A DNA stretch of 53,838 nt, from NCBI GenBank assembly GCA_964555935.1, contig CAZKUN010000018.1, forward strand, positions 1 through 53,838, read 5' to 3'. Positions 1 to 53,838 of the stretch are shown here, piece after piece. The stretch's first letter is position 1. Each line of letters begins with the position of its first letter. A program made the position numbers and the translations under genes. Source of the DNA: an uncultured Armatimonadia bacterium. GTDB lineage: Bacteria; Armatimonadota; Zipacnadia; Zipacnadales; VGFC01. Below the pieces are notes generated by a model. The model worked only from the letters and a program-made list of their open reading frames with translations, did no database searches and was not told where the DNA came from.

Positions 1-678
1 CACGTCAGCGGCGGCGAGTTGGGCGACCAGCCGACCGAGACCGAGGCTACCCTCCAGGACGGCGACCTCGCCACCTTCGCCCGAGTCATCTGGAGCGACT
101 ACGCGGGCTGGGGAATGCAGTTCGAGCGCGACATATTGTTCGTCAAGGGGCTTGGCTGGTGGATCCGAGATCGCACGGTCGCGAAAGAACCGCAGACATG
201 GTTCCTCGGTCCGCTGTGGCACGTCGACCGCATCCGCGAGCGCGGGGAGACCTGGTTCGATGTCGACTACCCGCGCCCGATGAGTTTCGCGTGGCCGACC
301 GCCAACGGCTCGGACCATCTGCTCGTCCACTTCAGCCCCAAGCCCGGCGCGACGATCGACTACAGCGACTACGCGCACCGCGTCGATCCCGACAAGCCCT
401 GGTACTCGTCGGTGCCCTACGCCGCCTACCAGTGCGCGGGTCCCATCGACATCGGCCCCGATGCGCCCGCGACTTTCGACACGCTCCTGATCCCGCTTCC
501 GGCCGATGAGTCCGCCGCTGATGCCGCCGCCGGGATCGCGGTATCGGGCGATGGCTCCGAGATCAAGCTGACCCGCGGCCCTGTCACCTGGACCATCACG
601 ATCGACCGACAATCGATCGCCGTAGCCAGGGCCGGCGGCGACGAGATCGCGACGAAAGATGAGTTCCGGTGGGACTGA
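1..678 (+). CDS. 5'-truncated CDS; C-terminal beta-sandwich region resembling heparinase II/III-like proteins
   Basis: Frame is open from base 1 (CAC GTC AGC...) to TGA 676-678. Segments FERDILFVKGLGWWIRD and TFDTLLIP resemble heparinase II/III C-terminal domains. Family call is tentative. Confidence 0.55.
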   Translation, partial: HVSGGELGDQPTETEATLQDGDLATFARVIWSDYAGWGMQFERDILFVKGLGWWIRDRTVAKEPQTWFLGPLWHVDRIRERGETWFDVDYPRPMSFAWPTANGSDHLLVHFSPKPGATIDYSDYAHRVDPDKPWYSSVPYAAYQCAGPIDIGPDAPATFDTLLIPLPADESAADAAAGIAVSGDGSEIKLTRGPVTWTITIDRQSIAVARAGGDEIATKDEFRWD

Positions 679-844
679 GCAGCGGGCCGTATAGGGGTCG
701 TAGACAAGCAATTGGGACAGACGCGGTGCCCGTGTCGACTATATGTACAGGGGAACTCGTCGTCTGAGTCCCCACTCCATACAGGATCGACCACCCCCAC
801 CAGACCGAATCAATGGATGGGACCATGCAGTCGCCGTCGCCCGC

Positions 845-870
845 GTGGCGACGGGGCTCCCGCCCCGTCG
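845..870 (+). repeat. REP-like palindrome (GTGG-led)
   Basis: GTGG followed by stem CGACGGGG (849-856) / CCCCGTCG (863-870). Overlaps an alternative hairpin CCGTCGCC/GGCGACGG (834-854). Confidence 0.4.
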
Positions 871-894
871 ATTCCTCGCTCACTTCCCAATCCC

Positions 895-922
895 TGTAAG
901 AGGGACTTCAGTCCCGACGCCG
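895..922 (+). repeat. Solo REP-like element related to the REPIN at 24467-24556
   Basis: TGTAAGAGGGACTTCAGTCCCGACGCCG versus TGTAGGAGGGGTTTCAACCCCGACGCCG at 24473-24500; the stem differences are compensatory. Confidence 0.6.
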
Positions 923-960
923 TCGCCGTCCCTCATCCCCGCGCCGACCTCCGCCTACCC

Positions 961-1008
961 GTGTCGGACACTTGTTTTGCCGCCGTCTGCAGAACGGGTG
1001 TCTGACAC
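961..1008. repeat. Pair of short palindromes GTGTC-N-GACAC (REP-like doublet)
   Basis: GTGTCGGACAC at 961-971 and GTGTCTGACAC at 998-1008; the spacer itself can pair (GTTTTGC...GCAGAAC). Confidence 0.5.
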
Positions 1009-1029
1009 TAAAACTCCCACTCTCACTTT

Positions 1030-1295
1030 CTGGCCTCCCGCGCGGTCACGCCCGGGTGATGCTGGACATCCGGCCGTTGTGGGGCGTGCGGGATGCCTAC
1101 GAGCTGCCGGGCGGCAACGGCGTGATTATCCGGGGCCCCGCCGCACGCCGGTGGGCACGATGGACCCGCCGATCGTGGACGCGGGTGAGTCTGCGCTTTG
1201 GACCGCGCCGAACGAGGAGAACATGGTCTACGAAGTGCCCGCTCCTCTCCCCGACGACGAGGATGCCTACAGCTCCGATGGAGGCGCCACGTGTC
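1030..1295 (+). pseudogene. Possible frameshifted gene fragment of unknown function
   Basis: Protein-like text in one frame (HARVMLDIRPLWGVRDAYELPGGNGVIIRGP) continues in another (TMDPPIVDAGESALWTAPNEENMVYEVPAPLPDDEDAY). No clear start or RBS; boundaries approximate. Confidence 0.3.
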
Positions 1296-1305
1296 TCGTG
1301 GCAAC

Positions 1306-1332
1306 CGGAGGGCGCTCGACCCTCCGCGCTCC
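1306..1332 (-). repeat. GGAG-type REP-like palindrome
   Basis: Minus strand reads GGAGCG-CGGAGGG-TCGAGCG-CCCTCCG; same architecture as the elements at 12146 and 13362. Confidence 0.5.
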
Positions 1333-1479
1333 GGCCGAAGATCAGCCCCTCTGGCAGGGCGGGAACAGGTCTCTGTGGAAGGCGTCGGCAGCGATGGTGG
1401 TGGGCACAACTTTCTTGCACGTAGTTCCCCTAACCCGCGGCCCATCCGGCGCCTGAGCGAAACGCATTGGAGACTGACC

Positions 1480-3318
1480 ATGGGCAACCCGATGGCACTC
1501 GCTGAGCTGGCGGCTATCATCCTCTGCGCATCCGTTCCTGGAACCGCGGACGTCGCCCAACAGGAGGCCGGTTCCGTGTACCTCAACGACTTCTCGCTTG
1601 TCACCCCCGCTGATGGGATCTCAACAACGCCCGGGCCTGGCCAGTGGCTGTTGGGTGACCTCAACGGCCAAGCCGTGCTCGCCGCCTCGGGCGCCGAGCA
1701 ACTCCCGCCGCTGACCTATCCCGTAGACACGACAGGCTGGCACGACGTGTATGTCGGCCTCTTCACATATGGTGAGCCAATCGATGACGCCGAGTGGCAA
1801 GGCATTCACCTGAAGCTGTCTGGCGACGCGTGGTACACGCACATGTACGGCGGCAAGACCGGCCTCGGGTCCGAGTGGGAACATGGTAGCGTGGACGAGT
1901 TCTACTGGCGGCGCGCCAACTTGACCGGCGAGGACCTCGAGATCTACCAGCCCTACGGTCGTTTCTTCAAGCCGCGGGGCGGGATCGCCTACGTTAAGCT
2001 CGTCCCCCTCACCGACGAGCAGGTCGAGGCCGACACCGAACGTCGAGAGCGCGAGCTGCGCTCCACCCCGCGCAGAGGCGTCGGCGGCATGGCCGACTTC
2101 TGGAGTTGGGTGATGGTCACCCGCAAGACGGATCGCGCCGGCACGCGGGAGGTGATCGACAACCACAAGGCCGCGGGCTTCGACACGATCTACTTCCAGA
2201 TCAACGCTGATGCGCAAGTTCAGTACCACAGCAAGGTCGCCCAGTGGGTCGATCAGGACGCGAACCAGGACCCCCGCACGGGGATGGGGCAAGCCGCCGC
2301 CGAGATTCTCCGCGACCACGATCCGCTGCATGTCGCAAGCGAGCGGGCGCACGAGGTCGGCCAGCGCTTCTTCGCCTGGTTCCGCGTTACCAACGAGCAG
2401 AGCATCAACAACGACCGCCTGGACTACATCCGCAACTTCCGCCACTTGCGGGTGCGCGGAGCGGACAACCAACCGACCCGCTGGCCAAGCCTGGCCCATC
2501 CTGAGATCCGCGACTACAAGCTGGCCATCCTCCGAGAGGTGGTCACCGAGTACCCCCACGTCGACGGTCTTCTGCTGGACTTCCTTCGGACCATGCCCGT
2601 CATCGGCTACGACCCCCCGGTCGTGGCGGCCTACGTTCGCGACTTCGGCATCAGTCCGCTTGAGAACGCCGGCGAGCGCGCCTCCGAGCGATGGAAGCGT
2701 TTCCGTGCCGACTACGTGACGCGGTTCGTGCGTGATGTCCGGAGCATCGCCCAGGCCGAGGAGCGGAGATCCGGCCGCCGCATCCTGATCGCCGTCCGAG
2801 TGACCCCTCGCGACAACCTCTGGAAAGGTCTCGATGTTGAGCGTTGGGTGAGCGACGGCCTAATTGACATCCTCATCCCATCCAACTACTCCATGTTCAA
2901 TCCGCCGTTCTCCGTCGAGCCATTCGTGGCAATGACTCGCGGGACCGACTGCGAGGTCCACCCATGCATCAACCCCTTCTTCGGCGGAGGAACCGATGAT
3001 GCCGAGCACCACCCCAGCCGCCACGAGAAGGAGGTCGCCGACGTCATCTACCAGCGAGTCACGGACGGCTGCCCAACCCATCGCGAGTATACCGAGCGCG
3101 TCCTGGCCCACTACGCCGAGGGAGCCGACGGCATCGTGCTTTACGAGTCGGAGGTTCTCACCAGCCCCACGCGCCTCTATCCCGCGCGCCCCAAGATGCT
3201 GCCCATGTTTCGCGCATTCGCCGAGCCCGGGGAGGCCCTCGAGTATCTAAGCAACCTGCCCCCCCGATTGATCGGACAGCCAATCGTCCGTTCAGGCGCG
3301 TTGCTCTGTCTGCTGTAA
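1480..3318 (+). CDS. Secreted glycoside hydrolase-like protein (GHL10-type TIM barrel), 612 aa
   Basis: GGAGA RBS then ATG 1480; signal-like N-terminus; GHL10-like motifs AGFDTIYF, HPEIRDYKLAILREVV, VDGLLLDFLR, DVERWVSDGLIDILIP. The ORF track's 1198 start is overextended. Confidence 0.7.
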   Translation: MGNPMALAELAAIILCASVPGTADVAQQEAGSVYLNDFSLVTPADGISTTPGPGQWLLGDLNGQAVLAASGAEQLPPLTYPVDTTGWHDVYVGLFTYGEPIDDAEWQGIHLKLSGDAWYTHMYGGKTGLGSEWEHGSVDEFYWRRANLTGEDLEIYQPYGRFFKPRGGIAYVKLVPLTDEQVEADTERRERELRSTPRRGVGGMADFWSWVMVTRKTDRAGTREVIDNHKAAGFDTIYFQINADAQVQYHSKVAQWVDQDANQDPRTGMGQAAAEILRDHDPLHVASERAHEVGQRFFAWFRVTNEQSINNDRLDYIRNFRHLRVRGADNQPTRWPSLAHPEIRDYKLAILREVVTEYPHVDGLLLDFLRTMPVIGYDPPVVAAYVRDFGISPLENAGERASERWKRFRADYVTRFVRDVRSIAQAEERRSGRRILIAVRVTPRDNLWKGLDVERWVSDGLIDILIPSNYSMFNPPFSVEPFVAMTRGTDCEVHPCINPFFGGGTDDAEHHPSRHEKEVADVIYQRVTDGCPTHREYTERVLAHYAEGADGIVLYESEVLTSPTRLYPARPKMLPMFRAFAEPGEALEYLSNLPPRLIGQPIVRSGALLCLL

Positions 3319-3443
3319 TTGCCGTACCGTGCGCGACGACGCGCAGCTTGCCTGTCTGCGAATTCGCGTTGATCGCGGCGGCGTCTGTCCCGGCGGTGTC
3401 GGTGCTGGACGATCTTCCTGGCGCATTTCGGGGGGGGGCAACA

Positions 3444-4925
3444 ATGGACACCACGGGGCCCGGCGCTCACGGCGCCTGTAGCGAGGAGCATGTCCGCGTC
3501 GACGGGAAGTTCCTCGCGAGAGGATCCGAGCGCCTGCGCCTGAAGGGCGTTACTTACGAGCCGTTCGCTCCTAACGACGCGGGCGAGGCGTTCCCGACGC
3601 AGGATGACGTCTCAGCTGACTTGGCCCGCATGACGGCGGCTGGCATCAATGCCATCCGCACCTACTACGTGCGTCCCCGGTGGTTCCTCGAAGACCGGCA
3701 GCTACAGTCCGATGCGCGACAGGCAATCTCAGACGCTGTCGAAGTCGGTCGCCATCACCCAAGCGTGGCCGCGCATAGCATTGCCAACGAGATACCGACC
3801 GATGACTGGTTCACGGACGGCCACCAGATCGAGGATTGGTGCGTCGGCATCACGTACGCCGACCGCGAACCGAAGGCCGCTTATTACCCTCTCGGCGGCG
3901 TCTGCAACTCATCACCGTCCGAAATGCTCGACAAGACCCCCAGCGCCTCGGTTGTCGTGTGCTCCTACAACGGTGGCGAGACCCTCGACGAGTGCTTGCG
4001 CTCGCTGGAGCGGCTGGACTGCCCAGACTATGAGGTCGTGTTGGTGGACGACGTAGTCGCCGAGCACATTCCAGTATGTAACATGGCCTTCCGGCGCGAG
4101 GTCCTGGAGGGGATGGACGGGTTCCACCCGACATACCGCACGGCGGGCGACGACGTCGACATCTGCTGGCGCGTGCAAGAGTCCGGGCACTGGATCACCT
4201 ACGCGCCAAGCGCGTTTGTCTGGCACCATCGACGCCAGACGCCGGCGGCGTACATGAAGCAGCAAGCAGGCTACGGTGAGGCCGAGGCTCTGCTTCGGCT
4301 CAGACGCCCGGATCGCTTCAACACCCGGGGCGACGGCCAGTGGGGCGGCGTGGTATACGGGTGCGCGAGCGGCCATTCTGACGGCGGGGATGTTCTCTCT
4401 GTCACTCGCTGTGGCCTGCGCCGGAGCCTGCCAGGCGCACCTGGCTCCACACCACGACGGACTCGTCTCCCGGATGATCGTCGCGGCCCTTTACCTCGCG
4501 CAACCGGTCGCCCGGGCGTGGGGCCGCGTCGCCACGCGCGTGAGCATCTATCGGCCGCCGCCGGGAGCCTCTTCCCCCGCTGCTCCGAGGGAGCGAATAC
4601 CGTTCAGCGGCTGGGGCAAGATCTGCTACTGGTCGGTCGATTGGCACGAACGGACCGAACTCCTGCAGGAAGTGCTGGACGAGTTGCGTGACGGCGGCTG
4701 GACGGTCACGATCGACACGCGCCGCGCTTCCTGGGACATGCGCATCCATTGCTCTCCGTGGACAGGTCTGCAGATCCGTACCGTCCAGGAGGACCACGGT
4801 AGCGGCAAGCGGCTCATCTGGGTCAGGCATCGGCTACGCCTAACGAAACTCGGCATGGCGGTCCTGTCGCTCGGAGCGGCTGGCGCGGTATCGACGCTCG
4901 CGTTCAATCCAGTTCCCGCCGCCGC
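3444..4925 (+). pseudogene. Internally deleted GH2-like TIM barrel + GT2 glycosyltransferase fusion gene
   Basis: Recognisable blocks VDGKF..KGVTY, GINAIRTY, ANEIP, SVVVCSYNG, AEHIPxCNMAFRR, GDDVDICWR, QQAGYGEAE. The GT2 core is missing between VVLVDD and VVAEHIP, and the frame changes near 4360. 3' end approximate. Confidence 0.75.
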
Positions 4926-4989
4926 CAGTTTCAGGCCCTCGCCGACGAGGCCGTCGTGTCCTCGCAGTCCGATACCGTGCTGCGAAGCA

Positions 4990-5690
4990 CGTGCGATCCG
5001 ATCGGGGGTTTGACCACCGCCGCCCGCGCGGCCATGGTCTTGTGGGTCGGCGGGCGGGCCGTGTTGGCTGGGACGATGTCGCTTGGGAGCCTCCTCGTCT
5101 TCCTCGCTTATCCCAGGACCATGCAGGGCGCCTTCGGCCGGTTAATGCGCACGCATGGCGACCTGAAGCGCGCCGAAGCGTCCGTCGAGCGCATCGTCGA
5201 CGTGCTGGATTCCACCGACGAGATCCTCGAGACGCCAGGCGAAGGCGTCGCTGTGCGGCTCGAGAACGTCACTTTCGGGTACGGTGACGACCACCCGGTG
5301 TTGAGCGGCGTGTCGATTGAGGCTCGCGCCGGCGAGAGAGGCGCCACGCTGAGCGACGGGCAGAAGCAGCGGCTCTCCATCGCCCGAGCATTTCTCAAAG
5401 ATGCTCCGATCATCATCCTCGATGAGCCTACTTCCGCCCTCGACGCCACCACCGAGGATGCGCTGGTCGACACGCCGTCTCGCCTGGCGGCCGGACGAAC
5501 GACGTTCAGCATCGCCCACCGACTATCAACCGTCCGTCGCGCCGACCGGGTCGCTGTGCTGGACGGCGGGCGAATCGTCGAGATGGGCACGCACGGCGAG
5601 CTGATCGCCGCGGAGGGTGCGTACCAGCGAATGCACGCGGTGCAGCAAGGACCGCTGGAGGTCGGGGGGGGGCGGGGAGGTGACGCGCGC
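4990..5690 (+). pseudogene. Remnant of an MsbA-like ABC exporter (most of the TMD and the Walker A region deleted)
   Basis: Last TM segment (GTMSLGSLLVFLAY), LENVTFGY, then IEARAGE jumps directly to RGATLSDGQKQR (signature mutated to LSDGQ), IIILDEPTSALD, IAHRLST. No P-loop. 5' end approximate. Confidence 0.8.
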
Positions 5691-6898
5691 GTGAGAATCG
5701 CCCTCGTTTCACAAGCCTACCCGCCCGATACCGGCGGCGGAGGCATTAGCACGCAGACCCACGCCAAGGCGCATGGCCTTGCGGTGATGGGGCACGACGT
5801 GCACGTCATCTCTCACAGCACCGATGCGGCCAGACAGGAGTACCTGGACGGGCAGGTCTACGTCACGCGCATCCCTGGCTTCGACGCCCACCTGCCGATC
5901 TGCTCCGGGGCCGTCCGGTGGCTCACTTACAGTTCGCAGGTCGCCGCAGCCATTGCGGAGCTTCACGCCGGGAACCCCCTCGACTTGGTGGACTTCCCGG
6001 GATACGGTGCCGAAGGGTACGTTCATCTGCTGAACCGAGCGGAGTGGAATCACATCCCCACCGTCCTGCACCTGCACGGACCATTGGTCATGTTGGCCCA
6101 CACCATCGGGTGGCCGGAGGCGGACTCGGATCTGTATCGTGTAAGCGTCGAGATAGAAGGGATCTGCATCCAGAAGGCCGACGCGATCCTCTCGTCCAGC
6201 CGCTGCTCGGCCGAGTGGTGCGCCAAGTGTTATGGCCTGGACCCGGAGCGCGTGCCGATCATCCACACGGGCATCGATGCCGAGCTGTTCCGGCCGCTTC
6301 ATGTTCCGAAGGACGATCGCTCGACCATCATCTTCGTCGGGAAGCTTGTCGCCAATAAGGGCGTCGAGGACTTAGTGAGCGCGGGCTGCCGATTGGCCGA
6401 CGAGTTCCCCGGCCTGCGGATCCGCCTCGTGGGCGGAGGTGACGAGGGCATGGCCGACCGCCTGCGGGCCGTCGCCGGAGAGTCCGGGAAGTCCGAGTTG
6501 CTGGATATCGTCGGTTTCGCGGAGCAGGAGTCGCTGCCCGAACTCCTGTCGCGAGCGCATGTCTTCGCCGCACCCTCGCACTATGAGAGGGCCCCGGCTT
6601 CGTGTACCTTGAGGCGATGGGATGCGGGTTGCCGGCGGTTGCGTGTTCGGGTTCGGGTGCAAGTGAGGCCGTGTTGCATGGCGAGACGGGGCTGCTCATC
6701 CCGCCGGGAGATATCGATGCTCTAGCGGCGGCACTCCGCCAACTCCTTGCCGACCCCGCCGCGCGAGACGCCATGGGACGCCGCGCTCGCGGGCACGTGG
6801 TCCGCCACGCCAGCCGGTCGGAATGCCTGCGCCGACTCGAGGCGTTCTACGCAGAGCTGACAGACCGCAGCCATTCCGCGGGCAAGGTAGAGCCATGA
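5691..6898 (+). pseudogene. GT4 (GT-B) glycosyltransferase with a 2-nt frameshift; ~401 aa if repaired
   Basis: GGAGG RBS and GTG 5691 (MRIALVSQAYPP, FVGKLVANKG). The E-x7-E motif YEGPGFVYLEAM is broken by an extra AG in GAGAG at 6585-6589; the C-terminus lies in ORF 6602-6898. Confidence 0.8.
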
Positions 6899-7080
6899 GC
6901 ACTTTGACCACGCGCATATTGCAGGGCTTCGACGACCCCGCATTTGGGCGCCGGCAGTGGCAGGATCTGCTGGAAGGCTCGCCCGCGAATCACATCTACT
7001 TGACCTGGCACTTCCAGCGCGCGTGGTGGGAGACGTTCGGAACGGGCCGGCTACTGCTCATCCTGGCGGAGGTTTCCTAG
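6895..7080 (+). pseudogene. N-terminal fragment of a CelD/BcsL-like GNAT acetyltransferase
   Basis: ATGA overlap with the GT4 stop; WQDLLEGSPANHIYLTWHFQRAWWETFG resembles the N-terminus of this family; stops after 61 aa. Confidence 0.6.
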
Positions 7081-7445
7081 GGTTCACCTTCCACTTTGTA
7101 GCAGATGGCCATGGGACCCACGAGCGCCTCGGCGCGGCGGCCGAGCAACTCGGGATCAGCGTGGGCGAGGGCGTGGTGGGCGACGTGCAGTACAACTGGG
7201 CCAACGAGCAGCTTGAGCTGGGCATCGGCCTCGGCGTCGAGGGCCCCGGACTCGGGCCGCTGGGGTCATCAGCGAAGGGCCTGGACGTGCTGAGGATCGG
7301 CGGCGACCACATCGTGGCCGTCGGCTTCCGGGAGAACATTCAAGCCGCCGTCGCCTCGCCGTTCGCAGGCGTTGACGTGGATCTCTCAGACGAGTACGTC
7401 TGGGGTGCAAGCGCGGGCAGGCCCGACCTCGCGGCGTGGCACTAG
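7060..7445 (+). pseudogene. Orphan 3' gene fragment, Gly-rich, unknown function
   Basis: Open frame with coding-like codon usage (GFTFHFVADG...LELGIGLGVEGPG...DLAAWH*) but no start or RBS; joined to the GNAT fragment. Confidence 0.4.
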
Positions 7446-7514
7446 GGACGGCAACGCCACTGTGTCGAACTATGGCGAGGTCTGACATTACGGTTGCTGT
7501 GAGAGGTGTGGACA

Positions 7515-10500
7515 GTGGGTGCAACTACAGCCTTCAGAAAGACGCAGATTGGCCGGCGACTCCAGCAGTTGGCCGATGCCGACGAGTTCACGAACGAACT
7601 CCTGGCGGAGGTCACCCGCATCGTTCGCAAAGTCACCCCGATACTGGACCGTTATGCATCGGCCGCGCCGACGTTCACGCGACACGATGCGTCGCACGCT
7701 CTCAACGTGCTGACGCTCATGGGGAACATCATCCCGGAGGACACGCTCAATCAGCTTGGCGCGCTCGATCTCGCGCTGCTAGTCCTGTCCGCGTACCTGC
7801 ACGACGTAGGCATGTCCCCGCCGGAGGACGAGATCGGCAGGTTGGGGTCACTTCTTGACACAGGAGGCACGGAGGAGTGGGATGGCCATGGGCCTGAGCT
7901 GGCCGCGTTCCGCGACTACTTGACCGTGCGGTGGCACGTGCCCGATCCGCCCCTCCGCAAGAGCGTCGCTGCACGAGAACTGACGAACCGTCGATGCTCG
8001 ATAATCACAGATTGGGTCCGCCAGAACCACGCTGCGCGGTCATCCCAGGCGATAGACCACTATGCCACTCGCGACAGCGACCCGTGGCGACTGACGTACC
8101 GCAGCTACGACTACCGCGATCTCTTGAAGCGCGTCTGCGCCAGCCACGACCGCCCCACGGGCGAGCTGAGTGGGCACGACTTCCAGATATTCGGAGTGGG
8201 GGGGGCGGTGATGAGCGTTGCTCCCCCCGGTACGTGGCACTCGCTCTGCGCGTCGCCGACATTCTCGACGTGTCGCCGGACAGAGCGCCAGAGGCCCTAT
8301 TCCACCACCAGAACGTCACCGATGTCCGGGCCATCGCGGAGTGGCGGAAGCACCAGGCCATCACCCGATTCGAGGTCACTAGCGAACGCGCGGCATTGGA
8401 GGCCCACCCGCGACGGGCATTCGTGCATGCAGCACTTCTGCAGACCATCGCCGGAATCGAAGAGGAGATCCGCAGGTGCTGGCGCGTAATCAAGGAGTGC
8501 AATGACATCAGTGCCGGAGAGGGCCGGTACCGGTGGACGCTGTCGGAGATCGTTGAGCAACGGATCACGCCACACAGCCACCGGTACGAGTACTTCGACG
8601 CCGCGTTTCGACCGGATACGGAGCAGATCCTCAAGCTGTTTGCGGGCTCGGGCATGTACCGGCACCGGCCCTGGGCGGCCTTGAGAGAGCTCATGCAGAA
8701 CGCATTCGACGCGGTGCGGGAGAAGCAAGGGCGAATGCGCCTTGCGGCGGCCATGCGGGGCGACGGCCCCGAGGTCTGGGGCCACCTGGGCCTGCAAGAG
8801 CGCGTGGACATTTATATAGAGATCGACGCCAACGGCGGCGATCTGTGGCTGGTATGCTCGGACACCGGGGTGGGCATGGAACGGCGCCACTTCGAGGAGT
8901 ATATCGTGCGGACCGGTCGTAGTTCGACCGACAGCCTCGACATCGCCCGGCTTCGGAGGGAGTGCAATGAACACGGCGTACCGTTCGCGCGGACCAGCAA
9001 GTTCGGCATCGGCGTACTCTCGTACTTTATGATCGCAGATGAGCTGGAATTCACCGCGCAGCGCGATCAGTGCTGCGCCCCAGCCGAGGGGCCACAATGG
9101 CGGTTCACAACACAAGGTATTGGCTCCTGCGGCGAACTCACGAAGGGGGCAGCGCAAGCCGTTGCAGGCACCACGGTCCGGCTTCGAATCAGACCAGAGT
9201 TGTGGCTGCAGCTCGGCTTCCCCCACTGGGCGAGGGATGAGTGGAACCAGTGGTACGACCCACCTGATGTCGACGGGCCTACAACCAAGGAAGCCCTGCA
9301 GGCCGTTTCTACCAGCGTTGCCGGGGCCGTCTGGCGGATGTTTCGCCGCGTGCCCTGCCGAGTTGTGGTGCGCTTGCCGGGGGGGGCAAGGAGTTGCGGC
9401 TGGACCCCGGGTGGCTACGCGCTGAGAAGCACGTGGCCGAGGGGGTCTCGCAACAACTTGAGAGGGTGGGGCAACGCACGGCGCTCCACCCCGGGTTCCG
9501 ACCAACCAGTGACGAGCAGGCGCGGGCGGACGCGTCTGAGAAGGCTTGGGAAGAGGCTTGGAGGCACACGTCCGAACAGGTCCTCAGTTCGCTGCGTGTA
9601 TATTCCATCCGAGCTCCTGAGGGGAACGACGGAGACTTGGGAGCGCATGTGCGCATCCCTTACTTCGAGCTGGGCGAGGATGGCGGCAGCCAAGTCTACC
9701 TGCGGTTGCAGCAGGACGACCTTGGGGTTGTGGTACGCCCACTTGCCGGGCTTCTGCACGGTTACCTGTACGAGGGGGGCGACACTCTGTCATACCATGG
9801 GGCGCACGTCACCGACGACCGCTATGACCCCGACCACGAGGAGCCGAGCCCGCCGTACGCGGCTGGCATCGATATCGTGTCCGAGGCGCTTGCGTCCATA
9901 GCCCCTGACAGGTTCGCGGTAGAACTGAAGCGCCCGCAGTATGACGCCCAGGTGGGTCCGACTGTCGCGAAGGCGTACGGGGATTTCATCGGGGCCCAGA
10001 TCTCCCCCATGTTCCGTGCCGTGTCGCTCGCCGCCACACGAGCAGTCGGCGGGTGGCCTGTAGGTGACGATGCTGACCTCGGCGAGGTCTGGTGGGCGGT
10101 CAGGTCAGAGAACGAGGGCGCCCCGGAACTTCGATGGGAGAAACTGTGCGGCGAGTTCGTGAAGCCACCCAGGCGGATTGTCCTGCCCCAGGGCGCCGGT
10201 GATTGGCCACGACTGCGCACGGTCATCTCCGGCGTGGGGGAGTCGTATCGTGTACTAGGAGCCCTCAGACTGCTGCACCAGGGGTTCGCGATGGGACACG
10301 CGCTGACACTCAGAGACGTTCGCGTCACCCGTTTCCTGGCAGCGCGCGGCATTCCAGGCGTCACACATGCAGTTCCCTTGCCGCTGGTCACGCCGGCGGG
10401 CCGCCCCGACGAGATGCCAAGAGGGGCGAGCGCACCTGAGGAGTGGGCTGCAGTAGCGGTGATAGGGGCAGTCCAGGTAGCCGACCACCCCCTGACCCGG

Positions 10501-10869
10501 GCTTTCGGGATCGTGCCAGCGGAGACCGGACACATCAATCCCGAAGAGCTTCTGCGAGACCCCGAAGGCCTGGCGCGCGCCATCATCTCGGGCTGGTTCG
10601 TTCCCTACAATCAGGTCGCGTCACGGGCTGACAGTGAACTCCGCCGCACGTGGGGGCTGTTGGAGCGGGCGTGCGGAGAGGGACTGCCCTACATTGCGAA
10701 CTGGAGTGTCCACGGCCTTGATATCTACACACGCACCGGGGCGAAGCGCATCGCGCATGAAGGAGCTGAGTACGGGGAGTACCTGCCTTGGCCGGATGAC
10801 CCGAAGTGGACGGCTGATCTGGAGTTCTGGGCAAAGGACATAGAGCTGCCGTGGTCGGACGGCCGCTAG
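7515..10869 (+). CDS. HD-phosphohydrolase (HD-CE-like) + Hsp90-like GHKL ATPase + unknown C-terminal region; split into three ORFs by two G8 tracts; ~1118 aa if both are restored
   Basis: GAGAGG RBS then GTG 7515. HD motifs FTRHDASH, AYLHDVGM, NHAARS, CASHD, LRVADILD, EWRKH. GHKL boxes LRELMQNAFDA, DTGVGM, SKFGIGVLSYF, GTTVRL. Frame changes at G8 8198-8205 and G8 9379-9386. Confidence 0.8.
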
Positions 10870-10982
10870 CCTGGTTCCATCGCGCTCAAGATGCACGCCG
10901 CCGAGCAGAGGAGTATGCCGAGGAGTTGCATCGGCCGGATGTGGTGAGGGAGAGGGTGAGGCGGTTGCTGGCGGAGGAGTGA
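10870..10982 (+). pseudogene. Possible C-terminal remnant of another gene
   Basis: Reads ...AEEYAEELHRPDVVRERVRRLLAEE* (TGA 10980-10982), resembling the HRPDxV tail I recall from some WD40-repeat proteins; no start. Confidence 0.3.
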
Positions 10983-11042
10983 GAGGGGTTTGGGAGTGCA
11001 TCGGCGAGGGCGCCGATGCTACGCGGGGGGCGAGGCGCGACG

Positions 11043-11069
11043 GTAGGGAGTGATGAATCACGCCCCTAC
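11043..11069 (-). repeat. GTAG-type REP-like palindrome
   Basis: Minus strand GTAG-GGGCGTGAT-TC-ATCACTCCC-TAC; imperfect hairpin led by GTAG. Confidence 0.55.
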
Positions 11070-11229
11070 GAAAGTGATCGAGGGTGTGGTCTGGCGGCGC
11101 TGGAGACGCAAGCTGCGAGCTTCCCTGGGGCCAGCCGGCATGGACGGGAAGGGCAACGGCCGACGGGCTGGAAGGGAAACTCACAGAGTTTCCACGTCAC
11201 TACGCGAAGGCATTACGGAGGGATACGCG

Positions 11230-12066
11230 ATGAGACTTGGCGCGAATCTGTACGGAGACTGCAGCACGCCAGAGAAATGGGTTGCTGAACTGGCCAGGAA
11301 GGGCTACTCGGCGGCGTTCTGTCCGGTGGGCCCGGAGGCGACTGACGAGACAGTTGCTGAGTATGAGCAGGCGGCGAAGGAGAACGGCATCGTCATCGCC
11401 GAGGTCGGCGCGTGGAGCAGCCCCATCAGCCGGATCGATGAGATCCGAGAGGCCGGGCTGAAGCGGTGCATCGAGGGCCTGGCGCTGGCGGAGAGGATCG
11501 GCGCGAACTGCTGCGTGAACGTGGCGGGCTCGCGAGGCGAACCGTGGTTCGGGCACGATCCGGAGAACCTCACTGAGGAGACCTTCGAGCTGATCGTCAG
11601 CACGACGCAGCGGATCATCGATGAGGTCAATCCCACGCGGGCGACGTTCACGCTCGAGACGATGGAATGGATGTACCCCGACTCGCCCGAGAGCTACGCG
11701 AGGCTGGTGCGAGAGATCGATCGGCCGGCGTTCGCGGTGCACTTCGACCCGACCAACCTGATCCTGAGCCCGCACCACTACTACCGGAGCACGGGAATCA
11801 TCGAGGAATTCGTCGCGAAGCTCGGGCCGAAGATCAGGAGCTGCCACGCGAAGGACATCTCGATGAGCCACGAACTGACGGTGCATCTGGATGAGGTGCT
11901 GCCGGGCCAGGGGAACCTGGACTACCCGACATTCCTGAAACAGATCGACACGCTCGAGCCGGACGTGCCGCTGCTGATCGAACACCTGACGACCGAAGAG
12001 GAGTTCGACCAGGCCGCGAAGTTCATCCGCGAGACGGCGGAGACGTGTGGGGTGGAGATCGTCTGA
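11230..12066 (+). CDS. Sugar phosphate isomerase/epimerase (xylose isomerase-like TIM barrel), 278 aa
   Basis: GGAGGGA RBS, ATG 11230; metal-ligand motifs LETM, HFDPTN, CHAKD, PGQGNLDY, LIEH. Confidence 0.9.
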   Translation: MRLGANLYGDCSTPEKWVAELARKGYSAAFCPVGPEATDETVAEYEQAAKENGIVIAEVGAWSSPISRIDEIREAGLKRCIEGLALAERIGANCCVNVAGSRGEPWFGHDPENLTEETFELIVSTTQRIIDEVNPTRATFTLETMEWMYPDSPESYARLVREIDRPAFAVHFDPTNLILSPHHYYRSTGIIEEFVAKLGPKIRSCHAKDISMSHELTVHLDEVLPGQGNLDYPTFLKQIDTLEPDVPLLIEHLTTEEEFDQAAKFIRETAETCGVEIV

Positions 12067-12144
12067 CGGCAACGAAACCACGAAGGCGCGAAGGACGGAA
12101 CGGAAGAAGGAAGACGCGAAGAACGGCGAAGACGAACGGCACGA
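12067..12144 (+). repeat. T-less purine-rich tract of CGAAG/GAAG/GAACG repeats
   Basis: CCACGAAGGCGCGAAGGACGGAACGGAAGAAGGAAGACGCGAAGAACGGCGAAGACGAACGG; no T on the + strand from 12065 to 12144. Confidence 0.6.
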
Positions 12145-12145
12145 T

Positions 12146-12169
12146 GCGGACGAGGGCGTCCGCGCTCCA
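12146..12169 (-). repeat. GGAG-type REP-like palindrome
   Basis: Stem GCGGACG / CGTCCGC (12146-12163) followed by GCTCCA; minus strand TGGAGCGCGGACGCCCTCGTCCGC. Confidence 0.6.
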
Positions 12170-12182
12170 GTGACGGCGTGGA

Positions 12183-13322
12183 TTAGCGGAGGCGATTCCA
12201 CTCGTCGATCATCGCTTCGGTGCTGTCCCACGGCATGATGCTGTGGGACGAGACGCACTGGCTCAGGATGAGGCCCGTCGGGGTGAAGCAGTCCATCACG
12301 TCGCGGACGGCCTGGCGCGTGGGCTCTGGGCCGCCCCAGATGTGGTTGGTGCTGCAAGGCCCGATCCAGAAGGACTTGCTCGGGGCGAGGGCACTGTGGA
12401 TTGCCGCGATGTCGACGCCCTCGAAGGCGATATCGATCCCCACGATGGATTCCAGCGTGAGATTCGCGAGGTAGTCGAGGATTGGCATGACGCCCGTGTG
12501 GGCGGTGTAGGCAGTGACCATGCCCGCGGCGCGGGTCGCGTCGGCCTCGGCGTTGAGGCGGCGCGTGAGGAAGCGGTCAAGCGTGGCGGGACTGTAGAAA
12601 TCCGCGGTCTCGTAGAACCCGTTGCGGCGGACGATATCAGCGCCCAACTCCCCAAGGACCTCGATGGCGCGCAGATTGGCCGCGTGTTCGTGCTCGAGGT
12701 AATCATCGATCAGCTCGGGATTGTCGATGCTCATCAGACAGATCTCGCTGGCTCCCATGAGATGCATGGCGCCGGTGAGGCCCATGCCCGATGAGCCGAA
12801 GGTGGCGAGTTTGTAGCCAGTGGCGAGGGCTTTGGCGGCCACGGCGTGGTCGGTCGAGGCCGCGATGACCTCGTCGGCGCGGCGGAGGATCTGGATCTGC
12901 TTGAGGCAATCGAGATCCGCTTGGTCTTGGATCCATGGCTCGATGTAGTGGCCGACGTTGAAATCGCTGTAGAGCGGGATGTCCTCGCCGTGAGGCCACA
13001 GTTCGCTGTAGCTGACGGAGGCATGCATCTCGCCGGCGGGAGTGGTGATGGTCTTGTGCAGGACGTCGCCATCGACGCGCGTCTCTGACGAGCAGCCGGG
13101 AGCCTGCTGCGTGACCGAGGCGCCGATGCCGACGAGCTGATCGAGCCCGAGGACCTCGACCTGGTAGCGGAGGATCTCCTCACCGGAGGCGTCTTCGGCC
13201 CAGGGGAAATTCCAGACGCCCTGGCGCTGGACGGGCGTGAGCGGGTTGAAGGCGCCGTGGCACGGCACGTGGTCGACGGGCTCGCGGCGAATAGCCGCAA
13301 GGATGCGTTCGCGGGATGTCAT
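12183..13322 (-). CDS. Uroporphyrinogen decarboxylase-like (URO-D/MtaA superfamily) protein, 379 aa
   Basis: Typical start MTSRERILAAIRREPVDHVP, TITTPAGEM, and C-terminal GLILSQCVSSHSIMPWDSTEAMID. Confidence 0.8.
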   Translation of the reverse strand: MTSRERILAAIRREPVDHVPCHGAFNPLTPVQRQGVWNFPWAEDASGEEILRYQVEVLGLDQLVGIGASVTQQAPGCSSETRVDGDVLHKTITTPAGEMHASVSYSELWPHGEDIPLYSDFNVGHYIEPWIQDQADLDCLKQIQILRRADEVIAASTDHAVAAKALATGYKLATFGSSGMGLTGAMHLMGASEICLMSIDNPELIDDYLEHEHAANLRAIEVLGELGADIVRRNGFYETADFYSPATLDRFLTRRLNAEADATRAAGMVTAYTAHTGVMPILDYLANLTLESIVGIDIAFEGVDIAAIHSALAPSKSFWIGPCSTNHIWGGPEPTRQAVRDVMDCFTPTGLILSQCVSSHSIMPWDSTEAMIDEWNRLR

Positions 13323-13361
13323 TCGGGCTCCCAAGAGGGCGGCGAGATTGGGACGGCGGAT

Positions 13362-13384
13362 GCGAGCTGGAAGCTCGCGGTCCA
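13362..13384 (-). repeat. GGAC/GGAG-type REP-like palindrome
   Basis: Stem GCGAGCT / AGCTCGC (13362-13378) followed by GGTCCA; similar flanks (GATGCG...CGCGnTCCA) to the 12146 element. Confidence 0.6.
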
Positions 13385-13404
13385 AAACGGCGATGCGGCC
13401 GTGG

Positions 13405-16400
13405 CTAGGGCGCCTTCCATTTCACGTTGCGGAACTTGGCGCCGGTGCTGCCCCATGAATAGAGCGCGAACGTGCCGCTCTCGAGCGTTTCGTCAGTGAT
13501 CTCGAACTCCTTCTCGCCGTCGATCCAGACCGACATGTTCGAGCCGTCGAGCACGACTCGGAGAGCGTACCAGCGCCCCGATACAAACCCCGTGGCGTTC
13601 TGCGAGACCACCTCGTACTCGTCGCCGTTCTTGAGCGCCAACACGCGGAAGCTGCGCTGGCGGTCCATGGTGAAGAGATAGTGGTGCTCGCGGTCGGCGA
13701 ACCTAAACGCGATGCCGATACCATCGTCATCGGCGGACGAGATATCGAGCGAGACCTCGCCGTCGGTGAAATCAGCCCCCGGCGCGAAGGCGCGATACGT
13801 TCCCGGGCGCTCGACGAGCGGATCCAAGTTCCCCGCCTCGCCGAGGAAGTGGTTGGATATCTCGGCGATGATTCCGTTGTCGAGCGCCCAGTTGCTCTCG
13901 GGCGGACCGGCGCCGGGGGTGTCATGCACCTGCCAGTCATCGCCGCCAAGCGGGATGATATCGGGATCGATGATGTACGATCCCGAGCTGGTTGGCCCCG
14001 CAACGCCATCGCGGAAGACGCGCGCGGTGAGCGTCGCGCTCTCGGTCACTTTGACCGATCTCGCGTAGCGCTTGGACTGGCGCGTGGGCGAGGTCCCGTC
14101 GAGCGTGTAGCGGATCTCCCCGGCTGGATCGTCGGCTGAGATGCGGACATCGATCGAGCCGCTGTCGGCGGCCTGGACGGGATCGACACGCGGGGACCTG
14201 ACGCCGTAAGGCTGGAGCGCTATGGTGGCCTTGATGAGATAGCTGCAGCGACAGCGGTTGGAGGCCTCGGGGACGAGTAGCATCCCGCCGACGGGCAAGG
14301 CGTTGATCCAACACCCGGGGCGGATGCCGCCGTAGTTTTCGGTGCCGACGTTGGTTGTGAGATCCCAATAACCAAGCGTCGCGGAGCGGTAGGCGAGGAG
14401 GTTCTTAGAGCCCGCCAGGATTCCGCATCCGTAGGAGCGCGTGAGGTTGAAGTCCTTGCGCTCGCCCGTTCGCAGATCCCACGCGCCGGGCTGGGCATAG
14501 ATCGTGTCATCGTTGATCAGCGGCCGGCTGGCGTAGGCTTCCTCCACATCCCAGATCCGGGCGCCATCGTCCGGGTTGAAGGCGCTCATCCGACCGCCAG
14601 CCTCAGACGCCAACCTGAAGCGAGTCGCCTGATACGACATCAGGAGGATGTTGTGCTCTTCACTGAGCGCGAGCATCGTGCCGTAGATGTCATCTTCGAC
14701 GCTCCACAGCGCATCGCCCGTGTCCGCATCGAGCGCGACAAGCTTGCCGGCGGGGTGCTCGGTCTTGTCCTCTTTGTCGCGGTCGCGGACGGCGATCGGG
14801 CGGTCGAGAAGGAAGACCTTGCCATCTCCGACGGCAATGGTGTTGATGCGCACGGAGTGCTCGGGCTGATAGGTCCACTTCGTCTCGCCGGTCGTGGCGT
14901 CAAGCGCGAACAGGAGCGCCGATTCGCTGTATATCAGGCTCATGTCGGACTTGACGAAGGCGAAGGTAACCTGATGCGCCTCGTTGTAGAGCGACCCGAA
15001 CAGCGTGCCATCCGCGCAGGAGATGTAGCCCCAGCGCGCGATTGATCCGTCGGGCTTGGGCGGGGCGGTTAACTCGGCGACCTGCTCGCCGCTCATCACG
15101 TCGATCACCGCGCACTTGTTCTCGTGCCTCGCGAAGAGCTTGCCATCGGCGATGCATATATTGCTGCCGGTGACCGCGACGCCGTTGAGGTGTTCCTGAT
15201 CGTACGGCTTCAATATGCCGGGCAGAGGGTGCTCCCACATCTGCGTTCCGTTGTACGCATCGACCGCGCGGATGGCATCGATGCCCTCGACGATGAAGAC
15301 GCCATTCCAGAACAGCGGCGACGGGCCTCGGCCATGGCGCGAAGGCATGACGAGCGTGTTGTCGGCATACCAGAGCATCCCGAGCGGGCCCTTCACCTCA
15401 TCGGTGGAGCACGCCTCGTTGCCGGCGTTCGCGTACTGATGTGTCCACTCGCCGGCGCCCTCCAGCGCGCCGCGCGTGTCGAGGGTCATGCTGCCGGGCT
15501 TGCCGACGCAGATGACGCCCCCGTAGGGGCGCTGCAGGCGCTCGCGCTCAAGACGCGACCCCGGTGCCTTGCCACCGGTGACCGATTCTCCCGAGACGAC
15601 GAGATTGGCCAGAAGATTTGGCAGCGTGGTGTTGCCGGGCTTGCGCTGAAGGACCGTCACGCGCGTCCCATGCAGGCCGGCCGAATCAAGGCGCTCGCGT
15701 GCCGCCGCAACGTCCTTGGCGTCGGCATCGATAGCGTAGATATTCAGCTCCGAGCGCTTGGCCAGCTCATAGCTGAGGCGACCGTCGCCGCAGCCTATGT
15801 CGACGCAGTACCCGACTGTGATACCCGTCCGCTCGATGATCTCATCAGCGGCTTTGGCGTAGATATCATCCTCGCCGTAAGGGTCGTCGTCTACGGTCGG
15901 CTCGCGCTTCGCCGGGGCGGTACCCGTGGCGGCGCCGAAACAGTAGATCGTGCCCTGGTCGGTGGTGACATACAGCCTGCCGCCGGCCGCCGCCAGACCG
16001 AGCGGGAGCCCGTCGACACCGGCGGTCGCGGTCACTTCCTGAGAGGCGGTGTCGGCGACCACGATTCCGCCGCCGGAATCGCTTCGAACGCCGGCGACGA
16101 CCATGTCGCCGGCGCCGATGAGCGACGTGCCGAGGGTTCCCTCGGCCTCGATCGTCCAGAGCGGGGCGCCGAGGGCCTTGGTCTTGATGGGAGCGCCGCG
16201 CTTGTCGACGGCGTCTTTCTCGACGATCAGCGCGGACCGGCTGACTGCACTGATTGTGGACTGGTACGCGTAGACGATGTGGTCCGGGTAGACGGCCATT
16301 GCCGCGGATGGGAGGCCGCGGGCCAAGCGGTCGCCGCCGTCCGTGCGGAAGACATCGAGTTCGTTCACGAAGCAATCGTCGACCGCCGTTACGAACGGCC

Positions 16401-17217
16401 CGTGGCCGCGGCCGTTGTACTCCTGCAAGCGGAAGTAGCGGAACTCGCCAGTGTCCGCGGCAAGAGCAGCTGGGGTGGCCCTGCCGGTAGGGACCATCAG
16501 GGCGTCGCCGGCGATGGTGAGGTAGCCCTGGGCGGAGACGCCGCTCTTGGCGCGCGCGCCGCCGTGCGGCTGATCCATCTCGATATAGCCGGCCGTGTCG
16601 TTCGTCCACAACGCGTCGCCGGTGGCGGGGTCGAGGGCCTGGATGTAGATGCCCTCGGAGGGCCAGATCCCGGCTGATACGTAGAGCACGTTGTCATCAA
16701 TGGCAGGGCCTCCGCGCACGGGCCAACGCGACACGAGCCGGCCGTTGCCGAGGACCATGTCATCGCCCGGCGCGAGTTGCTTGCGCCAGATTTCCGTGCC
16801 GGTCGCCGCCTCGAGGCAGTAGAGCATGCCGTCATCGCTGGCGACGTAAACGCGTCCGTTGTCGACGCATGGCGCGAAGCGAATCGCGGCGTCGGCGTGG
16901 ACCGACCAGACCTCGACTCCGGTCGCGGCGTCGAGGGCGTAGACCTTGTTGTCAGCCGAACTGCCAAAGAACACGCGGCCGCCGGCAACTACGGCCTGGG
17001 GCGCGTGATCGAAGGACATCCGCGTGTCCTCGCCGACCCAAGCGGGCGCAGGCGGGGCGGCCGGTCGGTACTCCCAGATCAGACTCAGGTCGTCGGGAAG
17101 GCTCTCAGGCGCGTAGCCGGAGCGGGCCGCGTCGAACCGGAACTGCGGCCAATCGTCGGCGGTTGCGGCGCAGCCGATCACGGGCAGTAGGAGCACGAAT
17201 GATAGTAGTCTGTGCAT
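13405..17217 (-). CDS. Secreted PQQ-type beta-propeller protein with internal class I SAM-methyltransferase-like domain, Fn3-associated domain and C-terminal ConA/DUF1080-like domain, 1270 aa
   Basis: GAGGT RBS, ATG 17217, signal peptide; DWPQFRFDAARSG, repeated ALDAATG-xx-W, YCVDIGCGDG, second propeller from EWTHQY, IRYTLDGTSP, DDDGIGIAFR. Confidence 0.85.
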   Translation of the reverse strand: MHRLLSFVLLLPVIGCAATADDWPQFRFDAARSGYAPESLPDDLSLIWEYRPAAPPAPAWVGEDTRMSFDHAPQAVVAGGRVFFGSSADNKVYALDAATGVEVWSVHADAAIRFAPCVDNGRVYVASDDGMLYCLEAATGTEIWRKQLAPGDDMVLGNGRLVSRWPVRGGPAIDDNVLYVSAGIWPSEGIYIQALDPATGDALWTNDTAGYIEMDQPHGGARAKSGVSAQGYLTIAGDALMVPTGRATPAALAADTGEFRYFRLQEYNGRGHGPFVTAVDDCFVNELDVFRTDGGDRLARGLPSAAMAVYPDHIVYAYQSTISAVSRSALIVEKDAVDKRGAPIKTKALGAPLWTIEAEGTLGTSLIGAGDMVVAGVRSDSGGGIVVADTASQEVTATAGVDGLPLGLAAAGGRLYVTTDQGTIYCFGAATGTAPAKREPTVDDDPYGEDDIYAKAADEIIERTGITVGYCVDIGCGDGRLSYELAKRSELNIYAIDADAKDVAAARERLDSAGLHGTRVTVLQRKPGNTTLPNLLANLVVSGESVTGGKAPGSRLERERLQRPYGGVICVGKPGSMTLDTRGALEGAGEWTHQYANAGNEACSTDEVKGPLGMLWYADNTLVMPSRHGRGPSPLFWNGVFIVEGIDAIRAVDAYNGTQMWEHPLPGILKPYDQEHLNGVAVTGSNICIADGKLFARHENKCAVIDVMSGEQVAELTAPPKPDGSIARWGYISCADGTLFGSLYNEAHQVTFAFVKSDMSLIYSESALLFALDATTGETKWTYQPEHSVRINTIAVGDGKVFLLDRPIAVRDRDKEDKTEHPAGKLVALDADTGDALWSVEDDIYGTMLALSEEHNILLMSYQATRFRLASEAGGRMSAFNPDDGARIWDVEEAYASRPLINDDTIYAQPGAWDLRTGERKDFNLTRSYGCGILAGSKNLLAYRSATLGYWDLTTNVGTENYGGIRPGCWINALPVGGMLLVPEASNRCRCSYLIKATIALQPYGVRSPRVDPVQAADSGSIDVRISADDPAGEIRYTLDGTSPTRQSKRYARSVKVTESATLTARVFRDGVAGPTSSGSYIIDPDIIPLGGDDWQVHDTPGAGPPESNWALDNGIIAEISNHFLGEAGNLDPLVERPGTYRAFAPGADFTDGEVSLDISSADDDGIGIAFRFADREHHYLFTMDRQRSFRVLALKNGDEYEVVSQNATGFVSGRWYALRVVLDGSNMSVWIDGEKEFEITDETLESGTFALYSWGSTGAKFRNVKWKAP

Positions 17218-17368
17218 GATGACCTCGCTGGCGGGGGTCTTGGCGGCTGGCGGCGGTTGTCCCTCCACATTAGACCAACAATGTTGCCGGCCTGTTAGGT
17301 GCGCGAGAGGCCACCGACGGCGCCGGCGCGAACGGGCGTTGACCGAATACCAGGCATCAGGAGCCCCA

Positions 17369-19219
17369 ATGGCCGCGAAACTCAATGCTTTCAGACCACG
17401 TGATATCAGCCTCCTGCCGGGCACGTTCCTGGATCGTTTCAACGTGAACCGAGGCTACGTGATGAGGCTTCAGCCCCAGGCGCTGCTGCAGAACCACCTG
17501 CTCGAGGCGGGGCTGAGCAACATTCAACTGCGTGATGTCACCCACCGCAAACAGCCGCGGTACGGCGACGACATGCACTGGGGCTGGGAGTCGCCGACAT
17601 GTCAGGTGCGCGGTCACTTTCTCGGACACTGGATGAGCGCGGCGGCGCGCATTGTTGCCAGCACGGGTGATGCGGAGCTGAAGGCTCGCGCGGACGGCGT
17701 GGTCGAAACTCTAGGTCGGTGCCAGCAGGAGAACGGGGGCGAATGGGTCGGCTCGATTCCACCCAAGTACCTCGAATGGATCGCGCGGGGAAAGAGCGTG
17801 TGGGCGCCGCACTACGTGCTTCACAAGACGCTCATGGGTCTCCACGACATGCACGTCTGGACGGGGAGCGAGCAAGCGCTCGAGATCGCCGAGAACTTCG
17901 CGCGCTGGTTCCACCGCTTCACCGCCGACTTCAGTCGCGAGGAGATGGACAACATCCTCGACTTCGAGACGGGCGGGATGCTGGAGGCGTGGGCGAATCT
18001 GTATGGCGTGACGGGTAAGCAGGAACATGCCGATCTGATCGAACGGTACGACCGGCCCCGGCTGTTCGACCGGTTGCTGGCCGGTGGCGATCCGCTGACG
18101 AACATGCACGCGAACACGACGATCCCCGAGGCTCACGGCGCGGCGCGAGCCTACGAGGTGACGGGCGAGAAACGTTGGAGGAGAATCGTCGAGGCGTATT
18201 GGCGCTGCGCGGTGACAGACCGGGGATACTTCTGCACGGGCGGCCAGACGGCAGGAGAGATCTGGACGCCGCCGCACCAATTCGCCGCGCGGCTCGGCGA
18301 GAAGAACCAAGAGCACTGCACGATCTACAACATGATGCGGCTCGCGGACTACCTATTCCGCTGGACGGGCGACGTCGGATACGCTGACTATATCGAGCGG
18401 AATCTGTACAACGGAATTCTCGCGCAGCAGCATCCGGGCACGGGTCAGATCAACTATTTCCTGGAGATGCAACCGGGCGCGACGAAGCACTGGGGCTCGG
18501 AGACGAACGATTTCTGGTGCTGTCACGGGACGCTGGTGCAGGCCCACACCGCGCACGATGCTTACGTCTACTACGGGGACGGCGAGGGGCTGACGGTCTG
18601 CCAGTACGTGCCATCGAGGCTTGAGCGGGGCAACGTCGAGATCTCGCAGAGCTTCGACGCGCACGCGGATGCGATCACGAGCTACGAGCAGTCGGGGAGT
18701 CAAGCGGTCGATCGGCCCACCGCAGCCAGCCGGCCCAAGCACTGGACCATACTGATGACCGTGAAGTGCGCCAAACCGAAGGAGTTTGCTCTTCGGTTGC
18801 GGCTGCCGCGGTGGATCGCCGGCGAGCCGACGATTCTCGTGAACGGCCAGCCGGAGGACGTGACTTCGGGCCCATCATCGTTCCACAGCATCCGTCGCGA
18901 GTGGAATGACGATGCGATCAGCATTCAGTTGCCGAAGGGCCTGACCACTTGCCCGCTGCCGGATGAACCGGACACGGTCGCGTTCATGGATGGTCCGATG
19001 GTGCTGGCGGGGCTGTGCGGGGAGGAGCGGACGCTCGTCGGCGACACCAATGATCCGTCGACAGTTCTCGCCCCCGCCCGCGAGCGCGAGTGGGGCGTTT
19101 GGCAGGACAACTACAGGACGATCAACCAAGACCGCCGGATCGATTTCAAGCCGATCCACGAGGTGGTCGATGAGCCGTACACGCTTTACTTCCCTGTTCG
19201 ATCAGGGACAGACTCGTAG
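17369..19219 (+). CDS. GH127/GH146-family beta-L-arabinofuranosidase-like protein, 616 aa
   Basis: AGGAG RBS, ATG 17369; motifs GWESP..RGHFLGHWMSA, HANTTIP, EHCTIYNM, YIERNLYNGILA, FWCCHGT. Confidence 0.9.
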   Translation: MAAKLNAFRPRDISLLPGTFLDRFNVNRGYVMRLQPQALLQNHLLEAGLSNIQLRDVTHRKQPRYGDDMHWGWESPTCQVRGHFLGHWMSAAARIVASTGDAELKARADGVVETLGRCQQENGGEWVGSIPPKYLEWIARGKSVWAPHYVLHKTLMGLHDMHVWTGSEQALEIAENFARWFHRFTADFSREEMDNILDFETGGMLEAWANLYGVTGKQEHADLIERYDRPRLFDRLLAGGDPLTNMHANTTIPEAHGAARAYEVTGEKRWRRIVEAYWRCAVTDRGYFCTGGQTAGEIWTPPHQFAARLGEKNQEHCTIYNMMRLADYLFRWTGDVGYADYIERNLYNGILAQQHPGTGQINYFLEMQPGATKHWGSETNDFWCCHGTLVQAHTAHDAYVYYGDGEGLTVCQYVPSRLERGNVEISQSFDAHADAITSYEQSGSQAVDRPTAASRPKHWTILMTVKCAKPKEFALRLRLPRWIAGEPTILVNGQPEDVTSGPSSFHSIRREWNDDAISIQLPKGLTTCPLPDEPDTVAFMDGPMVLAGLCGEERTLVGDTNDPSTVLAPAREREWGVWQDNYRTINQDRRIDFKPIHEVVDEPYTLYFPVRSGTDS

Positions 19220-19225
19220 CGATAG

Positions 19226-19786
19226 CTACTTGAACGCGCTCAGGTCGACGGTGACTGTTTCGGGCACGATGGTGATCACCTCAACGCGCTTGTCCTTGGC
19301 GGACACGCCAGGGATGGTGCAGTGGCCCGCGGCGTACAGCGTGTAGCTCGTGATGACGGGGTTCTTCAGCGTGAACTTCCCGCAAGGGGCTCCGGGTCTC
19401 GCGTCGGACTCGCAGATACCGACCTCCGATCCCACGCAATCGCGCATCTCCAAGTCCCTCTCGTCGCGGAAGAGCTTGAGGAACATCAGGCTGCCCTCAT
19501 CGGAAACCCACACGCACTTGAAGCCCTCGTAGTCCGCCGTCGGCGTGTAGGTGAACTTCCCGCCCTTTGCGCTCGCCCCGCCAAGCAAGTCCTGGCCGCT
19601 GGGGATGCCTGGGATGTTGTGCTCGATCGTCTCGCACTTCAGGCTTGCGTAACTTGGGGCGCCCTGGTCCTCGGAGAAGCACCAGATGAACTTCGCCTCG
19701 CGGTCGGCGACCGCGTGGGCGGATGCCAGTACAGTTGCCAGCACGACAAGTGCGGCCACGGTCACGAGGCTTGGGCTGCGCATCAT
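19226..19786 (-). CDS. Hypothetical secreted Cys-containing protein, ~186 aa
   Basis: AGAGGGA RBS; hydrophobic signal peptide ending AHA; seven Cys in the mature part; no family recognised. Confidence 0.7.
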   Translation of the reverse strand: MMRSPSLVTVAALVVLATVLASAHAVADREAKFIWCFSEDQGAPSYASLKCETIEHNIPGIPSGQDLLGGASAKGGKFTYTPTADYEGFKCVWVSDEGSLMFLKLFRDERDLEMRDCVGSEVGICESDARPGAPCGKFTLKNPVITSYTLYAAGHCTIPGVSAKDKRVEVITIVPETVTVDLSAFK

Positions 19787-19861
19787 TGTCCCTCTCTGAA
19801 TCTGGTATTGCTAATCCAGTACAACCCCGGACCGCGCCCGGATACTCCCCTCTCACGCGAA

Positions 19862-19892
19862 ACAGCCGGGCCCCAAGATGGGGCCCGGCTGT
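19862..19892 (-). terminator. Intrinsic terminator-like hairpin after the HEAT-repeat gene
   Basis: Perfect 13-bp stem ACAGCCGGGCCCC / GGGGCCCGGCTGT with a 5-nt loop, about 25 nt past the stop; only a short U tail. Confidence 0.65.
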
Positions 19893-19917
19893 GGCGATGC
19901 TAACGACGAGAGCCAAG

Positions 19918-22900
19918 CTAGGGCGTTGACTGCTCCAGCACGAGTGGGTTGCCGCCGCGATCGGTGATCCTGACGCAGGCGGCCCAGCCTCCGCCGCCCT
20001 GCAGGACTTTGAGGAGGATCTGGTTCTTGCCAGCCCTGAGCCTCGCCTCCACGACATCCTGGTCGACGGCAGGGGGCCTGGCGGTCGGGTTCTCGTGGAT
20101 CAGCTCGCCGTTCAGCCAGCAGTAGATGTCGTCATCGCTCCCCATCTTCAGTAGGACGTCTTGCGCAGTGTCGGACGTGACCTCGGCGAACAGGAAGCAA
20201 CCGACATCGGTGAGACTGGCGACGGCGGCCTGGAGATCGAGGATGCCATCAGCGCTCTCCAGAGCCGTCCACTGCCAGCCGAAGTCCTCGTCGCCGACGG
20301 TGACGATCTCGGTGAGATCGAGGTTGGCGGCGTCGACGGCGTCTGTCTCGCGCTGATCCTCGCGACCGGGCAACGGCCCGAGCGTCCAGTAGCTGGTGAT
20401 GAACCCCTTGTCGGCGACGATGTCGGCGGGCGACTTGTCCCACTGCTGGACCAGGACGGGCTTGCCGTCACGGTCGGTAATGCGGACGCTGAGCGCCCAC
20501 TGGGCGCCGCCGTTGAGGACCTTGCAGAGGAGGCGGTTGTTCCCGGCCTCGATGCGGGCCTCGACGACATCGGCGTCAACGGACCAGCCGCGGTTCAGGA
20601 AGTTCTCGTGGACCTCTTCCCCGTTGAGCCAGCAAGCCAGGCCATCGTCGCTGCCGATCTTGAGCAGCACGTCCTGGGCCGCTTCGGCGTCGAACTCGAC
20701 GTAGCAGTAAGCGCCGACGTTGTCCTGGCGCGCGGCGGCTTTCTCGAGGTCGACGTGCCCCAGAGGATCGTCCGTGGGGCGGTGCTTCCACGCGGCGGAT
20801 TGATCGTCGCCGTAGTCGACGGAGCGCGCGACATTGACCGGCGCATCGGTGGGAAGAATGTCGTCCTTCCGGAGGGCATCGCGGTTGCTTACGGGCCCGA
20901 GGACCCAGTATTCGGTCAGGAAACCATCCTTCGCGCCGATCATGAGGGGCTTGCCGAGGGCCCGCATGCGCTGCGCGGCTCGGGCGATGGTCGCGCGGTC
21001 CGTGAGAAGCGCGATGCTACTCTCCAGGAGCGTCAACGCTTGCGTACCCTGGCCGCTATTGGCCAGCGTATCGGCGATCGCAACGACGGCGCCCGCGGCG
21101 GCCTTCTTAACTTCGTCGCTGCCTGTCTCCAACAGCGGCTGGACCTTGGGGAGCGAGTCGGGATCGCCCAGCGTGGCGAGGTACTGGAGCGCGACGCGCT
21201 TCTCGCCATCACCGGTCGCGAGGGCGAGGGCATCATGGTAGATGGCAAGCCCGGCAGGCTTGTCCTCCTCGGCGATCGCCTTGCCTATCTCCAGATACGC
21301 CTTCACCGCCGCTGACTTCTCGGCATCGCTTCCGTCGCGGGCGATTCCGAGGACGAGATCGGTGGATGATTCGTCGTGGAGCTTCGCGAGAGCGTCGAGC
21401 CCCGCAACGACGACTTCCTCCTCGAAGGAGCCGGCGGCATCGGTGAACAGGCCCACGAGTTCGGCATCGCCGCGCGCGCCGAGGGCTCGCAGGATAATGG
21501 CCTTTGCCTCAGGCGTGGCGGCGCGGTACTCGCCAAGGATCGCCATCGTCGCGCCCTCGGCGGTCATGCCCGTCAGAGCTGCCTTGGCCGCGTTCGATTC
21601 CTTCTCGCGATCTGACAGCGCGGCCGCGACGAGTTCGCCGGCGGCGGCCGATGTCTGGTGGCGGCCGAGCGCCTCGATGGCGGTAACGCGAACGTCTTCC
21701 AAGGGGTCATTCAGCAACTCGACGAGCTTGGCGTCAGTGGAGCGGCCCGTGTGGCGGCCGAGGGTGCGCGCGAGCATGATGGGGGTTGGGTCATCGGCGC
21801 CGTCGATGGCATCGACTATAGCGTCCGCCGCATCGCCACCGGGAATGCGTCCGAGGGTGGCTTCGGCTGACTTGCGGACGACTTCATCTTCATCCGCCAG
21901 CGCGGCGATGACGGCTCCGGCGCTGAGGGGATCGCGTAGCTTGCCGAGGGCGGTAAGCGCAGCGACTCTGATCTTCGCGTCATCGTCGGTCAGCGCTTCG
22001 GTCAGCACGGGGGTGGCGGCATCGTCGCCGCGCTCGCCCAATACCCAGATGAGGGCGACGCGCGGGTCGGTCTTGCCGGCTCCCGACGCGATCGCCACGG
22101 TTCCGGTGACGCCGGCCTCGTCGATCTCGGCGAGGGCATACTTCGCGACGCCGCGGATGTCGCGAGACCCCTGCTTGATGGCCGCGATGAGCCGCGAGGC
22201 GCCTGTGGCGCCCGCGATCTTGGCCCAGCCCTCAAGCCCGGCGCACTTCTCAATATCAGTCGGAAAACTGGTGAACACGCGGTCGAAGACGCGACGGGCT
22301 TCGGCATCCATTCCGGCGGCAAGCAGCGTTCCTCCGAGCCGGATGTAGGCATCGCGGGCGGACTCGCGCTCAGTCGCGCTGCCGGACTGAACGGCGGTCA
22401 TGATGATGGCCCCGACAGACGGATCGGCGATCTCGCCGAGGGCCTGGACAGCCACCATGCGGACGCCCGAGTCATCGTCGGTCATGAGGGCTTCAAGCGT
22501 GCGGATTGCAGCAGGATCGCCGTGACGCCCGAGCGCATCAGCGATTCCGGCCCTCAGCGTTGCGTCGGGGGTGTCGGCAGCTTCGGCCAGCGCGTCGAGC
22601 GACGCTTGCCCCGGAATCCGAGCCAGCGCGAACCGCGCCATGTCGCCAACGTCAGCGTCGCCGAGCAAGTCGGCGATTCCCGCTACCGAGCCTGCCTGCC
22701 CGATGAGGGCGAGCTGGCGCAGAGCATACTGGCGCGCGGGCACCGTGCCGGGCCCGATTGCCGCGCGGAGCAGCGCGGCCTCGGCCGTTGACCGGGTGAG
22801 GAAATCGGCGGCGGCATCGGGAGCCGTCAGATTCTGACAGAGGACGCCGACCGCGATCCTGGCGCCGGCGGCGAGGCGCTCATCGTCGCCGCCGACGAGG

Positions 22901-23079
22901 GCCATGAGTTCGGGCAGCACGTCCGGCCCGAGGGTCGCGAGTTCGCGCGCGGCCTCGAGGCGGACGTTTCCGTCGTCATCCGATAGACGGCCAATCAGCA
23001 CGTCGGCATCCTGAGCGAACGCGCAGGCGGAGGCCAGGAGCACGACCATGGTCACCGCGTATTTCATCATTCGGGTCAT
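19918..23079 (-). CDS. Secreted HEAT/PBS-lyase repeat protein with two C-terminal PA14-like domains, 1053 aa
   Basis: Signal peptide (AFA-QD); many L.D.D..VR..A..ALG repeats; duplicated domain YWxLGP...LLKxGSDD...WLNGE...N.xLxKV..G.G.W...VRITD. Confidence 0.85.
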   Translation of the reverse strand: MTRMMKYAVTMVVLLASACAFAQDADVLIGRLSDDDGNVRLEAARELATLGPDVLPELMALVGGDDERLAAGARIAVGVLCQNLTAPDAAADFLTRSTAEAALLRAAIGPGTVPARQYALRQLALIGQAGSVAGIADLLGDADVGDMARFALARIPGQASLDALAEAADTPDATLRAGIADALGRHGDPAAIRTLEALMTDDDSGVRMVAVQALGEIADPSVGAIIMTAVQSGSATERESARDAYIRLGGTLLAAGMDAEARRVFDRVFTSFPTDIEKCAGLEGWAKIAGATGASRLIAAIKQGSRDIRGVAKYALAEIDEAGVTGTVAIASGAGKTDPRVALIWVLGERGDDAATPVLTEALTDDDAKIRVAALTALGKLRDPLSAGAVIAALADEDEVVRKSAEATLGRIPGGDAADAIVDAIDGADDPTPIMLARTLGRHTGRSTDAKLVELLNDPLEDVRVTAIEALGRHQTSAAAGELVAAALSDREKESNAAKAALTGMTAEGATMAILGEYRAATPEAKAIILRALGARGDAELVGLFTDAAGSFEEEVVVAGLDALAKLHDESSTDLVLGIARDGSDAEKSAAVKAYLEIGKAIAEEDKPAGLAIYHDALALATGDGEKRVALQYLATLGDPDSLPKVQPLLETGSDEVKKAAAGAVVAIADTLANSGQGTQALTLLESSIALLTDRATIARAAQRMRALGKPLMIGAKDGFLTEYWVLGPVSNRDALRKDDILPTDAPVNVARSVDYGDDQSAAWKHRPTDDPLGHVDLEKAAARQDNVGAYCYVEFDAEAAQDVLLKIGSDDGLACWLNGEEVHENFLNRGWSVDADVVEARIEAGNNRLLCKVLNGGAQWALSVRITDRDGKPVLVQQWDKSPADIVADKGFITSYWTLGPLPGREDQRETDAVDAANLDLTEIVTVGDEDFGWQWTALESADGILDLQAAVASLTDVGCFLFAEVTSDTAQDVLLKMGSDDDIYCWLNGELIHENPTARPPAVDQDVVEARLRAGKNQILLKVLQGGGGWAACVRITDRGGNPLVLEQSTP

Positions 23080-23091
23080 TGGAAATCTCCT

Positions 23092-24345
23092 CTACAAATG
23101 CCACGGCGCGCGGTAGGGCTTGGAGAGCCACCGGTTGGCGTCAGGATCGTCGACAAACGCCTCGCTCACGGGGTCCCAGTCGAGCTTGCGCCCGGTGCGG
23201 AGGGCGATGTTGCCGAGGTGGCACACGCTGACGGAGCGGTGGCCGACCTCGACATCGCAGATGCAGCGCTCGCGGGACTTGATGCAATCGACCCAGTTCT
23301 GATGGTGGCTGCCGCTGAAGTAGAGCCGCTCATCGCCGGGACCGAACTGGTCGTTGCGGAGTTCTTTCGGCGAGGTCTCGATATCGCCGCGCGTCACCCA
23401 GACCCAACCATCATCGCCCTCGAAGGTAATGCCGAAGCGCCCGTCGGAGGAGCAGATGGCCTTCTGACCGGTCGCGTACGTGTAGGTGATCTCAAAACTC
23501 GTGGCGACGTCGTAGAGCCCCTCGGTCGGGAAGACGCCGCTGGCCTCGACGGAGGTCGGTCCGCTGCCATCCATCCCGAGGCCCCACTGGGCGATGTCGT
23601 TGTGGTGGGCGCCCCAGTCCGTCATCTTGCCGCCGGAGTAATCGTAGAACCAGCGGAAGTTGTAGGGGTGGCGGAGCTTGTTGAACGGGGCCTTCGGCGC
23701 GGGCCCGAGCCACATATCCCAATCGAGGCCCGGAGGCACGGGGGTATCGGGCTCGTACGTTCCGCCCGGCGCGCCACCGATGACGACGCGGACGGTGTGG
23801 ACCTTGCCGATCCGCCCGGCGTGAACCAACTCGCAGGCGAGCCGGAACTCCCAGCTCGAGCGCTGTTGGCTGCCGACCTGAAAGACGCGCCCGTAGCGCC
23901 GCACGGCATCGACCAGGCGCTTGCCTTCGTCGATGGTGAGCGTGAGCGGCTTTTCGCAGTAGACGTCCTTGCCGGACTGGCAAGCGTCGAGCGAGATCTT
24001 CGTGTGCCAGTGGTCGGGCGTGAGGACGAACACGGCATCGATGTCATCGCGATCGAGGACGTGGCGGTAGTCGTTGTACGCGTCACACCCCCCGCCCGCG
24101 CGGTTGTGGGCCGACTCGCGACGGTCGGTGTCGACGTCGCACACCGCCAGCACCTCAGTTCCCTGGTTGCCCAGCCCCCAGTTGAAGTGTCCGCCCGAGA
24201 TGCCGCCCATCCCGATGTAGCCGAGAGCCAGACGGTCGTTCGCGCCCATCGCGCGAGAGGGCACGAAGTAGGGCACGGACATCGCTGCCGCCCCGACCGC
24301 TGCTTTCTTGAGGAATTCCCTCCGGCCGTGCTTCTTGTCCATCAT
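23092..24345 (-). CDS. Tat-exported Gfo/Idh/MocA oxidoreductase, ~417 aa
   Basis: GRREFLK twin-arginine motif; IGMGG, TPDHWH, DVYCEKP, QVGSQQRS, DWDMWLGPAP, DWGAHH. Confidence 0.95.
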   Translation of the reverse strand: MMDKKHGRREFLKKAAVGAAAMSVPYFVPSRAMGANDRLALGYIGMGGISGGHFNWGLGNQGTEVLAVCDVDTDRRESAHNRAGGGCDAYNDYRHVLDRDDIDAVFVLTPDHWHTKISLDACQSGKDVYCEKPLTLTIDEGKRLVDAVRRYGRVFQVGSQQRSSWEFRLACELVHAGRIGKVHTVRVVIGGAPGGTYEPDTPVPPGLDWDMWLGPAPKAPFNKLRHPYNFRWFYDYSGGKMTDWGAHHNDIAQWGLGMDGSGPTSVEASGVFPTEGLYDVATSFEITYTYATGQKAICSSDGRFGITFEGDDGWVWVTRGDIETSPKELRNDQFGPGDERLYFSGSHHQNWVDCIKSRERCICDVEVGHRSVSVCHLGNIALRTGRKLDWDPVSEAFVDDPDANRWLSKPYRAPWHL

Positions 24346-24466
24346 TCACCTCACAGACGTATATCGACAGCCCGCCGGAAGAGCCAGGCGGGCGATGATT
24401 CCTGTCGGCTAGCGCCGCTCTGGGTTTTCCCCCATGGAGCGTGAAGTCCTCTAACGAACACGGCAG

Positions 24467-24556
24467 GCCGTCTGTAGGAGGGGTTTCAACCCCGACGCCG
24501 TGGCAGCGTTCGAGGATGAACGGATGGTCGGGGTTGAAACCCCTCCTACAGACGGC
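24467..24556. repeat. REPIN-like doublet: perfect 30-bp inverted repeat of a GTAG-type REP
   Basis: GCCGTCTGTAGGAGGGGTTTCAACCCCGAC (24467-24496) and its exact reverse complement (24527-24556) around a 30-nt spacer. Confidence 0.9.
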
Positions 24557-24566
24557 AACCTCCCGA

Positions 24567-26453
24567 TCACTCAATTGCCGGCGCGATCTGCAGTCGCCAT
24601 ACGTTCACGGCATGCCACTCATCCGGGTCCGCCGGGCGGAGGGTGATGTGGTACACGCCCGGTTTCTTCACGGTGGTCTCGCCCATGTTGGTCCAGGTTG
24701 CCTCTTCCCAATTGCCCGCTCTGGGGATCTCGCAGACCAGCGGCTTGCCGCAGCCTGAGAGCTGAAGCGTCGTCGCGCCCGACGCCGCCGCGAACTCTCC
24801 CCGGATCCAATACTTGCCCGCTTTCGGCGCGTTGAAGAGCCAGTGAACGCGCTCGTCGGCCCGGTCCCAGAAGCCGATGTTGACGCGCTCGGACTTGGTC
24901 TCCGTGTTGATCTGCGCGCCCTCGAGCGTGGCCTGTTCGGCGGTCAGCGTTGTTGCTCCGGGGAGCGCAAAGGCGACCTCGGCTGAGGGAGCGACATCGA
25001 AACCACTCAGCTTGAACGTGTAGGCGTGCTCGCACGGGAGCGAGGTCTCGGAAAGCTCGGGCGCGTCGATCGTCAGCCGGCCCGCATCGTCAATTGAGTA
25101 ATCCACCACGCCTCGGAAGCCGAGCAGAGAGACGCGCGCGTCACCCGTGTCCTCGACGACCAGATTCTCGGCGATCACGTCGGCGTCCGGCCAACCCAGG
25201 CAGATCATGTAGAGCGCGTCGTCTTTCGTGGTGAAGCGGATATCTTCGGCGGTGAAGTCGACCTGCCCCTGCGCGTGGCCGCCCAAGCCGCGACCCCGGT
25301 CGAATAGGTTCGGGCCCTCGCCGTGGATTGCCCAAGGCCGCGTCCCGTAGATCGCCTCGCCATTGACCCGCAGCCAATCACCGATCCCAATAAGCAACTT
25401 TTGCTGGTCATCGGGAATGCTGCCGTCGGCATGGGGCGCGACGTTCAACAGCAACACTCCATTCTTGCTGACGATGTCGATGAGTTCGTGGACGAGTTCC
25501 TCGGCGGGCTTGACGTTGAGATTCTCAACATGGCACCAGCTATTGGTGGAGACGGAGTCGTCGGTCTGCCAAAGAAAATCAGGCTTCTCCTCCATCTTCC
25601 CGCGCTCGATGTCGAGGACGCCGACGCCGTCGGGGAGATGGTCGCCCTTGCGGGTGATGATGACCGGTTTCCCCCACTCCCGCTCCTTGCCGTAGTAGTA
25701 CTGAGCCATGCGGGTTTTGTAGTCGTCGGGGATCTTCGCGAGGCCGAAGTCGAACCAGATCTGGTCGGGCTGGTAGGCGTCGATGACCTCGACGATCTTG
25801 GCCAGCCAGCGGTCGTGGGCTTCGGCCGGATCCTCAAACTTGCCGTAGAGATCGCCATACCGCGGATCGGCCGTGTCCCAGCCCTCCTCGGCGGCGTAGT
25901 AGCCCTGGATATTGAAGGCGTGGTGGAAGGATGTGATGATCTTGAGCCCGCGCTTGCGCAGGGCGGCGACGAGTTCGCCCGTAACGTCGCGGCGCGGTCC
26001 CATGTCGCCGACGTTCCAGCGATTCACATCGCTCGCCCACATGCTGAACCCGTCATGGTGCTCGGCGACGGGCCCGGCGAATTTGGCGCCGGAACGCTCG
26101 TACAGATCCGCCCACTCCTCGGCGTCGAAGCGGGGCGCGGTGAACATGGGGATGAAGTCCTTGTAGCCGAACTCGGAGGGGTCGCCCCAGTTGGCGAGGT
26201 GGTGCTTGTGGACGCCGCTCTTGCTCTGATACATGTTGCGGGCGTACCACTCAGAGCCGAAGGCAGGGACGCTGTAGGCGCCCCAGTGAGCGTAGATGCC
26301 GAACTTCGCGTCCGCGAACCACTCGGGCACGGGGTGCTTGCTGAGGGAATCCCACGTGGCATCGTAGGTCTTCGGTTGCTGGGCGAGGGCGCTCGAGGCC
26401 AGCAGACTCGCGCCGATGACGACGAGAAGGAGTGATCGCACGGGTCCGTGCAT
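24567..26453 (-). CDS. Alpha-L-fucosidase (GH29) with C-terminal CBM-like domain, 628 aa
   Basis: Signal peptide; PEWFADAKFGIYAHWG, AEHHDGF, QIWFD (nucleophile), DIVSKNGVLLLNV, NGEAIYGTRPW. Start placed at ATG 26453. Confidence 0.95.
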   Translation of the reverse strand: MHGPVRSLLLVVIGASLLASSALAQQPKTYDATWDSLSKHPVPEWFADAKFGIYAHWGAYSVPAFGSEWYARNMYQSKSGVHKHHLANWGDPSEFGYKDFIPMFTAPRFDAEEWADLYERSGAKFAGPVAEHHDGFSMWASDVNRWNVGDMGPRRDVTGELVAALRKRGLKIITSFHHAFNIQGYYAAEEGWDTADPRYGDLYGKFEDPAEAHDRWLAKIVEVIDAYQPDQIWFDFGLAKIPDDYKTRMAQYYYGKEREWGKPVIITRKGDHLPDGVGVLDIERGKMEEKPDFLWQTDDSVSTNSWCHVENLNVKPAEELVHELIDIVSKNGVLLLNVAPHADGSIPDDQQKLLIGIGDWLRVNGEAIYGTRPWAIHGEGPNLFDRGRGLGGHAQGQVDFTAEDIRFTTKDDALYMICLGWPDADVIAENLVVEDTGDARVSLLGFRGVVDYSIDDAGRLTIDAPELSETSLPCEHAYTFKLSGFDVAPSAEVAFALPGATTLTAEQATLEGAQINTETKSERVNIGFWDRADERVHWLFNAPKAGKYWIRGEFAAASGATTLQLSGCGKPLVCEIPRAGNWEEATWTNMGETTVKKPGVYHITLRPADPDEWHAVNVWRLQIAPAIE

Positions 26454-26521
26454 TGGTGTCCGCCTTTCGCGTGTCGTCTTGCGGCGATCACGTTTCGGCG
26501 GGCACGGGGCGCGCGCCTTCA

Positions 26522-26668
26522 TCAGGCCGGGGGGACGCGGGCCGGACGCATGAAGGCGGCGAGCATCCCCATGGCCACCAACGCGGCGAGGGCCACCAAA
26601 TGGGCCTGAGCGACGACGTCGACGATTCGGTAGAGGCTCCCGTCGAGGATTCCCGCGATCTCGTTCAT
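26522..26668 (-). CDS. Small membrane protein, 48 aa
   Basis: GGGAGA RBS next to ATG 26668; MNEIAGILDGSLYRIVDVVAQAHLVALAALVAMGMLAAFMRPARVPPA with one TM helix. Confidence 0.55.
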   Translation of the reverse strand: MNEIAGILDGSLYRIVDVVAQAHLVALAALVAMGMLAAFMRPARVPPA

Positions 26669-26758
26669 GTCTCCCAGCCCCTCTCGTGAGGTGTTCCTTA
26701 CGAGAGCATTCCACCGAGAGGCGATTCGGATGGGGGCCGCGCGGCCCAATCGAGTCGA

Positions 26759-26788
26759 AAGGCGGTCCCATTCCTTTGGGACCGCCTT
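26759..26788 (-). terminator. Intrinsic terminator-like hairpin after the DUF2339 gene
   Basis: 12-bp stem AAGGCGGTCCCA / TGGGACCGCCTT, 6-nt loop, ends TTT on the minus strand. Confidence 0.65.
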
Positions 26789-26810
26789 GGTTGGCAGGTG
26801 ACAGGCGGGT

Positions 26811-29800
26811 TCAGGCTTCGTCGTCTGTATCCTCGTCGGGATCGTCCTCGGCGTCTCCGCGTATGTACGCGCCGAAGCGCCCGTAAAGGAATGCCACGCC
26901 AAGGAGGATCAGCCCGAGGACGCCGAACGAGATCATCCGGTGCAGCGATCCCAGTTTCAGGAGGCGCAGGTCGTATGCGAACAGCTTCGCGAGCGCCAGC
27001 CCGAAGAGGCAGAGCGATAGCCAACGCGATGTGGCCTGGCGAGCGGACACACCCGCGGCCAGCCATCCCGCAGCGTAGAGTGACCAAACCACGGAGATTG
27101 CGACATGGCCCGCGTGGTGCCAGTTGGATGCGGATGGCCACTGGGTGTGGCGGAAGAAATGGAACGTCTCCAGCGTCAGGGCGAACAGCGCCAGCAGCGC
27201 CCCGCTGACGGAGAAGTAGCCGGGATTGGCCAGCGACTGCTCGCTAGCGGAGAGGTCGTCGCGATACCTATGGACCATCCAGGCTATCAGCGCAACCGTC
27301 CCGACCACCAGCGCCATGGCGAGGGCTCGGGCGTTGAGGAATGGCAGCCAGGCCGCTTTGGCTGAGGGCATCGACACGGCGAGCGCGAGCGCGGCTCCGC
27401 AGATCCATGTCATCGACGCCGTCCAGCGCAAGGCCTCCAGACGCCATCTCAACCCGAGCGCCATGCCCGCGGCCGACGCAACGGCCCATACGGCCGCGAC
27501 CACGCACCATCCGGTGAGCTGCCAGTCCGTCCCCGAGTCGCCGCCGTTCCAGTGGACCATGCTACGAGCTTCGACGGTCGACGCCCACACCGCCAGCACC
27601 ATGCCGGTGACGGCAAAGACCGTTGGCGTGAGGACGTGGCGCTCGTCTTCCGTGGCGTCGCTATCCTCGTTCAGGTACATCCACGCGGCCAAGACAATCC
27701 CGCCGAGCCCGAGCATCGCGGCGAGCATGCGCCAGTTGATGAACGGTATCCAAAGCTCGTTGTGGGAGAGGCTACCTGCGACCAGGGCCGTCCCGACCGC
27801 CCCGGCCCCAATCGCGAAGCCAAGGTAGCGCAACGGGCGCATCCGCCAGGCCATCCCGATTCCCACGCTCGTAATCCCGAGCACCGCCCACATCGCCCCC
27901 AAACCTAGCCACGTCGGGAGTGCGAGGTCTGTACCCACGGGGGAGGCGACGTCGAAGATACGACAGACCTCAATCGACAGCCAGCAGGTAACCAGCACGC
28001 TCACGACCACGGCGAAGCCGCTGGTCGCCATGAATGAGCGTTCCCCGTCACTCAGTTTGTCGCCGGTATGGTGACGCACGAAACCGATCGCCGCCGTGCA
28101 GGCGATGAGGAGGATGAACGCCAACCCGCGGAAGCTCACAAAGGGCGTCCACTCGGCGCCGAAGGACGGTGCCGACACGCATAGCCCGGTCGCCACTGCA
28201 AGTCCCCAGAAGGCGCACCCACACCAGCGCAAGGCCGGGAGCCGCAAGGGAATCCCGGCAAGGAACGTCAGGAGCCCGAGAACGACCCACATGCCCGTCA
28301 GCGCGAACCACGTGCCGTAGGTCCGATCGAGGCCATCAGGCATCGAGACTCCGAAGACACGGGTGACCTCGATGGTCAGCCACCAGGTCACCAGCACGCT
28401 CGCCAAGACCGCGAAGCCGCCAGTCGGGAGAGATGTGCGTTCCCGCTCGCCCATCTTGTCTTCGGCGTGATGCCGCACGTAGGCGAGGGCCGCCGTGCAG
28501 ATGATGAGGAGGATGAACGCCAGCCCGCGGAAGTTCGCGAAGGGCTCCCACTCCACGCCAGAGGACGGAATCGACACGCACAGCCCGGTCGCCATCGCGA
28601 GAGCCCAGAAGACGCATCCCCACAAGCGCAAGGCCGCTAGCCGCAGCCCGAGGCCGACAGAGAAGGTCAGCAACCCCAGCACGACCCACATTCCCGTCAG
28701 CGTGAACCAAGTCCCGTAGTTTCGGTCGATGCCGGCAGGCACGTGGATGCCGAAGGCGCGCGTGACCTCGATGGTCAGCCACCAGCCAACCAGCAGGGCC
28801 GTTGTTGCGGCAAAGCTGCTGACGGGCATCCCTTCGCGCTCGCCATCGCCCATCCGCTCGCGGTGGATATGGCGCAGTAGCCCAATCCCAGCCGCGCCGA
28901 CTATCGCCAGCACGAACGTGAACGTCCGCAAGCTCAGGAAGGGAGCTCACTCGGCTCTGAAGGACAGCACGGACACGCAGACCATCAGCACGATGGCTGC
29001 CCCCCCGACCGCCGACCCCGTCCAGTGCCACGCCTGTGCGCGTCCATACAGCCTGATCAGCGCGTAGAGGACCGCGCAAGCCATGGCGACCATGGCCGCG
29101 GCGAACCATGCCTGCGGCATCCATCCGATCGCCCCCACCAGCGGCCCGTGAGCGACGATGCTCCACATCTCCTCGGCCAGACCCGTCGCCGCGACGACGC
29201 CGGCCGCCGCCGCAAGAGCCATCTCAGTGCCGGACTCGATCGTCCCACGCGCCCAGCGCTTGAGCGTCCCCGAACATCCGAGGGCTGCGGCGACGACCAG
29301 TGCCGCGATGAACCGCGGATTCAGCAAGCCAGGCCAATCGTACATTACGGATGATCCTCCCAGCACCACCGTCGCGAGTCCGGTGCCGAGGAGTGCCGTC
29401 ATGGCGATCTCATACACGAACTGCAGCCTCGACCGCAGTCCCACGCCATACACGACCGAGATGATGGCGGCCCATGCCGCCCAGATGCAGAGCCAGGCGG
29501 CGCTGCGCCAGTGGGGGTGGAAGGCCGGGAACCACGCTTCGTGGCTGAACGCTCCGAGAATCTCACGCGCCGTGAGCGCGCAGAGCGCAATGCCAGAGGC
29601 CAGCGTCATCACGCCCGCCGTCGAGCGCTCATCGTCGTCGGCCTCGCTGAGCTTCAGATACAGCCAGGCGGTTGCTGCCGCGGATCCGGCGAGCACGAGG
29701 TAGAGCGCGCCGCGCTCGTTGATCAGCGCCAGGTCGTAGGGCAGCGTCACGCGCGCGTCGACCCACACCGTGTAGCACGCCGCCAGTCCCCAGACACCCA

Positions 29801-31499
29801 GGCCGGCGCCACGCAACTCAGGGCGCTTGCTGGCGAATCCCAGCGCCACCAAAACGGCCGCTTCCGCCGCCCAGGCCATCGCCAGCGGATGCCCGCCGAC
29901 CAGCAGCGGGAAGCCTATCGTCAGGAACGCCAATCCCATTCCGAGGTTGCAGTAGAGGAGACTCTTGTCATTCGGCAGACGCCTGACCGTCTCGATCAGG
30001 AGCCCGGCGAAGAAGGCGGCCAAGATGAACGCCAGCGCCGCGCGGTGCCACCGAGGGTCTCCGGGGAGCATGTAGAGCGCCGTCGTCGAGTACGCAACGG
30101 TTGCGAGGGCCACCAGCGACACGTCGGCCCAATCGGCTACTTTCCGCAGGCGCAAGGCGTATAGCGAGCCGATCCCGACGAACAGGACGAAATTGACGCT
30201 CAGGAACGGCAGGACGGTCCAAAGGAGTCCGTCGTTGTATTTGCCGATGAACCACGAGACCAGCAGCACCAGCGTGGCGACGAACGAGATGAGGTTCATC
30301 TCCCGCCAGCGTCTGAAGGCCGACACGGCGAGGATGCCACCGTTGAGACACGTCACGTAGGCCCAAAAGCGGATTGCATAGTCTGGCCCGCCGTGGGAAC
30401 TCTTGAGCAGGAATGGCGTCGCGAACCCACCGAGGGTGGCCAGGAGGATCAGCGCGCGCGAATCATGTCTCACCGACATGCCCGCGCAGATCGCCGTTAC
30501 GACGGCCATCAGACCGAAGGGCAGGAGAATGTCGGCGAACAGGCCGTACCGTATGGCGGCGGCCCAGATGCTCAGGTAGAGCACGCCGACGCCCGCGCCG
30601 GTCAGGCCCTCCGGGTACCAGCTCTCGGTGCGCTTGCGCGCCAATTCGGCGGCCCCAACCATCCCCAGCCCCAGCACCACGCCAAGCGCAACGCGCCCTT
30701 CCGGCTGGATGAACTTCCATCCGTAGGCCAAACCAAAAGCCGCCGCGATGAGGACCAAGCCGGAACCGGCCCATAGGGCCAACTTGCCGCCGATCAACGC
30801 CTCCCAATCGATTGCCTTGCGTGCCTTCCGTTTGCGCGGCGCGGGAGTCGAAGGAGGACGCGCGGGCTCAGGCTCGCGGGCGACAGACGCGGCCGGCCTG
30901 ACGGGTTCAGGCTTCGGCTCAGGCTGAACGACCGGAGGCGGTTCAGGCTTCGGTTCGGGCTCCGGGTCAGGCGGCACGACCGGAGGTGGCTCGGGCGCGA
31001 CCGGAGGAGGCGCGACCGGCTCGCGAGGACGCAACGCCTTGCGCATCTCCTCGGCGGCCTGCTTCCGGTACTTCTCCGCCGCGCGAGCGGACGAGGTTTC
31101 CGGCATCGACACCGGCTTGCGCGCTGCTGGCTTAGGGGCATCAGCCACGGGCTCGGGCTGCGGTTCGGGATCCACTTCGGAGAGTTCGACGGCGGGTTTA
31201 GACGCCGGTTCTGCCAGGGGAGCATCGACCAGCGGCGGCGCGAACCGGGAGTCGTCGGGTTCTGACGAACCGAGGGCCGCCTCGAGCGCGCGGACTTTCT
31301 CGCTGAGTTTGGCCACTTCATCCTTGGAGCCGAGGTCACGCATGGAGTCGCGGAGCTGCGTGACGTACCGTCCTAACGTATCGACCTCGCGCCGGGCCGC
31401 GCTCGCGTCAGAACTCGCCTTGATGAGGAGGAAGATGACGATGAGGACGACTGGCGCGACGATGAAGACGCCGACTCCGAATACCCACAGTCCACCCAT
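26811..31499 (-). CDS. Giant DUF2339-family polytopic membrane protein interrupted by one in-frame TGA (28947-28949); 1562 codons if read through
   Basis: GGAGG RBS; N-terminal TM, coiled coil, Pro-rich linker, then DWEALIGGKLALWAG and LATLGGFATPFLL; C-terminal KLFAYDL..L....RMISFGVLGLILL. ORFs 28947-31499 and 26811-28931 are in the same frame. Confidence 0.85.
27950..29010 (-). repeat. Intragenic 399-bp (133-aa) tandem repeat units
   Basis: Matching blocks 399 bp apart: GCCGTGCAG at 28093/28492, GTGACCTCGATGGTCAGCCACCA at 28363/28762, Trp-position codons at 28149/28548/28947. Outer limits approximate. Confidence 0.85.
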
Positions 31500-31644
31500 C
31501 CGAGCACCTCCACGAGTTGGCTACTACTGTAAGCGTAGCCGCCATCGTCGCCACCGCAGCGTGGCGCAAGACCCAATGAGGGCGATCCATGGACCTAGTG
31601 TTCTGGGCCCTACGGCGTCGGGGGCTCAGGCCGATCGGGCAGTC

Positions 31645-32304
31645 CTATGGGGTATCTGTCAGTCCATACCGCACGGCAAGCAGCGCTGCTTCGATGCGAT
31701 CGGTGACGTTGAGTTTGGCGAGGATGCTCGACACGTGGTTCTTGACGGTCTTCTCACTGATGAACAGCTCTTCCGCGACCTCTCTGTTGCGCATGCCCTT
31801 GCCCAGCAGAGCGAGGATCTCCATCTCGCGCTTGCTGAGTTCGGCGAATACTTCCTTGCCATGGGCGCGCAGGCGATTGACACGAGCAAACTCCTGCATG
31901 ACGACCACCGCGCGGGATGGCGAGAGGTAGCCGCCTCCTCTGGCGACGACGCGAATCGCCTCGACGACCTCGGCGGGTGGAGCGCTCTTGATCACGTATC
32001 CACGCGCGCCGGCTTTGACAGCTTCGAACACGCTCTTGTCATCATCGAGGACGGTTAGCATGACGACGGCGCACTCGGGCATCTCCTCCGCGATCCGACG
32101 GGTCGCGTCGATGCCATCCATCTTGGGCATGTTGATGTCCATGAGGATGACGTCGGGCTTCCGCGCCTCCGCCGCGACGATCGCAGCCTCACCATTGGCC
32201 GCATCGCCGACGGCATCGATGTCTTCCTCAAGGTTGAGAAGACTCACCATGGCGTGGCGGAGCATGGTCTCGTCGTCAACGACCAGAACGCGAATCTTCG
32301 GCAT
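31645..32304 (-). CDS. NarL/LuxR-family response regulator, 219 aa
   Basis: MPKIRVLVVDD, PDVILMDINMPKMDG, GARGYVIK; HTH LSKREMEIL..G..NREVAEELFISEKTVKNHVSSILAKL. Confidence 0.95.
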   Translation of the reverse strand: MPKIRVLVVDDETMLRHAMVSLLNLEEDIDAVGDAANGEAAIVAAEARKPDVILMDINMPKMDGIDATRRIAEEMPECAVVMLTVLDDDKSVFEAVKAGARGYVIKSAPPAEVVEAIRVVARGGGYLSPSRAVVVMQEFARVNRLRAHGKEVFAELSKREMEILALLGKGMRNREVAEELFISEKTVKNHVSSILAKLNVTDRIEAALLAVRYGLTDTP

Positions 32305-32417
32305 CTGGTAATTCCCCTTACTGTATCCAGGGAGTGCTCCCACGGCAGTATTGGCTCCGGGTCGATGGTTGTCCTGCCGGCGGGAGGGTGGAAGATGCAG
32401 CGGGGCGGGTAGGGACG

Positions 32418-35271
32418 TCAGGCGTCGAGGACGCCGCGAACGGCCTGAGCGAGAGCGTCGGGAGTGAATGGCTTCCCCAGGAAGGGGGTGTCTCCTACCG
32501 TCACGCCATGGTGGGCGACCGTCTCCGGAGCGTAGCCTGACATGAAGAGCACCTTCAGGTCCGCACGGCACTTGAGGAGGCGTTCGTAGAGTTCGCCGCC
32601 GCCGCCGTCTGGCATCACCACGTCCGAGAGCAGCAGGTCAACGCTATCGCCTACCTCGGCGAACAACTCGTCCGCGTCAGCGGGGCTCGCGCAAGGAACA
32701 ACGTGGTAGCCCTGTGCCTCCAGGATGCGCTGCGCGATCCCGCGGACCACATCTTCATCCTCCACGAGCATGATCGTCTCGGAGCCGCGTGGACGATCCC
32801 GCTCGCCCGTGACCGCGACATCCGCCCCCACGGGCCCCTCGGCGCGCGGCAACAATACGGTGAACGTAGTGCCTTCGCCGACAACGCTGTCGACAGCGAT
32901 GTGGCCACCGTGCTGCCCGACGATACCGTAGACGGTCGCGAGCCCCAGCCCGGTGCCGCTCCCGACCTCCTTACGTGGTGTAGAAGGGTTCGAAGATGTG
33001 CTCTCGCACACCATCAGCCATCCCAACGCCCGAGTCGCTGACGGCCAGGGCGACGTAGTTTCCGGGGTCAGGGCCGGCGGATTCAGCCACGTCTTCCGAG
33101 TCGATCTTGACGGGCGCCGTGCGGATCTCAAGCTCGCCGCCGCCCGGCATCGCGTCGCGAGCGTTGACCGCGAGGTTCATCAGGATCTGCTCCATCTGAC
33201 CGGGGTCGGCGTCAACGAGACAGGGCTCATCAGCCGGCGTGAACCGCAGGTCGATGTCCTCACCGATCAGCCGCCGAAGCAGGCGGATGGTATCCTGGAC
33301 CAGAGCGTTGGTGTCGATGACGACACGAGCGAGCGGCTGGCGCCGACTGAACGCGAGCAACTGCGTCACAAGCGCCGCGGCCCGATCCACCAAGCCGCGC
33401 ACGTGAGCGAGGTCCTCGCTCGCCGAGGGCAAGTGCTCGACATCGTCTGCGATCAGCTCGGTATACCCGCCGATGCCCGTTAGGATGTTGTTGAAGTCGT
33501 GAGCCACGCCACCGGCGAGAGTCCCAACGGACTCGAGCTTAGAGCGCTCGCGGGCGCGTTCTTCAAGCAGGCGTTGGTGGGTGACGTCTTCAGTGACCAG
33601 CAGGACGCGAGTCTCTTCTTGCCCGTCGGCACGCGACATCCGCACGCCTGACACGCGGATGTCGAACAACCGGGGCTCGTGATGCTCGGACACGTGGCGG
33701 ACGCCCAGAATCTCAGCCTGGCCACGGGTCCACGCAGCCTCTCGGATTCGGGCCATGATCTCGCCCTGGGTCGGCTCCAGATCGATGTCGAAGATCTCCT
33801 CCACGCTCCGGCCGATGCCGCCATCGGTCTCCACGTGTCGCTGCTCGACGAACCGCCGGTTCGCCATGAGGACGTTCAGGTCACCGTCGAGCACGAGCAA
33901 GGCCAGAGGGATCGTCTCGATCGTCGCGACGTTCAGGTGCAGGGCGTCCTGCAGTTGCCGCTCGTGCCCTCGCAGCTCATCCTCGCCCCGCTTGCGTTCA
34001 ATGATCGATCCGAGCAGCGTGGCATACACGGCGAAGACATTCTGCAAAGTCTCATGCAACTCGCCGCCGCTGATCGCCGCGTCATTGTAGAGCACGCCGA
34101 TCAGCTTCTCGCCACTGCAAACCGGCGTGACCACGGTCCACGATTCCGCGAGGCGATCGTACTCGCCATCCACCCACTCCATGGCAGGTCCATCGAAGCG
34201 GACCCAGCGCGCGTCGCCCGGCGCAGCCGGTGGCAGGGCGCGCCACCAATCTAGCTCAGTCTTCCCACGGGCGACTCGCTCGTCGGAGGTCGTGCCGTCG
34301 ATTCTCGTGCCGTAGGTCCCCACGATCTCTTCGCCATCCACCAAGAACAGCGAACAGCGCTCCACGCCAAGCCTCTCCCGAGCCAGCTCAACCGCGCGTC
34401 GGTAGAGGGTGTCTAAGTCCGGGCAGGCCATCAGCTCGTCGGCCGTGTCGAGGACTTGCTGCAGGCCGAACGTCATGGCTTTGCGCCGGCGGTCAGCCTG
34501 AACAGACTCCGTGATGTCGGTCATGGTGTGGACGAGGCTCCGCAGCTCGCCGAGGTCATCCAGAACGGGGTCCACGCTGACTCTCCACCAACGGCCCTCC
34601 ATTTCCGTCTGCATCACCTCGCGCCGGAGGTGCTTGCCCGCCGCCACGAGGGGGCAGCCGTCGGGCGCGTCGTCGGTCCCGTGGAGCAGGCGGTAGCAGC
34701 GCTGCCCGATGATCTCGGAGTAGCGCCGACCTAGCAGCGTCACCATGGCCCGGTTGCAGCGGCGGATCATGCCATCGGGCGTCACAACCATGATGGCATC
34801 ACTGATGCCGTCGAAGGTCGCCCGCCACTCCAGGGCGGCGTTGACACGTTCGCGTTCGGCGTCACGCCGGGCTCGGACGTTTCGGGACTCGCGCAGGACC
34901 CGCTGCACGATCGCGGGCATGCCGGCGAGGGTCTCGGGGGATTTGACGATGTACTCGATGGCGCCGGACTTGATGGCCTCGACGGCCGCCTGCTCGTCCG
35001 CGAAGCTCGTCATGATGACGACAGGGGGATGATCCGCCGCGCCGCGCCCGTCGATGAGTTCTGTGCCGACGCCGTCGGGCAGGCGGACGTCCGCCACGAC
35101 AACATTGTGAGAGTGATCGGCGAGGGCTTCCCAGGCGCCGGCGAGCGAGTCGACGATCCGCACATCGTGACCCGTGGCATCCTGGGAAAAGGCGGCCCGC
35201 AGCAGGTCCGCGTGATCACCATCGTCCTCGACGACCAGGACGCGCACGGGCTCTGGCGTCAACTGTTCCAC
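32418..35271 (-). pseudogene. Hybrid sensor histidine kinase (REC-PAS-GAF-PAS-HisKA-HATPase-REC) with a 1-nt insertion; ~950 aa if repaired
   Basis: LAGGVAHDFNNIL, NLAVNARDAM, DSGVGM; FEPFYTT|KEVGSGTGLGL is broken by an extra base at 32973 (ACG-T-AAG) that creates TAA; the final REC domain is in ORF 32418-33131. Confidence 0.85.
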
Positions 35272-35385
35272 GATACGCCGCCTCTACAGGGGTTAGGCGC
35301 AGCCTGCCTCGCGCCAGGCCGCCTACCGACAGTTCGGGATGTGCCAAGTGCTATCCTGCCGACGCCGGAGGAAACGACGGCGCGC

Positions 35386-37671
35386 TCACTTCGCCACGCT
35401 CACGATCGCGTGCCCCGCCACATCCACGGCGCCGCGGGGCGTGTCTACCGTCTTCGTCGCATCCCCGTGGTTGTAGATCAAGATCTCCTCGGTCGTCACC
35501 GCCACGTAGACCTGGTCCGCCTCACCGTCGATCGACGCTTCTGCGCTGAGGCCCGGCAGTCCATACTGCTCTGGCGCCCTGATGATCGCCCCCATTGCCT
35601 CTGCAATGGCTCCAGCGCCTTCGCCCAGCGCCGCGACGACAAAGCCCTTGCCCACTTTCACCACGTTCGCCACTGGATCCGCCGACTCGCGGCTACCGTC
35701 TAACGGCTCAATCGCGATCTCCCGCAGCATCACCGCGAGGTCACGCGCGTCATCGCCCTCGCCTGCTGCTTTGGGGCTCCAGGTCGCCGAGTCAAACGTG
35801 ATCGCGATCTCCCGGCTCCCCGCATCCGGGGCGAAGACAAATTCGCCCATCTCGTTCGGCTGAGCTTCCTGCTGCAGGCGTTCATCCACGAGTATCCTCA
35901 TCGGCCGCGGCACGGGTCCGGTCCGGTAGGGGATGCGCACGCGACACGACTCCTCCGGCAGTGGGATGTGGAACGTCACAGTGCCTCCGGTCCAGCAGAC
36001 CCGGCCGCTCGTGCGCCACAGGCTGTCGGGTTCTGGGCCATACAGGACGCCCTCACGCCAGACACCATCGCTCTCTGAGTCCGGCAGGTACGGCACTGCG
36101 TGGGACCTGAACGACTGCTTTGTGGCGGCGTGCTCACCCGGGAAGATCGCCTCGCCTTCGGGCGTCTCCGGCGTCCACCCCGCCGGCACGAGCAGCGTCA
36201 TCCCTTTGCGCACCGCCTGCTTGATCCGTCCCGCCGTCTCCTTCTCCGTGATCGGCCCGGCGCCCCACACCAACATGCTCAGCCCATCCAGCGCTCCATC
36301 CTCGATCATCAGCTCATCCACGTAGTCGATGTCGCACCGGTCTCTCGCCTGCCGACCCACGGCCGCGAGATTCCCCGCCTGGTTCAGGTCCATCGACGTC
36401 CGTGACCAAAACACGCCTACCTCCACCACGGGCTCGCGCATAGTCAGCATGTCGAGGTTCGCCTTGTAGCGCTCGCCCCGCTCACCATTGGGCGGGTTGT
36501 CGTAGTGAAACAACTCCCACGCGCCCGCCGCCACGGCGTTATAGACCCTCGCCACGATGCCGTTCGTGTCTACCGCGCCCGCCGGCTCGTACCCGAAGTA
36601 CGTGTCGTACTGTCGACAGGCGCTGCTGATATGCCTCGTGACATGGAAGTTCGTCGCGTAGTCGCTCGCCTCGTTCGTGATCCGCATGCCGGCCCCGTGC
36701 CGGGCGACCATCTTGCTCTGCGCCGACATGTCCGCGCCTAGTTCCGCGGTAGCTCCGCCACCCGTGCACAGCATCACCGGGACGTCCGGCGCGATCGTCC
36801 GAGTCGTCTCGACCCACCACTCCGAGAAGTCCGTCATCGCTCCCATGTACCACCGCGTCATGTCCAGCCGGGCCCTCCGCGAGTGGTTGTCATCCGGAAC
36901 GAATGGCTCCACGTCCGCGAACGACCCGTGCTCCGTCGTCCACGCCTTGTTCAACCGTTCGATCCGCTCGTACTTCGCGCGCATCTTCTCCCGGAAATCG
37001 ACCCTCGCATGCTCGTCGCCGCACCACCATCCGAGGTGCTGCGGGTAATGTCCGTCCCAGATCCACGTCCATCCGTTTCCGCCCGCCGTATAGATCGACT
37101 CCCCGAACACGCCGCTGATCCCGAGCAACGCGGCCTGCATGTCGGCATGGTCGTAGTGATCGAAGAACCGCTCCAGCCACGCCTTGATTCTGGGTTTGAT
37201 GTGCGGGTTCCAGATCGATTGGTCCCGGCTCGCATCCCCCGTTGCCAGGTCCACCGCGAACACGCTCTCGTCTGATTCCTTGAACCACGGCGGCGTCGCG
37301 TACGCCGGCCCGGCGATCAGGAAAGGAGTCCACTTCAGCCCGTGTTTCTTGTACTCCGCAAGCTCCGCGTCATAGAACTCCGGATCCCACTCGCCCTCCT
37401 TGGGCTCCAGCAGCATCCACTTCACGTACGGCTCGAACGCGGTGACCCCATGTTCGGCATATAGCGGGCCATTGGCATCCCAGTGCGCCCGGACGCGCTC
37501 CGTCCCGCCTCGCAGCTCGCCCCGTTCATTGAACGCCGTCGCCCCCGCCTCGATGCTATCGACCTGCCACCCGACATCATTGCCACACGTCACCACCATC
37601 GGATCTCCGGGCCGCGGGTCGATCGGGGGTTGCGCCGTCGCTGCGTTCATGAGCAGTATTATCCCTATCAC
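35386..37671 (-). CDS. Secreted GH42/GH14-like glycoside hydrolase, 761 aa
   Basis: AAGGAGG RBS, GTG 37671; YVKWMLLEPKEGEWD, YATPPWF, KYERIERLNKAWTT, ITNE, FGYEPAG; trimerisation-like domain DYVDELMIEDGAL. Confidence 0.7.
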   Translation of the reverse strand: MIGIILLMNAATAQPPIDPRPGDPMVVTCGNDVGWQVDSIEAGATAFNERGELRGGTERVRAHWDANGPLYAEHGVTAFEPYVKWMLLEPKEGEWDPEFYDAELAEYKKHGLKWTPFLIAGPAYATPPWFKESDESVFAVDLATGDASRDQSIWNPHIKPRIKAWLERFFDHYDHADMQAALLGISGVFGESIYTAGGNGWTWIWDGHYPQHLGWWCGDEHARVDFREKMRAKYERIERLNKAWTTEHGSFADVEPFVPDDNHSRRARLDMTRWYMGAMTDFSEWWVETTRTIAPDVPVMLCTGGGATAELGADMSAQSKMVARHGAGMRITNEASDYATNFHVTRHISSACRQYDTYFGYEPAGAVDTNGIVARVYNAVAAGAWELFHYDNPPNGERGERYKANLDMLTMREPVVEVGVFWSRTSMDLNQAGNLAAVGRQARDRCDIDYVDELMIEDGALDGLSMLVWGAGPITEKETAGRIKQAVRKGMTLLVPAGWTPETPEGEAIFPGEHAATKQSFRSHAVPYLPDSESDGVWREGVLYGPEPDSLWRTSGRVCWTGGTVTFHIPLPEESCRVRIPYRTGPVPRPMRILVDERLQQEAQPNEMGEFVFAPDAGSREIAITFDSATWSPKAAGEGDDARDLAVMLREIAIEPLDGSRESADPVANVVKVGKGFVVAALGEGAGAIAEAMGAIIRAPEQYGLPGLSAEASIDGEADQVYVAVTTEEILIYNHGDATKTVDTPRGAVDVAGHAIVSVAK

Positions 37672-37747
37672 GTTTACGCCTCCTTGCGAGCGGCCAGCGT
37701 TCGCGCTACCGGAAGGACCCTCCTCTCTCGGCGACCAACCACAGGCC

Positions 37748-38671
37748 ATGGCACTGCTAGCGTTGCTGCTGATTCCATGCGCGGAAGCGTCGACCGACAT
37801 GACCGTCAAGCTCGAAGGCACGGCCACGGGCCAAGACTTCCCGGCACTGCTCATCCACCTCGCTCGGGACGGTGAGGACTGCGGTCACCTGCGAATCCGC
37901 TTCCCCGAGGGGATCGACGCCAACCTCGCCGGCACGCGCGAGCACCTCAAATTCTACCAAGACCTCAGGAGCCCCGCCTGGCCGGCCAAGCTTGAGACCG
38001 AGCCCACGAACCTCCCCGTCGACTGGGCGGGCGACGACCAATCCGTCTCCTACGAGATGACATTTGACAACGGCATGGTCCTCAAGGCCAAGGCCACGGT
38101 GGATGGCGCCACCGTGACGCTCTCTTACGAACTCCTCAACGCCACCGACATCGACCTCTCCAGTTGCCAGATCTGGAGCTGCAACATCGCCACGTTCTGC
38201 CCGCCCATCGCCGACCATCTGCTCGAGCGCACGGGGATAATGGTCGATGGGAGCTTCCGTCTGTTCCGCGATCTCGTCCCGACCTTCAAGCCCTGGGATC
38301 GACCGGACGCGGAGTACCAGCGTTTCGGCGGCTACCCCGAGGGGACGATCCCCAAGACCGAGAATCCGATGGTTCATCCCCATCCGGGATTCCCGGATGA
38401 CCCCACGAAGAGCAACTACTTCTACCACGCCACAAAGCCCTTCGATTTCGGCGTCATTGCCACGACGTCAATCGATGGCACGTGGGCCGTCGCGACGATC
38501 GGCGAGGGCGTCAACGCCGTCTGGACAAACCCAGGGATCTCCTGCCAGCACGCCGACCCCGCCGGCAAGCCGTTGCCGCCCGGAGAGACGCTCGAGGCTG
38601 GCAAGACGATCCATCTCATTGAGGGCGACACCCAGGCCCTCGAAGCGCGCCTCGGAGAACTCGCCCCGTAG
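37748..38671 (+). CDS. Hypothetical secreted protein, 307 aa
   Basis: Short signal-like N-terminus MALLALLLIPCAEA; coding-like codon usage; C-terminal WTNPGISCQHADP. Divergent from the GH42-like gene. Confidence 0.7.
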   Translation: MALLALLLIPCAEASTDMTVKLEGTATGQDFPALLIHLARDGEDCGHLRIRFPEGIDANLAGTREHLKFYQDLRSPAWPAKLETEPTNLPVDWAGDDQSVSYEMTFDNGMVLKAKATVDGATVTLSYELLNATDIDLSSCQIWSCNIATFCPPIADHLLERTGIMVDGSFRLFRDLVPTFKPWDRPDAEYQRFGGYPEGTIPKTENPMVHPHPGFPDDPTKSNYFYHATKPFDFGVIATTSIDGTWAVATIGEGVNAVWTNPGISCQHADPAGKPLPPGETLEAGKTIHLIEGDTQALEARLGELAP

Positions 38672-38701
38672 CCCTGCCGTCGCTACCCGCATGGAGTGAC
38701 C

Positions 38702-40780
38702 ATGACCCACATCCCACGCCGCTCGTTCATCCGGACGGTCGCCACTGGCGCCGCCGCCACTATGCTAGCGCCCGCTGCTCGCGCGGCGGGTCTCCCCATG
38801 CCCAACCGTTCCCGCCCAAACATCGTCTATATCCTCGCTGACGACATGGGCTACGGCGACCTCGCGATCAACCATCCCGCGAACAAGGTCCCCACGCCTA
38901 ACCTCGACCGCCTGGCGTCCCAGGGCATGCGCTTCACCGATGCACACTCGCCTTCGGCCGTCTGCACGCCCACGCGCTACGGAATCCTCACGGGGCGTTA
39001 CTGCTGGCGCTCGCGTCTCGCGGCCGGCGTTCTCTGGGTGGGGAACGCGCCACTCATCGACGAGGACCGCCTCACGGTCGCCGATCTCCTCAAGGACCAC
39101 GGCTACCGAACGGGCTGCGTGGGCAAGTGGCATCTCGGCTGGAACTGGCCCACGGTCGACGGCGAGCCCTCCACGAAGGACAATCTCGACATCGACTGGT
39201 CCAAACCCATCACCGGCGGGCCGCTGGCGCATGGGTTTGACTACTACTTCGGCGATGATGTCCCGAACTTCCCGCCATATGTCTTCATCGAGAACGAGCG
39301 CGCCGTTGGCACGCCCGACCGCGATAAGCCGAAGGACATGTACGGTCACCCCGGGCCGATGGTCAAGGGCTGGAAGCTCGAGCGGGTATTGCCCGAGATC
39401 ACCCGTCGGGCGTGTCGGTTCATCGAGGAATCGGCCGATTCCGACCAGCCCTTCTTCCTCTATTTCCCGCTCACCGCGCCCCACACGCCGATCGCCCCAA
39501 GCGAGCGCTTCCAAGGCAAGAGCGAAGCCGACCGCTACGGCGACTTCGTCCACGAGGTCGATGCGATGGTTGGCCGCGTGATGCGCGCGTTGGAGCGCTC
39601 GGGCCAGGCCGAGAACACGCTCGTCATCTTCACGAGCGACAACGGCTCGCCCGCGCGTGACGGCACGAACATGGGCGGCGGAGCGCGCTCGGTTGAACGC
39701 ACCGGCCACATCCCCAACGCCCCCTGGCGGGGGATCAAGGCGGGTATCTGGGAGGGCGGTCATCGCGTGCCCTTCATCGCCCGCTGGCCCGGAGAGATCG
39801 CCCCCGGCAGCACCTGCGACGAGACGATCACGCATACCGACTTCATGCGCACCGTGGCGGCCATTCTCGGCGCCGACCTTCCTGATGACGCCGCGGAGGA
39901 CTCCTTCGACATTCTCCCAGCCCTCATCCCATCCTCCCGTGGCAACGGGTCGCCTGACCCGTTGCAGAGCCTCCGCGGCCCCGTCGTCCACCATTCTGGC
40001 AACGGGCAATTCGCGGTCCGCGACGGGCGTTGGAAACTGAATCTGTGCCCAAGTTCGGGCGGGTGGGAGACCCTCAACCTCCCTGATGCGCCGCCGATGC
40101 AGCTCTACGATCTCCGGCGCGACCCCAAGGAAACTACGAATCTCTACCACACGCGGCCTGACAAGGTCGACGAGCTGACGGCCGCGCTTGCCGCCATTGT
40201 CGAAGACGGCCGGAGCACGCCCGGAGCGCCCCAGTCCAACGACCGTGACGTGCGATTCATGCCGAAGATCACCGTGGCCAAAGACGAGACCGGGCGCTTC
40301 GACTACGTCCGGAACTGTCAGGTCACCAAACACGCCGAGGGCTTCGTCCTCGAAAGCGCGGGGATCGGTCACGCGCTTAAGAAACTCGACAAGCCGCTTA
40401 CGGAACCCCTCACCGTGGAGTTCAGCTATCAGTCGCTGGCTGAGGCTGGCTCCCGGAACGCGCTGCTGGTCTTCGGCGAGGAGCCTGACGAGGACGAGTT
40501 GGTCAAGTGCGGCACGCTAATCGTCGCCGGAAGCCACGCCATCTGGCGCGGCACGTGGAACGATCACGCCAAGGGCGTCGCGGTGGAGCACTCCCTGGAT
40601 CACGCCGGCCGGATCGATGTATCCATCACCATCGACCCCGCCAAACGCGAGGTGAGCATGACCGTGGCGGGCGAGACGTTGACGGCGCCGATCCCGGCCG
40701 CAGTCAAATCGGTCCGCTACATCGGCTACCTCGTCAATGGGACTAAGACTCTCTTCGTCCCAAGGGGAGGCCCGGCCTAA
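38702..40780 (+). CDS. Tat-exported Cys-type arylsulfatase with extra C-terminal beta domain, 692 aa
   Basis: PRRSFIR Tat motif; PNIVYILADDMGYGD, formylglycine motif CTPTRYGILTG, GKWHLG, FTSDNG, EGGHRVP. Confidence 0.95.
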   Translation: MTHIPRRSFIRTVATGAAATMLAPAARAAGLPMPNRSRPNIVYILADDMGYGDLAINHPANKVPTPNLDRLASQGMRFTDAHSPSAVCTPTRYGILTGRYCWRSRLAAGVLWVGNAPLIDEDRLTVADLLKDHGYRTGCVGKWHLGWNWPTVDGEPSTKDNLDIDWSKPITGGPLAHGFDYYFGDDVPNFPPYVFIENERAVGTPDRDKPKDMYGHPGPMVKGWKLERVLPEITRRACRFIEESADSDQPFFLYFPLTAPHTPIAPSERFQGKSEADRYGDFVHEVDAMVGRVMRALERSGQAENTLVIFTSDNGSPARDGTNMGGGARSVERTGHIPNAPWRGIKAGIWEGGHRVPFIARWPGEIAPGSTCDETITHTDFMRTVAAILGADLPDDAAEDSFDILPALIPSSRGNGSPDPLQSLRGPVVHHSGNGQFAVRDGRWKLNLCPSSGGWETLNLPDAPPMQLYDLRRDPKETTNLYHTRPDKVDELTAALAAIVEDGRSTPGAPQSNDRDVRFMPKITVAKDETGRFDYVRNCQVTKHAEGFVLESAGIGHALKKLDKPLTEPLTVEFSYQSLAEAGSRNALLVFGEEPDEDELVKCGTLIVAGSHAIWRGTWNDHAKGVAVEHSLDHAGRIDVSITIDPAKREVSMTVAGETLTAPIPAAVKSVRYIGYLVNGTKTLFVPRGGPA

Positions 40781-43341
40781 TGCTGGCGCTCATCGTCGCG
40801 ATCGCGATCGCCGCCGAGACGCAGCCCGCTAGCATCGTCATCCTGCGGGACAGCATCCCCGCGACGGGCGTCGCGTCCGACCCGGGGGAGATTGCCGACG
40901 TCCTATCGCGGGAAGGCCATGCGTCGAGAGTCGTCGCCGCCGAGGAACTCGCCGAGCCTGGACTGCTTGATCCCGGGCGAACCGACCTCGTCGTTCTGCC
41001 CTATGGCGGGTCCTTCCCCGCAGTGGCCCGCGACGCGTTCGCGGGATACGTTCGCGATGGTGGGAGCTTTCTCAACGTGGGGGGACTCGCGTTCAGTCGG
41101 CTGATGGCCGAGGTCAATGGCGAATGGACCGAGGCCGGATCCGTCCACCCCGACGACGACAAGGCTTATATCGTCGCCGACCTTGAGCGCGACGACGTGG
41201 CGGGATGGAGCCTCAACCACGCCTCGGACGCGGCGGCAATCACTCTGGACACGGTCGCGCCGGGAGCCTCCCAATCAACCCGGGCGGCGAGCCTATCATG
41301 CTCCAATCTCGATGGATGGGCCTATGCCGGTCTCGAGGCAGGGGTCGCCAGCCCGAGCGGCGACCACACGGTCCTCAGCTTCTGGGCCAAGGGCGATGCT
41401 GACACGACCCTTCTGGCGGTTGAGCCTCGTGAAACCGACGGGTCGCGCTGGAAGAAGGTCGTGCGGCTGACCGGCAAGTGGCAGCGTTTCCTGATCCCTG
41501 CCTCGGAGTTTCTCTCCTATGCCTCCGAGACTCGTGGGGGACCGGGCGATGGCTTGGCGGTTGATCGCATCGCCAGCCTCTGGTTCGGCTTCACGAAGGG
41601 CATGGTCGGCGGCGGCAGGCACAGGCTCCGCATCGACGAGATCGCCTGGGCGCCATTACTCGCGGAGACAGGGCCACCGGTCGCCCCGCTCCGACCGGAC
41701 GCTGACGCCGACCTCACCGTTACGGCCTTCGGCGATCTGATCAAGGCCCCCGCGCCGGCGGAGGACGTGATCCCCGTCTACGTGCCAGTTCGGCGCGTTG
41801 AGGCCGGGCCTGATTCCGGCTACGCAGCGCTCGCGCCCGTCACGGCGCCCTCGCCCCGTGGCGACATGCGCATCGGCGGGCCGGGCCCTGGCCGCCTCAT
41901 CCCGCTTGCTCACGATGGATCCGCTGCCATCTACCTCCCGAAGGATCGCCCCACCGCCGTCTGGGCCCTCTTCGGGGCCGATCGGACTGATGTGGTCACA
42001 GACGGCGGCCTCATGGTCCGAATGCTGGACCCGATTGCCCGGATGGCGGCGGGCGCGCCGCTGCTCAACGAGCCCACGCTCCGATTCGTCGCCGACCCCG
42101 ATCCCAATGCCGAAGTCGCGGTCGGCGTGCGTGGCGCCGACATTCCTGCCCGCGGACTTGCCCTCCATGTCACGCCCCGACGTGCCGGCGACGAGCCCGG
42201 CCCCGTTTCCGCCATCGCGCCCGTCCCAATCGAAGGCGACACGGCGAGCGTTCGCATCCCTCTCTCGCTTCTGGGGCCTCGCGGATGGGAACTCCGGCTG
42301 ACGCTCTACGCCGGCGAGCGCCAGCTCGACTCGGTCACTGTGACGAGTGATCCCGAGCGCAGCCTCGTCGACCTCTGTGACTGGCTCGTTGAGAAGCAGA
42401 AGGACGACGGCTCGTTCTCGGGGATCGCGTTCCAAGACAACCGCGCGGTCCGCGGGCTATTGGGCGCGTATGAGATCGCCGGGGAGAGGGCCTACGTGCA
42501 GTCGGCCATTCGGTGGGGCGAGGAGACGATTCGGCTGCAGCGCGAGGACGGCGGATATCGGATGGGGTATGGGATGAGCAGCAAGGGGGAGGCGTGCTAC
42601 GTGGCCGATGGCGGCGAGATCGCCATCGCGATGGCGCGTCTGACCACCTACGTTAAGGGCAAGCAGCGCAAGCGTTTCGTCGATTCACTGAGGGGTTATT
42701 TCGCGTATCGCGAGGGCTTCCGCGAGGACAACGGCGCCATTGGCGTCGGCTGGTGCATGCACGATTACGGTCAGCGTCCGGTCGTCCCGCTCGAGTCGCC
42801 GACGAGGATCTTCGCCGGCGAGATGAACGCCTATACCATCGGTTGCACGCTCGCCGCCGCCTCCGCTTATGCCCGCATCACCGAGGACGCGGCCGATCTA
42901 ACCATGTCCCGCAACGATGCCGACTGGTTGCTCGAACACTACACCAGCCTGTCCGGCGCGGCGGCTGAGAGCGCGTGCTGGGCCCACCACTTTACCGCCA
43001 CTGACGAGCAGAAAGCGCGCATCGAAACGCACATGCGCGATAGCTTCCGCAAGCGCCTCATCAACCCAGCCGATACCAGTTGGCTCGCCGGTGGCGGGCG
43101 CTCCGTGCTCGATCTCGACATGATCGCCTACTGGCTCGCCAACATTGATTCCGAGGATGCGGAGATGCAAGCCGCCTTCGCCCGTTGGACCTACGCCCTT
43201 TGCGGCTCGAACTCCACGAGCAACGTCAGGCACTTGCTGGAGGCTGAAGATCTCAATCAGACGGAATGGCGGTTTCTCTGCTTCGCGGCAACAGCCCTCG
43301 CCGATGCCGCGCAACCGATGGTAACGATGCGCGACATGTAG
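40780..43341 (+). CDS. Secreted multidomain protein: CBM11-like domain plus C-terminal alpha/alpha-barrel-like domain, 853 aa
   Basis: TAATG overlap with the sulfatase stop; LSFWAKGD...LTGKWQRFLIP (CBM11/CIA30-like); DWLVEKQKDDGSF and LQREDGGY (helical-barrel repeats). Confidence 0.65.
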   Translation: MLALIVAIAIAAETQPASIVILRDSIPATGVASDPGEIADVLSREGHASRVVAAEELAEPGLLDPGRTDLVVLPYGGSFPAVARDAFAGYVRDGGSFLNVGGLAFSRLMAEVNGEWTEAGSVHPDDDKAYIVADLERDDVAGWSLNHASDAAAITLDTVAPGASQSTRAASLSCSNLDGWAYAGLEAGVASPSGDHTVLSFWAKGDADTTLLAVEPRETDGSRWKKVVRLTGKWQRFLIPASEFLSYASETRGGPGDGLAVDRIASLWFGFTKGMVGGGRHRLRIDEIAWAPLLAETGPPVAPLRPDADADLTVTAFGDLIKAPAPAEDVIPVYVPVRRVEAGPDSGYAALAPVTAPSPRGDMRIGGPGPGRLIPLAHDGSAAIYLPKDRPTAVWALFGADRTDVVTDGGLMVRMLDPIARMAAGAPLLNEPTLRFVADPDPNAEVAVGVRGADIPARGLALHVTPRRAGDEPGPVSAIAPVPIEGDTASVRIPLSLLGPRGWELRLTLYAGERQLDSVTVTSDPERSLVDLCDWLVEKQKDDGSFSGIAFQDNRAVRGLLGAYEIAGERAYVQSAIRWGEETIRLQREDGGYRMGYGMSSKGEACYVADGGEIAIAMARLTTYVKGKQRKRFVDSLRGYFAYREGFREDNGAIGVGWCMHDYGQRPVVPLESPTRIFAGEMNAYTIGCTLAAASAYARITEDAADLTMSRNDADWLLEHYTSLSGAAAESACWAHHFTATDEQKARIETHMRDSFRKRLINPADTSWLAGGGRSVLDLDMIAYWLANIDSEDAEMQAAFARWTYALCGSNSTSNVRHLLEAEDLNQTEWRFLCFAATALADAAQPMVTMRDM

Positions 43342-43342
43342 C

Positions 43343-45385
43343 CTACTCCCGCACGATTGCCGGCCGAAGCCAATGCGCCCAATCGTAGGACGCGTCGCCC
43401 TTGCAGTCCGTAATGAGCGTGAGGTCGATCGTCGCGCCCGCCACGTCTGAGATGTCCACCTCATGCCGGTCCGCCGTGCCGCCCACTTGATCCTGCTCGA
43501 ACCGATCGTCGCCGTTGACCTGGATCCGGAACACGACCCCATCGCCGTCGGGATGCACGACTGCCGTGCCGAACTGGAGGACCAGCGGCGTGACTTCCGG
43601 CAGCGTGATGCGGTATGTTGCCTCCGCGAGCGGTTCACCGGTGCTATGCGGGTGCTGAAACAGCGTCGGGTAGAGCTTGCCATCCGGCCCCGGATGCCAC
43701 TCGGTGCGCCAGCCCAGGCCCTTGTCGCCCGTTGGCTCGGACATGTGCGCGATGAGGTCGTAGACGAGCTTCTCCGGGTCGATCGGCTCCGCCACGCGCT
43801 GGCTGACTCTCGGGATTGGCCCGTCGTAAGGCATGGCTTCGTCCCACGATTCGATGTCGATGATCGGCAGCGCGAAGGCGAAGGCGTCTTCCCATGTATC
43901 CATGTCGGCCTGTCGAAACACATCCCAGATCATCCGCTTCGCAAGCGGCGAGCTGGCATGGTCGCCCTCGGGGTTGGCGGTCCATAGGCCTAGCTTCAGT
44001 CCGAACTCTCCTCGGTGATCGACGTGTCGGTGGAGGATGAGTGAATCGATCTCGGGGATGTTGCGCACTTTGTGAAACGCGTAGGCGTACGCCGCTGCCT
44101 GATGGGCCTCGCCATCGGGGCCGTCGGGCGCGTGGAAGCCTTGCTCGCTGAGCATGATCCGGCGCGGCTCGCCATCGTATAGGAAGCGGCGCTGCTTCAG
44201 GTATGCGGGCAGGACCTCGAGGTTCTTGAATGTGATCTTGGGCGTATCGAACCCCATCACCGCCATCCGATCGCGCCAGAACCGCGGCTCGAACAGGTTC
44301 TCCGGGTAGGGGTGGAATCCCAGATGCCAGTCGAAGTCGCCGCCGGCCGTGACCTGCTGGTTGAGGCGCTCGAGGAAGAGATCGCCTCGACACGCGCGCA
44401 GCGGATTCGGGTCGACGGGGTGAGTCCAGCTATGATCGAGGGAGGCGTAGACGCGCAGGTTCTTGTGCGTCCGACGGACCGCCAGCCAGGCAACGCGTAG
44501 CGCGATGGCATAGTCATCGACGACCTGCTCGAGCGTCGCGTCGCCCTGGTTGTGCCAGTACCAGTGCGACTGCAACTCGTTCCCCACGATGTAGCCCGAT
44601 ACGAAGCCATGTTCCCCCGCTGGATCCGACCAACGGTTCGCCATGTACTCGAATGCCGCGCGGAGGTACAGGATGCCGCGCTCGTCGGTCACGTTGAACG
44701 CGCCGAGGTGATTCGGCGCATCGGCGAGGTTGCTCATCGGATGGATCAGCGGGCAGTCGGGATCCGGCTCGGTGGGGATGCTGTTGACGGGGATCAGCGT
44801 GACGTTGATGCCCGCGTCGGTCATCTCCTTGATCTGCTTGTCGAGCGAGTCGACGTAACCCTTGTTGATCCCGACCTTCACGCCATCGACGATCCAGAAC
44901 TCCTCGGGATCCTCGTCCGTCCAGTTCAGCAGCACTGAGAGCAACACGCCGAAGTCGACCCACTTCACGCCGAGGTCCGTGAGGTCAGGAATGTCCACGG
45001 GGCACGTGACGCCCTTGGGGCTCTCGGGCCACGCGATTATCTTGTCCCAAGCCTCCAGCGCCGAGAGATCGGTCACAAACCGGGGAGCGCTGACCGCGGA
45101 GCCCATTTGGTCGACCAGGGCGAACTTGCTGTAGAGCCGGTCGCGTCCGCCAACGAAGCGGTCGATGCTCGTGACGCCATCGCCGCCCTCATGAGCCCAC
45201 GCCTGCAGCCCCGCAGAATCAGGCCCACCCCACGCGGGGTGCTCAATCAGTTCGGTCGCTCGGTCGATGCCCGAGATCGTAAGGACAAGTTGGTCCTCGC
45301 GCGCGGCAATGCTATCGATAGAGGCGCCCAGCGCCGGAGTTAGTGCCATGGTGACCAGTGTTGCGACAGTGGTGATCCGATGCAT
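43343..45385 (-). CDS. DUF5722-like clan-A glycoside hydrolase with C-terminal NPCBM-like domain, ~680 aa
   Basis: Signal peptide; YIVGNE (acid/base), VYASLDHSW, FHPYPENL, ITFKNLEVL, IMLSEQGF (nucleophile); C-terminal GDGVVFRI...YDWAHW. Confidence 0.8.
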   Translation of the reverse strand: MHRITTVATLVTMALTPALGASIDSIAAREDQLVLTISGIDRATELIEHPAWGGPDSAGLQAWAHEGGDGVTSIDRFVGGRDRLYSKFALVDQMGSAVSAPRFVTDLSALEAWDKIIAWPESPKGVTCPVDIPDLTDLGVKWVDFGVLLSVLLNWTDEDPEEFWIVDGVKVGINKGYVDSLDKQIKEMTDAGINVTLIPVNSIPTEPDPDCPLIHPMSNLADAPNHLGAFNVTDERGILYLRAAFEYMANRWSDPAGEHGFVSGYIVGNELQSHWYWHNQGDATLEQVVDDYAIALRVAWLAVRRTHKNLRVYASLDHSWTHPVDPNPLRACRGDLFLERLNQQVTAGGDFDWHLGFHPYPENLFEPRFWRDRMAVMGFDTPKITFKNLEVLPAYLKQRRFLYDGEPRRIMLSEQGFHAPDGPDGEAHQAAAYAYAFHKVRNIPEIDSLILHRHVDHRGEFGLKLGLWTANPEGDHASSPLAKRMIWDVFRQADMDTWEDAFAFALPIIDIESWDEAMPYDGPIPRVSQRVAEPIDPEKLVYDLIAHMSEPTGDKGLGWRTEWHPGPDGKLYPTLFQHPHSTGEPLAEATYRITLPEVTPLVLQFGTAVVHPDGDGVVFRIQVNGDDRFEQDQVGGTADRHEVDISDVAGATIDLTLITDCKGDASYDWAHWLRPAIVRE

Positions 45386-45449
45386 GCCATTGTGATTCTC
45401 CGAATCAGGCAGGGATGCCTCCGGGCGACGGGCGAATGAGCGAGCCATC

Positions 45450-46220
45450 ATGCGATTCGACTACGACGATAACAGCATCAGCGCGCGGTATGTCAATGCT
45501 CGCGTGCTTCCCGAGCCGGCGATGCGGATCTGGATGGACGCGGTGGCCGAGCACGCGCCGCCCGGCGAGACGGCTCTCATCGTGGACATGGGATGCGGAA
45601 CGGGGCGTTTTGCGGAGGCTCTGGCTGAGCGTCTCCGCGCGAAAGTGCTTGGCATCGACCCTTCGGCGAAGATGCTATCGGTTGCTCGCGACGAGATCGA
45701 CAACCCACGCGTCCGTCTAGTGCGGGGCGCGGCGGAGGGCCTGCCTCTGGCGCGTGAGGCGGTCGACATCGTCTTTCTCTCGATGGTATACCACCACATC
45801 GTGGGGAAGGCCGACGCGGCGCTTGAGTTCGCACGCGTCCTCAAGCGCGAGGGCCGGCTCGTGATGCGCACGTCAACGCGAGAGCTGCTGCCCACTTATC
45901 TGTGGGGACGGTTCTTCGAGCGCGGGCTTGAGATCGACGCCGCCCGCGCGCCGAGTCGAGATGAGATCGCCGAAGTGATGGGCGGCGCGGGCATGAAGTT
46001 GGTGACTCACCGCATCGTGCCTCACCCGTTCGCCGATGACCTGACCGACTACGCCGGGAAAATCGGCATGAGGGCGCTTTCGCCTCTGCAACAGATCAGC
46101 GACGAGGGGTTCGAGGAGGGCATGCGGCGCCTGCGGGACCACTGCCGCGAGCACGATGACGGGCAACCGGTGTCCGAGGACATCGAGTTGTGGGTGTGGG
46201 AACCCGGACCCCAGCGCTAA
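45450..46220 (+). CDS. Class I SAM-dependent methyltransferase, 256 aa
   Basis: Motif I VDMGCGTG, GIDPSAKML, EFARVLKREG. Confidence 0.9.
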   Translation: MRFDYDDNSISARYVNARVLPEPAMRIWMDAVAEHAPPGETALIVDMGCGTGRFAEALAERLRAKVLGIDPSAKMLSVARDEIDNPRVRLVRGAAEGLPLAREAVDIVFLSMVYHHIVGKADAALEFARVLKREGRLVMRTSTRELLPTYLWGRFFERGLEIDAARAPSRDEIAEVMGGAGMKLVTHRIVPHPFADDLTDYAGKIGMRALSPLQQISDEGFEEGMRRLRDHCREHDDGQPVSEDIELWVWEPGPQR

Positions 46221-48397
46221 CGCTGGACCCGCCATTCGTAGATCTCGACTTCGTGAGGCGTGAGCGTGCAAGCGAGGGGGCCGTCCCCGTCGGCCTCGAT
46301 GATCCCATCGGCGTTGAACAGGTAGATGGTGCCGTCGCGCCCAAATTCCGGCAGATCTACCTCACACCTGACCGTCTCCTCCGTCGGATTCACCACGATC
46401 AGTACGCGTTTGCCGTTGGCGGCACGGGACCACGCGCGTAGAGGGTCCGGGACGGCTACGTCGTCGGCGTCGGTTCGCTCCGCGACCAAGTATGGCATCA
46501 GGTCGTTGAGTTCCCGGACGGTCGCCTCGATACCACCCCAGACATTGGGCGCGTCTCGTTGGATGTGATAGGCGCTGTTTGGCAGCCAGTACCAGATCAG
46601 CCCGTTCGCTCCGCCGCAGAGCGCCGTGAACGCCATGCAGCGGGTGTCCGTGTAGGTCGGAAGCGCGACCGGCCCGAGTTCCTCGACCGCCTGCTCGTAC
46701 TCATGCCAGTACCGCACGTCATGCCCCTGGAGCACCGTCCAGTACGGGCGGTCGAGCGCCGCCTCGCGTCCCCCCCGGACCCACTCATCCACCATCGTCA
46801 GAGGCTGGTTGGGCAACGGGTAGGGATCGTTCCAGAGGATATCGCACGATGCCGCGTAGTCGCCGAATGAATCGGGCCGGCAGAGAACTTGGCTCGTCGG
46901 GTGGACAGGATCGACGACTCGCACGGCGTCGGTGGTCCGCGCCATTGACCCGGCGGAGACGCTGTGGAGCACGGGCTCATCCATGAGGTACCACGTCAGC
47001 AGCGCGGGCTCATCCATCAGCGCCGCTACCCACTGCTGGATGCGGTGCAGATCGCCGGCCTGGACGAGGCTGCGACGGATACCCATGAAGACCTTGAGCC
47101 CGGCTGCGTCAGCCGCTCGGAGGTACGCGCGCGCATCGTCGATCGTATACTTGGCCTCCGATTCGAAGCGGTAGTTGTGGGTGACGTTGAAGCCGGCTTC
47201 GACAAGCGCGTCGAACTCATCCACCGAATCGGACGGGTCCCGGTACGCCCCGATGGGGAAGAACGGCTCGCCATCGACGAGGAGCATGTTGTCGTCACGC
47301 ATCTCGACGCGCGAGCCGGGCTGCTTGCTGCTAAACAGTGCCGTCTCTTCCGCGATGCGCCCGCCCGCGCCGCGCAATCTGATCGACACCTCGTGGATGC
47401 CAGGCGCGAGGTCGACGGCGGGTCGAAAGCTCACTGCCCCATCAGCGGACCGCGTCACGTCGGCCGCAATGTCTCCGTCGATTGTAACGCGCAACTCGCC
47501 CGCGATGCCCCGTGGCGTGATCTCAGCGGTCAGCGTTGGCCGCGACGCGGCGCTCCAGGTCCACGTTGGGCGAATATCGGGCGGCCACACGGGGGCATCA
47601 TCGGCCACGGTGAATGTGTGGACAGGCCCCGGTGGGAGTTTGGCGTTGCGCGACAGAGCCTGCACGCGCCAGTGCCACGTGCCCGGCTCGAGTGGCTCCG
47701 TGCGGACCTGTCCGCCTTGACCGCGCAGTACGATCGCATCACCCGCCGTGACGTCCTCGGAACGACTGACCCGGATCTCGGCCTCGACCATACGCGGCCC
47801 GGGCAGCGTCCAGGTCAGCAGCGGGCGGCGGACATCCACCACCTCGGCATCGGCGGGCGTGACGGGTTCGGTGCCGCCCCACTCGGTCACCTCGTACACG
47901 CGCACATCATCAAACCATGCGGCGCCCTTGCCCTCAACGCCAAGCATGAGTTGGACATACGCGACATCACCAGAGATCTCCCGGGTGTACTCCACCTCGC
48001 GCTGGGTCCAATCACTGTCGCCAAGCAGTCCCTTGGGGAATGTGCCCCCGCCGACCCAGCCTTTCTCCGCATTGGCCCATTGGAGGAAGATGACGGCCCC
48101 GCGATTCTCGCCGCCCAGGGCATGGGCCTCGACGCCCTCGCAGCGCGCGGACACGTCGGCGGCGTAGAACCTCCCGGCCGCCACCGGGATGAAGAGATGG
48201 GCGTAGGTGGGCTTCCCTGTCTTCGATTCGACCCGCAGGCACTGCTCGCCGGAGCGAGGATTCTCGGCGACGACTGCCGCGCGCTCCACCGACCAGCCCT
48301 CATCGGCAAGGGCAGCGACGTCGGTCTCGAAGTCCTGAGAGTAGGGCACGTCGATGGCGAGGGCGGGCGCGGCAACCGTCAGGATCAGTGCAAGCAT
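46217..48397 (-). CDS. Secreted glycoside hydrolase-like protein (CBM4/9-like + Ig-like + TIM barrel), 726 aa
   Basis: GAGGAGG RBS; AWFDDVRV (CBM end), LLVDGEPFFPIGAY, AGFNVTHNY, WYLMDEP, DPVHPT, DPYP, GANGLIWY. Confidence 0.75.
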   Translation of the reverse strand: MLALILTVAAPALAIDVPYSQDFETDVAALADEGWSVERAAVVAENPRSGEQCLRVESKTGKPTYAHLFIPVAAGRFYAADVSARCEGVEAHALGGENRGAVIFLQWANAEKGWVGGGTFPKGLLGDSDWTQREVEYTREISGDVAYVQLMLGVEGKGAAWFDDVRVYEVTEWGGTEPVTPADAEVVDVRRPLLTWTLPGPRMVEAEIRVSRSEDVTAGDAIVLRGQGGQVRTEPLEPGTWHWRVQALSRNAKLPPGPVHTFTVADDAPVWPPDIRPTWTWSAASRPTLTAEITPRGIAGELRVTIDGDIAADVTRSADGAVSFRPAVDLAPGIHEVSIRLRGAGGRIAEETALFSSKQPGSRVEMRDDNMLLVDGEPFFPIGAYRDPSDSVDEFDALVEAGFNVTHNYRFESEAKYTIDDARAYLRAADAAGLKVFMGIRRSLVQAGDLHRIQQWVAALMDEPALLTWYLMDEPVLHSVSAGSMARTTDAVRVVDPVHPTSQVLCRPDSFGDYAASCDILWNDPYPLPNQPLTMVDEWVRGGREAALDRPYWTVLQGHDVRYWHEYEQAVEELGPVALPTYTDTRCMAFTALCGGANGLIWYWLPNSAYHIQRDAPNVWGGIEATVRELNDLMPYLVAERTDADDVAVPDPLRAWSRAANGKRVLIVVNPTEETVRCEVDLPEFGRDGTIYLFNADGIIEADGDGPLACTLTPHEVEIYEWRVQR

Positions 48398-48517
48398 CGG
48401 CAGAGCCTCCTCGGGTGGCGGTTAAGCAATTCGCAGTGGAGGTCTCCTGCTCCTTGTGCAGCAGGTTGATGAGGAACCGGGACGGAACCGTGAGATGCCG
48501 GCTGAATGGGAGGGTGC

Positions 48518-49741
48518 ATGGGACATACCATCTGCATGATCGGCGCGTTCGACACAAAGGGCGACGAGTACGCGTTCCTGCGCGAGCAGATCATCTCGCA
48601 CGGGCACGAGGTGTTGGCGGTCAACGTCGGGGTGATGGGCACGACGGATCTCTTCCCGGTGGAGATCGAGGCCGACGAACTCTCCGCGGCAAGCGGCGTC
48701 GACCTCGATGACTTGCGCGCCGCGGGCGACCGTGGCGAGGCGATGAGGGTCATGACGACGAGCGCGCCGATCATCGCGCGGAGACTGTATGAGGCGGGGC
48801 GGATCGACGGGATCATCGGCATGGGCGGGACCGGCGGATCCACTGTCGTGACGTCCGCCATGCGCGCGCTCCCAGTCGGCTTCCCGAAAGTCTGCGTCTC
48901 AACCGCCGCCTCCGGTGACACGTCGCCTTATGTCGGCACGAAAGACGTCACCATGATCCCCTCGATCGTCGACGTCGCCGGCATCAACCGCGTGAGCCGG
49001 ATCATCTTTGCCCGGGCAGCGGGCGCGATCTCGGGAATGGTCTCGGTGCAGCCGCCGCCGGATGCCGATGACAAACCCATCATCGCCGCCAGCATGTTTG
49101 GGAACACGACCGAGTGCGTCGACGCCTGCGTTGACGCGCTGAGCGCGCATGGGTACGAGGTCCTCGTCTTCCACGCGACGGGCACGGGTGGGAAAATCCT
49201 GGAGAGTCTCGTGCGCGAGGGACTGGTGGACGCCGTGCTCGACATCACCACGACGGAGTGGGCCGACACGGTCTGCGGGGGCGTCTTCGATGCGGGCGAG
49301 GACCGCCTGAGCGCGCCGGGCGAGATGGGCGTCCCCCATCTCATAGCCCCAGGATGCGTCGACATGGTGAACTTCGGCCCTATCGACACGGTCCCCACTG
49401 CCTACCGGGACGGAGGCCGAAACCTCTACGAGTGGAACCCATCGGTCACGCTCATGCGCACGGACCTCGATGAGAACCGGCGCATGGGTGAGGCCTTCGC
49501 CGAGAAAGCCAACGCCGCGACGGGGCCGGTGGCATTTCTCATCCCCTTGAGGGGCGTCTCGATCCTGGATGGCGATGGCGAGCAGTTCTGCGACCGCGAA
49601 GCCGATCAGGCGATGTTTGACGCCATCAAGGCCAACCTCAATCCTGGGATTGAAGTCGTGGAGCTGGACTGCAACATCAACGACGCGGAGTTCTCGAGCA
49701 AGGCCGTTGAGATGATGCTCGATCTGATCGCGCGCAAGTGA
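48518..49741 (+). CDS. Tm-1-like ATP-binding domain protein (UPF0261), 407 aa
   Basis: GGAGG RBS; IGAFDTKGDE, MRALPVGFPK, SIVDVAGIN, SMFGNTT, VFHATGTGG, DITTTE, DMVNFG, VTLMRT, NINDAEF. Confidence 0.92.
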   Translation: MGHTICMIGAFDTKGDEYAFLREQIISHGHEVLAVNVGVMGTTDLFPVEIEADELSAASGVDLDDLRAAGDRGEAMRVMTTSAPIIARRLYEAGRIDGIIGMGGTGGSTVVTSAMRALPVGFPKVCVSTAASGDTSPYVGTKDVTMIPSIVDVAGINRVSRIIFARAAGAISGMVSVQPPPDADDKPIIAASMFGNTTECVDACVDALSAHGYEVLVFHATGTGGKILESLVREGLVDAVLDITTTEWADTVCGGVFDAGEDRLSAPGEMGVPHLIAPGCVDMVNFGPIDTVPTAYRDGGRNLYEWNPSVTLMRTDLDENRRMGEAFAEKANAATGPVAFLIPLRGVSILDGDGEQFCDREADQAMFDAIKANLNPGIEVVELDCNINDAEFSSKAVEMMLDLIARK

Positions 49742-49750
49742 GGTGCGGGC

Positions 49751-50170
49751 ATGAGTGACGAGAAGCTGATCTTCGTCGAGGAAGCCGACGTCGAGACCCA
49801 GGTTTTCGACTGGGGGCGACTGAGCTGGGTGAGCGAGCCGCGAGTGACGGCGGCTGAGAAGTTCAGCGCGGGCGTGGTGAAGCTTGCGCCCGGCAAGGGC
49901 CATGACAGCCACAACCATCCCGGCGTTGAGGAGATCCTCTACGTGGTGAGCGGGCACGGGCATCAGGTGGTCGATGCCGCCGACGGGCGTCAGGAGCGCG
50001 AGATCGGCCCGGGAGTCCTCGTGCACATCCCTCCTGACATCTTCCACTCCACCGTCAATACGGGCGATGAGGACATGGTGCTGCTCGCCGTCTACGCGCC
50101 GCCGGGCCCGGAGGCCGAGCTGCGCGCGATGGATGGCGTTGAGATCGAACCTCCAGAACGGGCGAGGTGA
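49751..50170 (+). CDS. Cupin domain protein, 139 aa
   Basis: GAGGTG RBS; cupin motifs HDSHNHPGVEEILYVVSG and HIPPDIFHSTVNTG. Confidence 0.92.
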   Translation: MSDEKLIFVEEADVETQVFDWGRLSWVSEPRVTAAEKFSAGVVKLAPGKGHDSHNHPGVEEILYVVSGHGHQVVDAADGRQEREIGPGVLVHIPPDIFHSTVNTGDEDMVLLAVYAPPGPEAELRAMDGVEIEPPERAR

Positions 50171-50175
50171 ATGGC

Positions 50176-50958
50176 ATGAGCATGAAGGATGTCGGTTGGG
50201 TCTGGGAAGGTCAGGGCCTTGATCCGGGCGTCGATCCATCGATCTTCGGCGTGGGCGAGGGTTGCCAGTACTTCGGCCTGAGCCGCGCGATCTACATCTT
50301 CCACCCGACGACCGAGCTTGCCATGCGCAAGCTCTCGTGGTGTGACGAGGTGTTGTGCGACATCAGCAAGTGGAAGTGGAAGCGGACCGACGATGGCGGA
50401 TGCGCGCATTGGGTCGATGCGACGGCCGAGTCGATCCGCAATGAGGCGACTCTTGTCGGCGAGCTGTCGACGACCTTTCCGAACATGTCCGGCGCGTTCC
50501 ATGACGACATGCTTGGCCTCGCCCGGCGCGAGAGCGTGACGCCTGATGAGTACGCCGAGGTATACGGAGCGCTGAAGAGCCAGAACCCGGATCTCGATCT
50601 GTGGGTCGTCGTCTACGCGCACGAACTCGCCGCCGACGAGTGGGCGGCGTTCGGCCAGTACATGGACGTCATCAATCTGTGGGTCTGGGAAGCGAAGGAC
50701 CTACCAAATCTGGATGAGTACATCGACCGCGCGCGGGCCCTCTTCCCAGGCAAGCCGCTCAACCTGGGGTGCTACCTGCGGGATTACCCGACCGTCGCGC
50801 CCGTGCCGATGGACATGGTGAAGTTGCAGTGGGAGACGTTGCTCAGGCACCTCGAAGCCGGCACCGTGGATAGCTACTCGATCCTCGCCGCCGTCCTCAT
50901 CGAGGGTCAGGAAGAGCAGGCGAACTGGGTCCGGGATTTCATCGCGGCGAACAGCTAG
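50176..50958 (+). CDS. Hypothetical protein, ~260 aa, possibly TIM-barrel-like
   Basis: Coupled to the cupin gene (alternative GTG start 50167); GAFHDDM, LWVVVYAHEL, DVINLWVW, GCYLRDY. Confidence 0.75.
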   Translation: MSMKDVGWVWEGQGLDPGVDPSIFGVGEGCQYFGLSRAIYIFHPTTELAMRKLSWCDEVLCDISKWKWKRTDDGGCAHWVDATAESIRNEATLVGELSTTFPNMSGAFHDDMLGLARRESVTPDEYAEVYGALKSQNPDLDLWVVVYAHELAADEWAAFGQYMDVINLWVWEAKDLPNLDEYIDRARALFPGKPLNLGCYLRDYPTVAPVPMDMVKLQWETLLRHLEAGTVDSYSILAAVLIEGQEEQANWVRDFIAANS

Positions 50959-51572
50959 CGTGGCTTGCTGCTTGAGGTCTGCTGCATCTGCAGGCCCTGT
51001 TCCGGATACAGGACAGGATCGTCGATCAGCCACCGCCCGTCGATCTTCCTTAAGGCGACCGGCTGGATACTCGCCTGCAGCATCGCGCCGGGCGGGTGGT
51101 CCTCCATCGACAGGTCGGCGTAGACCTGCACGGAGGCCTCCGTCTCGCCGATCTCTCCGATCCGTACCACGATGTCTCTACCCCGGTCGTCACACCACAA
51201 GCTCTGGTTGCTTTTCCCGTAGACCTCGAAGACCTCATCCGTCTCGAACCACGGCGCGACCTGTTCGCGTGCGTCGGCGGTGTAGAGCCCGAGGCAGGCC
51301 GCCGCATCCTCAGACAGGCAGGCCTCGCGAAAGGTCTGGATGGCTTCGCGGATGCCCTCGGCCTCCGGATCTTCCTCTGCCTCCACCTCGGCATCGATCT
51401 TCGTGCCCGGCTTGATGGCGCTGACGGCGCGGAGTTCCTCGTCGGGAATGGGGGTGAGGGCTCTCTGCTGCGACTGCTGCTGCCGTGCGGGCGGCTCGGA
51501 GACGATCGGTCGGTTACATCCACAGAGGCATGCGGTCAGCAGAACCAATCCCGCGCACGTGATCAATCGCAT
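50955..51572 (-). CDS. Putative lipoprotein with NTF2-like C-terminal domain, 205 aa
   Basis: GAGGAGG RBS; lipobox LCGC; helix followed by strands ending LRKIDGRWLID. Confidence 0.7.
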   Translation of the reverse strand: MRLITCAGLVLLTACLCGCNRPIVSEPPARQQQSQQRALTPIPDEELRAVSAIKPGTKIDAEVEAEEDPEAEGIREAIQTFREACLSEDAAACLGLYTADAREQVAPWFETDEVFEVYGKSNQSLWCDDRGRDIVVRIGEIGETEASVQVYADLSMEDHPPGAMLQASIQPVALRKIDGRWLIDDPVLYPEQGLQMQQTSSSKPR

Positions 51573-52297
51573 CTTCGTTCCTCCTCATGTCGGCAGACGT
51601 AAAGCAAACGGCCGGGGCGTTCGCCCGGCGGCTCGAGCGTGTCTCCGTCGTACTTCGTGAAGGACAACCCAAGGTCATCTAGCATCGCTTCGATCTCCTC
51701 GGCTCGGTAGCCCCGCTCGACGTGCTCCTCCTCGAACTGACAGCAGGCCCCCCCATCCCGGACGGTGCCCGAGATGAGCCCGCGGCCGAGGGCTGTCGTG
51801 GCGTCGAAACTCATCTCAATGGTCAGCGTGTGGTGGACGTCATCGATGGCCTGCGTGCGCTGCCACGCATCCTCGAGGCCCTCGTATGTATTCACGTCGA
51901 AGACGAGGCTGCCTCGCTCGGCCAGGTGGGTGTCCAAGCCGGCGAGGGCGAGCGCCAGGTCGGGCGGATCTGTGAGGTAGTTGAGACTGTCGAACATGCA
52001 CGTGACGACGTCGAACCGACGACCGAGACTGAACGTGCGAACATCAGCATGGTGAAGCTCGGCTTGAGGAGCATTCTCGCGGGCGAAAGCGAGTTGGTGG
52101 TGCGAGAGGTCAAAGCCCGACGCCTCGTATCCCGCCTCACAGACCTTCGCGAGCAGCGCCCCCGCGCCGCAGCAGGCGTCCAACCACGTGCGAGCCTCGG
52201 GATGCGCCACGTGCCGGACGAACGCCCAGACGTGGTCGGAGTAGAACGCCCAGTCGCGGTTGTAGACGCGGGCGAAGCCTTCGCCGTAGATGCTCAT
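51563..52297 (-). CDS. Class I SAM-dependent methyltransferase, 244 aa
   Basis: ATGA overlap with the upstream gene; LDACCGAG, FDVVTCMFDSLNYL, LVFDVNT, EEHVERGY. Confidence 0.9.
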   Translation of the reverse strand: MSIYGEGFARVYNRDWAFYSDHVWAFVRHVAHPEARTWLDACCGAGALLAKVCEAGYEASGFDLSHHQLAFARENAPQAELHHADVRTFSLGRRFDVVTCMFDSLNYLTDPPDLALALAGLDTHLAERGSLVFDVNTYEGLEDAWQRTQAIDDVHHTLTIEMSFDATTALGRGLISGTVRDGGACCQFEEEHVERGYRAEEIEAMLDDLGLSFTKYDGDTLEPPGERPGRLLYVCRHEEERRCD

Positions 52298-53310
52298 CGC
52301 GCCCAAGGAGGCGGATCACCAGCAGCGATGAACGCCCTGCTCGCCGCCTCCTGGTACTTCGGATCGAGGCCGATCGCCTCGTTCGAGCCGTAGTAACCCG
52401 GGATGTAGCCCCCGCCCTGGGCCGCGAGCTTGTCGATGTATTCGCGGGCCGCGGCTTCGATGGTGGGGATGTCCTGGGTTTGGAGCGTGGACTGGATATC
52501 GACAGGCCCATAGAAGTGCATCTTCCCGCCAAATTCCTCAGCCAGGAAGTCGATGCCATGCAACTCGGGCTGATCGAACTGGCAGACGTTGATACCCACC
52601 TCAAGCCAGTCGCCGATCACGTCCTTCACGTACCCGCATGAGTGGAACCACACCGGCAGCCCACGCGAGTGAGCCGCGTCGCACAGGCGCTTGAAGATAG
52701 GCTTGAAGATCTCTCGGAACGATTTCGGGCTGACGAGAAGGCGGTCTTGGGTGCCCCAGTCCTCTCCCGACATTATGCCATCGACGCCGGCATCGGCCAT
52801 GCCGATGATTTCGGCCTCGCAGACGTCGGCGACGCGGTCGAGCAGGTCACGGACCTTATCCGGACAGAGCGCGACGTCAGCGAGGAAGTTCTCCATGCGG
52901 CGGAGGTAGCGGGCCGCGTTGAACGGCCAGTTGGCGCTACCGAGGACATAGTAGCCCTCTTCATGGAGTTGCTTGGTCTGGTCCTTGGTATTCTCGTAGA
53001 GCGATGGGTCGTCGGCTTGCGGGAATTCGTATTCGTCGAGCTGGGACCAGTCGTCCTCGATGACGCCGCGGGTCACCTCGCCCTTGGTGATGTCCTCGAG
53101 CCGCCCCCACGTGTTGCCCCAATCATCGATCATGTCCCACGTGCCGTCGGGCTTCTGCTCCCACCCGCGGCTGCGTGAGTTCTTCGCGCGCCCCCGCCCA
53201 ACCGTGCGCAGGTCGCAAGGGAATTGGCCGCCCATGCCCCATGGAACGCGAGGCGGACCGGCGAAATCGAGACTCATCTTGACGATGTTGCGAGGTGTCA
53301 TCTCGGGCAT
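52294..53310 (-). CDS. Uroporphyrinogen decarboxylase-like (URO-D/MtaA superfamily) protein, 338 aa
   Basis: GGAGGGG RBS; DDWGNTW, EDWGTQDRLLVSP, FHSCG, GPVDIQ, GGGYI. Confidence 0.9.
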   Translation of the reverse strand: MPEMTPRNIVKMSLDFAGPPRVPWGMGGQFPCDLRTVGRGRAKNSRSRGWEQKPDGTWDMIDDWGNTWGRLEDITKGEVTRGVIEDDWSQLDEYEFPQADDPSLYENTKDQTKQLHEEGYYVLGSANWPFNAARYLRRMENFLADVALCPDKVRDLLDRVADVCEAEIIGMADAGVDGIMSGEDWGTQDRLLVSPKSFREIFKPIFKRLCDAAHSRGLPVWFHSCGYVKDVIGDWLEVGINVCQFDQPELHGIDFLAEEFGGKMHFYGPVDIQSTLQTQDIPTIEAAAREYIDKLAAQGGGYIPGYYGSNEAIGLDPKYQEAASRAFIAAGDPPPWAR

Positions 53311-53331
53311 GTGTCCCCTCCGGTGATCGCG

Positions 53332-53838
53332 CTACGCGAGCGCAAACTTCAACGTCCATGCGTGGTCGCACGGAGCGACTGCGGGCATTGTCACGGTGCG
53401 GCCTGAGCAACTCAACGGCGCCGATGCGCCGAGCAGCGCAACCTCGGAGGCGGGCGCCATGGGCAGGTCGATCGCTCCGGGCATGGTCTCCCCCTCGTCG
53501 GCGAGGTAGATGGCGTAAGCGTCGCCGCCGCGCTGAGTGAAGCGCAGCTTCCCTTCTGCATACGGCGCAAGAGGGCGGCTGCCGTGGATGGCCTCCGCGC
53601 TAATCTCCATCCAATCACCGATCTCCCTCATCCGGGAAAGAGCTTCCGCGGGCAACGTTCCTTGCGGTGAGGGACCGACGTTGAGCAGCAGGTTGCCGCC
53701 CTTCGCGACGACGCCGACGAGCAGGTGGATCAGGTCGCGGGTCGACTTGTAGCGATCGTCGGGCTTGTACGACCACTGGTCCCCCATCGTGATGCAGCTC
53801 TCCCACGGCGTGTCGAGAATCGGGTCGTCCGGCACTTC
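53332..53838 (-). CDS. C-terminal part of a second alpha-L-fucosidase (GH29); start lies beyond the window
   Basis: PWESCITMGDQWSY, VVAKGGNLLLNVGP, EAIHGSRP. Confidence 0.92.
   Translation of the reverse strand, partial: EVPDDPILDTPWESCITMGDQWSYKPDDRYKSTRDLIHLLVGVVAKGGNLLLNVGPSPQGTLPAEALSRMREIGDWMEISAEAIHGSRPLAPYAEGKLRFTQRGGDAYAIYLADEGETMPGAIDLPMAPASEVALLGASAPLSCSGRTVTMPAVAPCDHAWTLKFALA

Follow-up and report, generated by a model that had tools for sequence, protein, structure and literature searches.

A frameshifted gene for a single-chain HD-CE / Hsp90-like ATPase protein, most likely a recent pseudogene in this copy

Three open reading frames (ORFs) on the plus strand of the window (the whole 53.8 kb stretch of DNA analysed here), located at 7506/7515–8489, 7931–9901 and 9394–10869, together form a single gene of ~1118 codons. 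We consider it probable that the gene belongs to the HD-CE / Hsp90-like ATPase family and encodes, frameshifts aside, a single chain of ~1118 residues, that it is a recent pseudogene here, and that intact members of the family combine a sensor, a switch and an effector. In the predicted order of domains, N-terminal helices precede an HD phosphohydrolase of the active type, which is followed by a Bergerat ATPase of the Hsp90 class, its transducer and a fast-evolving C-terminal region. This architecture is not new; the family, which is large and patchily distributed, is catalogued by domain models only.

Three-frame translation places the ORFs in frames 0 (7506..8489), 2 (7931..9901) and 1 (9394..10869), with both changes of frame falling exactly within runs of eight guanines (GGGGGGGG; 8198–8205 and 9379–9386). 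As each break is a −1 shift, the addition of a single G to each run gives an uninterrupted reading, which from the GTG at 7515 amounts to 1118 codons; ORFs and length are as described in an earlier note made from the sequence alone. The GTG at 7515 is the likely start codon, with a Shine-Dalgarno-like GAGAGG (7501–7506) 8 nt upstream, the listed ORF itself beginning at GTG 7506. Segment 1 (7515–8205, plus strand, as are all of the features that follow; frame 0) encodes the N-terminal helices and the first ~150 positions of the HD-CE profile, and ends with the first G8 run (8198–8205), at which the reading passes from frame 0 to frame 2. Segment 2 (8192–9386; frame 2) supplies the last ~100 profile positions, with the motifs RVADILD and WRKH, followed by a linker and the predicted Bergerat ATPase; it ends with the second G8 run (9379–9386), where frame 2 gives way to frame 1, and a few bases 3' of this the mRNA would form a hairpin that is long but imperfect (9391–9460). 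The remainder of the gene, in frame 1, is formed by segment 3a (9394–10065; tail residues 1–224), in which a conserved PGW motif is accompanied by two long helices and by an alpha/beta lobe, and segment 3b (10066–10869; tail residues 225–491), made up of a lobe rich in beta strands and a C-terminal domain of helices plus a hairpin; the stop codon occupies 10867–10869. Across the 1118 codons of the three segments there are no further stops or other lesions.

The first break splits the match to the Pfam HD-CE model (PF24391; the 'CE' presumably standing for 'conflict effector'), such that ORF1 covers positions 2–153 (95.8 bits) and ORF2 positions 160–262 (63.6 bits) of the 263 in the profile, each against a cut-off of 27 bits. 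Every HD column that is invariant in the family is kept (H60, D61, H64, H99, D100, G102, R172, H175, C211 and H214), RVAD is present in segment 2, and the window's pieces gave no match to the iHD-CE model at E <= 0.1. We assign the domain to the active and not the iHD type, its metal ligands (H, HD, H, H and D) being predicted intact. The solved sequences nearest to the HD-CE profile are cyclic-nucleotide phosphodiesterases of the PDE5 type (E 7e-4) and exopolyphosphatase (E 0.004), both matches covering the H..HD region only. PADLOC-DB 2.0.0 has no model for the family, giving only RT_UG24 (E 0.031 and 0.0019, over the HD-like region of RT_UG24), and its dGTPase-type models found no match.

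The HATPase_c_3 match on ORF2 residues 247–377 is borderline, at 25.0 bits where 25 are required, and the invariant columns of the ATPase are again all kept: E166, N170 and D173 in the N box; D224, G226 and G228 in G1; F271, G272 and G274 in G2. A profile of the family matches the N-terminal domains of Hsp90, TRAP1 and HtpG with E-values from 3.6e-17 to 1e-14, and in sequence the ATPase is of Hsp90 type, not of MutL/MORC type. Both of these domain identities, together with the full HD ligand set and intact N, G1 and G2 boxes, had been put forward in the earlier note and are borne out. Hsp90 chaperones (HtpG, TRAP1 and GRP94) are closest to the ATPase domain in sequence; compared with them the window's protein adds an N-terminal HD enzyme and fails the NCBIfam whole-protein cut-offs for Hsp90 (NF010683 / NF003555; 57.5 against 455 and 43.6 against 371 bits), the matches spanning model positions 27–170 and 5–177 only.

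At least 367 proteins, mostly of 1000–1150 aa, share this layout with the tail included (E <= 0.001; 8000 candidates scored). PF24391 is present in all 120 of the matches listed (743–1167 aa long), and 61 of 86 homologous loci hold a single ORF of at least 980 aa. The family is found in Acidobacteriota, Myxococcota, Chloroflexota, Planctomycetota, Verrucomicrobiota, Actinomycetota, Gammaproteobacteria and on one Methanosarcina contig; among viral contigs it occurs in one locus only. HD-CE proteins of ~1000–1150 aa, such as P0001–P0003 and the Sorangium 'HD domain-containing protein' P0068, have the same full-length domain order, are 40–46% identical to the window's protein in the HD and ATPase parts, and possess a collinear tail with shared invariant residues; this copy differs in being split by two frameshifts, at G8 runs absent from the homologues, and in a tail that shares only ~21% identity with that of its nearest relative.

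The tail of ~490 residues had been thought to match nothing, and by several routes this holds: there is no match in Pfam, NCBIfam or PADLOC, an exhaustive phmmer search returned the window's own protein as its sole match, a word-indexed search among longer proteins returned none, and the ESM Atlas gave no usable match (pLDDT of the Atlas model 0.29). The tail is nevertheless collinear with residues 616–1129 of P0001 and, more widely, with the last ~500 residues of the proteins throughout the family, and so is not peculiar to this gene; it matches the region around residues 550–830 of eight of the 120 family members listed (E < 0.001). Four columns of segment 3a are invariant (G6, W7, G136 and R173), and seven of segment 3b are conserved (W234, P254, F347, P348, W351, N362 and W472). 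Because its identity to P0001 is 21%, compared with 40% for the HD piece (segment 1 against P0001 residues 3–210, E 5e-46) and 45% for the ATPase piece, the tail is predicted to be fast-evolving.

Structural modelling divides the tail in two. The model of segment 3a (pLDDT 82.3, pTM 0.83) retrieves, in the top 18 rows of a VIA-align search, GHKL second domains without exception (Z 4.5–6.9), the best being MORC3 (Z 6.9, 88 residues aligned) and the matches to Hsp90 middle domains comprising TRAP1 (Z 6.0, 129 aligned), HtpG-M (Z 5.0, 185) and GRP94 (Z 4.9, 187); by the tool's own warning a Z below 8, as for all of these tail matches (<= 6.9), can reflect common arrangements. Foldseek against the PDB gave no match at E <= 0.001 for either tail model. 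The first 220–300 residues of the tail model as a probable GHKL transducer, or Hsp90 middle-like, domain. For the C-terminal piece, aligned with tail-only references, the second model reaches a pLDDT of about 90 over residues 120–255 of the segment 3b piece, and VIA-align returned a best Z of 2.8 and a scatter of small helix-turn-helix (HTH) or helical matches, none of which we regard as assigning a fold. Neither VIA-align nor Foldseek against the PDB matched a solved fold to the last ~190–270 residues, the C-terminal dimerisation domain of Hsp90 included. We retain this stretch as a candidate sensor or oligomerisation part, whereas the broader suggestion that the whole tail is a new sensor does not fit a first half that models as a transducer. 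Comparison of sequence profiles led us to reject a relation in which the C-terminal domain would be a divergent version of the actinobacterial winged-helix (wHTH) repeat: Pfam gave no match of the wHTH-HSP90_Na-associated repeat (PF24410) on the tail, and an HMM made with at most 150 of the 216 repeats from actinobacteria reached a best full E-value of 0.081 on 58 family tails, with an hhalign probability of 0.07%.

What, then, of the frameshifts, which the earlier note treated as in need of repair? Single-base deficits in the longest homopolymers of a gene are the classic signature of homopolymer error, and under-calling of the runs in an organism whose gene is intact would explain both, the more so if a systematic error were shared across runs. 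The same G8 is, however, reproduced in independently built contigs: one (X1) covers 7377–9566, and hence both tracts, with 0 gaps; another, from a different study (X2), covers 8238–9451 and the second tract, also with 0 gaps; and a further X2 contig, which stops at 8206, shows the same G8 and the C after it at the first tract. Wherever readable the tracts have eight G in both studies, of 2017 and 2021, and no indels are listed in four runs, as judged from contigs of depth ~4–9, which drop rare variants. The second frameshift is shown to be real in independent short-read contigs; the first is supported as real more weakly, in agreement with the same data. We therefore regard sequencing or assembly error as quite improbable.

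With G8 reproduced in the contigs of a second study, and with the gene carrying two frameshifts at the edge of a decaying stretch of polysaccharide genes, this copy is most likely a real and recent pseudogene, from which full-length protein is probably not expressed. The 'gene debris' reported earlier for the surroundings is confirmed: the Pfam match of the upstream GT2 gene jumps from profile position 35 to 164, the upstream ABC ATPase retains only positions 100–137 of 137, and the upstream GT4 gene is frameshifted near 6590 and followed by a short fragment at 6823–7080. Possible marks of insertion, in the form of flanking direct repeats, were limited to short weak pairs (for example 7491–7510 / 10962–10981, 80% over 20 nt). 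Four features sit against a pseudogene: the lack of extra stops, the retention of all invariant residues, the identical phase of the two lesions and the stable hairpin that follows one of them.

The tracts themselves are unusual. Runs of eight or more G occur only four times in the 53.8 kb, all of them on the coding strand within 3430–9386, whilst G6 occurs four times, G7 never, and runs of C never exceed 7; further, none of 86 homologous genes contains a G or C run of eight or more, the tracts therefore being specific to this locus. Two of the four are G9 runs lying just upstream of the start codons at 3445 and 5691 of neighbouring glycosyltransferase genes. Other bacteria are known to have phase-variable glycosyltransferase and restriction genes that carry poly-G tracts, and the gene could likewise be a contingency gene caught in its OFF state, its G8 runs hypermutable and rare G9/G9 cells expressing a costly defence protein, with the two G9 runs tuning the neighbouring glycosyltransferase genes in the same manner. 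The clustering of the four runs, the placement of both breaks exactly within such runs, the absence of comparable runs from the homologues and the breaking of two X1 contigs at the G9 run 5664–5672 all speak for this. Against it, both tracts must change for the frame to be restored, such that ON cells would be very rare; the tracts are G8 in both studies with no length variant listed (depth about 4–9); and the upstream genes are broken in other ways, by internal deletions and a non-homopolymer frameshift, which suggests general decay. We hold phase variation to be unlikely, and favour the pseudogene.

The hairpin raises the further prospect of programmed recoding, in which low levels of full-length protein would be made either by ribosomes that shift by −1 on G GGG GGG or through slippage of RNA polymerase to add a G, as a means of keeping a dangerous effector scarce. 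The codon phase is identical at the two lesions (NNG GGG GGG GC), each requires a −1 shift, and no other lesion is present in the 1118 codons. The hairpin begins after a spacer of ~6 nt from the second run and has a minimum free energy of −45.4 kcal/mol (z −5.2; 0 of 200 shuffles equally stable), or −53.6 kcal/mol (z −5.3) with the G8 run included, and the 85-nt window from 9371 ranks 9th in stability among 21,502 windows on both strands. Such structure is lacking downstream of the first G8 site (z −0.17), as it is at the other tracts (z −0.56 and +0.74); the zero-frame ORFs continue for 284 and 515 nt past the first and second sites; two successive low-efficiency events would yield very little product; and the feature is found in no homologue. 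G-only slippery heptamers are in addition poor frameshifters, and known cases of polymerase slippage use runs of A or T. Among the runs listed as containing the locus, none was of RNA. Recoding is extremely doubtful. A broader proposition strikes us as very unlikely: that the G8/G8 allele is alive, its recoding or slippage sites restricting an HD effector that harms its own cell to trace amounts, or switching it on in rare cells, with the C-terminal ~190–270 residues forming a previously unseen sensor fold in an Hsp90-type immune switch.

Returning to the family, of which we take this copy to be a decayed member, its modular relatives bear on what the intact proteins may do. We scanned 19 proteins, consisting of 16 actinobacterial relatives and three controls of the same type as the window's protein; 14 of the 16 match iHD-CE (PF24401), nine carry a caspase head, two a TIR head and 15 the wHTH repeats. 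These caspase/TIR – iHD-CE – Hsp90-like ATPase – wHTH-HSP90_Na-assoc (PF24410) proteins are 1300–2200 aa long, with a homologous HD-type domain, an ATPase 26–36% identical to that of the window's protein, and the same logic of effector, NTPase and C-terminal array. They differ in that their HD fits the 'inactive' model best and in having an extra caspase/TIR head and wHTH-array C-termini; the window's protein keeps all the invariant HD metal-ligand residues, lacks wHTH repeats and offers no candidate effector other than the HD domain. In the literature searched, on HD-CE / iHD-CE or on Hsp90 combined with wHTH, TIR, caspase or AP-GTPase, there was neither a description of the family nor experimental work on it, and Hsp90, GHKL and HD-CE are absent from the main text of the Aravind-group eLife papers of 2020 and 2021; the supplements of that group's eLife or bioRxiv papers may contain a description. 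According to a preprint from the same group (10.64898/2026.10.19.760177), HSP90-like NTPases can take the place of STAND switches in tripartite systems of effector, switch and sensor.

The genomic neighbourhood of the family is mixed. As had been supposed, the gene stands alone: pieces of the gene itself aside, no neighbouring family recurs in more than six of 86 loci. Around this copy, 13 ORFs within ~15 kb yielded no defence gene and matched only generic ABC, methyltransferase and HEAT models. Elsewhere, some homologues adjoin restriction, Septu-like, TIR/caspase, KAP or STAND genes, and in nine of 53 loci mobile-element or phage genes are adjacent; many homologues adjoin housekeeping genes such as ftsZ, purL, sodA and groEL. 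Scoring of co-location, as the earlier note had proposed, shows that PADLOC models match 15 of 150 immediate neighbours, spread over 13 of 53 loci, as against 3 of 93 far-control ORFs drawn from the same loci (two-sided p 0.075). After a Pfam check, 11 matched proteins remain, in nine loci; set against 1 of 93 this gives p 0.033, or against 2 of 93, with a distal kinase match kept, p 0.14. The enrichment of defence genes beside homologues is weak and statistically borderline. The caspase/TIR-headed relatives, together with those homologues that lie beside defence genes or mobile elements, make a role in conflict or defence a reasonable reading for the family; the earlier proposal of a candidate defence system is in this respect supported in part, the gene lying here in no recognisable defence island.

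Other immune proteins offer partial parallels. The HD superfamily includes immune enzymes, amongst them SAMHD1, bacterial dGTPase-type enzymes that deplete nucleotides, and the HD nucleases of Cas3 and Cas10, in which an HD metal-dependent phosphohydrolase likewise serves as the immune effector; no specific relationship to dNTPases or Cas HD domains was detected, the PDE5-type and exopolyphosphatase sequences being nearer to the HD-CE profile. MORC / MutL-type GHKL ATPases pair a Bergerat ATPase with a transducer, as is predicted here, have been proposed as ATP-driven conflict switches, and were reportedly linked to restriction and defence systems by Iyer and colleagues in 2008. Compared with these, the ATPase of the window's protein is of Hsp90 class in sequence, and its candidate effector is fused in one chain and not separately encoded.

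For the intact members, we infer the roles of sensor, switch and effector, the substrate of the HD domain and a function in defence against phages as follows. The C-terminal region would sense an invader or a stress signal; the GHKL module would act as the 'switch', through ATP binding and hydrolysis and probably by dimerising as in Hsp90, MutL and MORC; and the HD domain would be the effector, hydrolysing a phosphoester in nucleotides or nucleic acid and in this way stopping the infected cell or the invader.

Being broken, the present copy adds little on the function of the family; its value lies in illustrating the decay of genes of this kind at homopolymers. The present work also narrows the part of the family that has no fold match to the last ~190–270 residues. 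Work on intact members could show what the HD domain cleaves, and whether an Hsp90-type ATPase can take the switch role in a one-protein immune sensor, as STAND ATPases do in Avs and NLR proteins.

Three overlapping open reading frames of the HD-CE gene occupy 7506–10869 on the + strand (frames 0, 2 and 1), with the changes of frame placed by three-frame translation exactly at two runs of eight G residues, G8 at 8198–8205 (first tract) and G8 at 9379–9386 (second tract). Both breaks are −1 shifts, a ninth G in each run giving a single continuous reading; joined from the GTG at 7515 (GAGAGG lies 8 nt before it), this is 1118 codons long, and the proposal of an earlier note that the three frames form one gene of ~1118 aa is borne out.

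Among marine, seawater and hydrothermal-vent metagenomes, 20 listed runs, belonging to 13 studies, contain the stretch, and contigs of four runs from four studies were compared with positions 3000–11500. One run, which may be the source sample, provides a contig spanning 7377–9566 with no difference and no gap. A contig from a second run, of another study and year, spans 8238–9451 gap-free, and the second tract is therefore G8 in this run too; a further contig of the same run stops at 8206, right after an identical G8 and then C, and does not count as bridging under a 31-letter rule. No insertions or deletions are listed in the contigs of the four runs over 3000–11500, the depth of 4–9 being such that minor length variants would escape detection, and the frameshift of the GT4 gene near 6590 is likewise covered gap-free. 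In the dominant genotype the second break is real and the first very probably so; that the frameshifts are sequencing error is very unlikely. Contigs in several runs match the flanks at 7150–7456 and 10937–11124 at ~93% identity (20 of 307 nt differ) and run into unlike sequence at 7456 and around 10997–11037; related strains could share these flanks and differ between them, with the HD-CE gene a strain-variable insert.

The copy in the window is probably a pseudogene: lesions of other kinds disrupt the genes around it, the frame is restored only if both tracts revert, and family members elsewhere are also often split. Readings other than decay draw on the 1118 codons without further lesion, on the same codon phase of both G8 sites, on the clustering of four long G runs and on a stable hairpin beginning a few bases beyond the second tract. 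In the 53.8 kb no other G run reaches eight; all four are of + strand G and fall between 3430 and 9386 (there are four G6 runs and no G7, and C runs never exceed seven). Besides the two G8 tracts they comprise two G9 runs, at 3430–3438 (+), 6 nt before the ATG at 3445 that starts a GT2-like ORF, and at 5664–5672 (+), between the end of the ABC-ATPase ORF and the GGAGG and GTG start of the GT4 gene, where the ABC frame continues into the GT4 frame. The hairpin has a minimum free energy of −45.4 kcal/mol (z −5.2; none of 200 shuffles as stable); of 21,502 fold windows, the 85-nt one starting at 9371 ranks 9th, and RNA fold comparison found no comparable structure after the first tract or the two G9 tracts. 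Phase variation, in which G-tract length would switch the gene, is unlikely, and recoding of the G8/G8 allele highly improbable.

Decayed polysaccharide genes lie upstream, at 3348–7445: a GT2 gene whose Pfam match leaps from profile position 35 to 164, an ABC ATPase matching profile positions 100–137 only, without the Walker A region, the GT4 gene, frameshifted near 6590 and not at a long homopolymer, and an N-terminal fragment of ~60 residues at 6823–7080; lesions in this stretch are covered gap-free by contigs of other runs. Far from the HD-CE gene, a hybrid histidine kinase (32418–35271, − strand) forms two ORFs split inside HATPase_c (profile 2–63 and 66–110), apparently another frameshift. 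Two adjoining DUF2339 membrane-protein ORFs of 706 and 850 aa (26811–31499, − strand), with a C7 run at 29000–29006 near their junction, may be a tandem pair or the halves of a single split gene. Of all 85-nt segments of the window, those with the most stable RNA folds (down to −62.9 kcal/mol) are at 24461–24476 (both strands) and ~19809–19834, which are intergenic and look like terminators, and at 16044–16086, inside a 1345-aa PQQ/methyltransferase ORF.

Turning to the domains, Pfam HD-CE (PF24391; ‘CE’ presumably for ‘conflict effector’) is cut by the first break into profile positions 2–153 and 160–262 of 263, the halves scoring 95.8 and 63.6 bits against a cut-off of 27, and is followed by HATPase_c_3 at 25.0 bits (cut-off 25). 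Since the family profile matches the N-terminal domains of Hsp90, TRAP1, HtpG and GRP94 (E 3.6e-17 to 1e-14), and the NCBIfam HSP90 and HtpG models are matched in their N-terminal ATPase part only, far below whole-protein cut-offs, the ATPase can be assigned from sequence to the Hsp90 class, in agreement with the family named in the earlier note. All invariant family columns are retained: the HD part keeps H60, D61, H64, H99, D100, G102, R172, H175, C211 and H214, and the ATPase part its N, G1 and G2 boxes, so that the metal ligands and boxes are, as had been claimed, intact. Among solved sequences, the HD profile comes nearest to PDE5-type cyclic-nucleotide phosphodiesterases (E 7e-4) and to exopolyphosphatase (E 0.004), both matches being confined to the H..HD region. 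PADLOC, suggested as a check, has no model for the HD-CE protein and gives only a weak match, to RT_UG24 over its HD-like region.

The tail (9394–10869), searched alone, has no match in Pfam, NCBIfam, PADLOC, a word-indexed search or Atlas, an exhaustive search returning solely the window's own 410-aa gene call. The claim that it matches nothing stands for Pfam, NCBIfam, PADLOC and the exhaustive search, but not against the family's own tails: it aligns end-to-end with residues 616–1129 of the family protein P0001 (pairwise E 1e-11) at 21% identity, compared with 40% for the HD piece (7515–8205) and 45% for the ATPase piece (8192–9386), the tail diverging fastest. The first ~215 tail residues of a Sorangium protein also align (E 4e-6), and collinear alignment of the tail with the ~550–830 region reaches E < 0.001 for 8 of 120 members, many others aligning at weaker E; alignment with another family protein, P0004, is without significance. 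A 60-sequence alignment has G6, W7, G136, R173 and W234 invariant and F91, P254, F347, P348, W351, N362 and W472 nearly so. The tail is thus the family's own C-terminal region.

A confident AlphaFold2 model of the tail from this alignment (pLDDT 82.3, pTM 0.83) gave no Foldseek match at E ≤ 0.001. In a full scan of 48,161 chains, the first 18 rows are all GHKL second domains; matches include MORC3 (Z 6.9), TRAP1 (Z 6.0, model residues 6–229), MutL (Z 5.9), the HtpG middle domain (Z 5.0, 185 residues aligned, model residues 3–309) and GRP94 (Z 4.9, model residues 4–346), with MORC2, topoisomerase VI-B and ParE among the 18. These Z values (4.9–6.9) are modest; as the list is uniform and such a domain is expected after a Bergerat fold, we nonetheless read tail residues 1 to about 220–300 as a putative transducer, or Hsp90-middle-like, domain. 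The idea of a new ~490-aa domain is thus weakened, the first half being, on this model, an ordinary GHKL second domain and the whole tail family-wide. Residues 225–491, modelled alone with tail-only homologue sequences as references, reach a mean pLDDT of 72.8 (about 90 for the last domain), with a best Z of 2.8 and no Foldseek match at E ≤ 0.001. The last ~190–270 residues, their extent depending on where the middle-like domain ends, are conserved in the family and, as modelled, appear to match no solved fold; only this portion and the G-tract-plus-hairpin arrangement remain unexplained. The C-terminal helices-plus-hairpin resemble a winged helix, but kinship with the actinobacterial wHTH repeat was rejected at the level of sequence profiles, an HMM (up to 150 of 216 actinobacterial repeats) and hhalign showing no relation.

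Of 8000 candidates scored against the middle piece, 367 proteins reach E ≤ 0.001. PF24391 is present in all 120 listed family proteins (743–1167 aa; median of the stored set 1075 aa), the best three, of 1130–1158 aa, having 43–45% identity over 98–99% of the query. Sources comprise Bryobacteraceae, Thermoanaerobaculia, Poribacteria, Herpetosiphonaceae, Sorangium, Symbiobacteriaceae, Burkholderiales, Phycisphaeraceae and Prosthecobacter, with Competibacter, Bacteroidia, Solirubrobacteraceae, Thorsellia and Methanosarcina among further loci. A set of 80 genome loci holds mostly actinobacterial proteins of 1300–2200 aa. When 19 proteins were scanned with Pfam (3 same-type controls, 16 actinobacterial), iHD-CE (PF24401) was found in 14 of the 16, besides a caspase head in 9 and a TIR head in 2, and several wHTH-HSP90_Na-associated repeats (PF24410) in 15. 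The family is therefore modular, its order being effector head, (i)HD, Hsp90-like ATPase and variable C-terminal array. An HD of the inactive type is accompanied by an extra effector, whereas in the window's protein type the HD is the sole candidate effector. In some genomes two family members adjoin one another: at locus L126 a second HD-CE start (4828–5355) directly follows the first gene, and L062 and L065 carry tandem caspase–iHD-CE–Hsp90 paralogues.

Across 86 homologue loci (80 metagenome, 1 viral, 5 genome), 61 have a single ORF of at least 980 aa and in at least 10 the gene is divided into two or three ORFs, the tail forming a piece by itself; these breaks do not lie at long homopolymers. 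Separate downstream tail ORFs in eight loci (L093, L104, L108, L122, L137, L144, L153 and L158) cluster together, and may reflect pseudogenes, errors of assembly or a real two-gene form. Clustering of 483 neighbouring ORFs yielded no partner gene, as expected of the stand-alone gene originally proposed; tail fragments from split genes make up the largest cluster (8 loci), and the second (6 loci) includes ABC-type ATPases.

Amongst 150 nearest-neighbour proteins, 15, in 13 of 53 loci, have PADLOC matches (E ≤ 1e-5), four of them generic by Pfam (FtsK, two ABC ATPases, a methyltransferase), leaving 11 in 9 loci: a HaeIII-type restriction enzyme, an HNH protein, an AAA_14/DUF4143 protein, a caspase and a trypsin-like protein (both adjoining a ThsB-TIR gene), a type I restriction subunit, a PtuA-like protein, DUF488, a KAP NTPase, a STAND protein and a PtuB-like protein. 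By Pfam alone, SLATT_2 and SocA are further neighbours, and mobile-element or phage genes adjoin the family gene in 9 of the 53 loci. Against 93 control ORFs taken from 31 of these loci at distances of 5.5 kb or more, the raw comparison (15/150 versus 3/93) gives p 0.075 two-sided and 0.039 one-sided, and the curated one (11/150 versus 1/93) p 0.033, or 0.14 if a distal kinase match, which had no Pfam check, is kept (2/93). For the defence co-location looked for there are 11 curated neighbours on the one hand and borderline p values and many housekeeping neighbours on the other; the enrichment is weak, suggestive but not decisive. The 13 ORFs within ~15 kb of the HD-CE gene itself have no PADLOC matches beyond generic ABC, methyltransferase and HEAT ones, and the rest of the window encodes glycoside hydrolases, a sulfatase, fucosidases, two-component proteins and comparable products.

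Full-text literature searches found no paper using ‘HD-CE’ or describing the HD-CE/Hsp90-like ATPase architecture, and the main text of the 2020 and 2021 eLife papers from the Aravind group makes no mention of Hsp90, GHKL or HD-CE. A preprint by Li, Burroughs and Aravind (2026; 10.64898/2026.10.19.760177) refers to earlier work of the group showing that HSP90- or HSP70-like NTPases can replace STAND NTPases, the switches of tripartite effector–switch–sensor systems, and lists HD phosphoesterase among the effectors. A stand-alone, conflict-type role is a reasonable reading of the HD-CE protein's predicted architecture, and the window's copy a broken, probably dead, member of a catalogued family.
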